Source of the DNA: a virus | Taxonomy: Duplodnaviria; Caudoviricetes | Reading direction: 5' to 3' (one strand) | DNA length: 64,000 nt | IMG/VR virus record: IMGVR_UViG_3300037722_001090 | In this document: positions 1-64,000 of the stretch, one piece after another | Numbering within the stretch: position 1 is the stretch's first letter | How the letters are laid out: the number at the start of each line of letters is the position of its first letter | The notes under the pieces: generated by a model | What the model saw: only the letters and a program-made list of their open reading frames with translations | What the model was told of the DNA's origin: nothing | The model's database searches: none | Program-made: the position numbers and the translations under genes

Positions 1-16
1 TACCATATAAACCCTT

Positions 17-343
17 TTAAATAGATAGGTACTGTATATCTATATCACTATTATGAAACATATCTAGAATTATCTTATTAGCTATGCTTTTTTCAATAGA
101 TACAACTTTATTTAAAGTCACAATAGACGATTGAACAGTACTGCAATCATGTATTTTTGTTTCATTCTGAAACTGAGAAAAAACCTCTGAAGAAGAAAAT
201 CTACTATCTGACCGAACTATATCCATGGATATAGCAGAACAGCACTTACACTTAAACTCTAAAGCATATGTAGTGCTAAGTGCAAGCTTAAAGGCACTAA
301 GAGCAGTACATTTTGCTTTATTAATTATTTCTTTATTATACAT
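17..343 (-). CDS. hypothetical protein
   Basis: 108 aa ORF directly following thyX on the coding strand. Confidence 0.45.
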   Translation of the reverse strand: MYNKEIINKAKCTALSAFKLALSTTYALEFKCKCCSAISMDIVRSDSRFSSSEVFSQFQNETKIHDCSTVQSSIVTLNKVVSIEKSIANKIILDMFHNSDIDIQYLSI

Positions 344-345
344 AG

Positions 346-1017
346 TTACTCCTTATCAAATACAATAGGTATTAATTGCTGCAACTCTTGAAACAATGGA
401 GCCATAAGCTCTCTCATTTGAGGGCTAGCAGTATGATGATTTCTTAATACATCAATATTCATCCAAGAGCGAAGATTAGTTTTAATATTAATTTCAGTCT
501 TACATGCATTAGGTAGAACATCTCTAGCTTGCTCGTTTTTCCATCCAAGAGAAATAAGTTCTTCATAATCAAGTGAAGAATTTAACATTGATTGAGCCCA
601 GATACGATCAGCTTTTAAGTTAAAGCTAGGTAGATTAGTAATAATCCCACCGTAACCTGAAGTTGAAAACTCACAAGGATCGATACTAGACCAACTAGGA
701 ATAATAAACTCAATAGCACCATCATAACCTACATAACGTTGAGATTCTTGAGCAAAAGAAGCAATTCTATGACGCACTAATTCATGACTAAAGGCTCTAC
801 TAGCTATAAATTTAACATGGATATCAGCGAACTCTAACATTGCAGTATGATTGCGCTTTACTAGTCCATTAATCATATTAATATAACTATCTTCAGTAAT
901 CTTATCTTCACTTTTATAGCAAGTGCGAGCTACTTTTTCAATATGTTTTAGTTTTTCAATACCTGTTTGTCCTAGCATATCTATTTCATACGATGGTTTT
1001 ATAAACTTAATTCGCAT
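346..1017 (-). CDS. thyX: flavin-dependent thymidylate synthase
   Basis: ThyX motif SHELVRHRIASFAQESQRY and ARDVLPNA. Confidence 0.92.
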   Translation of the reverse strand: MRIKFIKPSYEIDMLGQTGIEKLKHIEKVARTCYKSEDKITEDSYINMINGLVKRNHTAMLEFADIHVKFIASRAFSHELVRHRIASFAQESQRYVGYDGAIEFIIPSWSSIDPCEFSTSGYGGIITNLPSFNLKADRIWAQSMLNSSLDYEELISLGWKNEQARDVLPNACKTEINIKTNLRSWMNIDVLRNHHTASPQMRELMAPLFQELQQLIPIVFDKE

Positions 1018-1274
1018 TAATAAGACTCCAGTTCATCGATAGCTCTTTCAAGATTTTCAATAGCCTCTTCAATAGAAGGGATTGGACCACAAATATCTTT
1101 TTCTTCTAGCTTGGAATTAATATTCACAAGCTGATTAATAATAGTTCTTAATTTTCCTGTTTCCATAATAACCTCACACTAAAAATGTAGTAATAATAAC
1201 TAGACTAACTTGCAGTATAAACTGAAGTATTTTACCTAGTGTCATTTTTGATAAAAAATTAATCATAATTCACC

Positions 1275-1847
1275 TTAAATTGTACCTTCAATTATCCCAA
1301 GCTCAAGAGCTTCTTTAGGAGAAATATACCAATCTTTATTTTCATATTTTATTTTTAAGTCTTCTTCTTTAATATTAGTCCTAGAAATAAATAACTCGTC
1401 AAGAATCTTTTGTAATCTTTCCATTTCATCTGTTCTATTTTTCATATTATTAAGACTACCATTAGATCCACTAGCTACTTGATGATACATAAAAGTACTA
1501 TGTTTTTGGCTTACACGCTTATCTCCAGCCAGAAAAATAGTAAATGCAGCAGAAGCACACTTACCAAGAGCTACTGTTATAATAGGCGTCTTTGATGTTT
1601 CCATTGCACTAATAAGAGAAAGAGCAGCATATGCTTCTCCTCCATCTGAATGTATGTACATAACAATAGGATCTTTTTTTCTATTATATCCTACTTCAGT
1701 TTCTTCTTTTTCATCATCTTCATCATTAATTGAAAAGATCATCATAACGCATCGTTCAATAATCTCATCATCAATATCATCATTAATAAGAATTTTTCTA
1801 TCGCTTAGTAGGTTCTTAAATGTATATTCTTTAAACGACTCACTCAT
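1275..1847 (-). CDS. ClpP-like protease subunit
   Basis: YIHSDGGE, CASAA (catalytic Ser), FMYHQ, DWYISPKEALELGII. Confidence 0.85.
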   Translation of the reverse strand: MSESFKEYTFKNLLSDRKILINDDIDDEIIERCVMMIFSINDEDDEKEETEVGYNRKKDPIVMYIHSDGGEAYAALSLISAMETSKTPIITVALGKCASAAFTIFLAGDKRVSQKHSTFMYHQVASGSNGSLNNMKNRTDEMERLQKILDELFISRTNIKEEDLKIKYENKDWYISPKEALELGIIEGTI

Positions 1848-1850
1848 TAT

Positions 1851-2789
1851 TTATACTCCATTATATTTTTCATAATAATCTAACAAAAACTGGCCGCATG
1901 AACTACCAATGTCTAATCCAGGTGGAATATAATACTCACAAGGAACATCTGTATTATCAAAGACCTTTTTTGCTAATTCAAATCTCCCATAAGAGCTGGC
2001 TTTTTCTTCGATAGTATCTTTTTCATTATAATACAGAAATTTTACAGGAAAACCAATAGATTTTAATCTAAAAAAATCGTTTTCAGAATCATTCACACCA
2101 CTAATAAGTGCATAGTGAATTTCTATATCTATATTACAATATCTATTAATCCATTTCAAGGCATCAATTGATGGCATAATTTCATATGCATTTGGCATCC
2201 ATTTTTCTCTAGTATCATCAAATGTATAATGAAGAGATAGATGTATTTTTACTTTATAGCTATTCTCTCTAATAAAGCTAGCTAGATTATAAAGTCTATC
2301 AACATGACTTTTAGGAATCATTGTTGCTATAGCAAATCTAACAATATTATATCCATGTTTAAATCCCGATACAATATATTCTATTGAACTCTTAATACCA
2401 TTAAGATTACATAAAGGCTCACCACACCCCATGTAAGAAATTAGTAAGCAATTTCTTTTTTTATGAGGTAGTTTATGTGCAGGCAGAAGAGGAAAGAAAT
2501 TTAAATCATTAATAATTAATTCAACTCCTACATTAATTTCGTCACCTGTAATATTTCGCAATTTTAATTTACCAATACTATCAGATACATGACAAAACTT
2601 ACATCCTTGAGCACATAAAGTTTGAGTAGAAACACAGATAATATCTTTGCCATCATTCTTATTTATATAAGAGAACTCAGTAATTAAGCCATCATTCAGT
2701 TGCAATACATACTTAATTACTTGCTCATCTTTTGATTTGATCTTATCTAATATTTTCATTATTCTTACCTTTATATCCGCATTGTCCAT
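1851..2789 (-). CDS. RlmN/Cfr-like radical SAM RNA methyltransferase
   Basis: CVSTQTLCAQGCKFC (CxxxCxxC), MGCGEP, HLSLH, GVND, C-terminal SSCGQF. Confidence 0.75.
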   Translation of the reverse strand: MDNADIKVRIMKILDKIKSKDEQVIKYVLQLNDGLITEFSYINKNDGKDIICVSTQTLCAQGCKFCHVSDSIGKLKLRNITGDEINVGVELIINDLNFFPLLPAHKLPHKKRNCLLISYMGCGEPLCNLNGIKSSIEYIVSGFKHGYNIVRFAIATMIPKSHVDRLYNLASFIRENSYKVKIHLSLHYTFDDTREKWMPNAYEIMPSIDALKWINRYCNIDIEIHYALISGVNDSENDFFRLKSIGFPVKFLYYNEKDTIEEKASSYGRFELAKKVFDNTDVPCEYYIPPGLDIGSSCGQFLLDYYEKYNGV

Positions 2790-2803
2790 CTATAATCAAA
2801 GGA

Positions 2804-2977
2804 CTAGTCATCTTTAAATCCTGCAATTACCATTTTAGCTCTATATTCACAAAATTCCCTATGTCTATCTAGCCTGCCATTAATCTGAGGATCAGTTACG
2901 CTACAACAAGCACAGCAATAATAAGGATTAGGGTCAGGCATTTTCTTTTTTGGATAATCAGTATAGTAAGTAGTCAT
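2804..2977 (-). CDS. small Cys-rich hypothetical protein (57 aa)
   Basis: manual translation MTTYYTDYPKK...YCCACC...; below the ORF-track cutoff. Confidence 0.4.
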   Translation of the reverse strand: MTTYYTDYPKKKMPDPNPYYCCACCSVTDPQINGRLDRHREFCEYRAKMVIAGFKDD

Positions 2978-2986
2978 ATGATATAT

Positions 2987-4153
2987 TTAAACTCCAAAGT
3001 CAAATAACATTGCGCGCCCCGGATTAATACAGCGGGCAAACAATAGATCATACTGAATAGGATCTACGCCAGTAATTCCAATTAAATAAGACACAAGACT
3101 TCCAGCAGCAGATCCACGACCAGGGCCAACAGGAATATTATTCATTTTAGACCAAAGAACATAATCATACACAACAAGAAAGTAATGCTCAAGCTCAGTA
3201 AGATGTAGTTGTTCCATCTCAAAACGAACACGCTCTATATATATCGGATCCGCATCTTTACCTACACGCTTAAGTCCCTTAAGCGCAAGGTCATATAGAT
3301 AAGTAAACTCATCCATTCCAGACGGAGTCTCTGCTTCAGGTAAGTGATAACCAGTAAACTCAAACTTAACATCACACTTATCGGCAATCTCTAAGGTATT
3401 AGAGATCTCTTCAGGTGTAAATTTGGCTTGCATTTCTGCTAACGACCATACATGATAATCTTTTCCATCAAACCCATCATCACCTTTACCTACAGTATTG
3501 TATGCTAGCTGCTTAAAGATATTATGAAACTCCTTATCTCCAGGATTCAGATAGTGAGAATCAGTAGCTGGTAGAATTTTTATACCAAGATCAGCTCCAG
3601 TATTACGGAAAAAGTCCTTAACAATAACTTCATCTGCAAGATTATGGTCAGCAATTTCTAGATAAAAATCTTCACCAAAAATCTTCTTAAGCTTATTAAT
3701 AATACCAATAGACGCATCTACTTCATTATTCAAAATCAACTGTTGAGGTAAACCAAATATACACGCAGTGGAGCAAATAAGCCCTTCACTGTACATCTCT
3801 AAGCTTTTCCAGTCAATCCTTGGCTTGCGATAAAATCCAGTAACATAAGAGAATTTAGATAACCTATTTAAGTTCTTGAAACCTTCTTGATTTTTAGCTA
3901 TAAGTACTAGATGAAAATGAGCTTCTTTCTCTTCTGCATTCTCAGTAAAATAAAATTCACAACCAATAATAGGCTTAATGTTTCTTTCTTTGAATATCTT
4001 AAATTGCTTATAAGAAGCACCAATGAACCCATGATCCGTAATTGCGCAAGATTCGATACCTAGCTCAATGCACTTATCGGCAAGTTGGTCTATTTTGATA
4101 ACAGCATCTCTTACTGAGTAACAAGAATGCAAATGTGTTGGTACGTAACTCAT
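2987..4153 (-). CDS. dnaE: DNA polymerase III alpha subunit, N-terminal part only (PHP domain plus start of palm)
   Basis: HLHSCYS, ITDHG, KPIIGCEFY, HLVLIAKNQEG, GPGRGSAAGSLVSYLIGIT; TAA stop after LLFARCINPGR. Confidence 0.9.
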   Translation of the reverse strand: MSYVPTHLHSCYSVRDAVIKIDQLADKCIELGIESCAITDHGFIGASYKQFKIFKERNIKPIIGCEFYFTENAEEKEAHFHLVLIAKNQEGFKNLNRLSKFSYVTGFYRKPRIDWKSLEMYSEGLICSTACIFGLPQQLILNNEVDASIGIINKLKKIFGEDFYLEIADHNLADEVIVKDFFRNTGADLGIKILPATDSHYLNPGDKEFHNIFKQLAYNTVGKGDDGFDGKDYHVWSLAEMQAKFTPEEISNTLEIADKCDVKFEFTGYHLPEAETPSGMDEFTYLYDLALKGLKRVGKDADPIYIERVRFEMEQLHLTELEHYFLVVYDYVLWSKMNNIPVGPGRGSAAGSLVSYLIGITGVDPIQYDLLFARCINPGRAMLFDFGV

Positions 4154-4162
4154 AAAGTTCCT

Positions 4163-4462
4163 TTATTCAGCTTCAGTTTCTTCCGACTCTTCTTCAGTTT
4201 CTTCTTCTAACAATTCTTGAGTTGCAGAAGTATCAAATCCAGACAATTCGTCTTCCATATACTTAATGCTTCTTAATTTACGAGCAATTGCAGTAAACAT
4301 TTCTTCAGCATATTCAATCTTAATTGGTTCACATACTCTTACGCCATACACGTTCGTATTATCATCTTCATCTACTACGCTGATTTTAACAGTTAGTGTA
4401 CTGGGCACATTCTCACATGCAGGTTCTTTAGATACGCGAATATCACTCACATAAAAATCCAT
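4163..4462 (-). CDS. acidic hypothetical protein
   Basis: 99 aa ORF with Glu-rich C-terminus, tightly packed in operon. Confidence 0.55.
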   Translation of the reverse strand: MDFYVSDIRVSKEPACENVPSTLTVKISVVDEDDNTNVYGVRVCEPIKIEYAEEMFTAIARKLRSIKYMEDELSGFDTSATQELLEEETEEESEETEAE

Positions 4463-4464
4463 AA

Positions 4465-4749
4465 TTATTTCCTTTTAATATAAAATTTTTCTAACTTAAT
4501 TAACTTATTTCTAGATGATACAATAATTTCATCTAAAGTCATAGGGCTGTGTGCACAGATTACAGAAATCATAGCAAGCACATCGCCAAGTTCTTGCTCT
4601 AATAATTTCCAATTAGGAGTACATTTTTCATCTAATGGACTGTAGTTATTTAGTCCAAACCTTTTCCATTTAGAGCACATTTGAATTACTTCAGCATACT
4701 CTTCCGCTAAAATATCCAAATTTTGATCCATATCATTAAAGTTTTCCAT
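4465..4749 (-). CDS. MazG-like nucleotide pyrophosphohydrolase
   Basis: LAEEYAEVIQ...LEQELGDVLA ExxE/ExxD pattern. Confidence 0.65.
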   Translation of the reverse strand: MENFNDMDQNLDILAEEYAEVIQMCSKWKRFGLNNYSPLDEKCTPNWKLLEQELGDVLAMISVICAHSPMTLDEIIVSSRNKLIKLEKFYIKRK

Positions 4750-5024
4750 TAGATAAACTTCCTAATGTTATCACAAAGATCTCTTGTTCGTTGTATCTCT
4801 CTACTTATATAATCCTCACCTACCTTAGAGCACCAATACGCATCACAACATTGTTCCTTTGCTTTAGATGCCCTAAGCTTACCATTAGATCTTATAACCT
4901 GCTGATAGTATAAGGTAGACCCTTCGATCTTAGTAATAATATGATAGCCAGGACTATATGCAGTTATTAGATCTCCTACTAGCGCTTCATTTACTTTCAT
5001 TTTAACCTCCAAAACATATATAGA

Positions 5025-5040
5025 CGGGGCCGAAGCCCCG
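5025..5040 (-). terminator. GC stem-loop with UUCG loop
   Basis: minus strand CGGGGC-TTCG-GCCCCG; weak downstream U tract. Confidence 0.5.
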
Positions 5041-5050
5041 CCAAAAAAAA

Positions 5051-5869
5051 TTAAGCTTGTTTTCTAGTAAATTCTTTAAATTGGTTTTTAGTATTATTTT
5101 TTACGCCATATGTTTTATGAAACAATCTATGGCATTCTTTGCACATAGTTATGCCATTATTAAGATCATATGAATGATCCTGGTCATATATATAATTTAC
5201 TAAATGATGAGCGTGCATACCCCCGGTCTTACCACATACACTACATCTGTACTCATCTCTTTCGAATATTCTCTTACGCCAATCTACATACTTTTCATAT
5301 CTTCTGGTCTTGATACATTCAATAGAATACTTTTCACTACATCCACATGACAAAATATATTCACGACTAAGATCAGCAGTTGAAATATCAATAGTATTTC
5401 CACACTCGCATTGACATAGCCATATTCTATTCTGGTTTTCTGATCTTAAAAGCTTAATAACATTTAGCTTTCTAAACGTTTTACCAGTAAGATCTTTCTT
5501 GCTTATGCATCCACAACTTTTGGTATTGCCAGTAGTCAAATGGTTTGTAGTCTGGATTATTTTGTTACCACACTCACAAACGCATTCCCATAAAGAAGAC
5601 TTCTTTCCATTTGATCCAACATAAGATACTACTTCTAACAGTCCGTATTTTTGCCCAACAGTAACAGTATTAAGAGACTTTCTTCTTTGGTCTTTTGCAT
5701 AGCAGCCACAAGAACAGGATTCTCCAGACTTTAAATGTCTGGACTTAATAATTTTTTCATTGCCGCAGTCACATTTGCAAAGATACAGTATTAACCTATC
5801 TTTTGACCGACCAGCTTCTGATAATACAATTAACCTACCAAAACGTTTACCAATCATAATTACCTCCAA
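5051..5869 (-). CDS. HNH homing endonuclease with three CxCxCG zinc-ribbon repeats
   Basis: repeated G..FG.L.V...W.C.CECG units; C-terminal CSVCG...HAHH...NGITMCKECH. Confidence 0.85.
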   Translation of the reverse strand: MEVIMIGKRFGRLIVLSEAGRSKDRLILYLCKCDCGNEKIIKSRHLKSGESCSCGCYAKDQRRKSLNTVTVGQKYGLLEVVSYVGSNGKKSSLWECVCECGNKIIQTTNHLTTGNTKSCGCISKKDLTGKTFRKLNVIKLLRSENQNRIWLCQCECGNTIDISTADLSREYILSCGCSEKYSIECIKTRRYEKYVDWRKRIFERDEYRCSVCGKTGGMHAHHLVNYIYDQDHSYDLNNGITMCKECHRLFHKTYGVKNNTKNQFKEFTRKQA

Positions 5870-5897
5870 TATTTTATGGAAATTCCTCCATAACTAT

Positions 5898-5907
5898 TGT
5901 TAATAAC
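5898..5907 (-). promoter_or_regulatory. GTTATTAACA motif upstream of endonuclease gene
   Basis: one of 8 copies, each upstream of an endonuclease ORF. Confidence 0.6.
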
Positions 5908-6272
5908 TAGTTTTATTTATTAGCTCGTCTTTTCCAGTTTGCTTTTACTGCTGCAACCTGATTTGCTCTTACATCTTCAGTGCCATTTTTATTAATGACA
6001 GCTGCAATTTCACTTGATGTATTAGTTACACCTAGCTCACATAGTGATACAACAAATTTTTTCCAGTTATTCATATTCTTATTCTCCATTATTTAGATTT
6101 TTCAAGATTACTAATAATCTCAAGAGCTTCTTCGTAGGAATTAGCATGCGATACTAGCATTGCGTTTAAAACAATACTTCCTATAAGTAACGCACCGGTA
6201 TCAGGCTGAATAGCCCGTACTACCATTATTTTATTTTTACTTGGTTGTGTGATAATTACTAAATCACTCATA

Positions 6273-7127
6273 TTATATAAACCTCATAGCAAAACCCTCA
6301 TTTATAATGACTGGCTGCACATTTTTACTTCTTAGATTAAGAAATACACCATTAGATTCTTGATATTTTCTTTTTATTCTGAGATTAATTTTATTAATAT
6401 TTACTATGTTACCATCTGCATTAGTAGATATTGTCTTATATCTTCCATATAGCAATTGAAATACCCAGTAGTTTTCTACAGGCACATGCAATATATCAAG
6501 ATTGATTATAGGCGAAGAGCTAAATATAAAAGGTATCAATAATCCACTTTTAATTAGTACGTGAGTTAGATAAACATCGATCCTATTAACATTCCAGTTT
6601 TCTATATAATCCAAGAGAATATTATCAATATCCCCTTTATAGTTAGCACCGTCGAAGACAATGCCATTAAGGCTAAGAACAATACTACTAAAGCTTTTAA
6701 TGTCGCTTTCAAATAACGTCGGGAGTCCGATTTTCCTCTTTCTCCCTCTTGCATAAACAGAAAAATCTTTAACATATTTAGATGTTACAACCCCCAAAAT
6801 TAATTCTTTAATATTGTCAGATACACTAAAGAAGTCTGCAGGTAACGTTACAAACTTAGCTTCTTTAGCAAATGCAGGACTATCAAAACTAAATCCATAC
6901 AAGTCAGTCATGATCTTATGTGTCTTAGTTTTAATATTAGTCTCAACTGATGTAATGTTACCCCAACCATATACTTTGTTTGGCCTAAAAACAAGAGCAT
7001 CGACCATTATACCTGCAGGTAATTTCTTAATAAACATATTATAGTTCTTTAGTTGCACTTCTTGATATGCAGCCTTATTCTTATAACGTATTCTGCAGAG
7101 CAACGAGTAATGGTCTGGATAAATCAT
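6273..7127 (-). CDS. hypothetical protein
   Basis: 284 aa ORF overlapping neighbours. Confidence 0.6.
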   Translation of the reverse strand: MIYPDHYSLLCRIRYKNKAAYQEVQLKNYNMFIKKLPAGIMVDALVFRPNKVYGWGNITSVETNIKTKTHKIMTDLYGFSFDSPAFAKEAKFVTLPADFFSVSDNIKELILGVVTSKYVKDFSVYARGRKRKIGLPTLFESDIKSFSSIVLSLNGIVFDGANYKGDIDNILLDYIENWNVNRIDVYLTHVLIKSGLLIPFIFSSSPIINLDILHVPVENYWVFQLLYGRYKTISTNADGNIVNINKINLRIKRKYQESNGVFLNLRSKNVQPVIINEGFAMRFI

Positions 7128-7654
7128 ACAATAACCTTTTTAACTCGATATCCAAACTTATCCATAAGATTAGCTACCTTACCAAGAGCAACTAGGTCAC
7201 TGTGTTCTAGAGCAACATCTTTGCCCTCTATACTTACTATGAATTTCTTAATTGTAAGCTTTGCAACTTCTTCAGGAGTAACCTGATATCCCAAGTCAGC
7301 AACATCAATTTCAAAATCTGGACGTATTTCATCTTTTTCATAAACACTAGCCCATGGTGGAGCTTCCCAGGTAATCTCTCCAAACATATAACTGGCAAGA
7401 GATTGTACTTTCTCTGTAAGCTTATCAGTATCATCTTCTAAGGAAGAGATCTCAATAAACGGCTTACCGTAATAATTAGGATTCAAGATATCAATAAATA
7501 TATATGCATCATAAGACGTTAAATCTTCTTTGCTATTAAATAAATGTTTGCTCCAGGTTACACCAGCTTGCTTAGCACCATCTAGCATTTCCCATAATTC
7601 AGACCATTTATTTCCAAGGCCTGCTTCATTATCAGCCAATACGAGTATTTTCAT
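7124..7654 (-). CDS. hypothetical protein
   Basis: 176 aa ORF, translationally coupled. Confidence 0.6.
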   Translation of the reverse strand: MKILVLADNEAGLGNKWSELWEMLDGAKQAGVTWSKHLFNSKEDLTSYDAYIFIDILNPNYYGKPFIEISSLEDDTDKLTEKVQSLASYMFGEITWEAPPWASVYEKDEIRPDFEIDVADLGYQVTPEEVAKLTIKKFIVSIEGKDVALEHSDLVALGKVANLMDKFGYRVKKVIV

Positions 7655-8184
7655 TATCTCATCCCTGTTGTCTTATAAGACTTATCAAACATTCTATCAG
7701 ACTGATTAGCAGAGTAAGATAAGCTATTAGTCAAAAGCATTAAGTCTTTAAGTTTATTTTTATGGTGTTCAAAGTATTCTTTTAGAATAGATATTTGAAC
7801 AAAACGATCTTCATGCCGCTGTAAGTCTTTATATTTATTTCTAGCCATAGCTTCTAATCGTTCTCTGCCAGGAGGTTTAATTTTATCTGGATATCCTAGA
7901 AGAAGATCATCTACTCTTTTGTTTAATAGATTGCGACATCTAGACTGGAGTTCCTTATAAGCTACAAGTAAATTATTAAAAGCATTATATGCAATTTGAT
8001 ACTTATTATTTAATGTAGCACAAGTAGTATCAATATCAATACTAGAGCAAGGCATAGACGGCATTGTTACAGTAAGCTCTTCTTGCCATTCAGCCAAAGT
8101 TCTATTTTCATATTCAATTAAAGCATAGTCGATAATTTCTACTTCTTCTATGACGTCTTCTATGACTTCTTCTTGTTGATCCAT
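7654..8184 (-). CDS. helical hypothetical protein
   Basis: 176 aa ORF, coupled. Confidence 0.55.
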   Translation of the reverse strand: MDQQEEVIEDVIEEVEIIDYALIEYENRTLAEWQEELTVTMPSMPCSSIDIDTTCATLNNKYQIAYNAFNNLLVAYKELQSRCRNLLNKRVDDLLLGYPDKIKPPGRERLEAMARNKYKDLQRHEDRFVQISILKEYFEHHKNKLKDLMLLTNSLSYSANQSDRMFDKSYKTTGMR

Positions 8185-8996
8185 AATTTTACCGTATCAC
8201 TTTCATATTTATCTGCAATATCTAAACTTGCATACTTAGGCGTATCACCACAAGCTTTAAGTAAATGCTTACATAGACTATCTCTATCTTTAATAAAAGA
8301 TTTTCTATCTATCTGCTTATATCCAGAACTATTTGACTGGTTAAGATATATTTGACTAATTTTATCAAAAGATTTATCTTTTTCAGTAAATTCAGAACAC
8401 GCACGCTTAACCATTAGGCAATAGTTGCATTCATCAGAATCTTCCATAAAATATACATTCTCTTTATCAAAAGCAATTTTCATAACCTTAGGTTTAGTTT
8501 TTGTCATATCCTTAAACATTTGGTTAATATAATAATTTGCATTATGATCAAGATTAATTATAATTTCTTTATCTTCTGGAATCCAATCTAAAATTTTAGC
8601 CATACTAAATTCTAAGTAATATATAAATCCAGCAGATTTAATCTTCCAGCTTTTTCTACTTAAAATAAGCTTAGCATGCCAAAAAATAGCATCACCAGCA
8701 GAAGAAATAGAATTAAATACACCAACATCAACAAGATTCATAGGAATGGTTTTCCAATCCAAATCTGGAATAAGAATAGAAGGCCTAGGATCATTATTTT
8801 TTAGCCCTAACCCTTTCTCTAATTCCATATTAAATAAGTCTTTAATGGCTATTTTAGTAGGTTGATAATTAACACTAACACCAGTAGGCATAAGCACAGA
8901 GCTTGTTCCAAAATCAAGAACACACGCATGCTTTTCAAGGTAAGCATACTGGTTATCAGGTAAGGTTTTAGGACGAATTTTTGTTAAATTTATCAT
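8160..8996 (-). CDS. hypothetical protein whose N-terminus appears to be supplied by the upstream endonuclease cassette
   Basis: 278 aa; its codons for PKTLPDN are duplicated at 9988-10009. Confidence 0.6.
   Translation of the reverse strand: MINLTKIRPKTLPDNQYAYLEKHACVLDFGTSSVLMPTGVSVNYQPTKIAIKDLFNMELEKGLGLKNNDPRPSILIPDLDWKTIPMNLVDVGVFNSISSAGDAIFWHAKLILSRKSWKIKSAGFIYYLEFSMAKILDWIPEDKEIIINLDHNANYYINQMFKDMTKTKPKVMKIAFDKENVYFMEDSDECNYCLMVKRACSEFTEKDKSFDKISQIYLNQSNSSGYKQIDRKSFIKDRDSLCKHLLKACGDTPKYASLDIADKYESDTVKLWINKKKS
8951..8972. repeat. 22 bp direct repeat, copy 1
   Basis: GGTTATCAGGTAAGGTTTTAGG identical to 9988-10009. Confidence 0.9.
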
Positions 8997-9939
8997 GCTT
9001 ATATAATTCTTTCTGTAAAATATTTTCTATACTCTTAAATTGATTATACCTAATCCTAAGTAGTTGAATATTGTTACTACAGCAATACTTGTCCTTAATC
9101 ATATCTCTCTGCTTAACAATCTCTAGATTCTTTTTTTTAGTTTCTATTGACTGATCAGAACTAAAAGAATGTGGCTTAAAGTGCTGTATTCCATCAAATT
9201 CTATAAGAGTGTTGTATTCAGGTAGATAAAAATCAAACCTTAGTCTTATTTTATTTTTGCAGTCATCAAAAGTTTTTTGTTCTTCAAGCAAGATATTTTT
9301 GTTTTTAAAAAAAAATCTAATCTTATTTTCACCTCTTGATGATCTACACATTGGGCAGCCAGCTCCTTTTAAGTGATTACTTGGAGCCTGCCAAAACTCA
9401 CCATGCCTAGAGCATAATATAATAACCTTAGATTCACAGTGGATATATTCAACCTTAGAGTAATCATACTTATTGCCATGCACTCGCTTTGCTTCGGCAA
9501 TAAAATCATATATTGACTTAGTAAATATAAGTCCATTAGATACATATCCACATAACCTACACCCTTTGCCACTTAAGTGACCTGGTGGTGTTTGCCAAAA
9601 TTCACCATGATCAGAACAAATAATACAAACTTTTGTTTGGCTATTTTTATAAATAACCTTAGAGTAATCATATTTATTTCCATGAACTTGATTTGCTCTT
9701 TTAACAAACTCATCATTAGTTAATGCACTATTCTTTGCACTTTTTAAATATCTACATACAGGACAGCCTTGCTTTGCACTAATATGTTTATTTGGAGTTT
9801 GCATAAAGCTACCATGGTTAAGGCAAATAATTTCAAGCTTAGTAGAGCTATTTACATACTCAGATCTAGAGTAATCATATATATTAGAATGAACAGCTCT
9901 AGATTTTTCAATAAAATTTTTAATAGTTAAATTTTTCAC
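8968..9939 (-). CDS. homing-type endonuclease (zinc-ribbon repeats plus Vsr/DUF559-like PD-(D/E)XK domain)
   Basis: three YDYS.V.Y...I.C..HG.F.Q.P..HL.G.GCP.C repeats; FDFYLP...IEFDGIQHF. Confidence 0.85.
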   Translation of the reverse strand: MKNLTIKNFIEKSRAVHSNIYDYSRSEYVNSSTKLEIICLNHGSFMQTPNKHISAKQGCPVCRYLKSAKNSALTNDEFVKRANQVHGNKYDYSKVIYKNSQTKVCIICSDHGEFWQTPPGHLSGKGCRLCGYVSNGLIFTKSIYDFIAEAKRVHGNKYDYSKVEYIHCESKVIILCSRHGEFWQAPSNHLKGAGCPMCRSSRGENKIRFFFKNKNILLEEQKTFDDCKNKIRLRFDFYLPEYNTLIEFDGIQHFKPHSFSSDQSIETKKKNLEIVKQRDMIKDKYCCSNNIQLLRIRYNQFKSIENILQKELYKHDKFNKNSS

Positions 9940-9965
9940 AAACAGAACCCTCCTTCGATTCTATT

Positions 9966-9975
9966 TGTTAATAAC
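9966..9975 (-). promoter_or_regulatory. GTTATTAACA motif upstream of endonuclease gene
   Basis: exact copy. Confidence 0.6.
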
Positions 9976-9987
9976 TACAGTTAAGTC

Positions 9988-10009
9988 GGTTATCAGGTAA
10001 GGTTTTAGG
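9988..10009. repeat. 22 bp direct repeat, copy 2 (within orphan 5' end MIQLQLIKPKTLPDN)
   Basis: identical to 8951-8972; orphan ATG at 10033. Confidence 0.9.
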
Positions 10010-10035
10010 TTTTATCAGCTGCAACTGAATCATAA

Positions 10036-10389
10036 TTAAGGCATTTTATATGCAGTAACTTTATAAAACTCAATTGTTACTGGATTATGGATTACAAATT
10101 CTTTTTCACGAATTTCACGAATCTCTGCAGTAATATTTACGCGAGTTTCATTTCCAGCTGAACTGCTAGATTTACCATTACGTAACTCATCTGCATAAAT
10201 TTTTTCGGCAGTAGCGCCTTTAAGAATAACCTTTACAGGGAATGCAGACCCTTCTACTTCCATAGAAAAAGCACAGACCTTAGATGCAATATCAATAGGC
10301 TTTTCTACATTTCCTTTTTCGACAGATACAATCTTGCCAAGCTGAATACTAACAGTCCCGCTAACATTAAAAGTTTTTTTCTCACTCAT
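10036..10389 (-). CDS. hypothetical, possible OB-fold ssDNA-binding protein
   Basis: beta-rich pattern only; weak. Confidence 0.35.
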   Translation of the reverse strand: MSEKKTFNVSGTVSIQLGKIVSVEKGNVEKPIDIASKVCAFSMEVEGSAFPVKVILKGATAEKIYADELRNGKSSSSAGNETRVNITAEIREIREKEFVIHNPVTIEFYKVTAYKMP

Positions 10390-10401
10390 AGTAATTTCTC
10401 C

Positions 10402-10980
10402 TTACTTCTTCTTGTTGTTATTTTCTGCTTTAATAATTCCACCGTATCGCTTTACGGTTTTAGGATCACTAAAGTCAGGTATTGGTTTATTTGTAGCTTT
10501 TTTAATTCTCTTTAGAAAATTATAATCCTCAGAAACGATACCATTTTTTGCAAGAGGATAAGTATGACGTAGCCATTCCCATCCTTCTGCTTCTAGCATC
10601 TTCATCATATTGGCGTGCCAATCATTATCATTAATGAATAGGTGCTCATATTGGATATCCATCTCTGCAGCAATTCTAGTACGCAATTGTGTAATTTTCT
10701 TTTCATACACATCATCATACAAAGCCTGCATAGCATCTTCTATTTTTAACTTTAACTCTTCAGGCACTATAATATCTACTACAGGTGAACAGACTTCAGG
10801 AACAATCTGTACAATCTCTTCTTTAGACAACTTAAGTTTAGGAGGCACTGCACAGACAACATCTAACTTAATTTCTTCAGGTGGACTTTCCTTGTTTGTA
10901 TTATAGAAATCCCAGCACCCCTTACATTCTGATCGTGGCGATCTTTTACCGCCATAGTTTGGATGTTCAGTACATGCCAT
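10402..10980 (-). CDS. hypothetical protein with N-terminal Cys/His knuckle
   Basis: CTEHP...CKGC. Confidence 0.55.
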   Translation of the reverse strand: MACTEHPNYGGKRSPRSECKGCWDFYNTNKESPPEEIKLDVVCAVPPKLKLSKEEIVQIVPEVCSPVVDIIVPEELKLKIEDAMQALYDDVYEKKITQLRTRIAAEMDIQYEHLFINDNDWHANMMKMLEAEGWEWLRHTYPLAKNGIVSEDYNFLKRIKKATNKPIPDFSDPKTVKRYGGIIKAENNNKKK

Positions 10981-11177
10981 TTTCAGCCTCCATTAATACT
11001 TCAAGATGTTTGCGTATATATCGCATAAATAACATTGCCTTATCTTTAGCCAGAAATGTAGCATTACCGATATCAGCAATAGGAACAGGAAAAGTAAATC
11101 CTGTACCAATAACTTCATACCAAAGATTTCCATCACAGTAGTGGATGAATTCAACATTCTTATCTTTTACTAATTCT

Positions 11178-11930
11178 TTAATCTTCATTTTCTACTCCCA
11201 CTAAGCAATTACAGCACATTACTTTATCTCCAACTTCACCACACCAATTAGTAAAGATACTCCATGACTCATGAATCTCTTTAGGCCTATAATAACCGCC
11301 AGTAAATTCAAATTTGTCTAGATCTGCATCATACAATTCAGCTATAGCTTTAGAAGGGAATCTCATAGGCGTAACAATACATATGTCACTAGAGATAGAT
11401 GGTATATCAACAGGTATTTTTTTTGTAACATCATAGCATAACCTAAGATATGTATTATCAACCCCATATACCGCATATGTAAGTGCAACTACACCTCTTT
11501 CATAATCACTAACTGCGTCTGTTTTCATACCAAGACTCATATGTAATATATGATTACCATCTTTTATCGCGGAAGCAACTGCTGTATCAAAGCTGAGCGA
11601 CTTGGAGACAAAGACGATTCGTAAACCCTCTTCACTAGCGGTTTGTAATATTCTAATAATCGTCTCACGCAATCCAGGATCGCCGGGATCACAATGCTTT
11701 GCCATCCGAACGAATCGAATATCTTTTTTATAAGCTGCTTTACAGCTTCGACGGAATATGTCATCGTCGTACTCCTTTAGTTGCATATTTGAAAACTTCG
11801 CACCCATACGCGTAGTCTTTGCAGCATAGCAACCAACACATCCATTATTACACCCTTTCGCCGGCTCAATAGATGCTTGGTCTGCAAGTCCAATTCCTTT
11901 TCCACCAAGGGTCACTTCAATTCTAGCCAT
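11178..11930 (-). CDS. radical SAM-like Fe-S protein
   Basis: GCNNGCVGCYA (CxxxCxxC) near N-terminus. Confidence 0.6.
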   Translation of the reverse strand: MARIEVTLGGKGIGLADQASIEPAKGCNNGCVGCYAAKTTRMGAKFSNMQLKEYDDDIFRRSCKAAYKKDIRFVRMAKHCDPGDPGLRETIIRILQTASEEGLRIVFVSKSLSFDTAVASAIKDGNHILHMSLGMKTDAVSDYERGVVALTYAVYGVDNTYLRLCYDVTKKIPVDIPSISSDICIVTPMRFPSKAIAELYDADLDKFEFTGGYYRPKEIHESWSIFTNWCGEVGDKVMCCNCLVGVENED

Positions 11931-12295
11931 TACTTAACCTTCTTTTTAAGTTCTTCAACTTCTTTACGTAGATCATCTAATGCGGCACCCATATCAAGAA
12001 GCAATGGCCTTAGCCGTATCAAAAGTTTCTTAGTGTTTTTCTTTGCTTGTCTTATTTTCATTTGCTTTCCTTTAATAAAGCAAAGTATAATTCAGCAATC
12101 CATGATTCTTCAATATCTTTATTGTCAATAAGGGATGCAACAAACATTTTACCAAAAGACCAAAGCTTATTAAACAAATCTTTCGCAGTATTAGAAGAAA
12201 TTATACCAGCATCTTTAAGCTTTAATATACCTACAGTGTGAGCAGGAGTAAGATAATATCCTTGAGCAGCATATTCTACAACACTTCGAAATGAT

Positions 12296-12598
12296 TCAGT
12301 CACGATTATGCTCCTTTTCAAACCAAGCCTTGCCCCATAAAAAGCAATTAGCCATAGCACCTAAAATCCACGCAGCACCAGCATATCCAAGAGCCCATGC
12401 TAACGCAGGGCTAGGACCAGCAAATACAGCATGTAGTAATAAGCCAATCCAAAAAGCAGAACATAGCTGACAGTATGCTAATGGAGCAAATTTACCAGTA
12501 TTAGCAATCCACCATTTACGTAAAGGCTTAGGTCCTGGACTATATAGCCACATAGAACTAAGACCAAACGTTGCCAATATTAACATAAATATAATCAT
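12296..12598 (-). CDS. small membrane protein (DUF1360-like)
   Basis: hydrophobic segments and C..C..FW motif. Confidence 0.45.
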   Translation of the reverse strand: MIIFMLILATFGLSSMWLYSPGPKPLRKWWIANTGKFAPLAYCQLCSAFWIGLLLHAVFAGPSPALAWALGYAGAAWILGAMANCFLWGKAWFEKEHNRD

Positions 12599-12826
12599 TA
12601 TTAAACTCCTTAATACGCAGGTTTAAGTTTTCTATGTAGAACTCTACTCATAACTGGCGCTGGAACAGCAGGCAAAGACCTACTGTTATACCATTTAATA
12701 ATCATCTCAAATTCAGAACAGGTCATAGTAACTTCACCTCTGTAGTCATCTTTAATAATTATTCTGTCACCTTCAATTATTTCTATTTCTGGACACTGGC
12801 AGTGAGGAGGAGCACAAGCTTGAAAT

Positions 12827-13096
12827 TTATTCGCTTCCATTGGCCCCTCCTATCATATTCTCTATTAATGCAGTAGCAAGCTGATCTACACAGCTAGTTT
12901 CTTTAGTGCCACAAATAATACCACTTAAGCAGTCATGAGCATAAAAAATACTATGACCAATAAGTAATCGTGCAACAGCTGATAATCCACCAGGACATCC
13001 GCCAATAAACTTAATATCAACAATAACGCTCTCGTTAAGTATTATATTAATTTCTTTAGCACAAGTTCCTGTAGTTTTAAAATTAATTGTTTCCAT
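12827..13096 (-). CDS. TSCPD-domain protein (TIGR03905-like)
   Basis: GTCAKEI...FIGGCPG...GIICG..TSCVDQLA. Confidence 0.75.
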   Translation of the reverse strand: METINFKTTGTCAKEINIILNESVIVDIKFIGGCPGGLSAVARLLIGHSIFYAHDCLSGIICGTKETSCVDQLATALIENMIGGANGSE

Positions 13097-13772
13097 TTAA
13101 AATCTCCTCCAATACCATTCTTACTGAACTATGATACTCTTCTAGAGTAGATGCATTTTCAATAATATAATCCCATTCAATCCATTCATCAAGCGAACAT
13201 TCACTTTCATGCCATGGATTACTAATAGGATTAGGATTATTAGGACGCTCAACTCGTATAAGTTTTGCACCAGCATCAATCAAAGCAATAGCTTCATTCT
13301 CAAATCTAAGATCATCAATAATATAAAGGTTTTCTTTTATGATTTCATCTTTACCAAATTCAACAGTCCATGGCTTACATTTAGCAAGCGCACGCTTAAC
13401 CCAGTAGTTATTATCTTGGCTTCGACGATACTCAGTTCCCCACCACTGAAGAAGAGATCGATAAGAGATAAATGTTTGTAAATAATTACTTGCAAGTAAA
13501 GTTTTACCAAAACGATTTGTTAAATCATTTATAGGGAAATCATGATCAAGTAACATATTATTTTTTATAATTGCAAAAGTTTCTTCTCGATATTTATTTT
13601 CACCATAGATATTCTCTAATCTAAATGGGATATTCTGCTTTTGTAAGAAATCAATAACTTCTTCCTTGAGAGCGCCAGCAAAATTAATTATTTGTGCTCC
13701 ATATTTTTGCTCTGCAATCTTGGCGAACTCACCTTTTCCGGACCTGGCCTTGCCACTTACCGCTAATATCAT
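13083..13772 (-). CDS. deoxynucleoside monophosphate kinase
   Basis: SGKARSGKG P-loop, R.LLQWWGTEYRR, IDDLRFENE. Confidence 0.82.
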   Translation of the reverse strand: MILAVSGKARSGKGEFAKIAEQKYGAQIINFAGALKEEVIDFLQKQNIPFRLENIYGENKYREETFAIIKNNMLLDHDFPINDLTNRFGKTLLASNYLQTFISYRSLLQWWGTEYRRSQDNNYWVKRALAKCKPWTVEFGKDEIIKENLYIIDDLRFENEAIALIDAGAKLIRVERPNNPNPISNPWHESECSLDEWIEWDYIIENASTLEEYHSSVRMVLEEILNGNN

Positions 13773-14358
13773 TTGTCAATCTCCACTTGATATCCATCAT
13801 AAATCTTAAAAACAAAGAAGTTTACAGAATCAGAAAGGGGTCTACAATCTTCGCTTTTAAAGCCAATAATTTCTACTTTAAAACTCATTTTTGTTCCTGT
13901 TTGACAATAAAATCATAGAACTTTTGAGCATCTTTAATTACATCTTCAGGAGAAGTTTCAGTTTTACCATAATTTAAAGCATAATTAAGTGCAATATTTT
14001 TAAATTCCATTGAATCTCTTTCAGTCATTTTATACCTCCAACATCATATATTTCACAAGGAATACAGGAGACCTTGAATGTACTTTTGGTCTAATATTTT
14101 TAACTTTAACGGGTACGATTTTCAAAAGTTCACGACGAGTAGTAAATACTTTCATATAATCTTCTGCATCTTCTTTTGTTAAAAGTACATGCCATCCAGA
14201 AAGATAAGTAGTTTTAGATGTTCCATCTTTAACTAGCTTCTCTTCAGCTTTAATCCATGTGCCAGGTGTTATAGTACGAGACCCAGCAACTCCATGGAAA
14301 AGAGTTTTCACATCAGTGTTATGAGTCTCTACAATCTTATATGCTTGTGTGATCATAA

Positions 14359-15015
14359 TTAAACCTTTTGTTTATTGCGTTCTTCACCAAAGAAATCAAA
14401 GTCAGTACCAAGCTTAGAAACATCTACAGATGTACGATAACTTGCAACACTTTGAGATACAGAAGTAAACATAGCAGCAGTACCTTCAGCGTCACCGCCA
14501 TAAGTCATAGCCTTACCACCCTTAATTCCAAAACGCGCAGAAGTTGCAATTGCATCTTGATTAGCACCAAGATAAATAAAATCCCACTTATCATTCTCTT
14601 CTTTAAGGTCGATTAGTGACTTAACTGTTGCCCCATCAAATCCACTTGACATATTTTCTTGTCCATCAGTTTGAATAACAAATATAACTTTTTCAGGTTT
14701 TTCTTCATCACTCAATGAGCGGATATAATCACTAGTATCATAAATTGTATTACCAATTGCATCAAGAAGTGCAGTACCTCCACGAGGCTTATAAGTTTGA
14801 TCTGTAAGTTTATCAACAGAAGCAATATCTGTATTTCTATGTAGAACTTCAAGTATATTGTCAAATTGACACAAAGTCATAATACACTCTCCTTCTACAT
14901 CTTGTTGATCTTTTAGAAACTGATTAAAGCCTCCAATAGTATCTTTTTTAACGGTATCCATGCTACCGCTACGGTCAAGCACAAATGCAATATAAGTTTT
15001 TCCTGTTTTAGCCAT
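14359..15015 (-). CDS. von Willebrand factor A domain protein
   Basis: MIDAS LDRSGSM, GGTALLDA, TDGQEN. Confidence 0.88.
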   Translation of the reverse strand: MAKTGKTYIAFVLDRSGSMDTVKKDTIGGFNQFLKDQQDVEGECIMTLCQFDNILEVLHRNTDIASVDKLTDQTYKPRGGTALLDAIGNTIYDTSDYIRSLSDEEKPEKVIFVIQTDGQENMSSGFDGATVKSLIDLKEENDKWDFIYLGANQDAIATSARFGIKGGKAMTYGGDAEGTAAMFTSVSQSVASYRTSVDVSKLGTDFDFFGEERNKQKV

Positions 15016-16216
15016 TTTTAGTTTCCCTGCTTTCTTTTTCGTAAAATTTAATTAGCCATTCTGTTGTTTTCTTGTCTAAACGTGAATAAGGTCCTGCTAC
15101 CAAGTTGCGAATAGTACTACAGTAAATATAGTCTTTAAGTGGACCTTCTAGGTGCTCTTTCTTAATAGAAAATAAAGATACTGGATCAAAATCATGATCT
15201 AAACGCATTAAGTAGTCTGAACTACTATGTGTAAATTTGTTTGTACTGATCTCACATAGACGAAAGTAAGTTTGTAAAGTAAATACTCTGGAGTTTTTCA
15301 TGCGCCTAGATTTTTCAAGCCTTGCTATAAAATACATACTGTAAGTCAAATCTTTCTTATTTTTATTTTTTAAACATTTTGTACAAAATTGGGTATAAAG
15401 AGTGTGCGGAAAGTGCACATTAAAAAGACGTCTAAGGTAGACGAAGAGGAGTGCCGCAAAAGGGCAAAAAGAAGGGGTATATCAAGGTGTTACAAAAAAA
15501 AGTTAAACAAAAAGAATTGCCAGCCCCGAAGGGCTGGCATATTATAATAGCATTATATATCAATACAAAGATGAAATTTGCCTGTTTTAAAATAGGCGAA
15601 GTAAGCAGACAGTAAAGTAAAGTCAAAAAGAAGAGCTTCAGATCTTACAACACGTACTTCTCCAATATAATCTAATAATGGGACAAGAATCCTCTCATCA
15701 AACCATATTTGATTTAGTTTATTTATATTATAAACAAAATATAACTCAGGACAATTATTTACTTTTCTCATATGCTCAATCCATAAAGTCATACTTATAG
15801 GATCTTCATCTAAATGAATTTTACCACAATTACATGGCTCAATTTCTACATTAATTCTTTTATCAAATTGATAAAAGTCACATAGCTCTTCGATATGAGT
15901 AGATTTTTTATTTTTAAATGTTGTAATACTTTTTATTTCAGATTCAAATGCATCTTCAATTAAGGAGGCTACTGAAACAGTTTCTTCAAATAGACTTGAG
16001 TTAATTTTATACTGAAGTGGACCTCGCAAATAGCATATCTTATATCCTAGATCTCCGGTTACAGCAAGCATATCACTAAGTTTTTCCTGTAATACGCTCA
16101 AGCTTTGTACGTCCAGTTGAATATCGCGCCCTGTTTTTAGCGCCTCAGTAAGCTTTTCAGTTACATTTATATCTTCATAAACTTTTACAATATGAACCGT
16201 ATCCATTTTATCTCCT

Positions 16217-16684
16217 TTAGCAGGGAACTACGCCATGAAAGTCTTCTAGGTATTTTATGCGATCTGCAACTTTGAGTAGATCAAATGAAACAAAATCCTT
16301 AGCTCCAATAACGAAAGATAAGGCACCTTGCTTAGAGCACAAATCAAGCGCATAAGCAAAATGGCCATCACCAGATACGAGTATAATAGAGTCAGGTTTT
16401 AAATTTTTATAATCATTTGTCATATCTGCAATTAAGATATGATCAATATTTGTATCTTGTGCTATATCAACTGTAACACATTTGTATCCATTGTTAGAAA
16501 GATATGTAATAAATTTTTTCTGAGAGTCTGACTCTTGATCAAGAGCCATATAGGATGTAGCTTTAATTATATCAAAGTCTTTTTTTATTTCTTGCAAAAG
16601 ACAGCGAAAATCTAATTTCTTATATCTAAAAAATATGTTATTTTGATCAACACATATAATTGCTGTGGGTTTATTTTTTACCAT
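16217..16684 (-). CDS. NYN (LabA/DUF88) domain protein
   Basis: CVDQNN, LVSGDGHF PIN-like motifs. Confidence 0.8.
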   Translation of the reverse strand: MVKNKPTAIICVDQNNIFFRYKKLDFRCLLQEIKKDFDIIKATSYMALDQESDSQKKFITYLSNNGYKCVTVDIAQDTNIDHILIADMTNDYKNLKPDSIILVSGDGHFAYALDLCSKQGALSFVIGAKDFVSFDLLKVADRIKYLEDFHGVVPC

Positions 16685-16696
16685 GCATGCCTCATA

Positions 16697-17353
16697 TTAC
16701 GTAATATTTAATTTAAAAACTAGATTAAGCATGGTAGTGGGTTTATTAGACTTATAAGCATATGCATGTACTTCTTCAATAACGTAACCACACTCTTGTG
16801 CAATTTTTGCAATGTCTTTAGAAATATCTTCCTTGTTCTTCAAGGCGGTCTTGTGCATATTAACGCCAATACCAGTAATCATAAAAGTTGTGAGCAGTAA
16901 TCCACCATTAGATACTACTTTGTTTTTAAGAGCTTTTTTAATAATTCCAGATGTACAATTATCAGTACCATTATCAAAATAAAATGTACAAAAATCAAGA
17001 TTTAGAACATTATAAAGATCAGTACATTTATTATCTAAAACAGATAACGCATCAGTACTCATAATTTTAATATCAACAGGCAACTTATTGTGCCTACCGC
17101 TATTATTCCATTCAGTAATCTTATTTTTATCTCGTTCACATAAAACCATAACCTTAAGATCTTCTATATGTTTTGCATAATACTCAGCACCCACACCTCC
17201 GCCAAGAAATTCAAACATAATCTTATTTTCATTTTTAAGGTAATGATTTATAATGGCAACTAACTGTGGTCTAGAAAATTCTTTACCAGGATTATTATCT
17301 TCTGTTCTTACCATATATGTAATCCTAAAAACCCCCGGCGAACCGGGGGTCAA
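16697..17353 (-). CDS. putative SAM-dependent methyltransferase-fold protein
   Basis: EFLGGGVG motif I-like, LCERD, LNLDFC. Confidence 0.4.
   Translation of the reverse strand: MTPGSPGVFRITYMVRTEDNNPGKEFSRPQLVAIINHYLKNENKIMFEFLGGGVGAEYYAKHIEDLKVMVLCERDKNKITEWNNSGRHNKLPVDIKIMSTDALSVLDNKCTDLYNVLNLDFCTFYFDNGTDNCTSGIIKKALKNKVVSNGGLLLTTFMITGIGVNMHKTALKNKEDISKDIAKIAQECGYVIEEVHAYAYKSNKPTTMLNLVFKLNIT
17331..17349 (-). terminator. stem-loop with UUCG loop and short U tract
   Basis: plus strand AAAACCCCCGG-CGAA-CCGGGGG; overlaps the GTG start of the next ORF. Confidence 0.55.
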
Positions 17354-17358
17354 ACAAA

Positions 17359-17844
17359 TTAGTTTTCAGATTTGTTTTTAACTGCTTCGCGCTTACGTGC
17401 TTCGTCTTCAATAGATTCTTCTACTGCATAACGCTGAGCATTAACTTCAAACCACTTAGCAATAGCATATGACTCATCAGCCTCAATAGTAATAGATGCT
17501 TTATTATCACCATCATTCATCATGATAGAGATTTTTCCATTATACATAGAAGCTTTAAGTTGACGCTTAGCATCGCCATCACCAACACTTTTAGACATAT
17601 CACCAAACTTTTTAAGTTCTAGTTCAACGCCCTGCGATAGGCCAAGAAACTTAAAAGATGCTTGGAACATTTCTAAAGTTTTAAAAGAGATAGAACAGGT
17701 CTTATCATAATCAAAGCGCTGCTCACCTGGTTTAGGCTGACCTTTTCCTGCGCCATCTAGGCCAGGAGTAATACGAATAAAAGCTCTTTTTTTATCATCC
17801 CATGTGGACAATTCAAGAACTGAATTAGTACGATAAATTCTCAT
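17359..17844 (-). CDS. hypothetical protein, possibly PC4/Whirly-like nucleic-acid binding
   Basis: beta-beta-beta-alpha pattern; weak. Confidence 0.4.
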   Translation of the reverse strand: MRIYRTNSVLELSTWDDKKRAFIRITPGLDGAGKGQPKPGEQRFDYDKTCSISFKTLEMFQASFKFLGLSQGVELELKKFGDMSKSVGDGDAKRQLKASMYNGKISIMMNDGDNKASITIEADESYAIAKWFEVNAQRYAVEESIEDEARKREAVKNKSEN

Positions 17845-17868
17845 TTTTGTTTATTCCTTTCTTAATTA

Positions 17869-18282
17869 TTAGCCCCAAGAAATTCTTTTCTTAGGAGTTA
17901 CAGCAGGTGCTTCTTTCGCAGGCTCTTCATTCTGGCCTGTTGCTTCTGGAGTAGTGTTTTTCCTAACAACAACATTTACATAGTCATCCTTAGTTTTACC
18001 TCCAGATGAAACACCGATCTTTTTATTGAATTCAGCAATAATAACATCATCAATTTTCTTGCGAACTTCAGGTGAAGCAAACGTGATATGCTGAAGCCAT
18101 TCTTCAGAATTTGCCTTCTTCTTCTGCGGCCAAGAAATAAAGATACTACCACTAGACGGAGCCTTCATGATAGTGAACTTGATTGAAAATGCCTCACAGA
18201 ACGTAATCATTCCATAACCAACACTAGCCCCAGTATCGTAATTTGAAGTAAATACCTTTACTTCAGTTACTTCTAATGACAT
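17869..18282 (-). CDS. SpoVG family protein
   Basis: EVTEVKV...ITF...F.I...FISWPQKK...EW...R..I...I. Confidence 0.7.
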   Translation of the reverse strand: MSLEVTEVKVFTSNYDTGASVGYGMITFCEAFSIKFTIMKAPSSGSIFISWPQKKKANSEEWLQHITFASPEVRKKIDDVIIAEFNKKIGVSSGGKTKDDYVNVVVRKNTTPEATGQNEEPAKEAPAVTPKKRISWG

Positions 18283-18297
18283 AATATTCTCCTTTTC

Positions 18298-18594
18298 TTA
18301 TTTTATTTGTTTAATTTCATTTTTATAAATCTCATAAATACCAGGACTACAACTCTCTAGGTCTCCTTGAAATACATCAAGAATCATTTCCTTAAGTGTA
18401 TCAACAATATCACCAGAAAATAGCAATGCGCCCTCATGTTTAAGTACACAAACAGGACCCTCGCCATTATTTAAATCTATCTGGATTTTATTAAGCATAA
18501 GAGAACAATCGCTCTCATCAACTATCTTTACAGATGCGATACCAGTATATTCGCCTGTTTTATGGATTATAATCTTATTTATTACAAATGACAT
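18298..18594 (-). CDS. possible SpoVG-like paralogue
   Basis: I..I.I...GIASV...D..L.LNKIQI; weak. Confidence 0.35.
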   Translation of the reverse strand: MSFVINKIIIHKTGEYTGIASVKIVDESDCSLMLNKIQIDLNNGEGPVCVLKHEGALLFSGDIVDTLKEMILDVFQGDLESCSPGIYEIYKNEIKQIK

Positions 18595-19075
18595 AATTTA
18601 AAACAATCCTTTTAATTTCTTCGTAATTTTCACCATCATATACTAAATGATCTGCAGGCTTAGGTATTTTAACATTCTTTCTCCACATATCAATATCTAA
18701 CGGACCAATCCTTTGCCTAGTAGGTGCATTACCAGCAAAGGACTTAAAGCGATTAAAATTATGCATATGTTTTTCTCGTGAAGGAAAAACCAATATGTGT
18801 AAATTATCTACACCTTCAAAACTATAAGGACACTTATCGACTTCATCAGATCCAAACCAAGTAGATGCTGACTCTGCAATAACATTATGTCCATTAGTTG
18901 CAAAATCTAAAGCTGCTCGATAAAACAATGGATAACCACCGTTCTTCCAAAACCGTTCATAATTTACAACCTTACAGTTTTCAACATCATTTAGTAACTG
19001 AGAGACTAGATATGTCTTACCTGAAAATGGAGGACCATTTATAAATACTATTTTACCCAATTGGACCTTTTGCAT
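18575..19075 (-). CDS. P-loop kinase
   Basis: GPPFSGKT Walker A near N-terminus. Confidence 0.65.
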   Translation of the reverse strand: MQKVQLGKIVFINGPPFSGKTYLVSQLLNDVENCKVVNYERFWKNGGYPLFYRAALDFATNGHNVIAESASTWFGSDEVDKCPYSFEGVDNLHILVFPSREKHMHNFNRFKSFAGNAPTRQRIGPLDIDMWRKNVKIPKPADHLVYDGENYEEIKRIVLNYVICNK

Positions 19076-19268
19076 AATCAATAGTTTCCCTATGGTAACC
19101 ATTAGCAGCAGAAAACCCATGTACAATACCAATGCTAGCAACTGGCATAATCATCATATGTGCACTACATTTTTCACATAGCATTTCTTTTGCTGAATCA
19201 TATGAACAAATTCTTTCAGATATATGTCCACATTTCTCATCTGTACATTTAAGTTTATATTGAGGCAT
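19053..19268 (-). CDS. FmdB-like zinc ribbon protein
   Basis: MPQYKLKC..CG...CEKC. Confidence 0.7.
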   Translation of the reverse strand: MPQYKLKCTDEKCGHISERICSYDSAKEMLCEKCSAHMMIMPVASIGIVHGFSAANGYHRETIDYAKGPIG

Positions 19269-19270
19269 AC

Positions 19271-20449
19271 TTATTCTCCGTTCAGATATGCAAGCAGTTC
19301 AATATGCGCAGCATCACACGCAGTCTTAACTTCATCAAATCTAGCCTGTCTATAAGAAGACTCTGCATACTCAACCCATACTTTTAACAGACCATATTTA
19401 TGTGGACCTAAATCTTTAACATACAGCAAAACTTCTTCTGGTTTAAACCGATAAAATGCAAGAGCATCAGGAATCTTATTAACAATTTCAATTCCAGCAG
19501 CATCTACAAAACCAAAAACAGCATGTGTCATTAATGCCTGTGCAGCATATAGTTGGCTGATATGTGTAGTAGAAAATGTATTATTAATATTGCAACGTAC
19601 AAGATTATAATTCAATGGCTTACCAGATACAAGATCATAAAAGATATTATATGCCAATTGAGCAACTAGCATATTAATAGGCATAGACTGATCATTTTGT
19701 AGTTCCATATCAGTACATGAAGGCTTTTCAGTATCTTTAAAGTTAGGATATAACTCTAAAAGAGTAGGTAAATATCTAATCCTATGTCTACCTGGATTAC
19801 CTTTTTCAGAGACTAGATCGTTCTGAGCAAACTTTCCCATTTGCCAAGCTTCATAAAGAAATGCTTTTTTGCGACCTTGATTTATGTTTTCTATATTAGA
19901 AACAAGTACTTGGCCAAAACTATCTTCATTGCCACAGCTAATACAAATAGCTAAATTATTTACAGAAAATGCCTCAATTGATTCTCTTGCTTTTTTATTA
20001 TCAGTACAGTCAAAAATAATATAATTAGCATTAGTATTGCCATGCTCATTACGAATAGCCCTAACATTACATTCAGCAAAAGGTTTATTAAAACATTCAA
20101 TTTCAAGACCATAAAGAGCAGAAAATCTCTCAGCCAAAACTTCAGACTTACTTCTTCCTATATCAAAAGCATAGAAATTTTGACGCTTGAGATTTTTACC
20201 TTCTACAGTATCCATATCAATAAGAACTAGGTTCATTTTATGCTTAAGAAATTCTTTATTACGAGCATTTGTTGTGATTTCATTGTTATGATTTGCAATA
20301 TGTTGAGCAATATTTGGAATAATACGACCACCAGTACCGCCACATCCAACTACAATCACATTAGTATGTGTATATGTTGTATTGTTAAATGTCGGCAAAT
20401 ATTGTACCGTTCGAATTTTCATAGCCTCTAAAAGTTCAGCACTTATCAT
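19271..20449 (-). CDS. ThiF/E1-like Ubl-activating enzyme (PRTRC ThiF type)
   Basis: VVGCGGTGG, DMDTVEGKNLKRQNF, KSEVLAERF, DCTDNKKAR, PSC (candidate catalytic Cys). Confidence 0.9.
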   Translation of the reverse strand: MISAELLEAMKIRTVQYLPTFNNTTYTHTNVIVVGCGGTGGRIIPNIAQHIANHNNEITTNARNKEFLKHKMNLVLIDMDTVEGKNLKRQNFYAFDIGRSKSEVLAERFSALYGLEIECFNKPFAECNVRAIRNEHGNTNANYIIFDCTDNKKARESIEAFSVNNLAICISCGNEDSFGQVLVSNIENINQGRKKAFLYEAWQMGKFAQNDLVSEKGNPGRHRIRYLPTLLELYPNFKDTEKPSCTDMELQNDQSMPINMLVAQLAYNIFYDLVSGKPLNYNLVRCNINNTFSTTHISQLYAAQALMTHAVFGFVDAAGIEIVNKIPDALAFYRFKPEEVLLYVKDLGPHKYGLLKVWVEYAESSYRQARFDEVKTACDAAHIELLAYLNGE

Positions 20450-20452
20450 TTT

Positions 20453-21226
20453 TTAATCTCCTATAACTCTATCTCGTACATTGTTCCAAAGATTAGAATA
20501 ACCACTTCTGGCAATAATATGGCCATTCCATCCACTATTCCAAGCACCACTACCAACAGGAATAAACCCTTTAGCTTCTTCCTCTTTAGCAATAGTAATA
20601 TTTTTAATAGATGAAGTTACATCAATAGAAAGTTTCTCATTACTTTCACAGAAAATACTATCAATGTCAACATTAACACGTTTTCCTAGTGTACTAAAGC
20701 GGACTTTAAACTCAGGGATAACATTATTTATCTTGCCAATAACAGCAGAATATCTATCTCGATTATCATCTTTATTATCAGTAGAAGAAAAGAATGCGCC
20801 CATAGAGCTTGTATGTGAATGTATATCAATAACAATACTACAGTTAGGGAACTTACTCCACACTTCCTTTACGTCATAATGAGCACTTGCAGCACCAACT
20901 ACTTGCTCTGGTACATAAAGAAAATACTTATCAGTATCTCTATTATACATCACCAAAACATATGCTTCTAATGCTTTATCTTTATGTTGATTTTCTACTT
21001 CCCTAAAAAAACGAAGAGTCTCCCAGAAGGCGCTTATAGGAATTTTTCTTCTTAGTATAGAAATAGACTCTTTGCCTTTTGGCATACCGTTTATTCCATC
21101 AACCTTAGTTACAATATGTCCACATCCAGCAGCACGAATAAGATATGTACCGTCTTCACATAAGGCATATGTAATTAATCCCAATCCGCTTTTATCCTCA
21201 GGAATGCCTTGGATAATTTTGAACAT
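20453..21226 (-). CDS. JAB/MPN+ metallopeptidase (PRTRC protein A type)
   Basis: LEA...DIHSH...AFFSSTDNKDD (E, HxH, S, D). Confidence 0.88.
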   Translation of the reverse strand: MFKIIQGIPEDKSGLGLITYALCEDGTYLIRAAGCGHIVTKVDGINGMPKGKESISILRRKIPISAFWETLRFFREVENQHKDKALEAYVLVMYNRDTDKYFLYVPEQVVGAASAHYDVKEVWSKFPNCSIVIDIHSHTSSMGAFFSSTDNKDDNRDRYSAVIGKINNVIPEFKVRFSTLGKRVNVDIDSIFCESNEKLSIDVTSSIKNITIAKEEEAKGFIPVGSGAWNSGWNGHIIARSGYSNLWNNVRDRVIGD

Positions 21227-21894
21227 TAAATACCCCCGAGCTTAGTATTGTATCCAGCATCGACATATAGACTTTCTGGAAACTCTTCTTTATCCTTGAG
21301 AAATTCAAAAAGACCACGAGGAGTATCAAATCCAGCGTGTCTAAATAGTGCACCTTGGAATAAGTCATTATTAAAAGGAGCACCAAAAAGACGATCAATA
21401 TATACAGGTAAGCCCATAAGAGACCTAAGGCTCCCAGCTAAAGTATTAGTTCCACCCCAGCAAACCCACCCTTTATCACTGATATTAGGGAATGGAAGTG
21501 CATAAAGAGGAGTATTTTCATTTAAGAAAAGAGGAGCCTCTTTAACTGCCCATACATACGTATCAATCAGATTATAGGTATTATCTCTTACCCCAAGATT
21601 GAAACGCATTACAAGACCAGGCCTAATACAGTTCTCAAAAGTATCAGACTGGTACTGAGCATTAAATTTTGCAGGAGGAGAATATATAATTAAAATGGCG
21701 CTATTACCTTTTTCTTTATACTTAATAGTACCAAGAGGTAAAAGAGGACTTTGAATGCCAGTACCTTGCTCTTGAAATGCTTTTACAAGAGTATCTACTT
21801 TTAGTGTCTTTTTATGCTGTGATCCATTGTGGCTAGGGCTTGTAATAATAGCTTTATTTCCACAAATCTCTACAGTAATTTTTTCAATATCCAT
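21226..21894 (-). CDS. prokaryotic E2-like protein (PRTRC protein B type)
   Basis: PLLP.G...LYALPFPNISDKGWVCWGG...FGAPFN. Confidence 0.78.
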   Translation of the reverse strand: MDIEKITVEICGNKAIITSPSHNGSQHKKTLKVDTLVKAFQEQGTGIQSPLLPLGTIKYKEKGNSAILIIYSPPAKFNAQYQSDTFENCIRPGLVMRFNLGVRDNTYNLIDTYVWAVKEAPLFLNENTPLYALPFPNISDKGWVCWGGTNTLAGSLRSLMGLPVYIDRLFGAPFNNDLFQGALFRHAGFDTPRGLFEFLKDKEEFPESLYVDAGYNTKLGGI

Positions 21895-22802
21895 TATACA
21901 GCTCCAATTCCACGTAGTTCACGAGAAATACTTTCAACCCAAACACGAATTCTATTGGCTGCTGCAATAGACTCTACCATTGGAGCAGTTGTCCAAACAT
22001 TAAGTTTGTTGATTAAAAATAAATCTTCTTTATTAAAATTTTTCTCAAAAAGTTCGTCTATCTTATTATTCGTTAAAGCAAACTGAAACGTTAAAAGGAA
22101 AGCCTGTTTCATACTTTCCCATGCTGCCTTATTGTCCGGATTAGAAGGAGTATTGCCTCTTCCTATAATAAAGAAATATATATCTTTAAATGAAGGTACA
22201 TATGTATCTTTAAATCCAGACTCCGTAAGAGTATCTTTAATATCAACTAATGAATACTTTACATACTGAGCATAAGGAATAATAATATTTTTTACAGATA
22301 TTAAGTCTTGAAATGCTGAATCAAAATTTGACATTAAAAAGCTAGATGAATTATCGCTACCAGCTGCTGATACAAAAGCAGCAGTCTCTAATCTTTGAGA
22401 ATCTATATTTGCAGTAATATCACATCCAGATTGGTTAAAACGAAGACTTGCCATCCTAATAGCATTTTCAGTAAAACCATGTGTTTGCAAAAGATAATTA
22501 CTACACCCATCGAATGTACGAACAAGAAGATCATTACCTTTAGCCCATCTATCATATCTAAAATTAGCAATAACTCTACCATTACGGATCTTAATATCTT
22601 GTACGTAATCAGATAATCCTGCAGCCTCAATATTATTAGTCCACTGTGTCTTAATAAAGAAACATAGCTTTCTATCCATATCTGTATTGCTATATGCAAG
22701 ATTCAATGCAGAAGACTTAACAATATCGTTCTTATATAGTAAGTGCTGGATATAAGCACTAGATAGTATTTTAACATTTTTTCGCAGAGACTGATTCGTC
22801 AT
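21894..22802 (-). CDS. hypothetical protein within the Ubl cassette
   Basis: 302 aa, coupled to the E2-like gene. Confidence 0.6.
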   Translation of the reverse strand: MTNQSLRKNVKILSSAYIQHLLYKNDIVKSSALNLAYSNTDMDRKLCFFIKTQWTNNIEAAGLSDYVQDIKIRNGRVIANFRYDRWAKGNDLLVRTFDGCSNYLLQTHGFTENAIRMASLRFNQSGCDITANIDSQRLETAAFVSAAGSDNSSSFLMSNFDSAFQDLISVKNIIIPYAQYVKYSLVDIKDTLTESGFKDTYVPSFKDIYFFIIGRGNTPSNPDNKAAWESMKQAFLLTFQFALTNNKIDELFEKNFNKEDLFLINKLNVWTTAPMVESIAAANRIRVWVESISRELRGIGAV

Positions 22803-23133
22803 TTTCTACCTCTCTAGACATTGCTTTAAAATAATCAAGTTCTACATCAGAGCGCATTTTACCAAAAATAACGATAAGATCCTCATATGCCTTTGTAAAT
22901 CCTTGAAACCTTTCAATATATAAAAAAGCTAAATTAAACCTATTAGTAACATCATCAATATTACATAGTCTCTTAGTAGTACTAGCACCTTCAATATCAG
23001 TAAGTAACTTAGAAACCAAGTCCATATCTATAACAGTAATAGAGCTTTCTTCATCTTGTAAATCTAGTATGCTTCTAACTAAATTCTTATCTTCATCTGG
23101 AGCAGTTTGGATTTCATTTTCCTGTTCTTCCAT
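22771..23133 (-). CDS. hypothetical protein within the Ubl cassette
   Basis: 120 aa acidic, helical. Confidence 0.55.
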   Translation of the reverse strand: MEEQENEIQTAPDEDKNLVRSILDLQDEESSITVIDMDLVSKLLTDIEGASTTKRLCNIDDVTNRFNLAFLYIERFQGFTKAYEDLIVIFGKMRSDVELDYFKAMSREVENDESVSAKKC

Positions 23134-23154
23134 TCAGAAACTCCCTTATAGAAT

Positions 23155-23180
23155 AAAAAAAGGGGAGGCGAACCTCCCCT
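23155..23180 (-). terminator. intrinsic terminator
   Basis: AGGGGAGG-TTCG-CCTCCCCT followed by T tract on minus strand. Confidence 0.8.
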
Positions 23181-23185
23181 TAAGT

Positions 23186-24094
23186 TCATTTGTTTTTAAA
23201 AAAATTGTTAAGAATATTATTTATATTTTTTATTTCAAAATAAGATATTCTCAATAGGATTATATCATTCTTTTTTGCATAGTTAGTTTTAATTTTATCT
23301 TTTATGCGAGTTAACTCTAAAGCTTTAATTCCACCGAAATGATCTATAACTTCATAGTGTTGAATTCCATCAAATTCAATAAGTAAATTATATTTAGGAA
23401 TATAAAAATCAAAAGGTAACATTCTCTTATATTTACAACCAACAAACTTATGTTGAGTTTCATACTCTATATTATTGAGATTTAAATATAAGCTAATTTT
23501 TCTTTCTCCATGAGACTCTCTGCATGAAGGACATCCAACACCCTGTAAGTGACTTCCAGATTGCTGTTTAAAGTCTCCATGAACAGGGCAACCTATAATA
23601 ACTTTATTTAGCCATCCATCATACTGTACTTTTGAATAATCATACTTATTATCATGAACTTCATTAGCTTCTTCTATCCAAGACTCTTGAGACTTAAATT
23701 GATTTTGAGGAAGATTTTCATATTTACATTTTGAACAACCTCTGCCCTGAATATGATCATTTGCTCGCTGACTAAACTCGCCATGCTCTATACATACTAT
23801 AGAAACATAGCTACGAGAATCTATATATTTAGATTTTGAATAATCATATTTATTGCTATGAACTTCATTTGCTCTTATGATCCATTCTTCTTGAGTTAAA
23901 ACCTTACTCATGCAAATAGGACATTTCTGCCCCGTTAAATGATTACTTGGAGTTTGAAAAAACTCACCATGTTCACTGCAAACTATAGAAATTTTAGTAT
24001 AACTATTTTTATAGTCTACTAATAAATAACTATAAGTATTTCCATGAACATGATGAGCTTTATTAATAAAATCTTCTCTTGTTAGTTTTCGCAT
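23186..24094 (-). CDS. homing-type endonuclease (zinc-ribbon repeats plus Vsr-like domain), paralogue of 8968-9939
   Basis: three YDYS...C..HG.F.Q...H..G.GC..C repeats; PFDFYIP...IEFDGIQHY. Confidence 0.85.
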   Translation of the reverse strand: MRKLTREDFINKAHHVHGNTYSYLLVDYKNSYTKISIVCSEHGEFFQTPSNHLTGQKCPICMSKVLTQEEWIIRANEVHSNKYDYSKSKYIDSRSYVSIVCIEHGEFSQRANDHIQGRGCSKCKYENLPQNQFKSQESWIEEANEVHDNKYDYSKVQYDGWLNKVIIGCPVHGDFKQQSGSHLQGVGCPSCRESHGERKISLYLNLNNIEYETQHKFVGCKYKRMLPFDFYIPKYNLLIEFDGIQHYEVIDHFGGIKALELTRIKDKIKTNYAKKNDIILLRISYFEIKNINNILNNFFKNK

Positions 24095-24119
24095 ATAGTC
24101 TCCTTTTAATAGAACTATA

Positions 24120-24129
24120 TGTTAATAAC
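24120..24129 (-). promoter_or_regulatory. GTTATTAACA motif upstream of endonuclease gene
   Basis: exact copy. Confidence 0.6.
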
Positions 24130-24137
24130 TAGTCAGA

Positions 24138-24347
24138 TTAGATAACTCCCTTGGTACCAATTCGCTCTGCGAAAGTGATATACTTGATTCCGCCTTCAAT
24201 ACGTACAGTTGCGCTGCAGTTCAGAACCCAAGGAAAGAATTGTCCAAACCGCTCTTTTACGGTTTCAACATCATTGTCTCCCTCGAGCTGCGAGGTTTCA
24301 GGTACACCAGAAAGGGTGATAATAGTTTTAGTGATAATTTCGGACAT
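24138..24347 (-). CDS. ubiquitin-like protein (PRTRC protein C type)
   Basis: 69 aa; VETVKERF...FP.V.N...ITF..RIGTKG C-terminal signature followed by VI. Confidence 0.78.
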   Translation of the reverse strand: MSEIITKTIITLSGVPETSQLEGDNDVETVKERFGQFFPWVLNCSATVRIEGGIKYITFAERIGTKGVI

Positions 24348-24413
24348 AATTTGTTTCTCCTTTTCTCTTCAGAAAATAGTTAGTGGCTAAATTTCATAGC
24401 CTGTAAAATAGCA

Positions 24414-25382
24414 TTAATTTGCTAGCCAATCATTATAGCATTCGTTAGTTTCATCATTAAAACCTCCTCCTGCATATTCTTCCCCCAACACCATAAAATC
24501 GTGAGTATCAGGCGTGTCTTTTAGGCTCATTAAGAACCCAAGACTAGCAATCCCCCAGTCTGACTGAGAAACTGAATAGCCTTTTTTTATATATTTTTCA
24601 ATTCTAATAAATTGAGATCTTCGTACTGGTAAATTGATAAACTTAAATTGCTTCTTTCGAAGAGCACGGATAGCACCCTTAAGCATATAAACAAATTCGC
24701 CATCATAAGCTAAGCAGCAAGCACTAGCATCAAACTCACTTAAAACATGAGTAGCTTCAGCAAAACATTTACTTATAATCTGTACAAGAGTAAATGGAGC
24801 AGCAATTAATCTACACTCAGTTACATGACCCTTCGGGTTCACTTCCCACGCATTATTAGACTCGAATTCTTTAATGACAACATCTCTATCTTCTTCATTA
24901 GTAAAGAATAAATCAAAGTCATTTGTAGGATCAACCTCATTGTTAAACCAGCTCATAACTTTCCCACCAGCAACAATGAACTTAAATCCTCTTTCATGTA
25001 GATCATCAATAAGTGCAAACGTAGATTTAGATATTTCAGGATTAATACCAAACCTACGCTCAACGGTACTTCTTTTACTGCTCATAAAAATCATTTTATG
25101 TCTTAGGCATTTTGAAATAAAAGGCGTATATACATTAGCTAAAAACTCTGGTACATATTCTCTTTTTAGCTCCCCAATAGGACATGTAATCTTAGCATCT
25201 GAAAATACTAAATTTTTAAGTCCCTTAATTCTATTCCAGTCAAGAGAATACTCAATTTTCGGGGAAGTAGCTGACTGCATTTTTAATTTAGAATCTTTTA
25301 CATTTCTTATCGTTGCAAATGTGGCTACAGCAGTATTATCAGCATCATTCGCCATATCTAGTTCTGTAAAACTCCAAGACAT
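24414..25382 (-). CDS. nucleotidyltransferase (Pol beta superfamily, CCA/polyA polymerase-like head)
   Basis: VAGG...NDFDLFF, later FD...CCLAYDG; start moved to MSWSF. Confidence 0.7.
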   Translation of the reverse strand: MSWSFTELDMANDADNTAVATFATIRNVKDSKLKMQSATSPKIEYSLDWNRIKGLKNLVFSDAKITCPIGELKREYVPEFLANVYTPFISKCLRHKMIFMSSKRSTVERRFGINPEISKSTFALIDDLHERGFKFIVAGGKVMSWFNNEVDPTNDFDLFFTNEEDRDVVIKEFESNNAWEVNPKGHVTECRLIAAPFTLVQIISKCFAEATHVLSEFDASACCLAYDGEFVYMLKGAIRALRKKQFKFINLPVRRSQFIRIEKYIKKGYSVSQSDWGIASLGFLMSLKDTPDTHDFMVLGEEYAGGGFNDETNECYNDWLAN

Positions 25383-25469
25383 TATCGTTCCTTTGTGTAA
25401 AAAAAAGAGTGATGGCTTTCCTTCCGTACTAACCACCACTCAGTAACAAAAATTGTATAAATACAAGAC

Positions 25470-25870
25470 AAGCCCTAGGCTTTATGAATAGCATCCGCCG
25501 CTACTCTCTTGTAATTATACATATCGACTCTAAACTGGGCCCGCCAGGCATGTCCGCCTTAGGAGACCAGTCTTCTCGAGCTGCGTGCACATAGCGCTGC
25601 GTTAGAAACGCAGTGCGTTTTGCGCGAGCTCGCGATATCAAATTGCGATGCAATTTCGATTGTCGACCAGGTGTCATAGGTACCTTTAATAGATTTAAAG
25701 GCCTTCGTATTTCCGGGGCGTTTTCAAAACGCCACAGGATTCTCTATATCGATATACTATTGTATACCTTCATAGGGACTCGTGTTCCTATGATCCTGAC
25801 GATTTTAATACGAAGTTCTGAGAAACTTCGATATCCGCAGGATAGCTTTTATTAAAATCGTGTACAAATT
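25470..25870. repeat. polylinker-like array of restriction-site palindromes and short-loop hairpins
   Basis: 17 six-bp palindromes counted by hand in ~400 non-coding bp directly downstream of the RT. Confidence 0.8.
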
Positions 25871-25883
25871 ATCAGCAGTCGTA

Positions 25884-26657
25884 TCAACTGCCGCGCTTTG
25901 CATCACAAGTTTCCTTGTACTGCATAAGTTTATGATATTGATCCTTGTTAACACTTTTCAAATAAGAAATGTGACCCATTTCAACATCAGTAACTTTTCC
26001 ATTATAAATAGCAGCACGTAAGTTCTTACGTATTTTTCTATTTAAAGAGACTTTTTCATTCACAGTAATTCCAAGAACTTTCTGTGATTTATTCTTATAC
26101 ATATATTCTATTTTATTATCCCGAACATCAAATCCAAGTTCACGAAGTCTAGATCTTACAATGTTTATTAACTCACCAACATCAGGTTTTCCATACCCCG
26201 AAAGCGTAATATCATCCGCATATCTAGAGAAGTTTATCTGCATAGGCTCCAGCTTAACAAATAGTTCTTCATCAAAGTCTCGTAGTACAATATTAGATAT
26301 AACAGGACTACAAGGACTTCCTTGAACTAACTTACTATCAAGAGTTGCTATTTCCTTTTCATATTGATCAAGAAATGTAAGCATATGTGCTTTAATTGAA
26401 GGAAAAAACTCAGCAATATCAATGTTAAGAACCCAATCTTGACCTACATGAACACACGCAGCATCTGTAGTGCTTTTACCTTTAATGAATCCATGACAAA
26501 AATCACTCATCCATTCTTCATTAACTAAACGATTTCTCAATATTCTTTGATGATCTTTTAATTCTTCACACGGAGCATGTATAATTCTTCTTTTACCATT
26601 TTTCTTTTTGCGATAGAAAACACTATACAGTGCATTCTTATTGCTCATATCTAGCAT
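25884..26657 (-). CDS. retron-type reverse transcriptase (short, 257 aa)
   Basis: KKNGKRRIIHAP, HGFIKGKS, DAACVH (NAxxH-like), DIAEFFPSI, QGSPCSP, YADD, VLGITV (VTG-like). Confidence 0.9.
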   Translation of the reverse strand: MLDMSNKNALYSVFYRKKKNGKRRIIHAPCEELKDHQRILRNRLVNEEWMSDFCHGFIKGKSTTDAACVHVGQDWVLNIDIAEFFPSIKAHMLTFLDQYEKEIATLDSKLVQGSPCSPVISNIVLRDFDEELFVKLEPMQINFSRYADDITLSGYGKPDVGELINIVRSRLRELGFDVRDNKIEYMYKNKSQKVLGITVNEKVSLNRKIRKNLRAAIYNGKVTDVEMGHISYLKSVNKDQYHKLMQYKETCDAKRGS

Positions 26658-26681
26658 CGATTATCTTCCTATTTATAACTT

Positions 26682-26697
26682 GCGGCCCGAAGGCCGC
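26682..26697 (-). terminator. stem-loop with UUCG loop just upstream of the RT start
   Basis: GCGGCC-TTCG-GGCCGC on minus strand; no U tract. Confidence 0.5.
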
Positions 26698-26699
26698 TA

Positions 26700-27510
26700 G
26701 TGATATGTAAATAACATTGGAACAATGTTATGAGTGAAAGAAGTGAACCCAAAGGGTCAGACTTTTTGAGCGACTTCTTTCTGAAAATGGCTATCGAAAC
26801 AACAGCCCGAGATGCAGTTTTTTTTTAAAAAATGTATAAAGAGAGAGTAACCTCTCAAGATACTGACAAGTCAGAGACTCAAAAATTTCGACCTGTGGCG
26901 AGAAATACAATAAGCAAGCGTTTGTTTTTCTTGCCTGTGGTCGAAATAATTTGATGCTGAACTTGGGGTCAGAGACCTTGTTACAACTTATTTTATTTTT
27001 GATTCCTTGTGTTAACAAGGGGCAGTCCGATTTTTAGCTCGTTGAGCTTTTAATCGGCCTGTCATTTTGATCCTGAAAGGGCAAAATTTTCAAAGATAAA
27101 ACAAGTTCACAAGGGCTGAACCTACAGTCAGAGCAAACCTCGTATAACCCCTAGGACGCGTCAGTGTCCGCCGGGTTTGTCGAGCGTGTCGGTAGTTTGC
27201 TGAACTGTACGAGCGTAGCGGTTAAGCTACATAAAATAGGATAAGCGTATCGCCTATCAAAAGCTGTATAAAACCCTGCTCAAGCAAACAGGATATATAC
27301 TCAGGATTTAGGATTCTAAGAATCCTAAATACTATAACTGACTTTACTGAACAGTTTTATCGTCAGAGTAAAGTCAAATCTTCTTGTCTTTGCCGTACCA
27401 GCAAAGATTACTAACAGACAGGGAACATCCAATGTCAATATTTTTGGCTTTATAAGTATCAATTCCGGAAGGATTGGATAGATCATAAGATGTATTTGAC
27501 ATAACCACCA
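26700..27510. ncRNA. large nested multi-hairpin non-coding region upstream of RT (candidate RT template RNA)
   Basis: more than 12 hairpins and long-range pairs; no convincing ORF. Confidence 0.65.
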
Positions 27511-27534
27511 CTGTCATATTAGATTTTCTAAAAT

Positions 27535-27873
27535 TTAAGAATGTTTCCAGAGCTTAAATTTCTTAAAAAGCTTTCTGTCTTCTCCGTACACCGGTTCACT
27601 ACAAATAGCAGTATATCCCATTTCATAATCTGGTTCAAAGAACATATAGTTTGTTATATTATTACAATCCAAGTATTGCTTGGCTCGTAATAGTCCTTCT
27701 TCACTTTTCACAGTAAGTACTATTAGAAATGAAACCTCATCTGGTTTCGCTTTTAGGCGCTGTCCCATTTCAAACGCTGCATGAGCAGTCTGTACTAATT
27801 GCGCATGTGATGGTATATCTGTTCTTACAATGCAGTAAGTATATGGTTTCTATGTTGACATTTTATCACTCAT
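27535..27873 (-). CDS. Pth2-like peptidyl-tRNA hydrolase with in-frame TAG at codon 8
   Basis: GGAG RBS, MSDKMST*KPYTYCIVRTDIPSHAQLVQTAHAAFEMG...FFEPD...TAICSEP; TAG at 27850-27852. Confidence 0.75.
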
Positions 27874-28174
27874 AGATTTCTCTCCTCAACACTTTCAGAG
27901 CTACTTTAGATTCACTCATAATTTTATCAGTGATACTAGTTAATACTTCATCACTTGCAATATCCTTAAAGAAATGCTTTGGTAATGAAATATATGCAAT
28001 AGTTTCATATCTAGTTGTTGGAGCAAGACATTCTTTCCAGCTTTTCCCGCATAGTTCCTTGTAAATAAGGTGATGACCGAAAGACATATTATCTCTCTCG
28101 CTACTATTAATAGCATCACTCCATGCTTTCCGTACTTGAAGATATTCTTCTTTTGTTTCGAATTTGGTTTCCAT
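27866..28174 (-). CDS. hypothetical protein
   Basis: 102 aa, overlaps the start of the Pth2-like gene. Confidence 0.6.
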   Translation of the reverse strand: METKFETKEEYLQVRKAWSDAINSSERDNMSFGHHLIYKELCGKSWKECLAPTTRYETIAYISLPKHFFKDIASDEVLTSITDKIMSESKVALKVLRREIYE

Positions 28175-28251
28175 TGTTTCTGTCCTTTTATATTGAGAAT
28201 TGTTAGAGTCATATTTATTTTTTTTCTATCTATTATTTTCGACTATGTCAA

Positions 28252-28335
28252 TCAACAATGAACAGGAGGAGACCTGCTTCGAATCTACAATTGAGGGATT
28301 CCTCGCATAGGGTTTTCTTTAATCATCTTCTTCAT
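28252..28335 (-). CDS. leader peptide with in-frame TAG followed by RSPP
   Basis: AAGGAG RBS, MKKMIKENPMRGIPQL*IRSRSPPVHC(TGA); TAG at 28285-28287. Confidence 0.5.
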
Positions 28336-28421
28336 TTTATCTCCTTTCAGAGTGTAAATTAGTAAATGCAAGACCATAATTAGGTGTTCCGGACCACATG
28401 ATCTTTTTTACTAAACTATAA

Positions 28422-28499
28422 TGGTGCCCTGTACCGGATTTGAACCGGTGAATCTTCGGGTTTAGAATCCGAGGCCTTACCTGACTTGGCGAACAAGGC
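28422..28499 (-). tRNA. amber suppressor tRNA (anticodon CUA), Gln-like body
   Basis: acceptor GCCTTGT/ACAGGGC, loop TT-CTA-AA, TTCAAAT T loop, encoded CCA. Confidence 0.85.
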
Positions 28500-28502
28500 A
28501 TA

Positions 28503-28730
28503 TTGAGAGGGATTATTTAATAGCAGCAACCCATAGTACGTCGACTATGAGTTAGTTTTTGCTAGAAATCAAGAAATAATATAGGTCTTGACCAGCGCTT
28601 ACGACTTATTTGGTTACCTATTTCACAAACAAGAAGCGAGGACCACGTACACATACGGATAAGTTGGAAATCTTATCTAAAGGTTGCCTGCATCGTCATT
28701 AGAAGTAACTGCTATACTCGCCACTCTCAA
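28503..28730 (-). ncRNA. long Y-RNA-like element
   Basis: TTGAGAG/CTCTCAA and ATAGCAG/CTGCTAT stems with the TGGCG..TTACTTC motif shared with elements at 62-64 kb. Confidence 0.55.
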
Positions 28731-28734
28731 AACT

Positions 28735-29232
28735 TTAAACTAATGTAACATATCTATCTGAGCCAAAGCTTTTAAGTTCTTCAGCATCAGGTCTTTGAAT
28801 CTGTGTATACATACGACGAATAACATCTTCAGGCACTTTACGTTCACGACCTTTTTGTCGCTCAAGGCATACCTCAGGACTTACATCAAAATAACTAATA
28901 TGAAAGTGACACTCTACGCCAACTTCTTTTGCAAACTTCCAATACTGGCTACGCATTTTCTTAGTCAATGAAGTATTGTCTATAAAAATCATACTATGCT
29001 TAATTTCATTAGACACAAGATATTCCTTATATCTAGCATGATGTATTTTAAACACTTCATTATTACGATCTTGACAAGTAGCATCACCAGTAAGTTCTTC
29101 ACGAATCATATCTGCATTTAAGCGAATACACTGATCTTCACCAAAAGAGTCAATTAATTTTTTTACATGAGTACTTTTACCAGAAGAAGGTAATCCAATA
29201 GTAATAAATACGTATTTTTTTCTATTTGACAT
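28735..29232 (-). CDS. polynucleotide-kinase-like P-loop protein (AAA_33)
   Basis: GLPSSGKST, IDNT, R.R.VPEDVIRRM. Confidence 0.82.
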   Translation of the reverse strand: MSNRKKYVFITIGLPSSGKSTHVKKLIDSFGEDQCIRLNADMIREELTGDATCQDRNNEVFKIHHARYKEYLVSNEIKHSMIFIDNTSLTKKMRSQYWKFAKEVGVECHFHISYFDVSPEVCLERQKGRERKVPEDVIRRMYTQIQRPDAEELKSFGSDRYVTLV

Positions 29233-29950
29233 TACTTATAATCCCTTCAACAATATGACTCATCCATACATGATGAATTTTAAAGTTATGCTCTGACATA
29301 GTTCTGTTATTATAAAGAGTTGTACCATTTCTCCAGCAATCAGGATATTTATCCCAATCAATTCCTTTTTCAGAAAATAGCATTTCTTTAAGACTATTAC
29401 AGTTTACACCCTGTAATTCTTTATGGGAAAATACGGACTGTGCAGCCATTTGTACACTATTGCGCCACCAATCTTGCTGTCTCCATAGAAAGTAGTTATT
29501 AACTTCTTCCTTAGGCAAATTAAATGCACGACAATCAAAGTGAGCCGGAACAACATCATTTAAAGAAGGGCATTCTCCAAATCGCAAGGCAGCAAAGCGC
29601 ATAGTAAATGCTACAGAAGCAATAGCAGCAGCAACACTACACATCTTTTGAATGTTATAATTATACCAAGCTTCTGTTTCAAAGTTTTCATAGTCAGTAA
29701 TTAAAATAGAAATCTCATCAGATTGAGTATATGCAACTTTAGCTCCTTGAATATTATTCAAAAGAGCACGTGCTGCATAAGTCATTGCGTCATGTAAATG
29801 ATCATCAAATGGCTTATTACAACCACGAGTAAAAGTATGAAAAGCTTTTCCATCTAATCTTAAAATTACAGGAGTTCTTCTGGTAAGATAAGTACGAGAT
29901 CTTGTCTCATAATTATCCTTCATTCTATCACCTAAAGAATCATTCTTCAT
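29222..29950 (-). CDS. tRNA(His) guanylyltransferase Thg1-like
   Basis: LRLDGKAFHTFT, YTQSDEIS, FDCRAF, WRQQD..RNS. Confidence 0.92.
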   Translation of the reverse strand: MKNDSLGDRMKDNYETRSRTYLTRRTPVILRLDGKAFHTFTRGCNKPFDDHLHDAMTYAARALLNNIQGAKVAYTQSDEISILITDYENFETEAWYNYNIQKMCSVAAAIASVAFTMRFAALRFGECPSLNDVVPAHFDCRAFNLPKEEVNNYFLWRQQDWWRNSVQMAAQSVFSHKELQGVNCNSLKEMLFSEKGIDWDKYPDCWRNGTTLYNNRTMSEHNFKIHHVWMSHIVEGIISNVK

Positions 29951-30170
29951 TACTTATCCTAAGTTATCGCCACAGTTTTTACAATGCATATCAGGCTCTA
30001 GTCCATTCGTATTATAAAATACAGTACCAGCCGGATGACCTTTAATTCGGCATAAAATAACAGTAAACCAAGATACATCAGAGGATTTCATATCAAAAAG
30101 ATAATTCCACCATGACTTACTAAACCATTGTCTAACTACATAGTACACATTAACAATTCCATCTATCATA

Positions 30171-31187
30171 TCACTTATTCTCCGTACCGCTTTTACGTAG
30201 CGAATATCGCTCACTAATATACTTAAGTACAAGTCGTTTATTAAGCTCCATAGGAGTACGCTCTACTACAGGCTGAACAACAACACCCTCCATCATATGC
30301 TTAGCACCAGGCCACACAGAATCAACAAGATTAAATTGCTCAACAATAGACTTACTATAAGGCCCACGATATAGTACAGTAGCCATTTTGATTTTATATT
30401 TATTGCAAAGATCTTGGAATTCATTATAGTTCAGATAACGTCCATCTACCTTAGCAGCAAAAATAGCATATTGAATCTTGCCTCTTTCGCACCCATACTT
30501 TAAATCTTGAACTCCAACAATCTCACCAATCAAATGCACTTTATCATGAATGGCAGTAAGTTCAGGAAACTCTTTTATAACACGAACATATACATTACCA
30601 GAATTCTCTTCATTATCTTTCATCCAGTTATTATGTGAACCAGAAAAGATAACATTATCCTTATTCATAACACAAAAGTTAGTGCCATGAAGCTTCTCAG
30701 TAATAACAATTTCTTCACCATCGACTAGCAAATTATTATACTTTTTAAAATGCTCAGGTGAATCAAAAGCTTCCTGTAAACCAATTGGGCGTAAGACTTG
30801 TCCTGCCATTTCAACCGGGATTACAGGTTCATATTTAGTTACACCAAAGATACCAGTAACTTCAGCTCCACGCTTAGGAGTTTCTGAAATATCTTTAGGC
30901 CAATATTCGCTAACAGGGATGAGTAGACCTTCAGAAAAAATACCCCTAAGTCTAGCAGCTCTAATTCTGCCACTATAGAAACTTTTAATTCCAAATTCTT
31001 CTACCCATTTATCTGGAAGAACAGAATCTACTGGAAAGTAGAAAGCTAGATCACCAGGCGTATAATTACCTTTTTGAGAAATGCATACATAGTCCATACC
31101 GACAATCTTAATAATATCAAGACGATCAGCATTTGGATGATCTAGTACATCGGCAATCTCAACTACATCAACTCTTAGTTCCGCCAT
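30171..31187 (-). CDS. RNA ligase, DRB0094 family
   Basis: HPNADRL N-terminal module, TEKLHGTN, GEIVG, EGVV, LKYIS. Confidence 0.88.
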   Translation of the reverse strand: MAELRVDVVEIADVLDHPNADRLDIIKIVGMDYVCISQKGNYTPGDLAFYFPVDSVLPDKWVEEFGIKSFYSGRIRAARLRGIFSEGLLIPVSEYWPKDISETPKRGAEVTGIFGVTKYEPVIPVEMAGQVLRPIGLQEAFDSPEHFKKYNNLLVDGEEIVITEKLHGTNFCVMNKDNVIFSGSHNNWMKDNEENSGNVYVRVIKEFPELTAIHDKVHLIGEIVGVQDLKYGCERGKIQYAIFAAKVDGRYLNYNEFQDLCNKYKIKMATVLYRGPYSKSIVEQFNLVDSVWPGAKHMMEGVVVQPVVERTPMELNKRLVLKYISERYSLRKSGTENK

Positions 31188-31188
31188 T

Positions 31189-31776
31189 CTAAAGTCCCAT
31201 TTCAGTCAATTTATTATCAGCATTAACAAACTCTTTTACTTTAATATATAGTTCAGCATCATCACTAGCAAAGAAAACTTCATTAGGATTGAAATGCTGA
31301 TTATAACTATACTTAATAGTAAAGCAATTAATACCTTTATCAAGAGCTTTCTGTATACTCTTAGGAGAATCATCTATAAATAGCATGACCTCGTATTTAT
31401 CAAATAAAGTTTCTTTACCTTTTTCTGCAATAAACAAATCATCAAATGGAATATTATTCTGACTCAACCACCTTACAGTAGCTCCACACGTATCTTCGTG
31501 TCTATGAGAAGCAATAATGACATACCATCCTTCTGAGCGAAGAAAACGAACCATCGCAGATGCATGAGCAAATGGCTTATATTTATACTGTTCCATATGA
31601 ACTGCTTTTGCAGCCTTAAGTGCTTCTTCTATTGTCATGTGGCTCAAGAAGAAATCCCAATCACCATTAGTGCCGGGTTGAGGACATTCAGGATGAATCT
31701 TTTTAAGTTCATCCCACCAAGGAGGATCTAGTGCCCATAGTGTCGCATCTATATCGACAATAGCTACTCTTTTCAT
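31189..31776 (-). CDS. HAD-family 5'-nucleotidase/phosphatase
   Basis: VDIDATL, FIDDSP. Confidence 0.75.
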   Translation of the reverse strand: MKRVAIVDIDATLWALDPPWWDELKKIHPECPQPGTNGDWDFFLSHMTIEEALKAAKAVHMEQYKYKPFAHASAMVRFLRSEGWYVIIASHRHEDTCGATVRWLSQNNIPFDDLFIAEKGKETLFDKYEVMLFIDDSPKSIQKALDKGINCFTIKYSYNQHFNPNEVFFASDDAELYIKVKEFVNADNKLTEMGL

Positions 31777-31985
31777 GGCGCAATTCCTTTTTGGAATTTG
31801 ATATCGGAAAGATTTACCTTAAGCATCTTAGCGATGTCTTCAAGATAATACTGCTTATGATGAGCACCATCAGCTTCTAATCCATCCAATAATGCATTTT
31901 CGATCTTATCAGCAAGATCAGGTGTAAGCATTTTTAACATATTTTCTCCAAAAAATAGCAAAGCCCCTATTTCTAGGGGCAAATA

Positions 31986-32702
31986 CTACATCCATTGTTT
32001 ATCTTTTCGGCTACGTTTCCATCCGCGACCTTTACTGTTATGATAATGTATACAGTCCCAATCAGTATAGGCCATTTCTACAAACTTAGCACGACTGCGA
32101 TTATATTTAATATTCATACCATAAAAATCTTCGTCGCATTCAAGGTCATTTATAAAACCAATAGAAGACCTGGCTTCCATTCCAAATCCACCATGATCAC
32201 CATCATATTTATGCCAGTGACCATTACGTCGACCAGTACGAGTACCTGGCCGATAGTTGCGATAGCTGTAATTTTGCCATGTAGACTTATCATCAAGACG
32301 AATCTTTTGAGCATCTTTCCATAAATCTTTAGCATTAATAATACGACCTAATGAATCAGTTACCCTAAGTGTATGAGGCGTAAACTTAGGTTCAATCCAT
32401 ACGTGATAATACTCCATTTCATGGTCCCACGTATTATCTTCTTCATTGAATACAATTTTACCAGTAGGTCTTGTGCGACGATCCCAATGGCCTTTAAAGT
32501 AAATACCATCATTATCATTATGGCTATAATTTCTAGCAAATGACTTAAAGTCAGCATACAAGGATCTATCACTATAATACCACTCACGTCTTACGGGTTT
32601 TTCTGTAAACCAATACTGCTTAATATGCTTTAGTATTTCAACATAAGTACTTGTTTTCTTGTTTTTACAAATACCATATTTAACTTGTTCAATTTGTTTC
32701 AT
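31986..32702 (-). CDS. hypothetical protein
   Basis: 238 aa, GGAGG RBS, followed by a terminator hairpin near 31961-31981. Confidence 0.6.
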   Translation of the reverse strand: MKQIEQVKYGICKNKKTSTYVEILKHIKQYWFTEKPVRREWYYSDRSLYADFKSFARNYSHNDNDGIYFKGHWDRRTRPTGKIVFNEEDNTWDHEMEYYHVWIEPKFTPHTLRVTDSLGRIINAKDLWKDAQKIRLDDKSTWQNYSYRNYRPGTRTGRRNGHWHKYDGDHGGFGMEARSSIGFINDLECDEDFYGMNIKYNRSRAKFVEMAYTDWDCIHYHNSKGRGWKRSRKDKQWM

Positions 32703-32976
32703 AATTCCTCCAATAAGTTAGTATAAACCACACTTATTGTTTACTAATTATGAAACCTTTAATAAAATACATAGTAATCTCCTGAGAAATTATTTAGTCC
32801 ACCGAATCCATGCAATTTTAGCATTACGATATAGTCTTTTAATGGGATACTTACCCCAAAGTTCAGGGTTACATTTTACCATTTGATCAACATCCTTACG
32901 GATGCGTTTTACTCTTGTTCCGCGCATTTTATTTATACCTTTCAGTTATAGTATTTTATTTTAATGTATTTTTTAT

Positions 32977-33067
32977 TGGTGATCCGTAAAGGTGTCGATC
33001 CTTTCCGAGGGCTCTTATCTGGAGCTAAGAGTGTATAAAACTCTCCCGCACGCCGGTGCTACGGACC
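32977..33067 (-). tRNA. atypical tRNA, anticodon UAU, long variable arm
   Basis: GGTCCGT/ACGGATC acceptor, AGAGT-TTTATAC-ACTCT, T loop ATCGACA, CCA. Confidence 0.6.
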
Positions 33068-33068
33068 A

Positions 33069-33145
33069 TGGAGACGTGAGTCGGATTCGAACCGACGAAT
33101 AACAGCTTTGCAGGCTGCCCCCTTAAGCCACTTGGGTATCACGTC
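33069..33145 (-). tRNA. tRNA-Cys(GCA)
   Basis: cloverleaf, U73, CCA. Confidence 0.92.
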
Positions 33146-34009
33146 TTTTATTTCAGCTCCATGTTAATGCATCAGTCATTAACGGAGGATCAGTTTTCAT
33201 GCGATAAGCACTTATATGAGGAGTAACTTTCCCAGTTATATCATAATAAGATCCATTGATTTCCGTAATAACATGTCCTGGTGTGTCGTACCATGGATCA
33301 GCTTCCGGGAATATAGTCTTTAAAATCAAATAGAACTGAAAACACCTACCAGTTGTAAATGTTTCAACTGAATTATAAAACGAATTACGAATCGCATTAA
33401 TAACTTCTAGTGGGTCTGGTTTATATTCACTCATTTTATGTGGCAATCCTTAGCTCCACAACCTTCTTCAGATTGCAAGCGCATACCTTCTTCATCAAGG
33501 AGAGTAAGAGGTGCAAGTCGTCCATCAGAAAGAACTTCAAAGTAATTACCATGTTCAGGATGATCTGGACCAGGAACAAATAGTGTTATCTCACTATATG
33601 GATTAGTATTATCATCAAGGATCCAAGGAGCATAAGGATAAATAAACTTCATACCAATACCAGTTACAATAATCAAAGCAATAATAGCAAAGAAGTACTT
33701 CATACCATAAAGTTGCTCTTTAATATCTGACATATTACTTATCTCTACGTTTAGCATTTACTTTACGTCGATTTTTTTCTTTTGCACGATTCTTAGCTTT
33801 GCGCTTAGCCATCATAGATTGCTTGTTCATTTCCGTATTCATCATACGGATAAGTTTTTCATATTGTTCTTTAGTTAGCTGAGGAGTAGATTCTTCTGCA
33901 GCAACAACGGGAGTATGTTCAGTCATAATAAATCTCGAGTTATAAGTTAATGTAAATGTAGGTTCTAGTCCAATACAGCAATCATTATTACTATAATTAA
34001 TAGACATAA

Positions 34010-34585
34010 TTAATGTGCTGCTAGTCCATAAGCTGGACCAAATTCTTTATGTGCATTATCGTCCAGCTTCATGTGACATTTCATTGTAAGGGCAAGAAGA
34101 ACAATCATGTCTTCTTCTGAAACAGGAGTAAGATTACGAACATCAACACCTGCATTAACACAGTTATTCATCTTTTCGAACTGCTGATGTAGATGACCGC
34201 ACACCCAAGGAACACTAAGGTCAACAATACAGCAGCTAGGATCATGGGCAAGTCCGACTGGACCAATACTAGGTATATTAAGAAACAAATAACGCTGAAC
34301 ACTATCAAACCCTGCCCTGATATAATCAGACCAAGTATGTTCAGCATCATGATTCCCAAGGATTAACATGTGTCGCCCATTAAGTTGCTTAAGGATTAAT
34401 TCTACTCTTTCTAGGCTACCAAAACAAAAATCTCCAATATGATATACAGTATCGGAATTTTTTACAACAGAATTGTTATTATCTATTAATGCTTTGTTCA
34501 TTTGCATAACATTAGCAAAAGGCCTTTTAGCATATCTACGAATATTATCATGAAAATAATGCTCATCAGCTGTATAATAATTCAT
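34010..34585 (-). CDS. calcineurin-like metallophosphoesterase
   Basis: ADEH, IGD, GNHD, AH, GHLH. Confidence 0.88.
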   Translation of the reverse strand: MNYYTADEHYFHDNIRRYAKRPFANVMQMNKALIDNNNSVVKNSDTVYHIGDFCFGSLERVELILKQLNGRHMLILGNHDAEHTWSDYIRAGFDSVQRYLFLNIPSIGPVGLAHDPSCCIVDLSVPWVCGHLHQQFEKMNNCVNAGVDVRNLTPVSEEDMIVLLALTMKCHMKLDDNAHKEFGPAYGLAAH

Positions 34586-34625
34586 TTACCATCCATGTTT
34601 ATCATGACCAAAATTAATAGTCATG

Positions 34626-34635
34626 GTTATTAACA
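34626..34635 (+). promoter_or_regulatory. GTTATTAACA motif upstream of endonuclease gene
   Basis: exact copy, oriented with the plus-strand gene. Confidence 0.6.
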
Positions 34636-34665
34636 AGTATAAATACTATAAAAGGAGTATTATAC

Positions 34666-35346
34666 ATGTTTTATAATTATATATTTTTAGATCCTAGAAA
34701 GCCAGGTAAATATTTATATGAAAATTTTAGTCTTCTTTATGAACCATTTTATGTCGGAAAAGGCAAAAAAGATAGATATAAAACTCACTTACGCAAAATA
34801 AGGCAATTTCAAAAAGATTCAAATAAAGAAAAACAAAAAACTATTCTTGACATATGGTCCTCTAATTTAGAAGTATTAATTATCCTACTTAATTTTACAG
34901 ATAATGAAAAATTAGCATATAAAAACGAATCTAATATTATTAAAGATATAGGTTCATTATATAATGGAGGACCACTAACAAATTTAGTAGTTTCTTATCC
35001 ATTCAATGCTTCGCCAGAATTACGTAAAACATATGGAAGATCCGGAAACAAACATCATCTTTACAATAAAGGGCATTCAGAAGAAGCCAAAAAGAAAATA
35101 TCTGACAATCATGCTGATTTCTCAGGATCTAAAAATGGTAGAGCTAAAAAATGGAAACTAACTAGTCCAAATAAGATAGAACATATTATTTGTGGTGAAC
35201 TTATTGAGTTTTGTAGAGATAATAAGTTATCTATTTACAAGCTCAAAAAAAACATAGGCAATATAGTTACACAGCAAATAAGCTCCAGAAGAGTTAAGGT
35301 CAAGCCTATTGAACCAACCACAGGATGGAAACTAGATAGAATCTAG
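34666..35346 (+). CDS. GIY-YIG-like homing endonuclease with NUMOD3 motif
   Basis: YNYIFLDP...FYVGKG...R..H; HSEEAKKKIS. Confidence 0.8.
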   Translation: MFYNYIFLDPRKPGKYLYENFSLLYEPFYVGKGKKDRYKTHLRKIRQFQKDSNKEKQKTILDIWSSNLEVLIILLNFTDNEKLAYKNESNIIKDIGSLYNGGPLTNLVVSYPFNASPELRKTYGRSGNKHHLYNKGHSEEAKKKISDNHADFSGSKNGRAKKWKLTSPNKIEHIICGELIEFCRDNKLSIYKLKKNIGNIVTQQISSRRVKVKPIEPTTGWKLDRI

Positions 35347-35349
35347 CCA

Positions 35350-35868
35350 TTAGAAGTGATTCCTATTCGTAGGTAGTGACTGAACATGCTTTACTCTGTC
35401 TTTAGCAGCCTGTAGAACTGAAGTTAAGTCATTATATTGCTTAACTCCATAGCGCTCACAAACAATATCAACATTGCCTTTACGCCAAAATCCTTCAGGA
35501 CAACAAACCATAAGTTTATCAGCATGAGAATTAGCATAAAGACCAAGTTCTAATAGGCTGATAGGAGATTTAGTATCTTTATCAAAATACAATATAATAA
35601 TATCTGCCTTTTCAAGAGCAGTTAATTCCCAAGTAACCTGAGAAACAAATTCATTATTACTTTTATCTTGTTTCCAGCTAGAATCCCAATTATCACGTCG
35701 TGGGTTAAATATATTTATATTCTCATCACAAAAAAACTGTACAGCAATTCCTTGCCAGTATATTGCCGTGCCCATTTCAATAGATCCAGCCAAGAAAATA
35801 CTAAAAGTTCCACGAGAGCCATACTTTGGATAATCAGGCAAAGGCATTGGTGCTTTAAATTCTTTCAT
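35350..35868 (-). CDS. nucleoside 2-deoxyribosyltransferase-like protein
   Basis: IFLAGSI, NPRR..W, QV.WEL..LE.AD, SPISLLELG. Confidence 0.85.
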   Translation of the reverse strand: MKEFKAPMPLPDYPKYGSRGTFSIFLAGSIEMGTAIYWQGIAVQFFCDENINIFNPRRDNWDSSWKQDKSNNEFVSQVTWELTALEKADIIILYFDKDTKSPISLLELGLYANSHADKLMVCCPEGFWRKGNVDIVCERYGVKQYNDLTSVLQAAKDRVKHVQSLPTNRNHF

Positions 35869-36051
35869 AACTATACTTTCCTTACATTACGAGCAATGAA
35901 GACATTAGATGTTCCATCAGTCTCTAATACATGCCATCCTTGTGTATTTTTACAAAGATAGGTATAGGAACTCACCGTTGACCAATGAATCCCCATACCT
36001 ACAATCTCTGTACCCCAAATGACCCTATCGCCATATTTGAAGTCATCCATA

Positions 36052-36729
36052 TTAACGACTTAGTGCAGCTTTATATCCACGAACCTGCATTTCAGTAACA
36101 GTATAACCAGCAGCACGAAGCTCACTAGCTACCTGTGCGGACTTTTTACCTTGGCGAAGCTTATAATGGACAGCTTCTTTAAGGCTCATACTTCCAACTT
36201 TAATTGTAGCAGGTTTAACAGCAGGCTTAGTTGCAGCTTGAGTTACAGGAGCAGGCTTAAGAGATCCATTTGCCTTTACAATAGTAGCTTTTACTTTTTC
36301 AGAAAGCTCACGAGCTGCTTTTGCAATAACATCTTCAGTCTTTTCCGTTTTAGTTCCCCAGCAGTCATCATGATCGCTACATTCTGCACAATCAGGACCT
36401 TCTTCTAGTTCGTCACCGGACTCTTCATTTTCTACTTCTTTCGCTTCCGTAAGGAAGTATTCACGGAATACTGCACCATTAATATTTACATTACGGAAAG
36501 TAATATACATATCTTTACCGTCAATATCAGCAGTCATACCAGCAAACGTACAGATATTATATACATCTGACATTAGTTTACTAACGATTTCCTGAGTAGC
36601 ATAATACCCAGTTGTGCGAAGATAGTTTTTAACTTCAAGAGAAGTCACTTTCCCTGCATCAAGCATTGCCCAGTTCATGATAATTCCGACAACATCTGCA
36701 CTTACTACTTTTTTACCAATTGCGCTCAT
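36052..36729 (-). CDS. hypothetical protein
   Basis: 225 aa ORF. Confidence 0.6.
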   Translation of the reverse strand: MSAIGKKVVSADVVGIIMNWAMLDAGKVTSLEVKNYLRTTGYYATQEIVSKLMSDVYNICTFAGMTADIDGKDMYITFRNVNINGAVFREYFLTEAKEVENEESGDELEEGPDCAECSDHDDCWGTKTEKTEDVIAKAARELSEKVKATIVKANGSLKPAPVTQAATKPAVKPATIKVGSMSLKEAVHYKLRQGKKSAQVASELRAAGYTVTEMQVRGYKAALSR

Positions 36730-36734
36730 AGTTC

Positions 36735-37925
36735 TTATCCTTTTAATTGTATTAGAAATTTAATAGTACTTTGATCTTGATTATAGGTAATATATTCATT
36801 ATTGATTAAATCAACACCGCCTTTAGCAAATAGAGAATCATAATCTCCTTTTACTTTAAGCTGAGTTTCATTAAGGCTACCCATCCAAGATTCTCTTCTT
36901 TGGACATCTAGGCTATTGCCAAGATGAACGTCAAACAAAGCCATGATAGCTTCATCTGCACTGCCATTGGCCCAATATGAGCCTCTTCCAGATGTATATC
37001 CATATGATTTTCTTGCTTTATCGGCAAAATAAGTACCATATCCGAACATCTTACCAGAAATAACAGCATTTGTAGGTCTTAGAACAAGACCTGTTTCCAT
37101 AATAGATAGCCAGTTTTCATTACGGCTACCATGGAAAAACATTTCTGTTCTTTTATTTTTTGATTTAGCTACCCAATCATCAAATCGTTTTTGTGTTTTA
37201 TGATTTGTAATACTAAATGCATTATGGAACTTACCTTCAATATCTCCTAGTTTCCCACGAATAGCATTGCGATCAATATCACTAACATTTGACAAGCTTA
37301 GACCCATAGCATCAAGAATAGTTAATTTATCATCAACATTCTCACGCGTAAGTACCGCTTGTTTAACCTGAGAAGACATTGTATCGAGTAGTGCCTGCTC
37401 TCTTACTAGAAGAGGATTAAGTTTATCTGGAGAAAACTCTTTAAGTAGATAATCTTTTACATTACTCATTATGCGAGGAATAACCTGATAAAGATCAATA
37501 AGTAGCTTATTCGTCTCAGGTAAGTCATCAGCTTTCATTAAGGCATTCAGCAATGATTGAGCTTCCTCAACCTGTTTTTGCGTAACAGCACTTGCTGACA
37601 CATTATAAAATGCTGCAACCTCTTTACGTGCATATGCCTGTAGTCCAGCAATAAATCGACTAATAGCAATATCACTAATATCTTGAAAGTCAACTATTTC
37701 ACTAGTGTCTTCAATACATAGGTTAGTAATGTCTTTATATCCTTTAGCTATCTTCTCTCTATAAGTCTTTTCCCACCTACTATTAGGGTAAGTCTTTTTT
37801 TGACTACTAGCACCAACACGACCGAACTCAGCAAGGAAACTTCCATCTCCAGAGTCAGTCATATTATAATATTTATTATTATTTGCATCACCAGTAACCA
37901 TCATTAATTTAATCATTTTAGCCAT
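36735..37925 (-). CDS. PARP-family ADP-ribosyltransferase with WGR and regulatory domains
   Basis: NNNKYY...FGRVG (WGR); FHGSR, GKMFGYGTYFAD..KSYGY, NEYITY (H-Y-E triad). Confidence 0.9.
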   Translation of the reverse strand: MAKMIKLMMVTGDANNNKYYNMTDSGDGSFLAEFGRVGASSQKKTYPNSRWEKTYREKIAKGYKDITNLCIEDTSEIVDFQDISDIAISRFIAGLQAYARKEVAAFYNVSASAVTQKQVEEAQSLLNALMKADDLPETNKLLIDLYQVIPRIMSNVKDYLLKEFSPDKLNPLLVREQALLDTMSSQVKQAVLTRENVDDKLTILDAMGLSLSNVSDIDRNAIRGKLGDIEGKFHNAFSITNHKTQKRFDDWVAKSKNKRTEMFFHGSRNENWLSIMETGLVLRPTNAVISGKMFGYGTYFADKARKSYGYTSGRGSYWANGSADEAIMALFDVHLGNSLDVQRRESWMGSLNETQLKVKGDYDSLFAKGGVDLINNEYITYNQDQSTIKFLIQLKG

Positions 37926-37946
37926 ATATTTACCTTTAAAATAAGC

Positions 37947-38033
37947 TGGAGGAGAGTACTGGACTTGAACCAGTAGAGCTTTTAAGCCCCGACTGTTTAG
38001 CAAACAGCTTCCCTACCATTAGGCGAACTCTCC
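37947..38033 (-). tRNA. tRNA-Ser(GCT)
   Basis: cloverleaf with long variable arm, CCA. Confidence 0.88.
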
Positions 38034-38039
38034 ATTCCA

Positions 38040-39164
38040 CTACTTAAATAAAAATTTAACAATCGTATCAGCACTATTGCGCCATACTTTTTCTAATATA
38101 TCTTTAGACTGAAACTGACCATGTTCTTTACGTAAGCTAAATATAATACCAGTAAAAGGAGTTTTAACTGGCGTATCTTTAGTTACAAAAATAGCAAAAG
38201 ATTTTTGATCTTCATACACCTGAGAAAACGACCAAACAAAGTACAAATCAAGATATGCCATTTGCATCTTAGCTTTAACTTCAGCCATTATATCTGCTAC
38301 TTCAGGAAAATAAGTAAGAACTTCATCTTCTTCGCCTGCAAGAATAAAAGGAATAATATTTTTAGGAAGAAAAATATTATCATTACCCTTAAGCTGATGT
38401 AGCGCAACGTATGTTTTGCTTTTAATTTTCATTCGCAAACCATTTACATCACGAACAACGATACCTTCAAAAGTAGGATCCGACTCTTCTTTCTCATTCA
38501 GAAAAGCAATAACCTCATCAGTATCTTTAAATTTATGAGATTCTGGTCTTTTAAAGTTATGTACTTTTGCGATTACATCGCATAGCCTTGTACTAAATTC
38601 AAGAAGCAATTCATCATATATATGAAATATAGTCAGTAAAATTGCTTTAGATTCAGGATATAGTCGAACTATTTTATTCCATATAGAACAAAACTCAAAT
38701 ACAAGACAAATATCATCCGCAGCCGTAATCTCGTCTGCAGTTTTACCAAGAGCTTCCCAAAAAAATTCAGCCCAAGTCTTACCGCATTCATGAATATTAT
38801 ATTCAGCAAAAGAACCACGAGTATTTACTCTCCAAGTTCCATTATAGTTATATAGAAGAATCAAAGATCCATCTTCTTTATCAAGAGCAGTAGATCCTTC
38901 CCAAACAAATTTATTAGTAATTTCAAGAGCTTCACCGGCATTAAAGAAGCGATTAAAAGCTTTAGCTACAACTTTCCATGTATCTATCTCAAGGACAAGT
39001 CCACGACATTCCATAACAATTGGAAGCATTTTTTGAGATTCAATTTGGTCATAATTAAGGATAACTAAAGGATCTACTGGATGCTTAACCACTTTAATTC
39101 CAAAATGAACAGTAAGGTCTTCCAAAGTCTTACCGTTAAGCAAATATTCTTGTACATGTAACAT
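38040..39164 (-). CDS. T4 Rnl1-like RNA ligase
   Basis: ECRGLV, F.RFFN.GE, KEDGSL, FEFCS..N.IV..Y, EGIVV, KIKS. Confidence 0.88.
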   Translation of the reverse strand: MLHVQEYLLNGKTLEDLTVHFGIKVVKHPVDPLVILNYDQIESQKMLPIVMECRGLVLEIDTWKVVAKAFNRFFNAGEALEITNKFVWEGSTALDKEDGSLILLYNYNGTWRVNTRGSFAEYNIHECGKTWAEFFWEALGKTADEITAADDICLVFEFCSIWNKIVRLYPESKAILLTIFHIYDELLLEFSTRLCDVIAKVHNFKRPESHKFKDTDEVIAFLNEKEESDPTFEGIVVRDVNGLRMKIKSKTYVALHQLKGNDNIFLPKNIIPFILAGEEDEVLTYFPEVADIMAEVKAKMQMAYLDLYFVWSFSQVYEDQKSFAIFVTKDTPVKTPFTGIIFSLRKEHGQFQSKDILEKVWRNSADTIVKFLFK

Positions 39165-39318
39165 AATTAGTCCCTTAAAATCTGAATGTAGCACAAATAT
39201 TAATACCTGCAGCAAAAATCCAATAAAGAGACATCCTAATATCTCCTTTTATCAAATACGTAATACTAGCTATAGTCATTAATGTTATGATAATTAAAGG
39301 AAAGATCTTTTCCATAAG

Positions 39319-39846
39319 TTAAATTACTTTCAAAAACCTACTGACAAGTTCCATATCATCAAACACATCATTGCCTGCAGAGTTATTTCGTATTACATAA
39401 GCAGGATGCCATGTAGCCATTAATGGAACACCTTGGTATGAATGCCATTTACCTCGCAATACAGAAATAGCATTACTTTTACCACTTAAGAACTGAGCAG
39501 CAAACTTACCAAGTGTAATAATGACCTTAGGTTTAACCTCTGCTATTTGACTAATAAGGTAAGGAGTACAGGCAGATATTTCATCAGGCTCAGGATTTCT
39601 ATTGCTAGGAGGTCTACATTTACAAATATTAGCAATATAAACATCTTCTCTCTTAACACCAAGAACTTTAATATATTTATCTAACATCTTACCTGATTGC
39701 CCACAGAAAGGCACACCAGTAGCATCCTCAGTAGCCCCAGGAGCCTCTCCAACGAACATAATGTCAGCAGTAATACTACCGCTACCAATTACAATATTAG
39801 TTCGTGTGTTATGAAGTTTACATTTCTTACAGTCTGTAATTATCAT
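39319..39846 (-). CDS. uracil-DNA glycosylase family 4
   Basis: CKKC Fe-S, VGEAPG..ED..G.PF.G.SG, KCRPPSNR, WHPAY. Confidence 0.93.
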   Translation of the reverse strand: MIITDCKKCKLHNTRTNIVIGSGSITADIMFVGEAPGATEDATGVPFCGQSGKMLDKYIKVLGVKREDVYIANICKCRPPSNRNPEPDEISACTPYLISQIAEVKPKVIITLGKFAAQFLSGKSNAISVLRGKWHSYQGVPLMATWHPAYVIRNNSAGNDVFDDMELVSRFLKVI

Positions 39847-40148
39847 CTTATCACCACCTAAAGCAAATACTAGTATATGGATCTCTTTGATCACCATGTG
39901 AAACTTCTACTGTATATCCATCTACTTTAAGTAATGTTTTTACAAGTGCTTCCTGAGTATAACTTAAACGGATAGGATTAGTTCCTGTAGTAGCCCAACT
40001 GCCAAGCGAAATACTGGTTTTACCGGCTTTAGCAGCATCTATAATTCTATCATTAAGCCATTCCATGAATAGCTTTATATTATTATTATCTACATTTTTT
40101 GATAATTCTTTAGCCATAGATGCTTTAATCATGTCCTTCTCCAATATT

Positions 40149-41579
40149 TTACAGTTTATTTTTATCAAATACAGGACGTAGACTTTCAACCCTAGGACAA
40201 GACATAACTCCTTCATCCTTAGTGAATTCTTGGCTTGTACAAATAACAATGCGATTCATAAAAGAGTCAGGATCAGCAGCAAACTCAAGCTTAAATGCTC
40301 TAGTCAACAATTTACCAGTACCAACGCCCGATCTCTTAAGTTCGCCTCTGTCATTAATATACTCAACAATAAGCCTCCCAAGCATAGGAGGATATGGAGT
40401 ACCATCAGTCTTATAAGATGTTTTAGCTACTTCCCAACCTACAATCTTACAGTCAACAGGTTCAGTTTTACATTTAATCTTGATCTGACTATTGTCTTTA
40501 GTAAATCCATACTTGCCATTACCAGCCTTAAGGACAATACCCTCTTTACCTTCAGAGATAAGCTTATTGGCAATAACATAAGCTTCTGCTTTATTGGAAA
40601 CCTTCTCACCAACAACAATAGCAAGTCTTTGGTTATTTATAATCATTGGCTGGACAGTAGTGAGTAGATACTCTCTTCTAACATCATATTCATCAGGAAT
40701 TGATTCAGAATCAAACTCATCTCTATCAAGAATTTCAAAGATTTTTACTTTAATTCTAGAGGCAATATCTTCCATCTCAGCTTTACGCTTAAGATATTTA
40801 GCCCAGCCAGAGCCAACCTTGCCAGTTTTACCTTTAAAATCATTTTCAGTTTTAGTAAAATCAAAACCAGAAAAAGATTGAATTTCTTCTAGATTATCAT
40901 CACATTCTACTTCACAATCTACAACTTTATTCTTAAGATTAAGTTTCTCGATAAAAGTATTTAGAAAACTAAAGTTTTCAATAGGCAAACCAGATCTTCC
41001 AATAGGAGACTTTAGTTCACAGAATGGAGTTCTATCAATCCTACCATCAGTATCAGTATACCAAAAAGTCCTGAAGCCATTAATCTTATGTCCAGGATAT
41101 GCCCCTCTTGTATAATCCATCTTATCAATAGATGCTTCAGATTTAGCACCAGAACAATTAAAGTCAAGGATTAACTTTTCTTCAAATGCAGCATTAACAA
41201 TAGCACCACCAATACCAATACTGGCAAGATCTTTCTGAAGACATTTAACATACCATTTCTTTTCATAATTAGTACAAGTAATAAGAAAGTTATTAATTGC
41301 ACCAAGAGCATTATGTCCAGTGAGAGATCTATTTCTAAGGCTATTAGTTAATATTACAAAATTATCCCACGTACTAAGACCCATTTTCCCAAGATAAGTT
41401 TCATTATCTACAGGTTTAATCTCTTTAATGCCAAACGTAACACGATCATCCATCGCCAAATAAAGAAACTCTTTAAGATGAGCAGTTTCTGCATTATCTT
41501 TCAAGAGCTTTTTTTTATCATTAGTTCCAGTTGTTTTTTCTAACTCTTCAAGTATACGAATAAACGGATTTCTTAGCAT
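40149..41579 (-). CDS. ATP-dependent DNA ligase
   Basis: T4-like N-terminal domain, HKINGFR (motif I variant), EGIVLK, KIK, OB domain GVGTG. Confidence 0.82.
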   Translation of the reverse strand: MLRNPFIRILEELEKTTGTNDKKKLLKDNAETAHLKEFLYLAMDDRVTFGIKEIKPVDNETYLGKMGLSTWDNFVILTNSLRNRSLTGHNALGAINNFLITCTNYEKKWYVKCLQKDLASIGIGGAIVNAAFEEKLILDFNCSGAKSEASIDKMDYTRGAYPGHKINGFRTFWYTDTDGRIDRTPFCELKSPIGRSGLPIENFSFLNTFIEKLNLKNKVVDCEVECDDNLEEIQSFSGFDFTKTENDFKGKTGKVGSGWAKYLKRKAEMEDIASRIKVKIFEILDRDEFDSESIPDEYDVRREYLLTTVQPMIINNQRLAIVVGEKVSNKAEAYVIANKLISEGKEGIVLKAGNGKYGFTKDNSQIKIKCKTEPVDCKIVGWEVAKTSYKTDGTPYPPMLGRLIVEYINDRGELKRSGVGTGKLLTRAFKLEFAADPDSFMNRIVICTSQEFTKDEGVMSCPRVESLRPVFDKNKL

Positions 41580-41606
41580 ATAAATAATTCCTTATGTTTT
41601 TAATAG

Positions 41607-41689
41607 TAGCCGGAGAGAGACTCGAACTCTCAATCCGCAAGGGCAAGGGATTTTAAGTCCCTCGTGTATCGCCATTCCACCACCCGGCC
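41607..41689 (-). tRNA. tRNA-Leu(TAA)
   Basis: class II cloverleaf, CCA not encoded. Confidence 0.88.
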
Positions 41690-41696
41690 ATTGTAT

Positions 41697-42086
41697 TTAA
41701 ACTCTATAGACAAATACTTTTAACCCAAGAGCTTTAGCATTTGCAATCATATTTTTTGTACCAGGACTAACACCATCCCAAATAGCAATAAGCGCTTCAG
41801 CATTTTCAGCCATCAACTTATTACGCCTAAGTCCAGCATAAGCATCATACTTTTTACCGAATTTATTAACTTTAACTCTAGCATCAGGATGATTAATATC
41901 ATCCCATTTAGCAGGATAAGGATCAACTACTACGTTATTCTCCTTTGCCCATACTTCACCAAGTGTATCAACTCCAGGTGCACGGCCACTAACTACGCAT
42001 GAAACATCAAAACCTGAAGCCTTAATAGCCTCTCTAATAGCATCTAAGCTTACAATACTTCTACTTCCAGCGATAATAGTCTTCAT
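41697..42086 (-). CDS. SLOG/YspA-like protein (DUF2493)
   Basis: IIAGSR, SG.APGVD.LGE.WA, AG..RN..M, WDG.S.GT..MI. Confidence 0.85.
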   Translation of the reverse strand: MKTIIAGSRSIVSLDAIREAIKASGFDVSCVVSGRAPGVDTLGEVWAKENNVVVDPYPAKWDDINHPDARVKVNKFGKKYDAYAGLRRNKLMAENAEALIAIWDGVSPGTKNMIANAKALGLKVFVYRV

Positions 42087-42326
42087 TAATCCTCCATCAT
42101 TACTTTAAGATCAGCATCACAATATTTACACTCTTCAGCAGCTTTATGCCAAACAACTTCCCATCTACCTTTATTTTTAGGTAGAATATGAGCATTGTTA
42201 CCAGCATCTATTTGTGTTCTTTTAATTACAAGTGCTAGCATTTCACTTTTAACGTTAGCTCTAAGGTGAATGACCTTGGCTTTAGGTAGTTCAATATCCA
42301 TATTTTTATTCCTATAGAGTTTAAAA

Positions 42327-42362
42327 TGGTGCCCCTGGTAGGATTCGAACCTACGACAAGTG
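42327..42362 (-). pseudogene. 3' half of an interrupted tRNA
   Basis: GTAGG-TTCGAAT-CCTAC-CAGGGGC-A-CCA; acceptor strand pairs with the 5' half at 43085-43117. Confidence 0.78.
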
Positions 42363-42363
42363 A

Positions 42364-42373
42364 GTTAATAACA
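42364..42373 (+). promoter_or_regulatory. GTTAATAACA variant motif upstream of endonuclease gene
   Basis: one-base variant. Confidence 0.55.
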
Positions 42374-42408
42374 AATATGATTTCGAATCATAAAATAAAG
42401 GAGCTACC

Positions 42409-42987
42409 ATGTTAGTAAAATGTAAAAATTGCAATAAAGAATTTGATAAAATACCAAGTCAAATTGCAAAATCTAAAAATAATTTTTGTTCTAAATCATG
42501 TAGTGCAACATTTAACAATAAAGGTAAGCAGCGTAATCCACCAAAGATAAGAATTTGTAGACAATGTAGTTTAACATATACGTATAAGCGAAAAGAAAAC
42601 ACATTAACTTTTTGCTCTAACTGCCTTAATACACTTAAAATAGATCGCAATAAAAACATAAGTTTTGTTTCAGAACAAATTAAGCAACTCACAATTGGAG
42701 AATATCGAAATAAAGAATCCGTAAAAAGCAAACACCCATCATGGAAACATGCTCATATTCGTATACTTAATAGATCGTGGAATGCAGATTTAACTAAAAT
42801 ACCATGTCAAAACTGTAAATATGATAAACATATTGAACTATGCCATATTAAATCTGTAGCATCATTTAAAGACAATGCAGTGCTATTAGAAGTTAATAGT
42901 CCAGATAATAATCTTGTACTTTGCAGAAATTGTCATTGGGAGCTTGATAATAATATTATTAAGATTGAAGATATACCTAAAAGATAA
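42409..42987 (+). CDS. HNH endonuclease with zinc-finger repeats
   Basis: CKNC, FCSKSC, CQNC...HIELCHIK...NNLVLCRNCHWE. Confidence 0.85.
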   Translation: MLVKCKNCNKEFDKIPSQIAKSKNNFCSKSCSATFNNKGKQRNPPKIRICRQCSLTYTYKRKENTLTFCSNCLNTLKIDRNKNISFVSEQIKQLTIGEYRNKESVKSKHPSWKHAHIRILNRSWNADLTKIPCQNCKYDKHIELCHIKSVASFKDNAVLLEVNSPDNNLVLCRNCHWELDNNIIKIEDIPKR

Positions 42988-42990
42988 TAA

Positions 42991-43075
42991 TGGAGCGCCC
43001 TGGAGGAATCGAACCTCTCACATCCATCCAACTTTTTATGTACGGGTTTAGAAGACCCGTGTTGGAGCAGGGCGC
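42991..43075 (-). tRNA. non-canonical tRNA-like RNA with UCU (Arg) loop and no D arm
   Basis: GCGCCCTG/CAGGGCGC, ACGGGT-CTTCTAA-ACCCGT, T arm, CCA; TCCAAC/GTTGGA helix instead of a D arm. Confidence 0.6.
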
Positions 43076-43084
43076 ACTACCTTA

Positions 43085-43117
43085 AACCTTCTGCTCTATC
43101 CGCTGAGCTACAGAGGC
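43085..43117 (-). pseudogene. 5' half of an interrupted tRNA
   Basis: GCCTCTG-TA-GCTC-AGCGGATA-GAGC-A-GAAGG-TT. Confidence 0.78.
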
Positions 43118-43132
43118 ACATCAATTATATAG

Positions 43133-43771
43133 CTATCGCCAATTAATAGCACTCCAATGAAAAGGAGAACTGGGGAACTTAGGTTGATCAAGTTTTATAA
43201 AATCAGAATTCTGAGGAACTGGTAGTTTCATGCTTAGTTTTTCCAGAACTTTTCTTGTAATATTCATAGCGACAGAATCATCACACAATATATTTTCAAA
43301 CGGCATACCATGATGAATTAAAAGCTTACTTATTTCAATATCAATTTGCTTTGCTTCTTCTTCAGTCTGCATGCGACCTTTTGGATTATATTCTTTTTGC
43401 CTCTTAAGAAAAATATTCATATTATTGAATGAATTAAATAGTCCAATTACCATACCTTCAAAATGTTCAATAACATCAGGCTCACTAGTAGGTGTCTTGC
43501 TCCTCTTATTATAATACAAAGATAGCAAAAGAGGAGAATCTGTTACAATAACATCAAGTTGATTTAGCAACCTAAATTGCCTATGATATTGCTTTGCTGT
43601 AATATACAATTGGTTATCAAGCATATTAAAATGCTTATCCCATACTTTTTCTTTAGCATATTCAGTAACAAGCTCTGCATTTAAACCAGCCTTCTTAAGC
43701 ATACTATAAACTTCAGCAGCCGTTGTACTTTTGCCTGTTCCAGGCCCTCCATACAGATTTACAACTAACAT
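43133..43771 (-). CDS. NadR-like AAA/kinase (AAA_28)
   Basis: GGPGTGKST, VTEYAK..W, VTDSPLL, R.QTEEEA. Confidence 0.8.
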   Translation of the reverse strand: MLVVNLYGGPGTGKSTTAAEVYSMLKKAGLNAELVTEYAKEKVWDKHFNMLDNQLYITAKQYHRQFRLLNQLDVIVTDSPLLLSLYYNKRSKTPTSEPDVIEHFEGMVIGLFNSFNNMNIFLKRQKEYNPKGRMQTEEEAKQIDIEISKLLIHHGMPFENILCDDSVAMNITRKVLEKLSMKLPVPQNSDFIKLDQPKFPSSPFHWSAINWR

Positions 43772-44326
43772 ATTATAAATCCCCTTTCTATACAGACAGG
43801 ACATTTCTTTTCATGAAAATTTTTAGTCCAATTACAACTAGTTTTTTGTGGTCTATTACTCTCATGTCCAAGTGGACATGCCTCTACATATGGTTCATGT
43901 CGATAGCCGCCATATAAAGCACATTGACTGTGTGTACTCTCCCCAAATTCATTAGCAAGAAGTCTGCACTGATCTGTCATTGAATTACAACTCATATAGT
44001 AAGTATGTTCACAAGTCATTATAGTCACTCTTATTTTTCAAAGATAGGGTTAAACAATATAATATAACAACTGCCATCACCAAGCCTACCAAAAGACCAT
44101 GATGCATCAACAATAAACTCACCAAGAACAATAATAAGCCTTTTAGTAATTTTATTTTTTACTTCAACAAGTAAAGGTGTATATTCTTCTATGTCTTTTT
44201 TCTTAGCTTTTTCTCTAAAGCAATAATCACCATTAACATGCTTTTGATAATCAATAGCTTTGTCAATATCTGCTTCAATGCCGAGACCCTTAGCTAATAT
44301 GTAAAGCTTTTCTACCTTAACGCCTT

Positions 44327-45751
44327 TCATAGTAACTCCGCAGCAAGTTCTGCCAGCTCACTTCTTTCACCTTTAGTCAAAATAATATGTGCAGCAATTT
44401 TTTCGTTTTTAAATCTTTCAGCAACATACGTAAGTCCATTACTAGAAGAATCAACGTAAGGGTTATCAATCTGATACGGGTCGCCAGTAAGAATAATCTT
44501 AGTACCTTCACCTGCTCTTGTAATAATAGTTTTAACCTCGTGAGGGGTCAAATTCTGCGCCTCATCAACGATAAAATACTGCTTAGGGATAGACCTACCT
44601 CTGATAAAAGAAAGCGCTCCTACCTCAAGTTTACCTATTGCCTGAAGATAATCAACAGGACTCATATTGCCAGCCTCTTTATCGAAACTGCCTTTATGTA
44701 GAATCTTATTATCTGCTTTACCTAGGATTACTTCGATATTATCCCAAATAGGTTGCATCCAAGGAGCCATCTTTTCATTAAGTGTACCAGGCAAAAATCC
44801 AATATCTTGTTTTCCAAGAGAAATGACAGGTCTAGTTACAAGAACGCGATCAAAAGTATCAGTTTCCGTAGCACCGTAAAGTCCAGCAGCAATAGCCATT
44901 AAAGTTTTACCTGTGCCTGCTTTACCAATTAAAGTTACTAGCTTAATATTCGGATCAAGAAGCAAGTCCATAGCAAAGCGCTGTTCTCTATTCCTAGGAA
45001 TCAATCCAGAAGGAGCATTATCTTTTGTAATATCTGTAATCCGACAAAGAATATCTAAGGATGAATCATAGCGAGTAAGAACTGAATGCTTTGGATCTAC
45101 CGAAGATACCAAAGTAACACATTCATTAGGAGAAAAAAGAACACTGCTGTTGTCATGTGTAATAACACCCAGTTCCGAAATAATTTCCAGTTCCGAAACA
45201 CGAACACATCCATCACCATCTTTTTTATAGAGATCATCAATTTGCGCACCATTAACTCCTAACTGTGAATGTCCAGTAAAAAGAGTATCTATACTAACTC
45301 TATCATTATGATATACTTCAGAGAGAATACCAATAGCATTAGCTTTAATTCTAGCATTAGCATCATTAGAGACAAAGACAACTTTTACATCAGAATTACC
45401 ATAAACAGAAGTAGAGTAATAATGAGCAACAGCAATAATTCTATTATCAGCAACAATCTGTGAAAGCTCCCTTGGCATACCATCAAAATAAGCGGTAGGA
45501 CAAAAAGAAATTTTCAGATTACCACCACTCTTAAGGTCTACCCCTGTATCTAGCTGGCCTTCTGCGCGGAGAGAATCAAGATTTCTACCAGTCTCTCTAG
45601 CATTACGGCCAATCTCATTCATTTCACTTTTAAAGTTATCAATCTCCTCAATAACAGTAATAGGAATAATAATATCATTATCATTAAACCTAAAAATAGC
45701 ATTAGGGTCATGAAGTAAAACATTTGTATCTAGCACAAAGACCTTTTTCAT
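44327..45751 (-). CDS. phoH: PhoH-like protein with N-terminal PIN domain
   Basis: VLDTNVLLHDP, GKAGTGKT, IRGRS, DEAQN, GDPYQID. Confidence 0.93.
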   Translation of the reverse strand: MKKVFVLDTNVLLHDPNAIFRFNDNDIIIPITVIEEIDNFKSEMNEIGRNARETGRNLDSLRAEGQLDTGVDLKSGGNLKISFCPTAYFDGMPRELSQIVADNRIIAVAHYYSTSVYGNSDVKVVFVSNDANARIKANAIGILSEVYHNDRVSIDTLFTGHSQLGVNGAQIDDLYKKDGDGCVRVSELEIISELGVITHDNSSVLFSPNECVTLVSSVDPKHSVLTRYDSSLDILCRITDITKDNAPSGLIPRNREQRFAMDLLLDPNIKLVTLIGKAGTGKTLMAIAAGLYGATETDTFDRVLVTRPVISLGKQDIGFLPGTLNEKMAPWMQPIWDNIEVILGKADNKILHKGSFDKEAGNMSPVDYLQAIGKLEVGALSFIRGRSIPKQYFIVDEAQNLTPHEVKTIITRAGEGTKIILTGDPYQIDNPYVDSSSNGLTYVAERFKNEKIAAHIILTKGERSELAELAAELL

Positions 45752-45765
45752 ATCAGGTCCTTTCA

Positions 45766-46242
45766 TTATTTGGATTGTTTTAAAAACAAAGAAACATTTT
45801 CTGGAACATATTGATCAATATTTTTACCATGCTTACGTAACTCTCTTACAAGTGAAGAGCTTATAGTCTTATAAAATCCATTTGAATTTATAAAAACAGT
45901 ATAAGCATTACCGATATTATGATTAATATCAGCAAGTCTAGATTCTTCAATCATATCTTGAGTATCACGAACACCACGAACAATATATTTGATATTATTC
46001 TCTTTCATGAAATCAACAACAAGATTATCAGTAGAAACTATCTCAATTATATCACACGGTATTTGTCTATAATATTGTTTAATAAGTTCAATCCGTGATG
46101 TTTCACAAAGCATATACTTTTTGTTAGGATTATTTGCAACAAGAATATATACCTTATCAAATATATTTCTAGCTTGGTGTACAAGCTCAACATGTCCAAC
46201 TGTAAACGGGTCAAATGATCCTGGAAATACACAACTACTCAT
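45766..46242 (-). CDS. coaD: phosphopantetheine adenylyltransferase
   Basis: FPGSFDPFTVGH, VRGVR, ISSSLVRE. Confidence 0.88.
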   Translation of the reverse strand: MSSCVFPGSFDPFTVGHVELVHQARNIFDKVYILVANNPNKKYMLCETSRIELIKQYYRQIPCDIIEIVSTDNLVVDFMKENNIKYIVRGVRDTQDMIEESRLADINHNIGNAYTVFINSNGFYKTISSSLVRELRKHGKNIDQYVPENVSLFLKQSK

Positions 46243-46332
46243 GACTTACCTTTCAAGAATATGATAATAAAATAAGTAATCAGTGCTTGAAATTGACCAA
46301 CGACATTACCAATCCAAAAATCAGGTGATAAC

Positions 46333-46872
46333 TCACTCATCATCTAGGTGTCCTTGTCTAACTAGGCCATCAAGATAGCACCACATATTTTGCTCTTTAG
46401 TATAAATGTCTGCATAAATCTCTTTATCAGGTAAACCAACATAAAGAGTATTTCTAAAATATTCGTATTCTTTATCGTACATAAGCCACTGCTTCTCTTT
46501 CTCGTGTTGAGATTGAGTCATGTTGGCAATACGATCTGCAATTTTCAATATACGACCATTGGTATCTTCAGTAATTAAAGGATAAGTTTTCTCTTGACGC
46601 TCACGTCTATTTTTACCACGCTTATCAGTTACAAGATATACAAGATCAGCAACATCTTTACCAAACTCTTCAAACAAGTCTTCATAGAGACACTCTGTAT
46701 CTTCAAGAATATCATGCAACCAAGAAGCAGTTAGAATTAACTTACTTGTTACACCAAAATACTTAAGTGTATTATATACTTGATTTAAATGAAATGTATA
46801 AGGATAAATTCCATACTTTTGACCTTCATGATATTTAAAGGCAAATTCTTTAGCTTTGATTACAGTTCTCAT
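46333..46872 (-). CDS. HD-domain protein (SpoT/MESH1-like hydrolase)
   Basis: H.GQ.Y...PY..HL, WLHDILEDT, KIADRIAN. Confidence 0.85.
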   Translation of the reverse strand: MRTVIKAKEFAFKYHEGQKYGIYPYTFHLNQVYNTLKYFGVTSKLILTASWLHDILEDTECLYEDLFEEFGKDVADLVYLVTDKRGKNRRERQEKTYPLITEDTNGRILKIADRIANMTQSQHEKEKQWLMYDKEYEYFRNTLYVGLPDKEIYADIYTKEQNMWCYLDGLVRQGHLDDE

Positions 46873-47098
46873 AATTTAACCTTTTAATTATACAGTTTAG
46901 CATTTTCAGAAGGAACTATACATCCATTAGGACAGTCTGTTAAAACTGGATAGTCAATATCCTTAAATATAGTTTTACAATAAATACAATAAGAAATTTT
47001 AGGATTTTCTAGTCTGCATTTATCACAAAAAAAGCCTGAATCTCCATACTCAAACTCTTCCCCACACCTAATACAATCACCAAAATAATCTTGTCTAC

Positions 47099-47797
47099 TC
47101 ATTTTTCTTCCTCTTCAGCCTTATCATATCCAACACGAGTATGATAAATAGAATCAAGCTCACGAGTAAGTTTTTCTCTTACCTTACGTAATGTACCAAC
47201 TTTCATTTCATCTAGTTGTTCATCATCACGAAGATAATCAATAGTAGATGAGACACAGTTAGATTTTTCTTCATGTGATTCAAGTTTTCCTGCTGAATGA
47301 AGAAACTTAGCCTTAGCCTCAATTGAATCAACAATCATTAAAACTGAAGAATAAGGACAATTAGGTTTAGGCCCTTTATAACGATAAGCATGGTCACCAA
47401 TACCAGAATCTTTTACTTTATTATACATAGCCTGAAGAACAGTATCTCCATGGTGACGCGTAATGATTTCAAGAACCTGCCTTGGCATATCTGGTTCTTG
47501 TATAAGAATTGCTACACCATCAGAAGCATGGCGAGTAATAATTTGGAACGATACTTGAGGATCTAGCTTATCATGAGGATTTTCATCAGATATATTTTCA
47601 CTAAAATAGGTAGGATTCCATATCTTTCCAATATCATGATACATAGCTGCTACCTTCATAAGGTCAATATCTAGCTTTAAATCTTTAGCAATTGTTTCAC
47701 ATAAATTAGCTACATTCAAAGAGTGCTGATATGTGCCTGGAGCAATAGTTTTAAATCGCTCTAGTAGTGGATAGCTCGTGTCTAAGAACTTCTTCAT
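47099..47797 (-). CDS. stand-alone HD domain of the 7TM-HD (PgpH-like) family
   Basis: APGTYQHS..VA, YHDIGK...YFSEN...NPHD, HHG, FRY-like AYRYKGPKP, DSIEA. Confidence 0.82.
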   Translation of the reverse strand: MKKFLDTSYPLLERFKTIAPGTYQHSLNVANLCETIAKDLKLDIDLMKVAAMYHDIGKIWNPTYFSENISDENPHDKLDPQVSFQIITRHASDGVAILIQEPDMPRQVLEIITRHHGDTVLQAMYNKVKDSGIGDHAYRYKGPKPNCPYSSVLMIVDSIEAKAKFLHSAGKLESHEEKSNCVSSTIDYLRDDEQLDEMKVGTLRKVREKLTRELDSIYHTRVGYDKAEEEEK

Positions 47798-48304
47798 TTT
47801 TATTTCCCTGCCTTATAATAATAAGGTTTGTGTTCTTAAAAGTCCAAACACAACCACAATCACCACATTCTCTTGCATCTTGTGCATATCCATCGGCATG
47901 CAGGTCTATTTCAACGTGCTCACGATGCTTACAGTTAGGACATTTCATATATTTATTTCTTCTTTTTAGTTTTATCTGCAGGTGTGAGTTTAGAAATAAT
48001 TTGATTAATATTTTCTACAACTTCTAATTCTTTACAGTCAATGAATATTAATTTAGTAGAATCTTCATATGGAACAATTCTAGCAATTAAATCTGCTCTT
48101 TGCCAAAATTTTCTACTTGTAGTACCAGCTGCAGTTCCATGAGTTTTAGGAGACCTATAAAATGTTAACTCTATAAACTTATACATCATTAAGACACGCT
48201 TTCTTTTAATAGTGGAGCTGCCCGGTTTTGAGCCGGGATTTACCAGATTGACATCGGATATCTCCGAAAACTTAAATCGTAATACCACTTATACTACAGC
48301 CCCA

Positions 48305-48323
48305 TGGAAGAGGGTGTGGGATT
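48305..48323 (-). pseudogene. 3' remnant of an interrupted tRNA-Ser-like gene
   Basis: AAT-CCCAC-ACCCTCT-T-CCA pairs with GGAGGGT at 48912-48918. Confidence 0.7.
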
Positions 48324-58357: not shown

Positions 58358-58645
58358 CTATTTAGATTTATTTAACCATTTTAAGCATTTCTTTTCAGTA
58401 AATGCTTTTATTTCCTCGTCAGTAATGTTTGGGTCATGAATGCGGATCAAATCAAGAAGGCAGATAATAGCATCAATTGCCTCTCCGACAATACCATCTT
58501 CGCTTGGATTCCTATTCTTACGACCGTTATGAATAGCAAGTTCTGTTGATAGTTCACCAACCTCTTCTACTACAGCAAGCATTACATCAGAAACCTTACG
58601 ACCATTAGTGATCGCATCAGATACTTCAAATATAGTTTTAATCAT
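58358..58645 (-). CDS. MazG-like protein
   Basis: VEEVGEL...GEAIDAIICLLD. Confidence 0.6.
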   Translation of the reverse strand: MIKTIFEVSDAITNGRKVSDVMLAVVEEVGELSTELAIHNGRKNRNPSEDGIVGEAIDAIICLLDLIRIHDPNITDEEIKAFTEKKCLKWLNKSK

Positions 58646-59331
58646 TATTTCACTTCATTCATTAACTCTACTGTTTTGCAGTAATTAACTTCATTAAGAA
58701 TATCATTCTTATCCGCAACAGTAAGAAACCTATGATCACGTAACTTTGTACGGATTAACTCACTTGCTCCTCGACAGCTTTTAGAACTAGTAATCAATAG
58801 TTCGATTTGACCAATATCTAAAATTTGATCTTTCACTGTCTCTTTAGTTGGAATCGTAACAATTACTTGTTCTGGTCCATTATTTTTTTGAATGCTTCCA
58901 GAAATAGATTGCCACTGGTCATCAGTTAAAAGATCCTTAAAGGTATGATGGTCTTGAAAATGATAAATACTCATACAATTTTGGATATGAATATCCATAA
59001 ATTTTTGTAACGAAAGAACAATATCTTTCATATCTGCAAATGGATACTCAGGGATATCTTTCCTGTTTATAAGTACACTAACTATAGGGTCTATTGATTC
59101 ACGACCCCAATCAGAATTAATAATACTCATAACATGATGTTCAGTAGGAAGCATCTTATTATTATCAATATTTATATTCCATTTATTAAATATTGGAAAT
59201 AATATAGCGGTTATAATACCAATTATTGCAATACCTATTAAAAGTTCAATGAGAGAAAAGCCTTTTTTATTTTTAATCATTGCTTGTATTCCTGTTTTTC
59301 TTATAACCCTCGACAATAAAATATTCACCAC
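58645..59331 (-). CDS. protein with type IV prepilin-like N-terminal motif
   Basis: KKG|FSLIELLIGIAIIGII class III signal. Confidence 0.65.
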   Translation of the reverse strand: MVNILLSRVIRKTGIQAMIKNKKGFSLIELLIGIAIIGIITAILFPIFNKWNINIDNNKMLPTEHHVMSIINSDWGRESIDPIVSVLINRKDIPEYPFADMKDIVLSLQKFMDIHIQNCMSIYHFQDHHTFKDLLTDDQWQSISGSIQKNNGPEQVIVTIPTKETVKDQILDIGQIELLITSSKSCRGASELIRTKLRDHRFLTVADKNDILNEVNYCKTVELMNEVK

Positions 59332-60109
59332 TCAAAGTTCCATCAGTAAAATAATTAATAGAATTTACCGTAGTTTGAACAGTGCGCCAGAAACATACCT
59401 CTACACCATAAATATTAAATATCTCAGCAGCATAAAAATCACGCAACTTAGGATACTCTCTTTTTATCATTTGATACAATACTTCATAGAGGTGTATGTC
59501 AAAACTAAGTTCTTCTTGACGTGTATCAGTAGAGATTCGACGAGCTTGAACATAGCTTACATTAGGATAATTCCCAGCGAGCTTAATTATATCTTTAAAC
59601 TCATCGATATTATAGTGATTTACAACAATTGAAACTCTAGAGTTAGGAGTGTTTGTTAAGATATAATCCCAATTAGGAAGATCTGATCTGCCCATAATCG
59701 CCTTATTTGATTCAGGATTAAGCGCATTAATGGAATAACCAATCTCATCATCACAAAGCTGAATAATATCCATCTTCTTTTCAGCAAGATAACCATTAGT
59801 GCGAAGACCAACAGTAAAGCTTCTGTTCTTCAAGAAGATAATTAACTGAGCAAGAAACTTATATTGAAGTGAATCAACATTCTGTCCAGTAATATAGATT
59901 TTTGTGATTTCCTTTTCTCTACACATGTCCAAAAAGGCATCAAAATTCTCCCACTCCAAGAAATGAGTATCAATCTGATTATGTAAAGTTAGTAGTTCAT
60001 CAATATCTTTACCTAGGCAAAAATAGCAATTAGCATTACACTTACCAAGCAGGTTAATATTGGCAAACGTATACTTCTCTCGCTCTCTGTTTTTATCAAA
60101 GATTTCCAT
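59273..60109 (-). CDS. radical SAM protein
   Basis: KCNANCYFC, ITG, LRTNG, YSINA. Confidence 0.8.
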   Translation of the reverse strand: MEIFDKNREREKYTFANINLLGKCNANCYFCLGKDIDELLTLHNQIDTHFLEWENFDAFLDMCREKEITKIYITGQNVDSLQYKFLAQLIIFLKNRSFTVGLRTNGYLAEKKMDIIQLCDDEIGYSINALNPESNKAIMGRSDLPNWDYILTNTPNSRVSIVVNHYNIDEFKDIIKLAGNYPNVSYVQARRISTDTRQEELSFDIHLYEVLYQMIKREYPKLRDFYAAEIFNIYGVEVCFWRTVQTTVNSINYFTDGTLSGEYFIVEGYKKNRNTSND

Positions 60110-61347
60110 TAGATTTTCCCAGTCAAGTTAAAGATAATATCAGCATGATCAGAAAAGATTTCTCCATTCTCACTCATAGACTCAATCTCATACAAAGGGA
60201 TCCATTTAGCGAAAGCAGCGTCATCAGACCCCTTGACCTTAGATAGGCCAGATGCTCTAGAAGGAAGTTCAATTAAAAATGCATGGGTAATAATACGACC
60301 ACGAAGATCACGATCAGGATGATCAAATACTCCGGTCTTTGCCTTCTTAAACAAGTCAAGAAGCATTGCAGGCGGAACATCAATCTTAGTTTCCTCAACA
60401 AGTTCACGCCTACCAGCAGCACGAATAGTTTCACCTTTAGCTGCATCAAGAAATCCACCAGGAAGAGCCCACTGCCCATTACCAGGCTGTCCACCACGCT
60501 GGATCATAAGAACATGTCCAGACTCAATCATAACTGCATCAGTAGTTACAAACGTAGGAGCATAAGGAGCAACCTCCCATGACTTCCTATATTTCTGAAC
60601 AAAGAGATATTCTTTATGTAGACGTTCATAGTTTTCAGACTTACTCCAATCAAGCAAATAATTAAGAACGCTATTAGGAAGAAACTCTTTTGCTATTTCA
60701 ATAAAAGGAACAAGACGACAGTCATCTTTAAAGTATACATTCCTTATATCATTAGCATTAAGATCACCCTTAGAGCTTACCTCAACAAAGTCCCACTGAG
60801 GAAACATATCAAGATAAAAACTAGAAGCATCCTTACGATGTCCAATAACAGCAATCTTAGGTGACTTATAAAATGCACCACTATTACTGTATCCATTATA
60901 GGTGATACGAGCAATTTGAAGTCCAACTTCTTTAGCCCAATGCTGATCATTATAAGCATAGTCTGCAATGCCTTTAATTTTAAACCGACCAACAAGTTCA
61001 GGTATGCACTCTTCAATTGCAAGAGTAATCATAACTTCTCTGTCTTCCATTCTCCATGGATTCTTAATAGAGCGTGCACGATTACGCGAACCGCACAAAA
61101 TAATTACTTCATTAGCAAGCCTAGATGCTTCTTTAAGGACATGTATATGTCCTAGGTGAATAGGCTCGAATCTTCCGATAAAAATAATCTTATCATATTC
61201 TTTCTTTTCAGTTTCTTTTTCAAACTGAGGTTGTACATCTTTGTCAGACCATAGCTTTCTTATACGACCATAATCATCATCACCAGGCCCATAAAATGGC
61301 AGTGATTTTCGGTTAGGTCCTTGTCCAGGACCAAATAGTGTTTCCAT
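60109..61347 (-). CDS. bifunctional NMN adenylyltransferase / Nudix ADP-ribose pyrophosphatase
   Basis: IGRFEPIHLGH, KNPW, WALPGGF...RELVEET, DDA..A.W. Confidence 0.93.
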   Translation of the reverse strand: METLFGPGQGPNRKSLPFYGPGDDDYGRIRKLWSDKDVQPQFEKETEKKEYDKIIFIGRFEPIHLGHIHVLKEASRLANEVIILCGSRNRARSIKNPWRMEDREVMITLAIEECIPELVGRFKIKGIADYAYNDQHWAKEVGLQIARITYNGYSNSGAFYKSPKIAVIGHRKDASSFYLDMFPQWDFVEVSSKGDLNANDIRNVYFKDDCRLVPFIEIAKEFLPNSVLNYLLDWSKSENYERLHKEYLFVQKYRKSWEVAPYAPTFVTTDAVMIESGHVLMIQRGGQPGNGQWALPGGFLDAAKGETIRAAGRRELVEETKIDVPPAMLLDLFKKAKTGVFDHPDRDLRGRIITHAFLIELPSRASGLSKVKGSDDAAFAKWIPLYEIESMSENGEIFSDHADIIFNLTGKI

Positions 61348-61371
61348 AGGAACTCCTCCTTGGGTTGTTAT

Positions 61372-61402
61372 AAAAAAAGGGGGACGCAAAGTCCCCCTTT
61401 TT
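61372..61402. terminator. bidirectional terminator-like hairpin
   Basis: A7-GGGGGAC-GCAAA-GTCCCCC-T5. Confidence 0.75.
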
Positions 61403-61545
61403 ATTCAATTGTTATTTAATTCTTTTAGTGCCTGTATTGGCAACTACTGCAAACATATTGTCCATTTCTTGTACGATTAACTTTTTCACCACACTTGGGA
61501 CAAAAGCCAATAATACAATTAAGGCTTTGCAGATACCACTTCGTA

Positions 61546-61902
61546 TTACTGATTAACTTCCTCAGCGGCATTGGTGCCCTCCGAGATAAGTCCTTCAATA
61601 ACAGCTTTAGCAGCAGCGTCATCATCACCGAAGAAGTCTTTCATCCGGCCAATGAAACGCTCACCACGAGCATTTTTGTCGGAAAGAAGAATATTTTCTT
61701 CAGTTTTAGCAGCTTCGAAAGCAACGAGAGCAGCTTGCAGAGCTTCAACGGCTTTTGCATTATCAGCGATAACGGCGGCATTCTTAGCAATACCAACCTT
61801 AACACGAGCTTCTGCCTTGTCAAAATAACCAAGACCAGCATCGATATCTTTGCTACCACTGCACTTGCCAAAATGAAACCATTTTTTAATAGCTTTAAGC
61901 AT
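61546..61902 (-). CDS. Ala-rich coiled-coil hypothetical protein
   Basis: 118 aa, phage-like codon usage. Confidence 0.55.
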   Translation of the reverse strand: MLKAIKKWFHFGKCSGSKDIDAGLGYFDKAEARVKVGIAKNAAVIADNAKAVEALQAALVAFEAAKTEENILLSDKNARGERFIGRMKDFFGDDDAAAKAVIEGLISEGTNAAEEVNQ

Positions 61903-61927
61903 TTTTTAAATCCTTTATAAGAGTTGT

Positions 61928-62005
61928 TGGCTAGGGATGAGAGATTCGAACTCCCGCAAGACGCAGGATCAAAACCTGCCGCTCTACCAATTGAGCTAAT
62001 CCCCA
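61928..62005 (-). tRNA. tRNA-Gln(TTG)
   Basis: U1-A72, G73, CCA. Confidence 0.9.
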
Positions 62006-62059
62006 ATGAAAAATACAACCTAGTTTCGCACCATGCTAATAGGTTGGAATAATATGTTA

Positions 62060-62207
62060 TTGTGAGGAATAAACGATGAGAGTATATTATACGCGTTCTA
62101 GCCAGTTAAACTACAGCCCTAGATTATATTACACTAGTAGAGCCGTCAGGATTTGAACCTGAATTCCGTCCTTGACATGGAAGTAACTCTTATCTACACC
62201 ATCACAA
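62060..62207 (-). ncRNA. YrlA-like Y RNA / permuted tRNA mimic
   Basis: T arm plus CGGCTCT precede AGGGCTG plus D arm; closing stem TTGTGA/TCACAA. Confidence 0.65.
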
Positions 62208-62216
62208 AATAAAAAT

Positions 62217-62291
62217 TGGTAGCTCCTGACAGAATTGAACTGTCTTTTTCGCTTTGTAAGAGCGACGTAATGCCCATTATACCAAGGAGCT
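62217..62291 (-). tRNA. tRNA-Val(TAC)
   Basis: TCGCT-CTTACAA-AGCGA, CCA. Confidence 0.85.
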
Positions 62292-62303
62292 ATCTTATAA
62301 ATA

Positions 62304-62391
62304 TGTATAAGGAATTAGCGAAAACGGAAATGTGTGCTTGGTTTATATTCAATTATAAGTAAGAAGTAACCGTTCTCTTCGCCATTATACA
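62304..62391 (-). ncRNA. short Y-RNA-like element without tRNA domain
   Basis: TGTATA-ATGGCGAAGA-GAACGG-TTACTTC...CCGTTT-TCGCTAATTCCT-TATACA. Confidence 0.6.
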
Positions 62392-62401
62392 ATTCTAAAT
62401 T

Positions 62402-62477
62402 TGGTGGGGCCTTCCGGTAACGATCCGAATTCTTCTGTTCTTCAAACAGACGTGAGCACCTGCTTCACCAAAGCCCC
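62402..62477 (-). tRNA. tRNA-Phe(GAA), atypical T loop
   Basis: TCTGT-TTGAAGA-ACAGA; T loop ATCGTTA; CCA. Confidence 0.8.
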
Positions 62478-62754
62478 AAATACCTCATCAGTATGTAATT
62501 CGTAAAGTTAAGAGGCATACATTCCATGTACTTTATTACCGCAAGAGGCTCGCTCTTAACTAAATTGTAAACTATAGTCCATATATCCGTTACATTAAGT
62601 GGTTTTGAAACCTATGTCTTCAGTGCCCCTCCAACATACTTTACTTAAACGCCCACTACAAGACACAATGCTTGCTAAAAGTCTCGCGTAATATACAGAA
62701 TTGCCACGTAAACGTGGTCTTCAAGCCCGATAGATTAAATCCAGAGCGGGAACA

Positions 62755-62830
62755 TGGTGTGCGCGGTCGGGATTGAACCGACGACCTGTAGATTAAAAGT
62801 CCACTGCTCTACCAACTGAGCTACGCGTAC
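62755..62830 (-). tRNA. tRNA-Lys(TTT)
   Basis: canonical cloverleaf, CCA. Confidence 0.92.
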
Positions 62831-62833
62831 ATT

Positions 62834-62974
62834 TTTATTAGGGTATAAGCGAAAAGAGTGTTTAAATCGGATGCTCTACCAACTGAGCTATATCGTTCGC
62901 GTGAGCTTTCAATAATGGGAATTGAACCCATGACCGTCTGAGGGGAAGTATCTCTTATCTACGCCACTAATAAA
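62834..62974 (-). ncRNA. YrlA-like Y RNA / permuted tRNA mimic
   Basis: TTTATTAG/CTAATAAA closing stem; T arm before D arm. Confidence 0.65.
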
Positions 62975-62980
62975 CTTTAA

Positions 62981-63400
62981 TTAACTTGTTCTACCTATAG
63001 TTAGATGTAATCCATAATCATATGGAAAACCCATCTCTTTTCTGATATCAATGAGAAAATCACATTCAACATCAATAAACCAAAAAGGACTTGGCACGCT
63101 TAAGCCAGTTCTATCACCAGCTTGTCTTACGTTGCTACTATAAGTAAATTCTACTTCTAAGCCATTATACTTTTTCCAAAGATCCATATTATTTGGAAAT
63201 GGCTTCTCTCCTCGTATGATCGAAACATGTGAACCCCAAGATGGTTTGTTAAGCTCAACCCCCATCTCTTTAAAGGCCCACCAGCGATAATATCTAGTAA
63301 TATCTGCATCAATATTAAGAACACACCACCAGTCTTTTTTTTTCTTAAGTCCTGGCCTATAAGGATCATACTGAATAATGCCTTTACTGCTATGAATCAT
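62981..63400 (-). CDS. 2H phosphoesterase-like protein
   Basis: SHVSI and LHLTI (two HxS/T motifs about 70 aa apart). Confidence 0.6.
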   Translation of the reverse strand: MIHSSKGIIQYDPYRPGLKKKKDWWCVLNIDADITRYYRWWAFKEMGVELNKPSWGSHVSIIRGEKPFPNNMDLWKKYNGLEVEFTYSSNVRQAGDRTGLSVPSPFWFIDVECDFLIDIRKEMGFPYDYGLHLTIGRTS

Positions 63401-63604
63401 TACACTTTATTAGGCGGATTTTCCTGCCAGCGCTTCAGAGCTTTTTCAGCAACAGGATCACCGGGATGAAGTTCAAGATGTTTAGCAAGAATACGCATTT
63501 TATTATCACGAGTACGTGCACGCTTAGCGGCAATTTCACCCGGAGTAGCTTTTTTACCATTTTTACCTTTAGCCATGACAAACTCCATAATTCTAGTTAT
63601 AGGT

Positions 63605-63681
63605 TGGTGCCCCATATTGGATTTGAACCAATGACCTTCCGCTTCGTAGGCGGACGCTCTATCCAGCTGAGCTAATGTGGC
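63605..63681 (-). tRNA. tRNA-Arg(ACG)
   Basis: canonical cloverleaf, CCA. Confidence 0.92.
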
Positions 63682-63687
63682 AAATTA

Positions 63688-63830
63688 TTTTACAAGGAAC
63701 AAACGACAACACAAATTTTTAGCGCTCTACCGATTGAGCTACACATATGCTTTTGGCATACATGACAGGACTCGAACCTGCAACCACTCTATTAGCATTA
63801 GATGTAAGTGTTATCTACGCCATTGTAAAA
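63688..63830 (-). ncRNA. YrlA-like Y RNA / permuted tRNA mimic
   Basis: TTTTACA/TGTAAAA closing stem; T arm-CATGTAT-G-CCA-linker-ATATGTG-D arm. Confidence 0.68.
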
Positions 63831-63846
63831 CTGAAATTTTCTTAAG

Positions 63847-63994
63847 AAATATAAGGAACATTCGGATACAGATAGTTTTTTGTGCTACCATTACAACACA
63901 TGCCCATGTTTCATTATGGTGGACACGCTCGGATTCGAACCGAGACCGCATTATTATAAGTATTGAAGTAACTGTATTCTACACCATTATATTT
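63847..63994 (-). ncRNA. YrlA-like Y RNA / permuted tRNA mimic
   Basis: T arm-CGTGTCC-A-CCA-linker-GGGCATG-D arm; inner stem ATACAG/CTGTAT. Confidence 0.68.
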
Positions 63995-64000
63995 TTCTTA

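What the first reader, a model, noticed from the sequence alone, without database searches (positions are those of the whole stretch)
19053..24347. Complete phage-encoded ubiquitin-like conjugation cassette (Ubl, E2-like, JAB, E1, Zn ribbon)
Seen: in one orientation, a Ubl ending ...F.ERIGTKG, two unknown ORFs, an E2-like protein (PNI..G.VCWG), a JAB peptidase with intact HxH..S..D, a ThiF/E1 with GxGGxG and NLxRQ, and an FmdB-like zinc ribbon. Established: this gene set matches PRTRC-type prokaryotic Ubl operons known mainly from plasmids and integrative elements, whose substrates are largely unknown; other bacterial E1-E2-JAB systems act in anti-phage defence. Inference: the phage runs its own protein-tagging system, possibly modifying host defence proteins or removing host Ubl tags. 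The 302 aa and 120 aa ORFs are candidate E3-like or substrate proteins.
Basis: partly seen in the sequence, partly recalled or inferred. Interest (0 to 1): 0.8.

Follow-up and report, generated by a model that had tools for sequence, protein, structure and literature searches.

The report
Phage ubiquitin-like tagging gene cassette
A large phage carries a complete, intact gene set for attaching a small ubiquitin-like protein to other proteins; it is a divergent, never-tested branch of a cassette predicted in 2006, and what it tags is still unknown.

Summary
On the minus strand of a jumbo-phage-like window lie a 69-aa ubiquitin-like protein (Ubl), an E2 with an invariant Cys, a JAB/JAMM peptidase with an intact metal site, and a ThiF-type E1.

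There are two corrections:
- Three ORFs, not two, lie between the Ubl and the E2.
- One of the two 302-aa ORFs (23186-24094) is a free-standing homing endonuclease. It sits between the Ubl stop codon and a conserved terminator, and it is absent from all relatives.

The conserved unit is six genes: Ubl, a small protein (120 aa), a larger fast-evolving protein (302 aa), E2, JAB and E1. This unit recurs in more than 30 uncultured large phages. It also occurs in Bacillus phage vB_BceM_WH1, Vibrio phage D69 and Salmonella phage Arash.

All the Ubls end in GTKG. Relatives encode 2-5 tandem Ubl repeats, each ending in GTKG, which resembles polyubiquitin and implies JAB trimming.

The Zn ribbon and the Gad2-like nucleotidyltransferase are neighbours only within this phage clade.

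The cassette belongs to operon type "6d" of Iyer et al. 2006. It is only a distant relative of PRTRC: every hit is below the family cut-off and there is no ParB. Its function is untested.

This scan has reported similar phage cassettes many times before on other DNA.

The parts
24138..24347 (-). Ubl precursor, 69 aa. The predicted mature C-terminus is Gly67 of GTKG, followed by a 2-residue tail (VI).
   Evidence: The AF2 model has pLDDT 80 and a beta-beta-alpha-beta-beta topology. AFDB matches include several 'PRTRC system protein C' entries (TM 0.6-0.68), MoaD/ThiS and TGS. In the PDB search the top hit is MoaD at Z 5.0, followed by many ubiquitin-fold proteins. The Atlas search gives TM 0.68-0.72, including a cluster partly annotated Prok_Ub. 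E..GTKG is invariant in 7 homologues, 3 of which end exactly at GTKG. hhalign to the Prok_Ub repeats of phage WH1 gp211 gives probability 82%, E 1e-5.
23186..24094 (-). Free-standing homing endonuclease gene (302 aa). It is an insertion and not a cassette component.
   Evidence: It hits phrog_559 'HNH endonuclease' at 1.6e-75, phrog_9084 'homing endonuclease' at 1.3e-29, and DUF723/DUF4379/DUF559 weakly. It is absent from this position in all relatives, where the Ubl is followed by the small gene after only 58-90 nt. Homologues sit at other positions of related cassettes: between E2 and JAB in L013, and between JAB and E1 in L014.
23160..23181 (-). Intrinsic-terminator-like hairpin with a U-run. 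It is the conserved terminator or attenuator that follows the Ubl gene.
   Evidence: The hairpin has a 9-bp stem with 6 GC pairs, followed by TTTTTATT. A GC-rich hairpin plus U-run with a different sequence is found in the Ubl-to-small-gene spacer of all six relatives tested (z -2.3 to -4.6). In the window the endonuclease gene lies between the Ubl stop codon and this hairpin.
22771..23133 (-). Small cassette protein (120 aa), acidic and predicted helical. Function unknown.
   Evidence: It is conserved at this position in 6 relatives at 24-45% identity, with K54 and D100 invariant. It overlaps the start of the next gene. It has no family hit and no Atlas lead. A protein of 60-128 aa occupies the Ubl-to-E2 interval in all distant phage cassettes examined.
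21894..22802 (-). Larger cassette protein (302 aa), fast-evolving and mostly alpha-helical with a 4-stranded sheet. No known fold relative was found. It is a candidate specificity factor or substrate.
   Evidence: Identity among clade members is 18-27%, and only K29-S30 is invariant. A profile search of 1.84 billion representatives found only 31 relatives. The AF2 model has pLDDT 84 and pTM 0.83. No significant match was found in the PDB, AFDB or Atlas; the best was Z 6.5, within the noise range. A protein of 206-509 aa occupies the same interval in distant cassettes.
21226..21894 (-). E2-like conjugating enzyme (222 aa). The candidate catalytic residue is Cys145.
   Evidence: It hits Pfam Prok-E2_D at 9.3e-11, above the cut-off. 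It hits PRTRC_B at 2.8e-6, below the cut-off. LPFPN and G.xCWG, including Cys145, are invariant in 8 sequences.
20453..21226 (-). JAB/JAMM metallopeptidase (257 aa) with an N-terminal alpha+beta domain.
   Evidence: It hits Prok-JAB at 5.4e-6, above the cut-off. It hits PRTRC_A at 1.5e-13, below the cut-off. E87, H136, H138, S147 and D150 are invariant, as are the DDNRD motif and R60 in the N-terminal domain.
19271..20449 (-). E1-like adenylating enzyme (392 aa).
   Evidence: It hits ThiF at 2.5e-17. It hits PRTRC_ThiF at 5.1e-25, but with 88 bits against a cut-off of 144.75. Invariant residues are GCGGTG, R42, D78, D80, KNLxRQ, D150, GNE and S244-C245. The closest solved relatives by sequence are MccB, ThiF, Uba1 and MoeB, matched over the adenylation core only.
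19053..19268 (-). Four-Cys zinc-ribbon protein (71 aa) just downstream of the E1 gene. It is a clade-specific neighbour, and its membership of the cassette is unproven.
   Evidence: C8, C13, C31, C34 and an NGY motif are invariant in 8 sequences. Zn_ribbon_8/FmdB hits are below the cut-off. No such gene follows E1 in Arash, D69, WH1 or the distant IMG/VR loci. The whole neighbourhood is syntenic within the clade, so adjacency there says little.
24414..25439 (-). Nucleotidyltransferase-like protein directly upstream of the Ubl. Its homologues carry the Pfam 'Gad2' label. It is a clade-specific neighbour.
   Evidence: It hits DUF2204 at 2.2e-3 and phrog_4400 at 1e-13. It is 27-36% identical to the genes flagged PF26128:Gad2 in seven related places: six fetched loci plus the P0012 contig, for which no DNA was available. 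It has no match in isolate phages. It is not found beside the distant cassettes.

Best explanation
This is a working, self-contained ubiquitin-like protein conjugation pathway encoded by a large lytic-type phage. It belongs to operon type '6d' of Iyer, Burroughs and Aravind (2006) and is a distant sister of the plasmid/ICE PRTRC cassette.

Proposed mechanism:
1. The 69-aa pro-Ubl is transcribed ahead of a conserved terminator, so it is probably made in excess over the enzymes.
2. The JAB metallopeptidase trims it after Gly67 of the GTKG motif.
3. The E1 adenylates Gly67 and probably takes it onto Cys245.
4. The Ubl passes to Cys145 of the E2 and then to a lysine of the target.
5. The two cassette-specific proteins (120 aa and 302 aa) evolve much faster than the enzymes. 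They most likely provide target choice (an E3-like or adaptor role) or are themselves the target.
6. JAB may also reverse the tag.

Shown here: domain identities, intact catalytic motifs, the beta-grasp fold, the conserved C-terminal glycine motif, poly-Ubl precursors in relatives, and six-gene synteny across very distant phages.

Inferred: every biochemical step, and the target.

My best guess for the biological role is modification of host proteins during takeover or counter-defence, at about one chance in three.
For: Family hits:
- E2 (Prok-E2_D), JAB (Prok-JAB) and ThiF all score above their Pfam cut-offs.
- PRTRC_A, PRTRC_B and PRTRC_ThiF are the best NCBIfam hits.

Catalytic residues invariant across 8-9 homologues:
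- E2 Cys145.
- JAB E87, HxH, S and D.
- E1 GxGGxG, KNLxRQ, D150 and SC245.

The Ubl:
- Its beta-grasp model matches PRTRC protein C, MoaD/ThiS and ubiquitin-fold proteins.
- In several AFDB PRTRC-C-like hits, the hit's last residue aligns with query residue 67, the Gly of GTKG.
- The GTKG C-terminus is universal. It is seen in 7 of 7 clade members and in 15 of 21 IMG/VR loci, where an ORF ending ...TGTKG-stop lies upstream of E2-JAB-E1.
- An unannotated ORF in Salmonella phage Arash also ends in GTKG.
- Vibrio phage D69 has 3 tandem Ubl repeats and Bacillus phage WH1 gp211 has 5, each ending in GTKG. Di-Ubls occur in IMG/VR loci. These precursors need an endopeptidase.

Conserved architecture:
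- The six-gene order (Ubl, two extra proteins, E2, JAB, E1) is kept in phages whose E2 and E1 are only 25-31% identical to the window's.

Rates of divergence within the clade, as identity to the window:
- E2 37-60%, JAB 40-56%, E1 38-51%.
- 302-aa protein 18-27%.

Expression and context:
- A terminator-like hairpin follows the Ubl gene in all the relatives whose spacers were folded.
- The Arash particle mass-spectrometry table lists Gp246-249 and Gp251. If the paper's numbering matches the record's locus tags, this suggests that homologous cassette proteins are made.
- The window neighbourhood is rich in auxiliary and anti-defence-like genes: NAD salvage, three RNA-ligase-type genes, a Gad2-like nucleotidyltransferase and a retron-type reverse transcriptase.
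Against: - There are no biochemical data for any member of the 6d/PRTRC lineage in the literature I could search.
- The window Ubl has no direct Pfam or NCBIfam hit.
- The His C-terminal to the E2 Cys, which Iyer et al. call absolutely conserved in 6d, is present in only 4 of 8 clade members.
- The match of E1 Cys245 to the ThiF/MoeB crossover-loop cysteine is my reading of the alignment. The PDB sequence alignments stop before that region.
- The 120-aa and 302-aa proteins show no detectable homology to their positional counterparts in WH1, Arash or D69. Their equivalence rests on position and size only.
- The target and the biological role are unsupported by any direct evidence.
- The anti-defence flavour of the neighbourhood may simply reflect a syntenic genome backbone.
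Confidence: 0.75

Rival explanations
1. The cassette tags the phage's own proteins, for example virion or assembly proteins, as part of morphogenesis rather than acting on the host.
For: In Bacillus phage WH1 the 5x poly-Ubl gp211 is annotated 'virion structural protein'. In Salmonella phage Arash, LC-MS of particle preparations listed Gp246-249 and Gp251, and the GenBank record labels the E2 and E1 homologues 'structural protein'.
Against: The Arash particle proteome also contained RNA polymerase subunits, ribonucleotide reductases and other enzymes, 116 proteins in all, so detection there does not show structural incorporation. I could not check the basis of the WH1 annotation because no paper was found. 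In the window the cassette lies among replication, RNA-repair and auxiliary genes, not in a structural module.
Confidence: 0.2
2. The cassette is a counter-measure aimed at host ubiquitin-like immunity (Bil, Bub, type II CBASS). The JAB would strip host Ubl or cGAS conjugates, or the phage Ubl, E1 and E2 would act as decoys that jam the host enzymes.
For: Host Ubl-based antiphage systems exist and use JAB peptidases (PMC10097602, PMC10557695). The E1 shows weak similarity to CBASS Cap2 'E1-E2' models (PADLOC, 3e-6).
Against: A deconjugase or decoy role would not need a complete E1-E2-Ubl set with invariant catalytic residues plus two extra conserved proteins. Neither the E2 nor the JAB hits any PADLOC defence model. 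The Ubl, E2 and JAB are of the 6d type, not the Bil, Bub or Cap3 type.
Confidence: 0.12
3. The cassette is a defence or exclusion system carried by the phage against competing phages or other mobile elements. This would mirror bacterial E1-E2-JAB defence systems.
For: Other bacterial E1/E2/JAB operon families act in antiphage defence (PMC10557695). A retron-type reverse transcriptase lies two genes upstream (PADLOC RT_III-A, 2.1e-59) and recurs there in at least six related loci.
Against: The cassette proteins match no known defence family. 6d/PRTRC cassettes are typical of plasmids, ICEs and phages rather than of chromosomal defence islands (PMC1779556). No relative was found in the one scan of bacterial genome representatives, although that scan used only a single pattern.
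Confidence: 0.1
4. It is a sulfur-carrier or adenylation system of the ThiS/MoaD plus ThiF/MoeB type (cofactor, tRNA thiolation or peptide modification), not a protein-tagging system.
For: The E1 is most similar in sequence to MccB, ThiF and MoeB among solved structures. The Ubl model matches MoaD at Z 5.0.
Against: The cassette has an E2 with an invariant Cys and a JAB peptidase. Relatives have tandem poly-Ubl precursors. No sulfurtransferase, ThiG, MoaE or rhodanese partner is present in the cassette or in the related loci.
Confidence: 0.04

Closest known systems
Operon type '6d' of Iyer, Burroughs and Aravind 2006 (Genome Biol 7:R60, PMC1779556). The operon holds a Ubl, a JAB, an E1-like protein, an E2-like protein and a rapidly diverging alpha-helical protein. 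Pfam Prok-E2_D, Prok-JAB and Prok_Ub derive from it.
   Same: - The gene set is the same.
- The E2 lacks the classical HPN histidine (FPN here) and keeps the Cys.
- The JAB has the extra N-terminal domain with a conserved Arg.
- There is a fast-evolving, mostly helical extra protein.
- It is carried on a mobile element.
   Different: - The carrier is a large lytic-type phage.
- The His downstream of the E2 Cys is not conserved.
- There are two extra proteins rather than one.
- The extra proteins have no detectable homology outside the phage clade.
PRTRC (ParB-Related, ThiF-Related Cassette; NCBIfam TIGR03734-03742) of plasmids, ICEs and temperate phages, for example Ralstonia phage Dina, which is annotated 'PRTRC system ThiF family protein'.
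   Same: - The best NCBIfam hits for E1, E2 and JAB are PRTRC_ThiF, PRTRC_B and PRTRC_A.
- The Ubl model matches AFDB entries named PRTRC system protein C.
- The E2-JAB-E1 order is the same.
   Different: - All three hits fall far below the trusted cut-offs: 88 against 145 bits, 27 against 131, and 51 against 102.
- PRTRC C, D, E and F give no hit.
- No ParB gene is nearby.
Unstudied cassettes in cultured large phages: Bacillus phage vB_BceM_WH1 gp211-gp216, Vibrio phage D69 VPHD69_0307-0301, and Salmonella phage Arash gp251c-gp246c.
   Same: - All have the six-gene architecture: Ubl(s), two extra proteins, E2, JAB, E1.
- All the Ubls end in GTKG.
   Different: - Identity of the enzymes to the window's is only 23-38%.
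- The Ubl is a 5x tandem repeat in WH1 and a 3x repeat in D69, but single in the window.
- The two extra genes are in the opposite order in D69 and Arash.
- None has a Zn ribbon or a Gad2-like neighbour.
The bacterial antiphage ubiquitination systems BilABCD (type 6c), Bub (6e), and type II CBASS Cap2/Cap3 (6b).
   Same: The logic is the same: an E1, an E2, a JAB peptidase and a C-terminal glycine that is activated (PMC10557695, PMC11601596, PMC10097602).
   Different: - The E2, JAB and Ubl families are different.
- Only a weak E1 hit to Cap2-type models was found.
- The cassette is encoded by the phage, not the host.
- It has no CD-NTase, CEHH or DUF6527 partner.

Membership tests
Iyer 2006 operon type 6d | A separate Ubl gene with a beta-grasp fold and a C-terminal glycine | tested here: met
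   The model is a beta-grasp with pLDDT 80. It matches PRTRC-C, MoaD and ubiquitin-fold proteins. The GTKG C-terminus is invariant.
Iyer 2006 operon type 6d | An E2-like protein with a conserved Cys that lacks the classical HPN histidine | tested here: met
   Prok-E2_D hits at 9.3e-11. LPFPN and Cys145 are invariant.
Iyer 2006 operon type 6d | An absolutely conserved His C-terminal to the E2 Cys | tested here: not met
   The only candidate (FRH) is His in 4 of 8 clade members and is replaced by D, Q, N or M in the others.
Iyer 2006 operon type 6d | A JAB with an extra N-terminal alpha+beta domain carrying a conserved Arg and Trp | tested here: met
   An N-terminal domain of about 85 residues precedes the JAMM core. 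R60 is invariant. Trp is present in 6 of 8 members and Tyr in the other 2.
Iyer 2006 operon type 6d | A rapidly diverging alpha-helical protein in the operon | tested here: inconclusive
   The 302-aa protein is mostly helical and diverges fastest, at 18-27% identity. No homology to bacterial 6d/PRTRC proteins was detected.
PRTRC (NCBIfam TIGR03734-03742) | E1, E2-like and JAB score above the trusted cut-offs of PRTRC_ThiF, PRTRC_B and PRTRC_A | tested here: not met
   Scores against cut-offs are 88.2 against 144.75, 26.8 against 131.45, and 50.7 against 101.8 bits.
PRTRC (NCBIfam TIGR03734-03742) | A ParB-family gene in the cassette | tested here: not met
   None of the 20 window proteins scanned is a ParB. 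No ParB-type Pfam family appears among the genes called within 6-7 kb in the 8 related places. The rest of the window was not scanned.
PRTRC (NCBIfam TIGR03734-03742) | PRTRC proteins C, D, E and F | tested here: not met
   No NCBIfam hit at E <= 0.1 for the Ubl, the 120-aa protein or the 302-aa protein. For protein C there is only structural likeness.
Pfam Prok_Ub (PF14454) | A significant match to the family profile | tested here: inconclusive
   There is no direct hit even at E <= 10. However, the clade profile aligns to the Prok_Ub repeats of WH1 gp211 (itself PF14454 at 3.4e-27) with hhalign probability 82%, E 1e-5, and shares GTKG with them.
JAMM/MPN+ metallopeptidases | The E ... HxH ... 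S..D metal-binding and catalytic motif | tested here: met
   E87, H136, H138, S147 and D150 are invariant in 8 sequences.
E1/ThiF/MoeB adenylating enzymes | A Gly-rich nucleotide loop, the Arg finger motif (NLxRQ), the Mg-binding Asp, and a cysteine after the crossover region | tested here: met
   GCGGTG, KNLxRQ, D150 and S244-C245 are invariant. The equivalence of C245 to ThiF Cys184 / MoeB Cys187 is inferred and not shown.
Known antiphage Ubl systems (Bil, Bub, CBASS Cap2/Cap3; PADLOC models) | Matches to the system's own protein models | tested here: not met
   There is no PADLOC hit for the Ubl, E2, JAB or the extra proteins. Only weak E1 hits to 'E1-E2' models were found (3e-6, over the nucleotide-binding motif).

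The most novel reading that the evidence does not exclude
The 120-aa and 302-aa proteins evolve fast, and the larger one has a confidently predicted fold with no known relative. Together they may form a new kind of E3-like specificity module. Large phages would use it to direct their own ubiquitin-like tag onto host proteins, such as immune or RNA-repair-targeting factors. That would make this the prokaryotic-virus counterpart of viral hijacking of ubiquitination in eukaryotes.
Probability: 0.2. Interest if true: 0.85.

Novelty: new variant of a known kind. Interest (0 to 1): 0.55.

Why it matters
Bacterial E1-E2-JAB systems have recently been shown to be antiviral (Bil, type II CBASS). The 6d/PRTRC lineage was predicted in 2006 and is typical of mobile elements, yet I found no experimental study of it.

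This window and its relatives show four things:
- Large, apparently lytic phages keep a complete six-gene version of the cassette under purifying selection.
- The tag has a universal GTKG end.
- Some relatives encode polyubiquitin-like tandem precursors.
- Two companion proteins evolve quickly.

Three cultured phages carry the same cassette: Bacillus phage vB_BceM_WH1, Vibrio phage D69 and Salmonella phage Arash. The question of what a virus of bacteria does with its own ubiquitin-like system is therefore directly testable.

The finding is not unique. This scan has already reported many phage PRTRC-like cassettes.

Tried and rejected
- **Near-identical DNA.** A megablast of the cassette against 50,697 phage records found no match. 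No whole genome is held for the window.
- **First IMG/VR scan.** A scan with the single E1 protein found nothing. A later scan with the E2 alignment found 21 loci.
- **Bacterial genome scan.** The scan with the E2 alignment found no confirmed relative, but only one peptide pattern was used, so this says little.
- **Word-based homology search with the Ubl.** It found only the window's own protein.
- **Direct family scans.** Pfam, NCBIfam and PHROGs scans of the Ubl, the 120-aa protein and the 302-aa protein gave nothing usable, even at E <= 10.
- **Protein Atlas look-ups.** Neither the 302-aa nor the 120-aa protein gave a usable lead.
- **Fold searches with the 302-aa model.** PDB Foldseek gave nothing at E <= 0.001. 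VIA-align against 48,161 chains gave a best Z of 6.5, to the small domain of aminotransferases, which is within the stated noise range. AFDB clusters and the ESM Atlas gave nothing above TM 0.3 by query. I do not claim the fold is new, only that no relative was found.
- **Profile comparisons with positional counterparts.** hhalign of the 120-aa and 302-aa families against their counterparts in WH1, Arash and D69 gave probabilities below 1%.
- **Arash gp251c.** As annotated it is not a Ubl. The real Ubl is an unannotated ORF in another frame.
- **Complex prediction, E2 with the 302-aa protein.** The verdict was 'no answer' (score 0.01, mark 0.32). This is evidence neither for nor against binding.
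- **PDB sequence searches.** With the E2 and JAB profiles, no solved relative was found.
- **Gad2-like nucleotidyltransferase.** A search against isolate phages found no match.
- **Rfam.** A search of 17000-29000 found only a tRNA.
- **Literature.** I found no paper on phage-encoded 6d/PRTRC function, and the 2021 jumbo-phage survey does not mention such a cassette. No paper was found for phage WH1.
- **Zn ribbon as a cassette part.** I considered this and set it aside, because the gene is missing after E1 in all the distant cassettes.

Full report
**Context**

The window looks like part of a large lytic-type phage.
- Nearly every ORF of 150 aa or more lies on the minus strand, and GC is 0.30-0.39.
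- PHROG hits include a DnaE-type DNA polymerase piece, three RNA-ligase-type proteins, a DNA ligase, PhoH, NadV and a cytidyltransferase/NUDIX protein.
- There are 11 tRNA genes.
- No near-identical DNA exists among 50,697 phage records, and no genome is held for the window.
- The polymerase is closest (about 36% identity) to human-gut phage contigs and to Bacillus jumbo phage vB_BceM_WH1.

**Observation**

Reading the minus strand from 24347 down to 19053 gives the following ORFs:

| Coordinates | Size | Identity |
|---|---|---|
| 24347-24138 | 69 aa | Ubl, ending FAERIGTKGVI |
| 24094-23186 | 302 aa | homing endonuclease |
| 23133-22771 | 120 aa | small cassette protein |
| 22802-21894 | 302 aa | larger cassette protein |
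| 21894-21226 | 222 aa | E2 |
| 21226-20453 | 257 aa | JAB |
| 20449-19271 | 392 aa | E1 |
| 19268-19053 | 71 aa | four-Cys protein |

- Pfam places the 222-aa protein in Prok-E2_D (9.3e-11), the 257-aa protein in Prok-JAB (5.4e-6) and the 392-aa protein in ThiF (2.5e-17). All three are above the gathering cut-offs.
- NCBIfam's best hits are PRTRC_B, PRTRC_A and PRTRC_ThiF. All are far below their trusted cut-offs: 26.8 against 131.45, 50.7 against 101.8, and 88.2 against 144.75 bits.
- The first 302-aa ORF is a homing endonuclease (phrog_559, 1.6e-75; phrog_9084, 1.3e-29).

There are three ORFs between the Ubl and the E2, and one of the two 302-aa ORFs is a selfish insertion.

**Relatives and the extent of the cassette**

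A word-based search with the E1 found 58 relatives, with the closest at 41-55% identity. They lie on metagenomic contigs of up to 401 kb.

Eight places were fetched or listed. Every place that reaches far enough upstream shows the same block:
- a nucleotidyltransferase flagged Pfam PF26128 'Gad2';
- a 65-68-aa gene;
- a 100-124-aa gene;
- a 258-385-aa gene;
- Prok-E2_D;
- JAB;
- E1;
- a 69-73-aa gene.

A reverse transcriptase and often a TROVE/Ro60 gene lie upstream. None of the relatives has the endonuclease.

The whole neighbourhood, far beyond the cassette, is syntenic in this clade. Adjacency within the clade therefore cannot define the functional unit, so I looked at much more distant cassettes.

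| Phage | Architecture (upstream to downstream) |
|---|---|
| Bacillus phage vB_BceM_WH1 | gp211 (299 aa) - gp212 (127 aa) - gp213 (509 aa) - gp214 (E2) - gp215 (JAB) - gp216 (E1) |
| Vibrio phage D69 | 263 aa - 233 aa - 95 aa - E2 - JAB - E1 |
| Salmonella phage Arash | (Ubl) - 320 aa - 60 aa - E2 - JAB - E1 |
| Six distant IMG/VR contigs | small ORF of 64-140 aa (GTKG-ended in 4 of the 6) - 206-341 aa - 74-128 aa - E2 - JAB - E1 |

None of these has a Zn-ribbon gene after E1 or a Gad2-like gene before the Ubl.

The conserved unit is therefore six genes: Ubl, two extra proteins (one small and one larger, in either order), E2, JAB and E1. The Zn ribbon and the nucleotidyltransferase are neighbours specific to this clade, and their linkage is unproven.

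**The Ubl**

The 69-aa protein has no family hit, even at E <= 10. Five lines of evidence nevertheless identify it as a Ubl.
1. With a seven-sequence alignment, AlphaFold2 gives a beta-beta-alpha-beta-beta model at pLDDT 80.
2. Its best AFDB cluster matches include five entries named PRTRC system protein C (TM by query 0.62-0.68), a TGS domain and a MoaD/ThiS protein.
   - An exhaustive PDB comparison is headed by MoaD (Z 5.0, rmsd 3.3, 62 residues aligned), followed by dozens of ubiquitin-fold proteins.
   - The ESM Atlas gives TM 0.68-0.72, including a cluster partly annotated Prok_Ub.
   - These Z values are modest, as expected for a 69-residue domain. The argument rests on the consistency of the hits.
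3. The C-terminus E..GTKG is invariant in the clade. Three of seven proteins end exactly at GTKG and the others add 1-2 residues.
4. The motif extends far beyond the clade.
   - WH1 gp211 is five tandem 57-residue Prok_Ub repeats (PF14454, 3.4e-27), each ending AGTKG.
   - The D69 263-aa protein has three repeats ending TGTKG.
   - IMG/VR loci have single or double Ubls ending TGTKG-stop upstream of E2-JAB-E1, in 15 of 21 loci.
   - In Arash an unannotated ORF ends ...RRTGTKG-stop, while the annotated gp251c is in another frame.
5. The clade profile aligns to WH1 gp211 with hhalign probability 82%, E 1e-5.

The polyubiquitin-like precursors and the short tails argue that a peptidase exposes the terminal glycine, and JAB is the obvious candidate.

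**The enzymes**

- **E2.** Across eight sequences, LPFPN and G.xCWG, including Cys145, are invariant. The classical HPN histidine is replaced by Phe, as Iyer et al. describe for type 6d. The His they report downstream of the Cys is present in only half of this clade.
- **JAB.** E87, H136, H138, S147 and D150 are invariant, as are a DDNRD motif and Arg60 in an extra N-terminal domain.
- **E1.** GCGGTG, R42, D78, D80, KNLxRQ, D150, GNE and S244-C245 are invariant, including in the Arash protein. I read Cys245 as the crossover-loop cysteine. This is an inference, because the PDB sequence alignments (MccB, ThiF, Uba1, MoeB) cover only the adenylation core.

No solved structure is detectably related by sequence to the E2 or the JAB.

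**The two extra proteins**

- **120-aa protein.** It is acidic and predicted helical, with 24-45% identity in the clade. Its gene overlaps the start of the next one.
- **302-aa protein.** It diverges fastest: 18-27% identity, against 37-60% for the E2, 40-56% for the JAB and 38-51% for the E1.
  - Only Lys29-Ser30 is invariant across 24 sequences.
  - A profile search of 1.84 billion representative proteins found only 31 relatives.
  - Its model is confident (pLDDT 84, pTM 0.83): long helices plus a four-stranded sheet.
  - No library gave a match above noise.

There is no detectable homology to the positional counterparts in WH1, Arash or D69, or to PRTRC D, E or F. Their conserved presence, combined with fast divergence, fits a specificity or substrate role, but nothing shows it. 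A complex prediction of the E2 with the 302-aa protein gave no verdict (listed under Tried and rejected only).

**Insertion and transcription signals**

A terminator-like hairpin (23181-23160: 9-bp stem, 6 GC pairs, U-run) sits just upstream of the 120-aa gene. All six relatives tested have a GC-rich hairpin plus U-run, of different sequence, in the short spacer after the Ubl gene (z -2.3 to -4.6). So this is a conserved terminator or attenuator, and it would make the Ubl more abundant than the enzymes.

In the window the endonuclease gene has landed between the Ubl stop codon and this hairpin. Homologues of the same endonuclease sit between E2 and JAB in L013, and between JAB and E1 in L014. 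In another relative the JAB appears to be split by a LAGLIDADG gene. The cassette is evidently a repeated target of homing elements.

**Comparison with known systems**

- **Type 6d.** The gene set, the E2 and JAB peculiarities and the fast-evolving helical protein match operon type 6d of Iyer et al. 2006. That operon is the basis of Pfam Prok-E2_D, Prok-JAB and Prok_Ub.
- **PRTRC.** It is not a bona fide PRTRC. All hits are below the cut-offs, there is no ParB, and there is no D, E or F protein.
- **Defence systems.** It is not Bil, Bub or Cap2/Cap3. PADLOC gives only weak E1 hits.
- **Literature.** I found no functional study of 6d/PRTRC. The 2021 jumbo-phage survey does not mention such a cassette.
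- **Earlier scan results.** Earlier reports of this scan describe many phage-borne PRTRC-like cassettes (157 findings in at least 133 genomes). None shares sequence words with this E2.

**Function**

I think it most likely (about 0.75) that this is an active conjugation cascade:
1. JAB trims the precursor after Gly67.
2. The E1 adenylates Gly67 and forms a thioester.
3. The Ubl passes to E2 Cys145.
4. The Ubl is transferred to lysines, with the two extra proteins choosing the target or being the target.

The biological role is open. My estimates are:
- Host takeover or counter-defence, about one in three. The neighbourhood holds NAD salvage genes, RNA ligases, a Gad2-like nucleotidyltransferase and a retron-type reverse transcriptase, and 6d cassettes generally live on mobile elements.
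- Tagging of phage proteins, about 0.2. This is suggested by the 'virion structural protein' labels in WH1 and Arash. It is weakened because the Arash particle proteome also contained RNA polymerase and ribonucleotide reductases.
- Interference with host Ubl immunity, about 0.12.
- Inter-phage exclusion, about 0.1.

**Verdict**

This is a real, intact and well-conserved phage cassette. It is a new variant of a known but unstudied kind. Interest is moderate: it is not a first, even within this scan. It does have useful new anatomy: the six-gene unit, the universal GTKG end, poly-Ubl relatives, an attenuator after the Ubl gene and homing-endonuclease traffic. It also has three cultured relatives in which it could be tested.

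Noticed in passing
window 25884-26657 (-) and 25440-25883 (-): A retron-type reverse transcriptase (PADLOC RT_III-A 2.1e-59, RT_Ec107-like 7.7e-51) is followed by a 444-nt ORF-poor stretch. That stretch folds far better than shuffles (MFE -157.4 against -113.2, z -6.6). It has no Rfam hit and little sequence conservation with the equivalent gaps in L003 and L008. It may be an RT-associated structured RNA. The RT recurs upstream of the cassette in at least six related loci, often together with a TROVE/Ro60 gene.
   Followed up: partly
window 28422-28499 (-): A tRNA with a CUA anticodon, an amber-suppressor type that ARAGORN labels tRNA-Pyl, among the 11 phage tRNAs. Rfam confirms it is a tRNA.
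   Followed up: no
L001 (Salmonella phage Arash, OQ632216.1), locus positions about 100-305, + strand, frame 2: The GenBank CDS gp251c (72 aa, hydrophobic and low-complexity) looks like a wrong-frame call. An overlapping ORF in another frame ends ...YFSRRTGTKG-stop and is the likely Ubl of the Arash cassette.
   Followed up: partly
L013 1995-2708; L014 7559-8275; the contig of P0012 (no DNA available): Homologues of the window's homing endonuclease (44-50% identity) are inserted at other positions of related cassettes: between E2 and JAB, and between JAB and E1. In another relative the JAB appears split into 159-aa and 153-aa pieces around a LAGLIDADG-type gene on the opposite strand.
   Followed up: partly
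window 2987-4153 (-): This 388-aa ORF matches only positions 42-440 of a 1190-position DNA polymerase profile (phrog_405, 7.2e-116). It resembles the N-terminal third of DnaE-type polymerases. The polymerase gene may be split or interrupted here.
   Followed up: no
window 56052-57014 and 60109-61389 (-); 30171-31187 and 38040-39215 (-): NAD salvage genes are present: a nicotinamide phosphoribosyltransferase and a cytidyltransferase/NUDIX, NatV-like protein. Several RNA-ligase-type genes are also present. Both gene sets are often linked to counter-defence in large phages.
   Followed up: no
L002 (Vibrio phage D69), about 5979-6945: The E1 match begins at locus position 6001, but the annotated CDS starts at 6190, and a 29-aa CDS is annotated on the opposite strand at 5979-6068. 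The E1 start is probably mis-annotated.
   Followed up: no

Follow-up and report, generated by a model that had tools for sequence, protein, structure and literature searches.

The window analyzed here, that is, the whole stretch of 64,000 nucleotides from the viral contig IMGVR_UViG_3300037722_001090, comes from a large uncultured, lytic-type phage. Its minus strand encodes a minimal retron-type reverse transcriptase (RT), which is also found on contigs of up to 205 kb and is preceded by a gap of 877 nt (26658-27534; about 880 bases) devoid of called genes. The gap is bordered by the end of a 77-aa ORF at 27535 and by the start of the RT at 26657, both on the minus strand, and gene callers placed no gene between these two on any of the four independent contigs that carry the RT. 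A Pfam search with the three short ORFs of the gap recovered no match. The minus strand carries every called gene of the RT locus and also all 11 tRNA genes of the window. No RNA sequencing run was listed as containing the sequence. Contigs from four DNA runs are identical at the locus, with no variants and no joints, and a JGI contig (L012) is 99.6% identical to window positions 25224-28657, differing at 14 SNPs. Four of these (27467, 27306, 26990 and 26942) fall in the gap, three of them in predicted helices with a pair kept or created on at least one strand; the strand signals of the four are mixed.

Genes for an RNA ligase, a Thg1-like enzyme and a kinase lie around the RT, whose neighbors combine RNA-repair genes with a ubiquitin-like conjugation cassette and a Gad2-like nucleotidyltransferase. 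No known retron effector was recognized in this neighborhood; the gene next to the RT codes for the Gad2-like nucleotidyltransferase, which has no PADLOC match. The leader of that gene, after the TTTATACAATTTT motif, contains a hairpin with the loop GUUAGUA ... GAAAGC, which is shared by window 25385-25460 and L001 5045-5110 and terminates in a U run in both. A tRNA with a CUA anticodon (an amber suppressor, labeled Pyl by ARAGORN) lies near the RT locus both in the window (28422-28499) and in L007 (289-363).

By its sequence the RT belongs to the retron clade: the PADLOC models RT_III-A (2e-59), XIII (3e-57) and RT_II-A (1e-53) all recover it, the NCBIfam model retron_St85_RT aligns with 170 bits (under its curated cutoff of 235), and the nearest solved structure is the Ec86 RT (7V9U, E 1.5e-22), whose residues 49-311 align with 12-256 of the query. 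At 257 versus 320 aa, the phage enzyme is without some 40 residues of the Ec86 N-terminus. Across the family the catalytic motif YADD and every RT block are retained, and motif 7, aligned to VTG in Ec86, reads VLG in 14 of 14 members. Searches for relatives returned no blastn match to the RT locus among 50,697 phage records, only RTs less than 33% identical by tblastn against the same records, and a best identity of 39% among prokaryotes (one genome each of 185,579 species). A single-protein scan of IMG/VR with the RT recovered nothing, and a profile scan then added three relatives. The thirteen relatives recovered in all are 42-64% identical, all metagenomic and, where long contigs exist, phage-like and up to 400 kb in size.

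In these relatives (L001-L011, L013, L094 and L095) the RT is followed by the Gad2-like nucleotidyltransferase, by proteins of 65-70, about 110 and about 300 aa, and by Prok-E2_D, after which comes JAB or ThiF where the locus reaches that far. A TROVE/Ro60 gene lies directly beside the RT in five relatives. Gene-free gaps of unusual stability (z -7 to -14) flank the RT, upstream or downstream, in most relatives, and L094 has no gap beside its RT; nearby gaps with tRNA-like or Y-RNA-like elements have an ordinary stability (z about 0). The linkage of such structure to the RT, which the initial annotation had made a point to be checked in related phages, is thus borne out, the structured gaps with the elements described below adjoining the RT in most of them.

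The gap of the window resolves into three units in RT sense, A, B and C, separated by a hairpin followed by a TTTATACAWTTTT signal, and a further unit, D, follows the RT. The features, in RT direction, are:

27410-27530, minus: structured domain at the 5' end of unit A, from the stop of the upstream ORF to hairpin A, identified in the folds; wobble pairs specific to RT sense
27388-27406, minus: msr-type hairpin A, triloop GUA, apex UG-GUA-CG; RT sense favored (-10.0 versus -7.7 kcal/mol)
27338-27376, minus: junction module A, stem / C-UCU-GAC ... GUU-CA-G / stem; model R1 26.7 bits, E 1e-4
27260-27333, minus: boundary between units A and B, with hairpins 27303-27333 and 27274-27292 and a degenerate TTTATACA motif at 27260-27272
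27240-27258, minus: msr-type hairpin B, apex CG-AUA-CG, then a short U run; shape match
27133-27239, minus: msd-like domain 1, hairpin 27215-27230 and GC-rich stem-loop 27133-27207; plus strand favored by 6.1 to 8.7 kcal/mol
27107-27141, minus: junction module B1, UCUGAC 27132-27127 and GUUCA 27121-27117; model R1 14.5 bits, E 0.32
26974-27106, minus: msd-like domain 2, multibranch; plus strand favored by 10.4 to 13.7 kcal/mol
26957-26973, minus: junction module B2, UCUGAC-CCCAA-GUUCAG; regular-expression match, homologous to L003 1217-1240 by pairwise alignment
26885-26947, minus: msd-like domain 3, a long hairpin formed by inverted repeat I1 with 26-nt arms; plus strand favored by 6.3 to 7.6 kcal/mol
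26828-26875, minus: end of unit B, with UCUGAC-UU-GUCAG at 26875-26863, a terminator-like hairpin at 26843-26856 and an exact TTTATACATTTTT at 26828-26840
26789-26807, minus: msr-type hairpin C, nearest to the RT; shares 15 of its 19 bases with the msr hairpin of Ec86
26734-26770, minus: junction module C, capping the GAAAGAAGU/ACUUCUUUC stem (26736-26781); model R1 22.6 bits, E 0.0017
26712-26730 and 26682-26697, minus: two hairpins in the leader ahead of the RT start codon, the latter GC with a UUCG loop, identified in the folds
25884-26657, minus: minimal retron-type RT, 257 aa; Pfam RVT_1 1e-26
25460-25892, minus: unit D, downstream of the RT, with an msr-type hairpin, a palindrome-rich stretch and an exact TTTATACAATTTT at 25449-25461
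25874-25892, minus: msr-type hairpin of unit D, at the end of the RT ORF; shape match

The initial annotation had singled out 26700-27510 as an ornately structured region, and the gap indeed folds far beyond shuffled sequence on both strands, with z about -10 for RNA (-273.9 kcal/mol, z -9.9, on the minus strand and -283.9 kcal/mol, z -10.2, on the plus strand) and similarly large departures for DNA (-143.7 kcal/mol, z -13.2, minus; -145.6 kcal/mol, z -8.8, plus). All nine of the helices that it listed are present in the sequence and in the minimum-energy folds at the positions given, many of the loops are triloops as it had noted, and the gap is several-fold longer than the usual msr-msd, the Ec86 ncRNA measuring about 170 nt. 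Its claim that the antisense strand folds better holds, with RNA parameters, for the central 325 nt or so (26883-27207) and fails for the region as a whole, where the difference is 10 of about 280 kcal/mol. It has to be limited to the center because the domain-wise RNA energies favor the plus strand there (26883-26949 by 7.6, 26955-27112 by 13.7 and 27113-27207 by 6.1 kcal/mol) and the RT sense at both flanks (27272-27534 by 9.3 and 26658-26830 by 4.1 kcal/mol). When both strands are folded with DNA parameters, as the annotation had proposed, the strand differences do not exceed 2.3 kcal/mol and the central plus-strand advantage is nearly gone. The wobble pairs of the folds, which it had read as G.T on the plus strand, show the same partition: over the whole gap 21 are plus-specific and 22 minus-specific, the plus strand leading in the center (7 plus, 2 minus) and the minus strand elsewhere (5 plus, 18 minus; Fisher p 0.006). 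Palindromes of 6 bp of the restriction type are not enriched in this gap (12 versus 15.7 expected), and in the gap downstream of the RT (25440-25892) 6-bp palindromes are strongly enriched (17 versus 7.1 expected).

Each unit opens with a hairpin of a distinctive shape, namely 8 bp closed by a triloop with the apex YG-NNN-CG. The 64-kb window contains only four perfect matches to this shape, all in RT sense and all flanking the RT. The msr hairpin of Ec86, read from the E. coli chromosome, has the same shape, and a survey of 78 non-redundant distant RT loci found 24 shape matches in RT sense at 100-400 nt before the RT, the background at other positions being about 0.5 for each 100-nt bin; this enrichment was replicated at loci from bacterial and archaeal genomes (19 of 69). 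The 8-bp triloop hairpin is therefore a signature of the retron msr. A covariance model of the hairpin built solely from 18 canonical retrons (model R2) has its top match of the window at 26787-26809 on the minus strand (20.4 bits, E 0.006), which is hairpin C, folding at -9.9 kcal/mol in RT sense versus -3.3 on the other strand; hairpins A, B and D fit the shape and have no score with this canonical model. Hairpin B is ambiguous in its role because it was also flagged as terminator-like.

Model R2 also matches beside the RT in seven relatives (L001, L003, L005, L007, L008, L009 and L013). In L005, L008 and L009 the matching hairpin sits exactly at the end of the RT ORF, as that of unit D does, and the shape search adds L001, L003 and L013 to these; stop-codon hairpins of this kind lie at L001 4761-4779, L003 2290-2308, L005 4750-4768, L009 4733-4751 and L013 3752-3770. 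The stems vary among the phages while the apex and the U-G pair stay, and such pairs exist in RT sense only. A stretch of 1.4 kb without long ORFs on a further IMG/VR contig of 194 kb (L109 1591-2970) has six msr-type hairpins in RT sense, with a distant phage RT (308 aa, 32% identical) downstream, and hairpin arrays may be more widespread among large phages.

The second recurrent element, which we term the junction module, follows most msr-type hairpins after 12-47 nt or else follows a longer structured domain. It has the consensus C-UCU-GAC ... GUU-CA-G and consists of a C-G-closed stem, an internal loop UCU/CA, the pairs G-U, A-U and C-G, and a small variable hairpin. We collected 17 instances from the window and six relatives, all beside the RT and in RT sense, with the G after GUUCA present in 12 of the 17. 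The lower stem, which was no part of the search pattern that selected the instances, covaries (0.468 versus 0.189 in shuffles, with none of 500 as high, and at most 0.194 for slid partners). A model built from the relatives alone, without the window's own copies (model R1), recovers modules A and C at E 1e-4 and 1.7e-3, and its matches in the window are in RT sense only. Because their G-U pairs occur in the RT sense alone, the conserved hairpins and junction modules are taken to act as RT-sense RNA. In module B1 the UCUGAC can alternatively pair with an upstream GUUCAG at 27205-27200, giving an inverted version of the motif around the GC-rich stem-loop; this inverted pairing suggests a two-stranded structural motif and not a linear signal. 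A kink-turn reading of the UCU/CA loop was rejected, as its register clashes with the covarying pairs.

The module is confined to this family and is absent from relatives L005, L008, L010 and L011. In 853 kb of sequence surrounding 152 more distant RTs, model R1 had no match with an E of 0.1 or lower, its one marginal match being at E 0.7, and TCTGAC is not a general feature upstream of distant retron RTs. In IMG/VR, exact module variants in a first pattern returned only the L001 contig and two matches that look coding, and a looser pattern returned 33 loci, none with this RT. A prophage contig has TCTGAC-GCCCGGAGACCGG-GTTCA in RT sense (L149 2494-2527), 500 nt upstream of a distant retron-type RT, a sequence that does not reach E 1 with the module model.

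The units are delimited by a boundary motif, TTTATACA(A/T)TTTT, which has two exact copies in the window, at 26828-26840 and 25449-25461, besides the degenerate one at 27260-27272. It holds a good -10 hexamer (TACAAT or TACATT) directly after a terminator-like hairpin. In relatives the motif occurs beside the RT and before the Gad2-like gene, and the combination of hairpin and motif seen at the end of unit B adjoins the RT also in L001, L003, L007, L013 and L095. This arrangement suggests that the hairpin plus motif marks the end of one putative transcription unit and the start of the next. The initial annotation had taken the region for the template of one unusually long folded ssDNA, or for a new class of large ncRNA. 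The first idea retains its link to a retron-type RT, its ncRNA hallmarks and its central strand bias; it has to give up the single molecule of 800 nt, as the region splits into three units with their own msr-type hairpins and with terminator- and promoter-like signals between them. The second is not the best description, for although no Rfam family matches, the building blocks are retron-derived.

Retrons as a rule have a single msd in each ncRNA. Sought as a long-stem hairpin between the msr and the 3' end, a domain of this kind occurs three times in unit B and hardly at all in units A and C, where only 20-35 nt separate the hairpin from UCUGAC. The plus strands of the three msd-like domains begin with GTCAGAG (at 27127, 26968 and 26870 for domains 1, 2 and 3, respectively), a heptamer with four plus-strand copies inside a 500-nt stretch of the gap and, in the other 63 kb of the window, only two copies, both on the opposite strand. 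In domain 2 the L012 variant converts an A-C mismatch (26990/27102) to G-C; in domain 3, whose hairpin has a homologue in L003, its variant at 26942 keeps the pair on the plus strand only, as G-T. Across five phages the complement folds better in all nine structured domains located 5' of UCUGAC (mean -8.1 kcal/mol), whereas ten domains located only 3' of a module have no strand bias (sign test p 0.002, Mann-Whitney p 0.002). The motif UCUGAC is disfavored as a stop site of reverse transcription, since the biased domains are on its 5' side and not on its 3' side. Canonical msd controls have no strand bias (6 of 18 antisense-favored, mean +0.2); such a bias was therefore rejected as a feature of msd regions in general, and it is unvalidated as a marker for reverse transcription.

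The modular anatomy of the gap, the homology of its hairpins to the retron msr, their linkage to the RT, their common strand and the strand bias of the domains are observations. We propose, with a probability of about one half, that the gap is a tandem array of non-canonical, retron-derived ncRNA units with several candidate cDNA templates, and not one giant RNA. Retron RTs initiate at the end of the msd next to the a1/a2 stem (PMC8632793). The order in the Ec86 RNA, read from the E. coli genome, is a2, G, a stem-loop, the msr hairpin, an msd of about 90 nt, UCUGAC, G and a1, a layout shared by two related retrons of the E. coli type, L141 and L158, with GAC-G before a1. A search for an a1/a2 duplex with a G after a2 found no consistent inverted repeat in 19 units of the phage family and 11-14 bp plus the G in controls.

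Units A, B and C would be transcribed in the RT direction, unit C serving as the RT's own leader, and each would present the msr-type stem-loop first and then one or more copies of the family-specific junction. The long-range a1/a2 is missing, and a local hairpin with GUUCAG is present, a state that a circular permutation would explain: the junction would replace the long-range duplex by joining a1 and a2 through a loop, and the side carrying a2 and its G would have moved to the 3' end. On such a permutation the RNA 5' of each UCUGAC is the predicted template, and its complement is the strand predicted to need folding. The RT may then start cDNA at the junction, the putative priming site, and copy the RNA 5' of UCUGAC back towards the msr hairpin. 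Unit B would in this way yield three folded ssDNAs of about 80-145 nt, each starting with GTCAGAG, and units A and C would yield only 20-35 nt. In its fullest form the proposal is that of a phage-borne, circularly permuted retron with a hairpin junction, in which one minimal RT serves a tandem array and produces a set of folded ssDNAs during infection, with no effector and possibly with counter-defense decoys or scaffolds as products; this we hold only tentatively, as a possibility less probable than its negation. A counter-defense role, considering the Gad2-like, ubiquitin-like and RNA-repair neighbors, is a guess.

The same elements could be read as structured RNAs in RT sense with the RT or a neighboring protein as binding partner, as autoregulatory leaders, scaffolds or decoys, with no reverse transcription and with the msr-like hairpins as mere protein-binding sites. 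It speaks for such a role that the hairpins and modules are kept as RNA-sense structures, that a1/a2 is absent, that so little sequence separates hairpin and UCUGAC in units A and C, that some relatives have the hairpins and no module, and that the RT is truncated with VLG in motif 7. We nevertheless regard it as rather unlikely, given that the catalytic YADD and every RT block are conserved across the family, and that it leaves unexplained both the nine complement-favored domains 5' of UCUGAC and the retention of UCUGAC, the motif at the template end of Ec86. The strand preference itself, at 6-14 kcal/mol per domain with RNA parameters and hardly any with DNA parameters, together with a plus strand rich in G+T at 26920-27100, would also suit an antisense ncRNA made from the plus strand of the central 325 nt (26883-27207). 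This is improbable: between 25400 and 28600 there is no plus-strand terminator-like site and no promoter-like site pointing into the domain, the called genes of the RT locus and the 11 tRNA genes are all on the minus strand, RT-sense modules and hairpins frame the domains, and four other phages show the same bias 5' of their RT-sense UCUGAC.

It is also conceivable that the structure operates at the level of DNA, as a replication origin or a packaging or recombination site with hairpins in single-stranded or supercoiled phage DNA, seeing that both strands fold about equally overall, that perfect palindromic hairpins are numerous and that the GC skew changes sign at the gap. The skew change, however, coincides with the lack of coding sequence, and the gap has no iterons or tandem repeats. 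As the conserved elements also have strand-specific G-U pairs and covary as RNA, and the element type shifts between upstream and downstream of the RT in relatives with the RT sense maintained, we consider a DNA-level element very improbable. We give hardly any credence to a role unrelated to the RT, in which the gap would encode Y-RNA-like partners of a phage Ro60 or a known ornate RNA such as GOLLD, ROOL, HEARO or OLE. The TROVE/Ro60 gene that adjoins the RT in relatives, and sub-threshold YrlA matches of 33-40 bits in L003 (707-770 and 848-910) and L007 (1622-1746), lend themselves to that reading. The L007 matches, however, are just upstream of the TROVE gene and the L003 matches upstream of the RT units, that is, in other gaps than the RT-flanking units, and such Y-RNA and tRNA gaps have the ordinary stability noted above. 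The Rfam search that the initial annotation had called for found no known ncRNA in the gap, the best score being 24 bits against a threshold of 128. In the window, tRNAs alone reach the gathering scores; when E values of up to 10 are admitted, the gap and the loci of eight relatives return only tRNAs and the weak YrlA matches in other gaps, and YrlA has no match in 26300-27900 at E up to 10.

Retrons are bacterial anti-phage systems of one ncRNA, one RT and one effector, in which the a1/a2 duplex has been thought indispensable for priming. Here an RT resembling that of Ec86 but stripped down, and with no recognized effector, is carried by a family of large uncultured phages and surrounded by several retron-derived RNA units without the priming duplex. 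If cDNA is made from the proposed array, it would represent a second way to build a retron priming site, the first multi-template retron and a use of reverse-transcribed DNA on the side of the phage, and it would offer compact, hairpin-closed priming junctions for the production of ssDNA in cells. If none is made, the units remain a conserved, RT-linked RNA family in need of an explanation.

A literature search found no description of tandem units, arrays or a hairpin junction for retrons. Phage-borne retron-like RTs as such are already on record, as a viral clade whose role is not known, in a metagenomic survey that does not appear to describe the associated RNAs (PMC13681634). In size range, phage setting and a neighborhood of tRNA, Ro60 and RNA-repair genes the gap resembles GOLLD, ROOL and YrlA, from which it differs in matching no Rfam family and in being modular with internal terminator- and promoter-like signals. 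DRT2 and DRT9, of the UG/Abi class, likewise combine an RT with an upstream structured ncRNA that programs an unusual cDNA; they belong to another RT lineage, the Drt2 model scoring 41 bits on the phage RT where its cutoff is 390. The best PADLOC scores for the RT are those of retron types III-A and XIII (2e-59 and 3e-57), but these models align to the RT core only and the accessory genes of those types were not found at the locus.

The closest parallel is Ec86 (Retron-Eco1, type II-A), whose RT is the nearest relative of solved structure and whose ncRNA is similarly encoded upstream of the RT on the same strand. The order of msr hairpin, structured template, UCUGAC and stem is common to both, the Ec86 template likewise ending in UCUGAC, and the msr hairpins have the same shape, with hairpin C sharing the 15 of 19 bases given above. 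Unlike Ec86, the phage RT has 257 instead of 320 aa, VLG in place of VTG and no recognized effector adjoining it. Its units have a local hairpin and GUUCAG after UCUGAC instead of a long-range a1/a2 or an a2-G. We know of no precedent for several junctions per msr hairpin, as found in one of these units, and where Ec86 has a single unit the phage has three upstream of its RT and one downstream.

What the first reader, a model, noticed from the sequence alone, without database searches (positions are those of the whole stretch)
27535..27873. Pth2-like peptidyl-tRNA hydrolase gene gated by an in-frame amber codon
Seen: a GGAG RBS, then ATG AGT GAT AAA ATG TCA ACA TAG AAA CCA TAT... The first strand and the Q..HAA helix of the Pth2-like fold lie after the TAG, with no ATG/GTG/TTG before them, so the ORF track recovers only the C-terminal 77 aa. 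TAG is a normal stop elsewhere in this window (e.g. 31986, 2804), so this is not genome-wide recoding. An amber suppressor tRNA lies about 550 bp upstream on the same strand. Inference: the hydrolase is made only on readthrough, sensing suppressor-tRNA level or RF1 shortage. Without readthrough the 7-codon minigene would itself tend to generate peptidyl-tRNA, the enzyme's substrate.
Basis: partly seen in the sequence, partly recalled or inferred. Interest (0 to 1): 0.75.

Follow-up and report, generated by a model that had tools for sequence, protein, structure and literature searches.

The report
Amber-gated phage Pth2-like gene with suppressor tRNA
A large standard-code phage keeps a UAG stop as codon 8 of a small peptidyl-tRNA-hydrolase-like gene, just downstream of its own UAG-reading tRNA; about 70 diverged phages, several lab-grown, share this layout, so the enzyme is probably made only when that tRNA overrides the stop.

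Summary
On the minus strand, 27873..27535 reads SD-ATG-6 codons-TAG-104 codons. A tRNA(CUA) lies 549 nt upstream on the same strand.

The TAG is not an error or a decaying gene:
- It is identical in four other assemblies and in contigs of runs from two further studies.
- It sits at the same place (codon 2-9, just before strand beta1) in 31 + 41 distinct homologues of 30-75% identity. These include cultured jumbo phages (Acinetobacter ME3, Pectobacterium CBB, Yersinia fHe-Yen9-04, Salmonella Arash, Ralstonia RsoM2USA, Xanthomonas XacN1).
- The start-less 27 codons after it evolve as coding sequence (163 synonymous vs 80 non-synonymous codon changes).
- The base after the TAG is a purine in 70 of 72 genes.

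The read-through protein folds confidently (pLDDT 91) into the Pth2 fold. The window and a complete 216-kb relative use the standard code and have no other convincing TAG-interrupted gene. All nine complete gate-bearing genomes carry a tRNA(CUA), usually within 3 kb on the same strand.

A second amber element, a leader ORF with TAG followed by RxPP, lies between the tRNA and the operon and is also conserved.

Function is inferred, not shown. I found no paper describing this. This scan has noted the same motif before on other DNA (at least 54 genomes).

The parts
28422..28499 (-). Phage tRNA with anticodon CUA (amber suppressor), class I, CCA encoded, G1-C72, A73, A31-C39 mismatch. The amino acid it carries is unknown. 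ARAGORN's 'Pyl' label rests on the anticodon only.
   Evidence: ARAGORN; Rfam RF00005 at 53.5 bits; sequence. A CUA tRNA accompanies the gated gene in all 9 complete genomes checked (XacN1 per PMC5852040) and in 32 of 41 IMG/VR gate-bearing loci.
28252..28335 (-). Leader ORF: AAAGGAG SD, ATG (28335), 16 codons, in-frame TAG (28287..28285), then IRSRSPPVHC and TGA. It is an amber codon followed by an R-x-P-P (arrest-peptide-like) motif.
   Evidence: Sequence. Homologous leaders with TAG then ..RPP/RAPP/RGPP/KxPP, followed at once by a stop (after a few more codons in three loci: window, L043, L045), occur in L005, L006, L008, L009, L010, L012, L014, L028, L031, L032, L036, L037, L043, L045-L048, L054 and several IMG/VR loci. 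Pro codons vary (CCT/CCA/CCG). Background for the motif is 0.10-0.13 per kb per strand.
27866..28174 (-). ORF-X, 102 aa, unknown function. It is the conserved upstream neighbour, and its TGA stop overlaps the start of the gated gene (ATGAGTGA).
   Evidence: ORF list. Eight homologous neighbours align (A5). No hit in Pfam, PHROGs or Atlas.
27882..27887 (-). Shine-Dalgarno GAGGAG, 8 nt before the ATG of the gated gene.
   Evidence: Sequence. An SD precedes the leader ATG in nearly all homologues.
27535..27873 (-). Pth2-fold gene, 112 codons when TAG is read as sense. It has a 7-codon leader (MSDKMST), TAG as codon 8, then the whole domain, and ends in TAA.
   Evidence: Translation. AF2 pLDDT 91.3. 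Foldseek hits to Pth2, Bit1 and PTRHD1. PDB profile hit to a peptidyl-tRNA hydrolase at E 0.003. Pfam PTH2 scores only 14.9 bits, below the cut-off of 23.
27850..27852 (-). The in-frame amber codon (TAG), followed by A (TAG-A).
   Evidence: The position is conserved in 72 homologues. The +4 base is A in 53, G in 17 and C in 2.

Best explanation
This is a conserved, programmed amber gate. The phage uses the standard genetic code but carries its own UAG-reading tRNA. Downstream of that tRNA lies a small operon: an amber-containing leader ending in RxPP, then ORF-X, then the Pth2-fold gene. Ribosomes start the Pth2-like gene at the SD-ATG. After 1-8 sense codons (7 in this window) they meet UAG-purine. 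Only if the phage tRNA(CUA) decodes that UAG is the full 112-aa Pth2-fold protein made. Otherwise a tiny peptide is released and the domain, which has no start codon of its own, is not translated. Synthesis of the hydrolase-like protein is thereby tied to the activity of the suppressor tRNA, as a feed-forward AND gate. The most likely role of the protein is to hydrolyse peptidyl- (or acyl-) tRNA that builds up once stop-codon suppression and Pro-Pro stalling are under way, recycling tRNA during infection.

Shown by sequence comparison: the position and conservation of the TAG, purifying selection downstream of it, the Pth2 fold, the standard-code genome, and linkage to a tRNA(CUA).

Inferred: that the tRNA is expressed and charged, that it reads this UAG, that the protein is an active hydrolase, and why the coupling is useful.
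For: - The TAG is real. It is identical in 4 other assemblies and in contigs of 2 runs from different studies.
- The TAG holds its position just before beta1 in 31 distinct genes from assemblies, metagenomes and GenBank phages and in 41 of 66 distinct IMG/VR loci. The leader is usually M-x.
- The 27 codons after the TAG contain no canonical start codon in most genes (7 of 41 IMG/VR gates and a few others do have one). Differences by codon position are 70/41/208, with 163 synonymous vs 80 non-synonymous codon changes.
- The +4 base is a purine in 70 of 72 genes although the following codon varies (AAA, AAT, ACT, ATT, ACC, GTT ...). From established work on amber suppression, a 3' purine favours suppression.
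- The genes' own terminators are TAA (16), TGA (14) and TAG (1, backed by TAA).
- Fold: pLDDT 91.3. Strand beta1 and helix alpha1 lie between the TAG and the first Met, so the 77-aa ORF cannot form the domain. Best matches are Pth2, Bit1 and PTRHD1.
- Standard code: coding coverage is 0.843 under table 11 vs 0.865 with TAG as sense, no better than with TGA or TAA as sense, in the complete 216-kb relative. The window behaves the same way. TAG ends 7-11% of genes. No other convincing interrupted gene was found.
- Linkage to tRNA(CUA): 9 of 9 complete gate-bearing genomes have one (XacN1 per PMC5852040). RaK2, which has no gate, has none among the tRNAs ARAGORN typed (one Rfam tRNA match at 195541 was not typed). 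Of 41 IMG/VR gate loci, 32 have one within 10 kb, at a median of 780 nt, and 43 of 44 are on the same strand. In 19 of 23 loci with a single tRNA, that tRNA is CUA.
- The XacN1 paper found no target for its CUA tRNAs by extending terminal TAGs (PMC5852040). Its HD-Pth2 fusion ORF364 is preceded by ATG-AAG-TAG.
Against: Nothing here is experimental. Expression and charging of the tRNA, read-through, and hydrolase activity are all untested.

- The tRNA has an A31-C39 mismatch.
- Pfam PTH2 is below its cut-off (14.9 vs 23 bits). The Gly-Lys of the archaeal Pth2 loop is absent in the alignment, so the chemistry may differ.
- TAG still terminates 7-11% of this phage's own genes, so a strong suppressor would have a cost.
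- In 9 of 41 IMG/VR gate loci no CUA tRNA was seen within 10 kb. Several of these are short contigs, and in CM1 the tRNA lies 100 kb away.
- In some genes an ATG, GTG or ATT follows the TAG directly (L029, L031, L034, L035, and 7 of 41 IMG/VR), so there initiation after the TAG is possible.
- A fusion clade has lost the gate yet keeps the tRNA(CUA) and the leader. The gate is therefore not the only tie between protein and tRNA.
Confidence: 0.72

Rival explanations
1. Homeostat (prfB-like autoregulation). The Pth2-like protein acts on the suppressor itself, by deacylating aminoacyl-tRNA(CUA), hydrolysing peptidyl-tRNA(CUA), or releasing the ribosome arrested on the RxPP leader. Read-through of its own UAG would then measure exactly the quantity it controls and hold suppression at a set level.
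For: The sensor codon lies in the mRNA of this one gene family across very diverged phages, and no other gene is gated. The gene stays next to the tRNA(CUA) and the amber/PP leader even in the clade that lost the gate. An uncontrolled suppressor would be costly, because TAG still ends 7-11% of phage genes. From established knowledge, RF2 and IF3 are autoregulated through a decoding event in their own mRNA.
Against: There is no evidence on substrate. If the protein only damped suppression, another target of suppression should exist, and none was found (PMC5852040). Loss of the gate in the fusion clade would break the loop.
Confidence: 0.18
2. Timer only. The TAG merely delays or filters expression until the co-transcribed tRNA has accumulated, as proposed for late genes of recoded phages. 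The protein's function would have no connection to suppression.
For: This matches the model of Borges et al. for stop-codon recoding as a post-transcriptional regulator (bioRxiv 10.1101/2021.08.26.457843). Synthetic suppressor-tRNA feed-forward loops cut leaky expression (PMC7969014, listed).
Against: It does not explain why only this gene family is gated in so many lineages, or why the ungated clade still keeps the CUA tRNA as its nearest, often only, tRNA.
Confidence: 0.08
3. The TAG simply ends a 2-8-codon upstream mini-ORF, and the domain is translated by re-initiation or by a non-canonical start just after the TAG. No suppression is needed.
For: ATG, GTG or ATT follows the TAG directly in some genes (L029, L031, L034, L035, ME3, fHe-Yen9-04, RsoM2USA). 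Seven of 41 IMG/VR genes have a canonical start between the TAG and beta1.
Against: Most genes have ACT, AAT, AAA, ACC or AAC after the TAG, and no start codon before beta1. The stop is always TAG, never TAA or TGA, which re-initiation would not require. It co-occurs with a CUA tRNA.
Confidence: 0.05
4. Nonsense mutation, pseudogene or assembly error.
For: Gene callers split the gene, and GenBank records annotate only fragments or nothing (CBB_406, Arash gp84c; no feature in fHe-Yen9-04 and RsoM2USA).
Against: The TAG is identical in independent assemblies and runs. It is conserved in position across 72 homologues, and the downstream sequence is under purifying selection.
Confidence: 0.01

Closest known systems
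Stop-codon-recoded phages with phage-encoded suppressor tRNAs (TAG read as Gln, 'code 15': crAss-like, Lak and others; Borges et al., bioRxiv 10.1101/2021.08.26.457843; Peters et al., PMC9523058)
   Same: A phage of a standard-code host carries a tRNA(CUA). An in-frame TAG makes a phage protein depend on that tRNA. The idea of recoding as a post-transcriptional switch is shared.
   Different: Here the genome is not recoded. Coding density does not improve with TAG as sense, TAG still terminates 7-11% of genes, and one gene family (plus a leader) carries the in-frame TAG, at a fixed position near the start. Borges et al. do not mention a hydrolase (0 occurrences).
prfB (RF2) autoregulation through an in-frame UGA, and infC (IF3) through its AUU start
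   Same: A decoding event placed early in the mRNA of a translation factor controls how much of that factor is made.
   Different: Those use frameshifting or start-codon discrimination by host factors. Here the event is stop-codon suppression by a dedicated phage tRNA, and feedback by the product is not shown.
Archaeal/eukaryotic peptidyl-tRNA hydrolase 2 (Pth2, PF01981; PDB 3erj, 1wn2, 1q7s Bit1, 2zv3, 1xty) and PTRHD1. PTH2 was noted in jumbo phages by Iyer et al. 2021 (PMC7824862).
   Same: Same alpha/beta fold (TM 0.7-0.8), a shared R-T-D ... Q..HA N-terminal motif, and a later acidic E-P-D motif.
   Different: The Pfam model is not reached (14.9 < 23 bits). The family is separate and large: 3053 cluster representatives at E < 1e-3, matching phrog_1866 and phrog_34073. 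Activity is untested. Iyer et al. do not mention the amber codon or the suppressor tRNA.
RAPP/RGPP-type arrest peptides (ApdA, ApdP, ApcA) and Pro-stop stalling leaders such as TnaC. This comparison applies to the leader only and is recalled from the literature, not read here.
   Same: A short leader upstream of the regulated genes ends in R-x-P-P or R-P-P, usually directly before a stop.
   Different: The motif lies behind an amber codon, so it would be translated only on suppression. Stalling is not shown, and no significant RNA structure was found downstream (z = 0.08).
Orphan amber-suppressor tRNAs of jumbo phages (Xanthomonas phage XacN1, PMC5852040)
   Same: A standard-code jumbo phage carries CUA tRNAs.
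   Different: That study extended terminal TAGs and found no target. The candidate target found here is an N-terminal TAG (ATG-AAG-TAG) in front of the HD-Pth2 fusion ORF364.

Membership tests
Pth2 (Pfam PF01981) | Score at or above the Pfam gathering threshold | tested here: not met
   14.9 bits, E 0.032, against a cut-off of 23. The L015 fusion scores 15.8 bits.
Pth2 (Pfam PF01981) | Pth2 alpha/beta fold | tested here: met
   AF2 pLDDT 91.3, pTM 0.84. Foldseek probability 1.0 and TM 0.65-0.75 to 3erj, 1wn2, 1rlk, 1q7s, 2zv3 and 1xty. TM up to 0.82 to PTRHD1.
Pth2 (Pfam PF01981) | Conserved active-site motifs | tested here: inconclusive
   The profile alignment to PDB 24bt_A (peptidyl-tRNA hydrolase, E 0.003) matches RTD and Q..HA, but there is a 2-residue gap where the chain has Gly-Lys. 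Family invariants are Y13, R17, Q28, H31 and E80; D19, P81 and D82 are at 90% or more.
Pth2 (Pfam PF01981) | Hydrolysis of peptidyl-tRNA | not testable with these tools
   Needs an enzyme assay.
Genome-wide TAG recoding (code 15 phage) | Many genes with in-frame TAG, and coding density rising when TAG is read as sense | tested here: not met
   Coverage 0.846 vs 0.859 in the window and 0.843 vs 0.865 in the complete 216-kb relative. This is no better than with TGA or TAA as sense. Candidate interrupted genes turned out to be promoters or ordinary starts.
Genome-wide TAG recoding (code 15 phage) | Phage-encoded tRNA(CUA) | tested here: met
Programmed stop-codon read-through / autoregulatory in-frame stop | In-frame stop conserved in position among diverged homologues, with the downstream frame under purifying selection | tested here: met
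Programmed stop-codon read-through / autoregulatory in-frame stop | Read-through product demonstrated, and the product feeding back on decoding | not testable with these tools
   No RNA or proteome data. No RNA holder was listed for the stretch.
Pyrrolysine system | tRNA-Pyl architecture and pylS/pylBCD genes | not tested
   ARAGORN's 'Pyl' label follows from the anticodon alone. The tRNA scores as an ordinary tRNA (53.5 bits), with a normal-size D loop and a 5-6-nt variable loop. The pyl genes were not searched for.
RAPP/RGPP arrest peptides (leader only) | R-x-P-P motif at the arrest site | tested here: inconclusive
   The window has RSPP, L036 and L032 have RAPP, and L037, L043 and L045 have RGPP. 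Many others have x-R-P-P or K-x-P-P. Stalling was not tested.

The most novel reading that the evidence does not exclude
A self-contained translational circuit of large phages. A phage tRNA(CUA) opens an operon through two amber codons. One lies in a leader, where read-through exposes an RxPP-stop arrest motif. The other is at codon 2-9 of a Pth2-fold hydrolase. The hydrolase (perhaps with ORF-X) then resolves the arrested or dropped-off peptidyl-tRNA, or deacylates the suppressor, so that the level of stop-codon suppression in the infected cell is sensed and held by feedback. This would be a natural analogue of RF2 autoregulation built around a suppressor tRNA, and it would explain the 'orphan' suppressor tRNAs of standard-code jumbo phages.
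Probability: 0.2. Interest if true: 0.9.

Novelty: new variant of a known kind. Interest (0 to 1): 0.78.

Why it matters
Amber-suppressor tRNAs are often annotated in jumbo phages that use the standard code, and their purpose has been open. The XacN1 study looked for targets and found none. This gene family gives them a conserved natural target.

It also shows that a single in-frame stop codon, rather than genome-wide recoding, can be kept for very long times as a switch.

There are practical consequences. Gene callers truncate or miss this gene: the 77-aa ORF here, CBB_406, Arash gp84c, and phrog_34073, which is built from truncated calls. One CUA tRNA (Arash) is annotated as tRNA-Phe.

Several carriers are cultured, so read-through, the inserted amino acid, hydrolase activity and the role of the PP leader can all be tested directly. 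The parts (tRNA, TAG-purine context at codons 3-5) may also be useful as natural orthogonal gates.

Tried and rejected
- No whole genome is held for the window. The complete 216-kb relative G001 was used instead.
- Megablast of 26000-30000 against GenBank phages gave no match.
- Genome-contig scans: with A3, no relative. With A7, no usable pattern. With A8, two loci, one an ungated homologue in an Agitococcus MAG and one spurious.
- Search for other TAG-interrupted genes in the window and G001: the candidates were sigma-70-like promoters (TTGACA-17-TAGxxT) or genes with ordinary starts.
- Homology of ORF-X to the N-terminal domain of the fusion clade: BLASTP E 0.035-0.17, hhalign probability 10.7%. 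Not established.
- ORF-X function: nothing in Pfam, PHROGs or Atlas.
- RNA structure between leader and ORF-X: MFE z-score 0.08, and only a weak terminator-like hairpin over the RSPP codons.
- Amino-acid identity of the tRNA: the CUA tRNAs of different phages are diverse class-I tRNAs, only 51-77% identical to co-resident tRNAs. The window's D arm looks Gln-like from memory, but the acceptor end does not. Undetermined.
- Expression: no RNA holder was listed for the stretch.
- Literature: four searches found no paper linking a phage Pth2 gene, an in-frame amber codon and a suppressor tRNA. The library lacks most subscription journals.
- Complex prediction for ORF-X with the Pth2-like protein was not run, because no binding claim is made.

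Full report
**1. What is there**

The finding lies on the minus strand. Reading 27900 to 27530 in gene orientation gives GAGGAG, 8 nt, then ATG AGT GAT AAA ATG TCA ACA TAG AAA CCA TAT ACT TAC TGC ..., ending in TAA at 27537..27535. Table 11 recovers only a 77-aa ORF from the internal Met (27535..27768).

A tRNA with anticodon CUA lies at 28422..28499 on the same strand, 549 nt upstream. Rfam scores it as an ordinary tRNA at 53.5 bits. ARAGORN's 'Pyl' label reflects the anticodon only.

The window looks like part of a large phage:
- GC content is about 34%.
- Almost all genes are on the minus strand.
- There are 11 tRNAs.
- Next to the tRNA lie a Thg1-like gene, an AAA_33 kinase and an RNA ligase.

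The longest contig carrying the 77-aa ORF is 205 kb.

**2. The TAG is real**

Four other JGI assemblies have the identical sequence across the TAG. Logan contigs of two runs from different studies (sediment 2020, soil 2025) cover 27850-27852 without any difference.

**3. The TAG is conserved**

Every close homologue for which DNA could be fetched has TAG at the same place, just before strand beta1:

| Locus | N-terminus (* = TAG) |
|---|---|
| window | MSDKMST*KPYTY |
| L005 | MSGDQHL*NPYTY |
| L006 | ML*TPYVY |
| L007 | MH*TPYTY |
| L008, L009, L028 | ME*TPYTY |
| L010 | MNK*TPYVY |
| L012 | MNNN*NPYTY |
| L014 | ME*KVYTY |

The 'Q' at this position in some database proteins is itself a TAG that a gene caller read with code 15.

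More distant clades have the gate too: MK*IKLVTVTRED, MS*VPYMY and others.

So do cultured jumbo phages:

| Phage | N-terminus (* = TAG) |
|---|---|
| Yersinia fHe-Yen9-04 | MSH* |
| Pectobacterium CBB | MAQ* |
| Acinetobacter ME3 | MT* |
| Ralstonia RsoM2USA | ML* |
| Salmonella Arash | ML* |
| uncultured 595-kb phage | MTH* |
| XacN1 and CM1 (HD-domain fusions) | MK* |

In all, 31 distinct genes were tabulated. In an independent IMG/VR scan, 41 of 66 distinct loci carry the gate.

Features of the gate across these genes:
- The leader is usually M-x, with 2 codons in 46 of 72 genes.
- The base after the TAG is A in 53, G in 17 and C in 2, although the next codon varies.
- The genes' own terminators are TAA or TGA in 30 of 31. 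The single TAG terminator is backed by TAA.

On a maximum-likelihood tree, the gate is spread over the whole sampled family. There are two losses: RaK2 and a fusion clade.

**4. The sequence after the TAG is translated**

In most genes the 27 codons following the TAG contain no start codon. Over 17 pairs of relatives, differences fall 70/41/208 on codon positions 1/2/3. There are 163 synonymous against 80 non-synonymous codon changes; for example, 17 vs 3 for window vs L005, and 12 vs 0 for L032 vs L036. Family-invariant residues R17, Q28 and H31 lie in this segment, as does the nearly invariant D19.

**5. What the protein is**

With TAG read as a residue, the protein folds with pLDDT 91.3 and pTM 0.84. 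Its secondary structure runs beta1 (11-17), alpha1 (22-39), beta2, alpha2, beta3, beta4, alpha3.

Foldseek's top hits are all Pth2-type:
- In the PDB: archaeal Pth2 (3erj, 1wn2, 1rlk, 2zv3, 1xty) and human Bit1 (1q7s).
- In AFDB/Swiss-Prot: PTRHD1 and archaeal Pth2, TM 0.7-0.82.

A profile of the family hits a solved peptidyl-tRNA hydrolase at E 0.003. The alignment matches RTD...Q..HA but has a gap at the Gly-Lys loop.

Pfam PTH2 is below its threshold. I therefore file this as a Pth2-fold family, not as a proven Pth2. The family is large, with 3053 cluster representatives at E < 1e-3, and many of them have ordinary N-termini. PHROG 34073 is a 77-position model that matches only the C-terminal part, so it was evidently built from truncated calls.

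**6. The genome is not recoded**

In the window, 6 of 74 long minus-strand ORFs end in TAG. Greedy ORF coverage is:

| Genome | Table 11 | TAG as sense |
|---|---|---|
| window | 0.846 | 0.859 |
| complete 216-kb relative (IMGVR_UViG_3300031813_000003) | 0.843 | 0.865 |

Making TGA or TAA sense gives the same small rise. A scan for TAGs followed by coding sequence found no second convincing case. The apparent hits were promoters or genes with normal starts. The XacN1 authors likewise found nothing by reading through 18 terminal TAGs (PMC5852040).

**7. Linkage to the suppressor tRNA**

A CUA tRNA is present in all nine complete gate-bearing genomes examined:
- G001
- ME3, at 420 nt
- fHe-Yen9-04 and CBB, at 3-4 kb
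- Arash, at 1 kb and annotated as tRNA-Phe
- RsoM2USA, CM1 and LR756511
- XacN1 (paper)

RaK2, whose homologue has an ordinary start, has none among the tRNAs that ARAGORN typed (one Rfam tRNA match, at 195541, was not typed).

In IMG/VR:
- 32 of 41 gate loci have a CUA tRNA within 10 kb, at a median of 780 nt.
- 43 of 44 of those tRNAs are on the same strand as the gene.
- In 19 of 23 loci that hold exactly one tRNA, that tRNA is the CUA one.
- 58 of 324 tRNAs in these loci are CUA.

The CUA tRNAs themselves are diverse class-I tRNAs, so the inserted residue is unknown and may differ between phages. This fits a position in a variable, low-confidence N-terminal tail.

**8. A second amber element**

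Between the tRNA and ORF-X lies a leader with a strong SD: MKKMIKENPMRGIPQL-TAG-IRSRSPPVHC-TGA (28335..28252). Related loci have the same design:

| Locus | Leader (* = TAG) |
|---|---|
| L006 | MEVFR*VVRPP-stop |
| L009 | METFR*VARPP* |
| L010 | MEKFR*VVRPP-stop |
| L028 | MVKSF*VARPP-stop |
| L014 | MKKL*VNPKHPP-stop |
| L036 | ...*VRARAPP-stop |
| L037 | ...*VHARGPP-stop |
| L045 | ...*KLHYGPRGPP... |

More examples exist. The Pro codons vary, so the peptide is what is conserved. By chance the motif occurs about 0.1 times per kb per strand.

The leader and the tRNA persist in the fusion clade that lost the gate. R-x-P-P and Pro-Pro-stop are known stalling contexts; this is recalled knowledge, not tested here. 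No significant RNA structure was found downstream.

ORF-X (27866..28174) is a conserved neighbour of unknown function. Its stop overlaps the gated gene's start.

**9. Interpretation**

The best-supported reading is a programmed gate. The Pth2-fold protein is made only when the phage's own tRNA(CUA) reads the early UAG. The gene belongs to an operon built around that tRNA.

Why the coupling exists is inferred. The options are:
- recycling of peptidyl-tRNA produced by suppression and Pro-Pro stalling (the favoured reading);
- a feedback homeostat on suppression;
- a pure timer.

Error, decay and genome-wide recoding are excluded. Initiation after the TAG remains possible for a minority of genes.

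**10. Novelty**

PTH2 genes in jumbo phages have been noted (PMC7824862). Suppressor tRNAs in phages are well known. I found no paper that connects the two through a conserved in-frame amber codon.

This scan has reported the same motif before on other DNA, in at least 54 genomes. Those notes agree with what I tested here. Their claims about bacterial carriers could not be checked.

Noticed in passing
window 25884-26657 (-) with flanks 25440-25883 and 26658-27530: A small (257 aa) reverse transcriptase (RVT_1, E 1e-26) sits between two long ORF-free stretches. It lies directly downstream of the Pth2-like gene and upstream of a Gad2-annotated gene (24414-25439). Other notes of this scan cover it.
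   Followed up: no
window 28735-31187 (-): An RNA-repair-type gene set lies just upstream of the suppressor tRNA: RNA ligase (30171-31187), Thg1-like 3'-5' nucleotidyltransferase (29222-29950; it ends in TAG and overlaps the next start), and an AAA_33 kinase (28735-29232).
   Followed up: partly
L014:6015-6089 (216-kb relative); L080:9611-9685 (Stenotrophomonas phage CM1); L041:2145-2221: Relatives also carry other stop-reading tRNAs: UUA (ochre) in G001 and CM1, and UCA (opal) in L041. L041 and L047 have a phage tmRNA next to the Pth2-like gene.
   Followed up: no
L071:2443-3300 (XacN1 ORF364), L075:2443-3300 (CM1), L015:9431-10300: These are fusions of an HD-like N-terminal domain (phrog_14850) with the Pth2-like domain. 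The amber gate (MK-TAG / MNT-TAG) sits at the start of the fusion protein. XacN1's annotated start is an ATG 4 codons after the TAG.
   Followed up: partly
L041, L043-L046, L048, L054 (metagenome loci) and about 12 IMG/VR loci: A clade in which the Pth2-like domain is fused to an about 130-aa N-terminal domain (MKDFR...KAFTP...KLxNG) of unknown function and has no gate. It still lies 0.4-1.8 kb downstream of a CUA tRNA and a TAG...PP leader.
   Followed up: partly
GenBank records: KU574722 CBB_406; OQ632216 Arash gp84c and the tRNA at 49176-49247; LT960551 289112-289450; MG752970 68874-69206: Annotation errors caused by the gate. The calls are truncated (CBB_406 77 aa, Arash gp84c 50 aa) or there is no feature at all. 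The Arash CUA tRNA is annotated as tRNA-Phe, and ME3's as 'tRNA-OTHER'.
   Followed up: yes
L010:1019-1024: One homologue terminates with TAG directly followed by TAA, a tandem stop that would limit read-through to one extra residue.
   Followed up: no
window 54583-55785: A 1.2-kb stretch without an ORF of 80 aa or more on either strand, in an otherwise densely coded region.
   Followed up: no
G001 1840-1880 and 165500-165540: Repeated promoter-like words, AAATTGACA(A/G)TTAAATGATC...TAG, in the 216-kb relative mimic 'ATG-x-TAG' gates in a naive scan.
   Followed up: partly

What the first reader, a model, noticed from the sequence alone, without database searches (positions are those of the whole stretch)
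42327..43117. HNH cassette that splits a canonical tRNA at the anticodon and brings a non-canonical tRNA with it
Seen: the 5' half (43117-43085) and 3' half (42362-42327) of one tRNA share a 7 bp acceptor (GCCTCTG/CAGGGGC). They are separated by about 720 bp holding a complete tRNA-like RNA with a UCU loop and an opposite-strand HNH gene. No group I or II intron core is present. Inference: a homing element that destroys its target tRNA and supplies a divergent, nuclease-immune replacement instead of splicing.
Basis: partly seen in the sequence, partly recalled or inferred. Interest (0 to 1): 0.65.

Follow-up and report, generated by a model that had tools for sequence, protein, structure and literature searches.

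The report
Nuclease cassette swaps phage arginine tRNA
A selfish DNA-cutting gene has broken this phage's normal arginine tRNA gene in two and sits beside an oddly rewired spare tRNA; relatives of the enzyme do the same in many phages or sit inside self-splicing introns at that same tRNA.

Summary
Confirmed, with corrections. The halves are a canonical tRNA-Arg(UCU) type gene: 57 of 59 nt match an intact viral tRNA-Arg(TCT). The anticodon arm is lost rather than cleanly split, so the halves cannot rejoin, and no intron is present. Between them lie an intact HNH gene and an 85-nt UCU RNA with no D hairpin (8/4 acceptor/T stems, covarying clamp stem, small pseudoknot). Across 146 viral or metagenomic loci of this HNH family, 97 adjoin an Arg tRNA; 16 of 20 intron-free loci with both orphan halves pair 7/7. 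Elsewhere the family lies in group I introns at the Arg anticodon. HNH-adjacent tRNAs are enriched for altered T and D loops. In cultured phages, Ep030's D-armless RNA plus a distant HNH homolog replaces the tRNA-Arg of phiEa21-4. Best reading: intronless homing into tRNA-Arg, made tolerable by a target-evading spare tRNA. Cleavage, immunity and aminoacylation are untested, and no empty allele of this phage was found. The spare RNA also exists without HNH. The scan reported both features before on other DNA; I found no paper on either.

The parts
43092..43117 (-). 5' remnant of the original canonical tRNA-Arg(UCU)-type gene (positions 1-26: acceptor strand and D arm with G18 G19 A20). 43091-43085 may continue it but does not pair with the 3' side
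   Evidence: 25/26 identical to intact tRNA-Arg(TCT) L032; 47 of 59 other viral matches to this 5' pattern or 49 of 61 lines in the tally read TCT (see full report)
42991..43075 (-). Complete D-armless tRNA-like RNA, anticodon UCU (43052-43050): 8-bp acceptor, 5-bp clamp stem (43065-43061 with 43032-43028) enclosing the anticodon arm, pseudoknot (43041-43038 with 43023-43020), GGA moved to just before a 4-bp T stem, discriminator U, encoded CCA
   Evidence: fold z -2.9; 16 of 27 pairs with two-sided changes in 14 homologs, 0/500 shuffles
42409..42987 (+). HNH endonuclease gene, 192 aa, antisense to the tRNAs; N-terminal Cys-rich zinc-binding repeats, C-terminal HNH domain; all family-invariant residues present
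   Evidence: AlphaFold pLDDT 90.7; weak structural matches to HNH nucleases only, none at E<=0.001
42342..42389 (.). Inverted repeat GATTCGAA - 32 nt - TTCGAATC upstream of the HNH ribosome-binding site; the right arm is the T loop of the 3' remnant; candidate operator or regulatory hairpin
   Evidence: same repeat and 32-33 nt spacing in L017, L019, L020, L341; 38/141 family loci vs 18/572 control windows
42327..42359 (-). 3' remnant of the original tRNA-Arg gene (positions 44-76: variable loop, T arm, acceptor strand, A73, CCA)
   Evidence: 32/33 identical to intact tRNA-Arg(TCT) L032

Best explanation
A free-standing HNH homing-endonuclease cassette invaded the phage's canonical tRNA-Arg(UCU) gene and replaced its function. 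SHOWN by sequence: the old gene is in two dead pieces missing the anticodon arm; an intact HNH gene and a complete D-armless UCU RNA lie between them; the HNH family is tied to tRNA-Arg genes in three states (split target plus spare tRNA, next to a divergent tRNA-Arg, or inside a group I intron at the Arg anticodon). INFERRED: the enzyme recognises DNA of a standard tRNA-Arg gene, probably including the T-loop motif at its normal distance from the anticodon, and cuts or nicks a co-infecting phage's allele; repair from the cassette-bearing genome copies the cassette across. The spare tRNA keeps AGA decoding and escapes cutting because its order and spacing differ (GGA moved 3', T loop about 13 nt further from the anticodon). 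The conserved D- and T-loop remnants can act as short homology arms, which would let the cassette jump between unrelated phages. The inverted copy of the T loop in front of the HNH gene may be an autorepression operator (least certain step).
For: Target identity. Family link: 97/146 viral or metagenomic loci adjoin an Arg tRNA, 93 of them a UCU one (58 D-armless, 35 ARAGORN-called). Split halves: 16 of 20 intron-free loci with both halves pair 7/7, each with its own acceptor sequence, which points to separate invasions. Serial invasion: L020 has two tandem 5' halves and the inner one matches the 5' half of L341. Intron state: Rfam group I intron around the HNH in L281 (56.3 bits, above cut-off) and weaker in L304, L291, L339, L228; intron-borne members are not one clade (p-AU 0.0003). 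Escape signature: only 14/47 HNH-adjacent TCT genes have a standard T loop at standard spacing plus D-loop GG, against 24/29, 44/59 and 270/390 in control sets (Fisher p 1e-5, 5e-6, 4e-7). Filled/empty pair: Ep030 has D-armless UCU RNA plus HNH homolog exactly where phiEa21-4 and ST-3 have canonical tRNA-Arg, flanks 97-99% identical. Precedent: SegB recognises GGTTCRANTCC of tRNA genes (PMC2330249); I-TevI autorepresses at an operator resembling its homing site (PMC2988022). AGA is 39% of Arg codons in the window.
Against: No empty allele of this phage was found. No cleavage data. The Ep030 homolog is distant (38% over 88 aa), co-oriented, has an in-frame stop and left no remnants. 14 of 47 adjacent TCT genes look fully standard and would need another escape route. 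About a third of viral or metagenomic loci show no Arg tRNA by my filters. The Fisher tests treat related sequences as independent, and five of the 47 are D-armless genes that ARAGORN happened to call (14/42 without them). The D-armless RNA has U73, whereas the Arg discriminator is A/G73 (PMC9976931). The rest of the 205-kb genome could not be searched for another tRNA-Arg(UCU).
Confidence: 0.72

Rival explanations
1. Degenerate intron origin: the locus began as an HNH-containing group I intron in tRNA-Arg; once a spare tRNA arrived, the ribozyme and anticodon arm were deleted. This is an origin story that ends in the same present state.
For: The same family is intron-borne, antisense to the tRNA, at the Arg anticodon in phages and bacteria, and intron members are interspersed with free-standing ones. 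The bases after the window's 5' half resemble the first bases of the intron in L037.
Against: No ribozyme trace: about 40 nt of non-tRNA sequence on the 3' side versus 150-230 nt in introns, no P7. All nearest HNH relatives (59-64% identity) are intron-free with the same layout. The resemblance to L037 is about 10 nt and may be chance.
Confidence: 0.12
2. No targeted homing: the HNH is a passenger of tRNA clusters, the remnants are scars of ordinary recombination between tRNA genes, and the D-armless tRNA spreads because it evades host tRNA-cleaving defences.
For: The D-armless RNA is common without HNH. tRNA genes are recombination and integration hot spots (established knowledge; truncated copies such as L060, L071). 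Phage tRNA variants can counter anticodon nucleases (own knowledge; PMC13096335 for Septu).
Against: A passenger would not be specific for Arg (97/146), nor sit in introns at the Arg anticodon, nor be flanked by matching halves of one gene in 16 loci, nor be linked to altered T loops.
Confidence: 0.12
3. The halves still function: they are spliced or assemble as a two-piece tRNA.
For: The acceptor strands stay complementary at many loci; the phage encodes an RNA-ligase-like ORF nearby (38040-39215; my reading of the sequence, not tested).
Against: The anticodon arm is missing or unpaired here; in L017, L019, L020, L341 even the 5' T-stem strand is gone and in L017 the D arm has decayed; no intron.
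Confidence: 0.04
4. The cassette is a homing element, but the D-armless RNA does not decode; it is a decoy or substrate mimic, and the phage simply lost tRNA-Arg. (Independent of the other rivals.)
For: No known bacterial tRNA lacks an arm (PMC11551756). Some 8/4 allo-tRNAs are not charged by E. coli synthetases (PMC7609411). U73 here.
Against: It takes the exact slot of a canonical tRNA-Arg and alternates with canonical UCU genes among HNH relatives; UCU loop, GGA, T loop and CCA are invariant in the 14 aligned homologs (partly fixed by the search pattern); E. coli can translate with an engineered D-armless tRNA (PMC11551756).
Confidence: 0.2

Closest known systems
T4 SegB, free-standing GIY-YIG homing endonuclease of the tRNA cluster (PMC2330249; PMC13096335)
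   Same: Free-standing phage nuclease in a tRNA region; targets tRNA genes through the T-loop motif GGTTCRANTCC; spreads with neighbouring tRNA genes.
   Different: GIY-YIG, not HNH; lies between intact tRNA genes; cuts many tRNA genes including T4's own and relies on low expression; no split target and no rewired replacement tRNA described.
Gene-splitting free-standing HNH genes: Aeh1 mobE in nrdA, T4 mobA in gene 60 (PMC2988022)
   Same: An HNH gene inserted inside an essential gene without an intron.
   Different: There the host gene survives in pieces as proteins; here the RNA gene is destroyed and replaced by a second gene inside the insert.
Group I introns in bacterial and phage tRNA anticodon loops (Rfam RF00028; tRNA-Arg(CCU) introns from my own knowledge)
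   Same: Same target gene and, at L281, L304, L228 and others, the same HNH family.
   Different: The window has no ribozyme and the exons cannot rebuild a tRNA.
8/4 allo-tRNAs (Mukai et al. 2017, as reviewed in PMC7609411) and D-armless mitochondrial tRNA-Ser
   Same: 8-bp acceptor with 4-bp T stem; loss of the D hairpin, respectively.
   Different: Allo-tRNAs keep a D arm and a long variable arm; mitochondrial D-armless tRNAs simply lack the arm. Here a clamp stem encloses the anticodon arm and the GGA lies just before the T arm. The review does not mention phages.

Membership tests
Free-standing homing endonuclease (intronless homing) | Intact nuclease gene outside an intron or intein | tested here: met
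   192-aa ORF with all invariant residues of 35 homologs; no intron
Free-standing homing endonuclease (intronless homing) | Sporadic presence: allele without the nuclease in close relatives | tested here: inconclusive
   No sister phage available for this locus; met for a distant homolog, Ep030 vs phiEa21-4
Free-standing homing endonuclease (intronless homing) | Site-specific cleavage of the empty allele, own allele spared | not testable with these tools
   Only indirect: split targets and altered loops in replacements
Free-standing homing endonuclease (intronless homing) | Biased inheritance in mixed infection | not testable with these tools
   Needs crosses
Group I intron in tRNA | Ribozyme core (P7 etc.) | tested here: not met
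   No RF00028 match at E<=10 while HNH-containing introns are detected in relatives; no P7 motif pair
Group I intron in tRNA | Exons rebuild a complete tRNA | tested here: not met
   Anticodon stem strands do not pair; positions 27-43 not recoverable
Canonical tRNA-Arg(UCU), for the spare RNA | Cloverleaf with D hairpin and 7/5 stems | tested here: not met
   8/4 stems, clamp stem instead of D hairpin; RF00005 gathering not reached
Canonical tRNA-Arg(UCU), for the spare RNA | Arg identity set A20, C35, U/G36, A/G73 | tested here: inconclusive
   C35 U36 present; a GGA is invariant but relocated; discriminator is U here, G in most homologs (PMC9976931)
Canonical tRNA-Arg(UCU), for the spare RNA | Charged with arginine and used in translation | not testable with these tools
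8/4 allo-tRNA | 8-bp acceptor plus 4-bp T stem | tested here: met
   helices 1 and 5
8/4 allo-tRNA | D arm and long variable arm of tRNA-Sec/Ser type | tested here: not met

The most novel reading that the evidence does not exclude
A class of homing nucleases colonises an essential RNA gene by 'swap instead of splice', switching repeatedly between intron-borne and tRNA-carrying forms; its pressure on the T-loop and D-loop DNA sequence selects for unusual tRNA architectures, including a natural non-cloverleaf, pseudoknotted tRNA-Arg that works in bacterial translation.
Probability: 0.4. Interest if true: 0.82.

Novelty: new variant of a known kind. Interest (0 to 1): 0.6.

Why it matters
It would add a third way for a homing nuclease to live inside an essential gene, beside splicing and genes-in-pieces: destroy the gene and supply an immune copy. 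It offers a selective cause for odd phage tRNAs, such as compensated G19-C56 swaps and D-armless forms, other than host defence. It also makes testable the claim that bacterial translation uses only cloverleaf tRNAs (PMC11551756): cultured phages that differ only at this slot exist (Ep030 vs phiEa21-4), and the D-armless gene is present but unannotated in Av-05, Lazarus and GRLPWR.

Tried and rejected
Whole genome not held. Empty allele of this phage: the 71-aa neighbour has no homolog, the kinase has no close relative (best 58-59%), and the contigs with DNA that carry the neighbour also carry the HNH (one short contig without DNA was uninformative). My first DNA pattern for the D-armless RNA found nothing; a pattern built from phage hits found 17. 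One search had an off-by-one error in the 3' acceptor strand and is superseded. Promoter scan: 8 sites against 5.3 expected, no terminators; uninformative. No solved structure of a close relative (best E 0.04, none at E<=0.001). Rfam tRNA-Sec match (33.8 bits, below cut-off 47) reflects shape only and was rejected. Lys, Ile2/Met or Asn identity for the split tRNA was rejected. Ten literature searches found no paper on the cassette or the D-armless phage tRNA; the library lacks most subscription papers. An earlier scan note says part of the D-armless claim 'fell' on checking; I could not see which part.

Full report
Setting. The window is part of a large AT-rich phage genome (34% G+C; a 205-kb contig carries the same proteins). 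Nearly all genes and all tRNAs are on the minus strand. The HNH gene is one of few plus-strand genes.

Observation. On the minus strand, in order: a tRNA 5' piece from 43117, a complete tRNA-like RNA at 43075-42991, the antisense HNH gene 42987-42409, a short spacer, and a tRNA 3' piece ending in CCA at 42327. The outer acceptor strands pair 7/7. Standard finders miss all three RNA pieces. The region is identical, or nearly, in two further assemblies.

Identity of the broken gene. A viral search with the 5' pattern gave 60 loci; in the tally of 61 matches with readable sequence plus the two copies of this locus, 49 read TCT and most of the rest are other Arg anticodons. One intact tRNA-Arg(TCT), L032, differs from the window's pieces at 1 of 26 and 1 of 33 positions. 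The 5' piece has A20, the main Arg determinant (PMC9976931). The anticodon arm is not recoverable: GAAGG does not pair with CTCAC, and the 14 nt upstream of CTCAC resemble the spacer of related cassettes. So the secure remnants are positions 1-26 and 44-76. That anticodon was UCU is an inference from the closest intact gene and from relatives such as L122, where the 5' piece runs through the TCT.

No splicing here. Rfam finds no intron at E<=10, there is no P7 motif pair, and there is no room: the stop side holds only the spare RNA and the start side about 40 nt of spacer. The same scan does detect HNH-containing introns in relatives.

The spare RNA. It folds as an 8-bp acceptor, a 5-bp clamp stem that encloses the anticodon arm, and a 4-bp T stem. 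In 14 homologs, 16 of 27 pairs show two-sided changes and 97.9% of cells pair; no shuffle of 500 reaches this and slid controls fall to about 40%. A 4-bp pseudoknot has one pair that takes four Watson-Crick forms; its other three pairs are invariant and partly fixed by my search pattern, so it rests on one covarying pair. I looked for it after reading an earlier scan note. The GGA normally in the D loop lies just before the T arm. The RNA occurs unannotated and without an adjacent annotated HNH in cultured phages GRLPWR, Av-05 and Lazarus, so it is an independent phage gene class that the nuclease has captured.

The nuclease family. The protein has Cys-rich N-terminal repeats and a C-terminal HNH domain with every family-invariant residue; the model is confident (pLDDT 90.7) and has only weak matches to HNH nucleases. 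I gathered 225 non-redundant loci. Of 146 viral or metagenomic loci (one is this locus), 97 adjoin an Arg tRNA: 58 D-armless UCU by pattern, 35 ARAGORN-called TCT. Twenty-five have both an orphan 5' half on the stop side and a 3' remnant on the start side; 21 pair 7/7, against a mean of 2.4 and a maximum of 9 in 20,000 permutations. Five of these are phage group I introns; of the 20 intron-free ones, 16 pair 7/7. The acceptor sequences differ between loci, so dead halves that still match are best read as separate invasions of each phage's own gene. L020 carries two tandem 5' halves, the inner one matching that of L341: a trace of serial invasion. The nearest relatives (L017, L019, L020, L341; 59-64% identity) have the same layout but a different D-armless subtype; L018 has the same subtype; L181, L101 and L193 carry canonical-looking spares on the other side of the HNH.

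Splice or swap. In bacterial genomes (Chloroflexota, Cyanobacteriota, Planctomycetota, Bacteroidota) and some phage contigs, the same family is an antisense ORF inside group I introns at the tRNA-Arg anticodon (L281 above the Rfam cut-off). On a 57-protein tree, intron-borne members are rejected as one clade (p-AU 0.0003), and phage introns are interspersed with free-standing members (few branches are strongly supported, so direction is not determined).

Signs of escape. Among ARAGORN-called TCT genes next to the HNH, 14 of 47 have a standard T loop at standard distance plus D-loop GG, versus 24/29 TCT genes found by pattern, 44/59 other Arg genes and 270/390 non-Arg genes in the same loci. 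Deviations include compensated G19-C56 swaps, altered T loops and longer variable regions. Relatedness inflates the p-values. An inverted copy of the T loop sits 32-33 nt from the remnant's T loop in front of the HNH gene (38/141 loci vs 18/572 control windows). Together these suggest the enzyme reads the T-loop sequence, as SegB does (PMC2330249), and may repress itself there, as I-TevI does at its operator (PMC2988022). Both are inferences.

Filled and empty alleles. None exists in the databases for this phage. For a distant homolog, Erwinia phage Ep030 has a D-armless UCU RNA plus HNH (with an in-frame stop; record unverified) exactly in place of the canonical tRNA-Arg of phiEa21-4 and ST-3, with flanks 97-99% identical. 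A reverse case exists for isoleucine: TomSawyer has HNH plus canonical tRNA-Ile where Wipeout has a D-armless-looking GAU RNA.

Verdict. Best explanation: intronless homing into tRNA-Arg(UCU) with a target-evading spare tRNA (0.72). It works like SegB-type intronless homing; membership rests on untested cleavage and inheritance. It is not a group I intron. The spare RNA is neither a canonical tRNA nor an allo-tRNA by structure; that it decodes AGA is likely (about 0.75-0.8) but untested. No paper was found on either feature in ten searches of an open-access library. The scan has reported both on other genomes, and two sister cassettes in this genome; my tests were run independently of those notes except where listed. 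Novelty: new variant of a known kind. Interest 0.6.

Noticed in passing
window 48305-48918 (-): Second swap cassette: tRNA-Ser 5' piece (acceptor GGAGGGT), complete tRNA-Ser(TGA) at about 48762-48848, a 143-aa ORF, and a 3' remnant ACCCTCT-T-CCA. Already noted by the scan.
   Followed up: partly
window 32977-33067 (-): Odd tRNA with UAU anticodon, 8/4 stems, tiny D hairpin and extra stems, abutting tRNA-Cys; resembles the 8/4 allo-tRNA(UAU) five-stem group described in PMC7609411.
   Followed up: partly
window 28422-28499 (-): tRNA with CUA anticodon (amber suppressor type) in a genome whose genes read under the standard code.
   Followed up: no
window 54741-54813 (-): tRNA-like element with T loop and CCA missed by ARAGORN and Rfam; weak hit to my model.
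   Followed up: no
L346:979-1449 and L350:280-380: Streptomyces phage TomSawyer has HNH plus canonical tRNA-Ile(GAT) where Wipeout has an unannotated D-armless-looking RNA with a GAU loop: the D-armless design may not be limited to Arg and swaps may run both ways.
   Followed up: partly
L037:6086-6760 and about 6920-7770: Two tRNA genes (Arg-UCU and a second with a CUCAU start) each interrupted by what looks like a group I intron with a sense-strand HNH ORF of another family.
   Followed up: no
L270-L305 (Hymenobacter genomes): HNH homologs sit tail-to-tail with tRNA-Arg(CCU) genes that have a compensated C19-G56 swap in bacterial chromosomes.
   Followed up: no
L017:3080-3161 and L020:1208-1289 (-): ARAGORN miscalls the second D-armless UCU subtype as tRNA-Asp(atc), so such genes may be mis-annotated as well as missed.
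   Followed up: partly
window 36735-45766 (-): Neighbourhood holds PARP-like, RNA-ligase-like, uracil-DNA glycosylase, ATP-dependent DNA ligase, SLOG, AAA kinase and PhoH genes (the first two are my reading of the sequences).
   Followed up: no

What the first reader, a model, noticed from the sequence alone, without database searches (positions are those of the whole stretch)
62060..63994. Cluster of five Y-RNA-like elements, four being circularly permuted tRNA mimics
Seen: five elements share [stem1]-RTGGYGWAGA-[stem2]-(T/A)TAC(T/A)TC ... [stem2']-(T/C)CG..(T/A)..CC-[stem1'], with different but compensating stems (TTTTACA/TGTAAAA, TTTATTAG/CTAATAAA, TTGTGA/TCACAA, TGTATA/TATACA). In four of them the insert is T arm, then acceptor 3' strand, linker, acceptor 5' strand and D arm; two have CCA inside the linker. 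Each 3' half pairs with the 5' half that follows it, so the order is truly permuted. Established: bacterial YrlA Y RNAs have this topology, with a Ro60/Rsr-binding bulged helix (GNCGAA-like) replacing the anticodon arm. No Ro60 gene is in this window. Inference: an expanded, diversified phage Y RNA family that may sponge or retarget host Rsr/PNPase, or decoy tRNA-sensing defences. The CCA-bearing copies might be processed into chargeable anticodon-less tRNAs.
Basis: partly seen in the sequence, partly recalled or inferred. Interest (0 to 1): 0.75.

Follow-up and report, generated by a model that had tools for sequence, protein, structure and literature searches.

The report
Phage Ro60 partner Y RNA genes
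Five small RNA genes tucked between the tRNA genes of an uncultured sediment phage belong to the Y RNA family, the RNA partners of the ring-shaped protein Ro60. The phage's own Ro60 gene lies just beyond the window, and four of the RNAs carry a back-to-front tRNA look-alike, as known bacterial Y RNAs do, so the find is sound but not a new kind of thing.

Summary
Five minus-strand elements (A-E, 62058-63994) share one handle: a closing stem, U-GG, an internal loop YGWA facing GYUUGUU, a second stem, then UUACUUC. Four carry a T arm, a closed acceptor-like hairpin and a D arm in that order.

The phage has its own Ro60 (TROVE+vWA) gene about 7.5 kb upstream on the same strand, just outside the window. 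Two more copies sit 1.2 and 2.0 kb from that gene, and one or two diverged copies lie near 27.4-28.7 kb.

The same handle occurs in many viral contigs. 53 of 55 records that carry it encode TROVE, against 0 of 37 control records. 62 of 63 copies lie within 2 kb of the TROVE gene on its strand. Arrays are common: 7 copies in Caulobacter phage CcrColossus, and 3-7 next to TROVE genes in Bradyrhizobium and other bacteria.

Rfam YrlA scores these RNAs at 18-56 bits, below its cut-off of 69. The CCA in two linkers is at chance level.

Verdict: new members of a known kind (Ro60-Y RNA). Binding, expression and function remain inferred. This scan has noted similar Ro60-RNA sets on other phage DNA.

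The parts
63847..63994 (-). Element A: long-form Y RNA-like gene. It has the handle plus a hairpin, T arm, acceptor-like hairpin (7 bp, 10-nt linker holding CCA) and D arm.
   Evidence: Exact motif hit. Handle model R1 scores 52.3 bits, E 2.4e-12. Aligned with relatives. A15:U48, U8 and A14 present.
63688..63830 (-). Element B: long-form Y RNA-like gene. It ends 6 nt before tRNA-Arg.
   Evidence: R1 44.9 bits. Rfam YrlA 40.9 bits, E 4.7e-7, below the cut-off of 69. The MFE fold gives the handle, a hairpin with a 7-nt loop, T arm, 9-bp acceptor hairpin and D arm. After circular permutation ARAGORN calls it a tRNA with an intron.
62834..62974 (-). Element C: long-form Y RNA-like gene. It ends 3 nt before tRNA-Lys. 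It has no hairpin before the T arm and its acceptor helix is irregular.
   Evidence: R1 46.4 bits. Rfam YrlA 28.9 bits. G15:C48 present. Its D arm is 19/19 identical to positions 8-26 of the neighbouring tRNA-Lys.
62303..62392 (-). Element D: short-form (YrlB-like) Y RNA-like gene lying between tRNA-Phe and tRNA-Val. It has no tRNA-like domain.
   Evidence: R1 65.2 bits, E 5.5e-16, but D was in the model's training alignment. MFE fold z = -2.07.
62377..62383 (-). GGCGAAG in element D: an exact match to the published Ro60-associated motif GNCGAAN0-1G. Its CGAA lies in the internal loop.
   Evidence: Sequence read. Motif definition from PMC4201824. The CGAA loop was shown to matter for phage phiLo Ro60 binding in PMC12135203.
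62058..62209 (-). Element E: long-form Y RNA-like gene. It starts 7 nt after tRNA-Val and has an 8-bp acceptor helix with a 16-nt linker.
   Evidence: R1 53.6 bits. Rfam YrlA 17.8 bits. After permutation ARAGORN calls it a tRNA with an intron. A15:U48 present.
27414..27518 (-). Element I: a diverged, probable further copy of the handle (UGGUGGUUA, AUACAUC, closing stems GACAG/CUGUC and UGUCAA/UUGACA).
   Evidence: R1 27.7 bits, E about 2e-5, with filters on and off. Sequence.
28505..28733 (-). Element F: a candidate further copy with an insert of about 175 nt that is not tRNA-like. It ends 5 nt before the tRNA with anticodon CUA and starts right after the kinase gene.
   Evidence: Motif hit with 2 mismatches. 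By eye 7/7 and 6/6 closing pairs, an exact TTACTTC and a terminal CC. The covariance model did not find it.
61928..63681 (-). Context: the tRNA genes interleaved with the elements. They are Arg 63605-63681, Lys 62755-62830, Phe 62402-62477, Val 62217-62291 and Gln 61928-62005. Gaps between an element and the adjoining tRNA (Arg, Lys, Phe, Val) are 3-11 nt, A to B is 16 nt, and E to tRNA-Gln is 52 nt.
   Evidence: ARAGORN and Rfam tRNA hits. Spacing table.

Best explanation
The five elements are genes for Y RNAs, the non-coding RNA partners of Ro60. They are made by an uncultured, large sediment phage that also encodes its own Ro60.

Each RNA folds so that its two ends pair into a conserved handle. 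From the outside in, the handle is a closing stem, a bulged U, a GG:CC step, an internal loop with YGWA (CGAA, CGUA or UGUA) facing GYUUGUU, a GA:UC step leading into a second stem, and then the near-invariant UUACUUC. By analogy with YrlA/YrlB and with Yrl1/Yrl2 of Thermus phage phiLo, this handle is the docking site for the phage Ro60 ring (inferred).

On top of the handle, four copies display a tRNA-shaped module (T arm, closed acceptor-like hairpin, D arm, with the tRNA tertiary-contact bases). One copy displays only a hairpin. The tRNA-like module would serve as the effector end, recruiting or occupying tRNA-binding enzymes or host PNPase (inferred).

The genes sit 3-16 nt from tRNA genes or from one another. 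They are most likely transcribed with the tRNA array and released by the tRNA-processing enzymes (inferred).

The set probably works with the phage's RNA-repair genes (RlaP, two RNA ligases, a Thg1-like enzyme, a kinase) in RNA surveillance or repair, or in blunting host RNA-directed defences (inferred; least certain).
For: Shown here:

(1) The shared motif exceeds chance.

(2) Covariation supports the fold. In 32 long forms, 93.6% of cells are paired against 39-50% when the partner is slid, and 24 of 30 pairs show double changes. The T, acceptor and D helices, which were not used to select the sequences, are 97-99% paired. Short forms give the same result.

(3) The tRNA hallmark bases are kept: U8 32/32, A14 32/32, D-loop GG 32/32, and the 15:48 pair as G:C in 25 and A:U in 5. 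After circular permutation ARAGORN accepts 27 of 32 as tRNAs with an intron.

(4) Rfam YrlA hits B, C and E and nine relatives at E 1e-5 to 1e-7.

(5) Linkage to Ro60 is strong. 46 of 48 motif-bearing viral records encode TROVE, including 22 of 22 near-complete ones, and 7 of 7 further model-positive records do too. None of 37 records with chance motif hits does. 62 of 63 copies lie on the TROVE strand within 2 kb. RlaP is present in only 7 of 48 records.

(6) This phage has a 475-aa TROVE+vWA_Ro60 protein. It was reached through contigs that are 100% identical over 4692 and 2601 bp of overlap. Two more copies lie 1.2 and 2.0 kb downstream of it. In those copies the invariant G:C step is replaced by A:U, a compensatory change; 12 of 150 family members show the same change.

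(7) The nearest solved structure to the protein is phiLo Ro60 (9KOP/9L5Y, E 2.5e-13). That protein binds Y-like RNAs with CGAA in an internal loop flanked by a 5'-3' stem (PMC12135203).

(8) Features defined in print are present: GNCGAAN0-1G (exact in D), YUAY (UUAC or AUAC in all five), and the V, T, AS and D stem-loops (PMC4201824).
Against: No RNA data exist for this phage, so transcription, RNA ends and processing are unproven.

Binding to Ro60 is inferred from gene linkage and from analogy with other systems.

The five window copies lie 7.5-9.4 kb from the Ro60 gene. That is beyond the 4 kb used in the 2014 survey and further than 62 of the 63 relatives measured.

Four of the five copies depart from GNCGAAN0-1G by one or two bases.

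All copies score below Rfam's YrlA cut-off (at most 40.9 bits against 69).

The outer and inner handle stems were used to pick the relatives, so covariation in those two helices is partly built in by selection.

Single-sequence folding energies for A, C and E are not better than shuffles.
Confidence: 0.85

Rival explanations
1. They are circularly permuted tRNA genes. Their transcripts would be cut in the acceptor linker, and the handle removed or joined, to give working or chargeable tRNAs, as in the permuted tRNA genes of the red alga Cyanidioschyzon merolae.
For: The 3' acceptor strand comes before the 5' strand and the two pair. After permutation ARAGORN accepts B and E as tRNAs with an intron. 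A and E have the longest acceptor linkers among 32 relatives, and A has CCA after a 7-bp stem. M. smegmatis YrlA is cut by RNase P and receives CCA (PMC4201824).
Against: D has the same handle and no tRNA part at all. The handle is conserved and tied to TROVE genes. Most relatives close the acceptor stem with a GNRA- or UUCG-type tetraloop, and CCA is at chance level, 7 seen against 7.7 expected. C lacks any anticodon-like hairpin. The phage already has ordinary tRNAs for the same region.
Confidence: 0.03
2. The RNAs are real and structured but act without Ro60. They could be decoys for host nucleases that sense or cut tRNAs, or partners of another protein, with the Ro60 linkage being only co-inheritance within an RNA-repair island.
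For: The five window copies lie 7.5-9.4 kb from the Ro60 gene, inside a tRNA array and near RNA-repair genes. UUACUUC is more strongly conserved than the CGAA-like loop and could be a second binding site. About 60% of long forms have a hairpin with a 4-5 bp stem and a 7-nt loop that looks like an anticodon loop.
Against: In 62 of 63 relatives the RNA abuts the TROVE gene on its strand. 53 of 55 carrier records have TROVE against 0 of 37 controls, while RlaP is present in only 7 of 48. The published phage Ro60 binds RNAs of this architecture.
Confidence: 0.08
3. They are decayed leftovers of tandem tRNA genes (T arm of one, D arm of the next) and have no function. The 2014 survey warned of this kind of false positive.
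For: They lie in a tRNA array. C's D arm is identical to that of the next tRNA. The Rfam YrlA score comes mostly from the T and D arms.
Against: None overlaps a called tRNA. All carry a handle that covaries across more than 150 copies in phages and bacteria. The tertiary-contact bases are kept.
Confidence: 0.02

Closest known systems
YrlA and YrlB, the bacterial Y RNAs of Salmonella Typhimurium and Mycobacterium smegmatis (Rfam RF02553; Chen et al. 2014, PMC4201824; Wang et al. 2018, bioRxiv 10.1101/312249)
   Same: The two ends pair into a stem that carries a GNCGAA-like motif near the 5' end. A conserved YUAY follows. Then come an optional V stem-loop, a T arm, a closed acceptor-like stem and a D arm, with the tRNA tertiary bases and a covarying 15:48 pair. 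A short partner RNA lacks the tRNA domain. The genes lie on the Ro60 strand, and several copies per locus occur.
   Different: The loop motif is mostly CGUA or UGUA rather than CGAA. The 3' strand carries a conserved 7-nt GYUUGUU, and UUACUUC is near-invariant. Scores are 18-41 bits in this window and 37-56 bits in relatives, against the Rfam cut-off of 69. The five window copies lie 7.5-9.4 kb from Ro60 and are scattered among tRNA genes. The hairpin before the T arm often has an anticodon-arm shape.
Thermus phage phiLo Ro60 with Yrl1 and Yrl2 (PDB 9KOP, 9L5Y; PMC12135203)
   Same: A phage-encoded Ro60, which is the closest solved relative of this phage's protein (E 2.5e-13). Its small RNAs are encoded beside the gene and have a 5'-3' stem flanking an internal loop with CGAA. 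Binding was shown by gel shift and cryo-EM, and a ternary complex with host PNPase slows that nuclease.
   Different: phiLo has two RNAs, and the paper describes no tRNA-like domain in them. I could not find phiLo in the phage collection, so I could not test whether its RNAs fit the handle model.
Caulobacter phage CcrColossus Ro60 locus (NC_019406; named among phages with Ro60 and Y RNA-like RNAs in PMC12135203, which cites Chen et al. 2014)
   Same: The Ro60 is 40% identical to this phage's. Seven copies of the same handle RNA lie on the Ro60 strand.
   Different: There the copies form one tight tandem array within 1.2 kb upstream of the gene. Here they are spread over 9 kb among tRNA genes, with one or two more about 35 kb away.
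Deinococcus radiodurans Rsr-Yrn1-PNPase machine (RYPER)
   Same: The working model: a Y RNA docks on Ro60 by its stem and tethers an effector by its other end.
   Different: Yrn1 has a different arrangement of tRNA-like parts. No effector is known for the phage RNAs.
Circularly permuted tRNA genes of Cyanidioschyzon merolae
   Same: The 3' half of the tRNA is encoded before the 5' half.
   Different: Those genes are processed into working tRNAs and have no Ro60 handle. Nothing here indicates such processing.

Membership tests
YrlA/YrlB-type Y RNA (Chen et al. 2014) | GNCGAAN0-1G motif near the 5' end | tested here: inconclusive
   D matches exactly (GGCGAAG). B and C have GGCGUAG, one mismatch. 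A and E have GGUGUAG, two mismatches. Across 150 family members the G and the second A are invariant or nearly so, and the middle base is U in 103 and A in 37.
YrlA/YrlB-type Y RNA (Chen et al. 2014) | The 5' and 3' ends pair into a stem that holds the motif in a bulged or internal-loop region | tested here: met
   The RNAalifold consensus and pair counts give 86-95% paired in the two handle helices, with many double changes. These two helices were used to select the relatives.
YrlA/YrlB-type Y RNA (Chen et al. 2014) | Conserved YUAY before the V or variable region | tested here: met
   UUAC in A, B, D and E, and AUAC in C. U-A-C is present in 147-150 of 150 relatives.
YrlA (tRNA-like subclass) | T stem-loop, closed acceptor-like stem-loop and D stem-loop in that order, with the tRNA tertiary bases and a compensating 15:48 pair | tested here: met
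   Met in A, B, C and E, not in D. 27 of 32 permuted forms are accepted by ARAGORN.
YrlA/YrlB-type Y RNA (Chen et al. 2014) | Encoded on the same strand as a Ro60 (TROVE) gene and within 4 kb of it | tested here: inconclusive
   The strand is the same. The five window copies lie 7.5-9.4 kb downstream, so the 4-kb rule is not met by them. Sibling copies G and H lie 1.2 and 2.0 kb downstream. Of the relatives, 62 of 63 lie within 2 kb.
Rfam RF02553 YrlA | Score at or above the curated gathering cut-off of 69 bits | tested here: not met
   B scores 40.9 bits, C 28.9 and E 17.8. A and D give no match. Relatives in phages and bacteria score 37-56 bits.
Y RNA in general | Physical binding to Ro60 | not testable with these tools
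   Only gene linkage and analogy with phiLo are available.
Permuted tRNA gene (functional) | Processing at the acceptor ends into a mature tRNA with a 3' CCA and a usable anticodon arm | tested here: inconclusive
   There are no RNA data. CCA is at chance level, most relatives have tetraloop-closed acceptor stems, and C has no anticodon-like hairpin.

The most novel reading that the evidence does not exclude
In this subfamily the long forms would be complete, circularly permuted tRNAs rather than anticodon-less mimics. The hairpin before the T arm is often a 4-5 bp stem with a 7-nt loop that has U at loop position 2 and a purine at position 6. In the 32-sequence consensus a 5-nt AGGUC-type variable loop follows it. 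The loop triplets differ between paralogs (UAU, GCU and GUC in A, B and E).

A phage carrying seven to nine such RNAs on one Ro60 handle could present a panel of anticodon-arm decoys or baits. These might be aimed at host anticodon nucleases, or might bring the phage's tRNA-repair enzymes (RlaP, ligases, Thg1-like) to damaged tRNAs.
Probability: 0.1. Interest if true: 0.7.

Novelty: new member of a known kind. Interest (0 to 1): 0.38.

Why it matters
What Ro60 and its Y RNAs do in bacteria and phages is still largely open.

This phage shows the system in a rich form: one Ro60 gene and seven to nine diverged partner RNAs, woven into a tRNA array and surrounded by RNA-repair genes.

The wider result may be more useful than the five genes themselves. 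One sharply conserved handle marks Ro60-linked RNAs in many phages, including cultured ones such as CcrColossus, the Xanthomonas phage Tenjo group, crAss001 and RsoM2USA. It also marks them in Bradyrhizobium, Acidobacteria and other bacteria. Rfam's curated cut-off misses all of those scanned (the short forms and some long forms match no Rfam family at all). A dedicated model would let these RNAs be annotated. It would also correct at least one apparent misannotation: a tRNA-Gln called inside one of the CcrColossus elements.

Tried and rejected
- Phage collection searches with the 2-kb region: the megablast search found nothing, and the more sensitive search found only tRNA matches.
- Exact 32-mer search of viral contigs: no record holds it.
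- No whole genome is held for the window, so the first TROVE search failed. I reached the Ro60 gene through identical metagenome contigs instead.
- Sequencing runs: no RNA holder is listed. All 11 holders are sediment or soil DNA runs, so expression and RNA ends could not be examined and read laying was not used.
- Thermus phage phiLo: it did not appear among the 60 best Ro60 matches in the phage collection, so its validated Yrl RNAs could not be scored with the handle model.
- The supplementary tables of the 2014 paper are not held.
- Element F: not found by the covariance model even with filters off, probably because of its 175-nt insert. It rests on reading by eye.
- DUF6717 search: nothing rang anywhere, controls included, so that blank says nothing.
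- Single-sequence folding: z-scores for A, C, E and I are not significant. The evidence for structure is comparative.
- The 277-nt ORF-free gap between tRNA-Lys and tRNA-Phe: no fold better than shuffles (z 0.34) and no Rfam match.
- Matching the hairpin loops of A, B and E to the anticodon arms of the phage's own tRNA-Ile(UAU), Ser(GCU) and Asp(GUC): only the loops resemble them, not the stems.
- Repeated DNA or a mobile element, considered and rejected: the copies share only 17-19 nt blocks.
Full report
**What is there.** All five elements lie on the minus strand, as do nearly all genes of the window. Shuffled sequence gives 0.4 matches even when two mismatches are allowed.

Each match is closed by two helices whose sequences differ between copies but stay complementary. 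A conserved 3' strand of the form UCGYUWWUWCC lies between them.

The extents are A 63847-63994, B 63688-63830, C 62834-62974, D 62303-62392 and E 62058-62209. The elements alternate with real tRNA genes (Arg, Lys, Phe, Val, Gln). Gaps to the adjoining tRNA genes are 3 to 11 nt, A to B is 16 nt, and only E to tRNA-Gln is longer, at 52 nt.

Apart from the shared motifs the copies are very different. Only 17-19 nt blocks match between them, so they are old paralogs and not fresh duplicates.

**Structure.** I scanned the viral contig collection with the motif. In 58 loci the match had the full architecture with its own compensating stems. A covariance model later recovered copies in 15 of the rest.

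The family has two size classes. Short forms are about 65-115 nt. Long forms are about 133-170 nt and carry a tRNA-like insert.

I aligned 32 long forms, including A, B, C and E. The consensus has these parts:
- a closing stem, a bulged U and a GG:CC step;
- an internal loop with YGWA on the 5' side and GYUUGUU on the 3' side;
- a GA:UC step running into the second stem;
- UUACUUC;
- a T arm, an acceptor-like hairpin and a D arm.

In that alignment 93.6% of cells form pairs, against 39-50% when the partner column is slid. 24 of 30 pairs show changes on both sides, and no shuffle out of 500 reaches the observed covariation score. The two handle helices were part of my selection rule, so their figures are inflated. 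The T, acceptor and D helices were not selected on, and they are 97-99% paired.

The tRNA tertiary-contact bases are kept: U8, A14 and the D-loop GG in 32 of 32 sequences. The 15:48 Levitt pair covaries, G:C in 25 and A:U in 5. A, B and E have A:U and C has G:C.

When the long forms are cut in the acceptor loop and rejoined end to end, ARAGORN accepts 27 of 32 as tRNAs with an intron. B and E are among them.

**The partner gene.** The window holds no Ro60 gene. I looked up the small ORF at 62981-63400 in public assemblies. This gave contigs identical to the window that run past its end. Walking one step further gave L003, which is 100% identical to L001 over its 2601-bp overlap. L001 in turn is 100% identical to the window over 4692 bp.

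L003 encodes a 475-aa protein with TROVE and Ro60-type vWA domains. In window terms the gene would lie at about 71456-72883 on the minus strand, 7.5 kb upstream of A.

In a 31.6-kb assembly of the same phage an RlaP nucleotidyltransferase gene lies just upstream of it.

The closest solved structure is the Ro60 of Thermus phage phiLo (E 2.5e-13). That protein was shown to bind two small RNAs encoded beside its gene. Each has a terminal stem flanking an internal loop with CGAA. With them it forms a complex with host PNPase that slows the nuclease (PMC12135203).

**More copies in this phage.** I built a covariance model of the handle from 31 short forms. It finds A-E and three more copies:
- G (L003 3314-3471, a long form, 1.2 kb after the Ro60 stop codon);
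- H (L003 4169-4245, a short form, right after tRNA-Pro);
- I (window 27414-27518, a diverged copy).

In G and H the otherwise invariant first G:C of the GG:CC step is A:U, a compensatory change. The same change is seen in 12 of 150 family members.

A further candidate, F (28505-28733), has 13 of 13 closing pairs and an exact UUACUUC. It has a 175-nt insert and was seen only by eye. It ends 5 nt before a tRNA with anticodon CUA.

The phage therefore has seven firm copies and one or two more.

**Linkage across genomes.** Of 48 viral records carrying the full architecture, 46 encode TROVE, including all 22 that are at least 90% complete. Seven further model-positive records also encode it. None of the 37 searchable records whose motif hit was a chance match does.

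62 of 63 copies lie on the TROVE strand within 2 kb of the centre of the gene, which means directly before or after it. RlaP is present in only 7 of the 48 records.

The handle is not confined to phages. A stricter pattern that matches only short forms found 53 loci in bacterial genomes, among them Bradyrhizobium, Acidobacteriaceae, Caulobacter and Verrucomicrobia. 40 of these have a TROVE gene within the 8 kb fetched.

Arrays are the rule. There were 163 model hits in 58 viral loci, a median of 2.5 per locus. Copy numbers in cultured phages are 7 in CcrColossus, 4 in Xanthomonas phage Tenjo, 2 in Ralstonia phage RsoM2USA and 1 in crAss001. Eight bacterial loci carry 3 to 7 each.

**Comparison with what is known.** Chen et al. 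(PMC4201824) defined YrlA by four features:
- a GNCGAAN0-1G motif near the 5' end;
- a conserved YUAY;
- an optional V stem-loop, then T, acceptor-like and D stem-loops with the tRNA tertiary bases;
- a position within 4 kb of Ro60 on its strand.

They reported 355 such RNAs in 254 bacteria and 22 phages. YrlB is the short partner without the tRNA part.

The elements here have all of these features in relaxed form. D matches the motif exactly, B and C miss by one base, and A and E miss by two. All five have UUAC or AUAC.

Rfam's YrlA model hits B, C and E, and relatives in phages and bacteria, at E values down to 6.5e-10. It never reaches its curated cut-off: at most 40.9 bits in the window and 56 bits elsewhere, against 69.

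I therefore file them as members of the Ro60/Y RNA kind, in a handle-defined subfamily that standard annotation misses. They are not a new kind.

Earlier notes of this scan describe similar Ro60-RNA sets in other phages. I reached the count independently.

**What is not supported.** The CCA in the linkers of A and B is at chance level: 7 of 32 hairpins hold CCA, with 7.7 expected. Most relatives close the acceptor stem with a tetraloop. Nothing points to release of chargeable tRNAs.

A role for the host's Rsr is not needed, because the phage carries its own Ro60.

Transcription, processing, binding and function are all inferred. No RNA run holds this sequence.

**A side observation.** The hairpin between UUACUUC and the T arm is the V stem-loop of the 2014 paper. 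In 22 of 36 long forms it has a perfect 4-5 bp stem and a 7-nt loop. 16 of those 22 have U at loop position 2 and a purine at position 6. In the family consensus a 5-nt AGGUC-type loop follows the hairpin.

ARAGORN takes this hairpin as the anticodon arm in about half of the permuted forms. This fits the published idea that YrlA arose from a tRNA dimer (bioRxiv 10.1101/312249). It also leaves room for the bolder reading given in the section on the most novel reading.

The stems of these hairpins in A, B and E do not match the phage's own tRNAs.

Noticed in passing
window 27414-27518 (-): A diverged handle-type element (I) lies in an ORF-poor stretch about 0.76 kb upstream of the retron-type reverse transcriptase gene at 25884-26657. 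I did not examine whether it relates to that gene's non-coding RNA.
   Followed up: partly
window 28422-28733 (-): Candidate element F has a 175-nt insert that is not tRNA-like. It sits right after the AAA_33 kinase and Thg1-like genes and 5 nt before a tRNA with anticodon CUA, which ARAGORN calls tRNA-Pyl and which would read the amber stop codon.
   Followed up: partly
L152 5167-5335 (Caulobacter phage CcrColossus, NC_019406 about 109122-109290): The annotated tRNA-Gln (D866_gt024, locus 5173-5240) lies inside one of seven handle-type Y RNA-like elements upstream of the Ro60 gene. It is probably the tRNA-like domain of that RNA, miscalled as a tRNA.
   Followed up: partly
window 29222-41579 and 36735-38003 (-): The window holds a dense set of RNA-repair and NAD-related genes: Thg1-like (29222-29950), a kinase (28735-29232), an Rnl2-type ligase (30171-31187), a T4 Rnl1-type ligase (38040-39215), a PARP-domain protein (36735-38003), a PIN-PhoH protein (44327-45766), and NAMPT, NAPRTase and NMNAT-Nudix genes (56052-61389).
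   Followed up: no
L001 754-836 and 1941-2014: ARAGORN reports two tRNA-like genes in the array with two-base 'anticodons' (gc, gg). Rfam tRNA scores the first at 51.7 bits. They may be odd tRNAs or tRNAs with unusual anticodon loops.
   Followed up: no
L157-L209 (bacterial genomes): The same handle RNA occurs in arrays of 3-7 next to TROVE genes in Bradyrhizobium, Caulobacter, Edaphobacter, Reyranella, Rhizobiaceae and Verrucomicrobia. Those TROVE proteins are 50-70% identical to phage versions.
   Followed up: partly
window 62478-62754 (-): A 277-nt stretch with no long ORF lies between tRNA-Lys and tRNA-Phe. It has no Rfam match and no fold better than shuffles. It begins with UGUUCC, which resembles the 3' end of a handle and may be chance.
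   Followed up: partly
window 62885-62903 vs 62805-62823 (-): The D arm of element C is 19/19 identical to positions 8-26 of the tRNA-Lys gene that follows it 3 nt downstream. This hints at sequence exchange between Y RNA genes and neighbouring tRNA genes.
   Followed up: no
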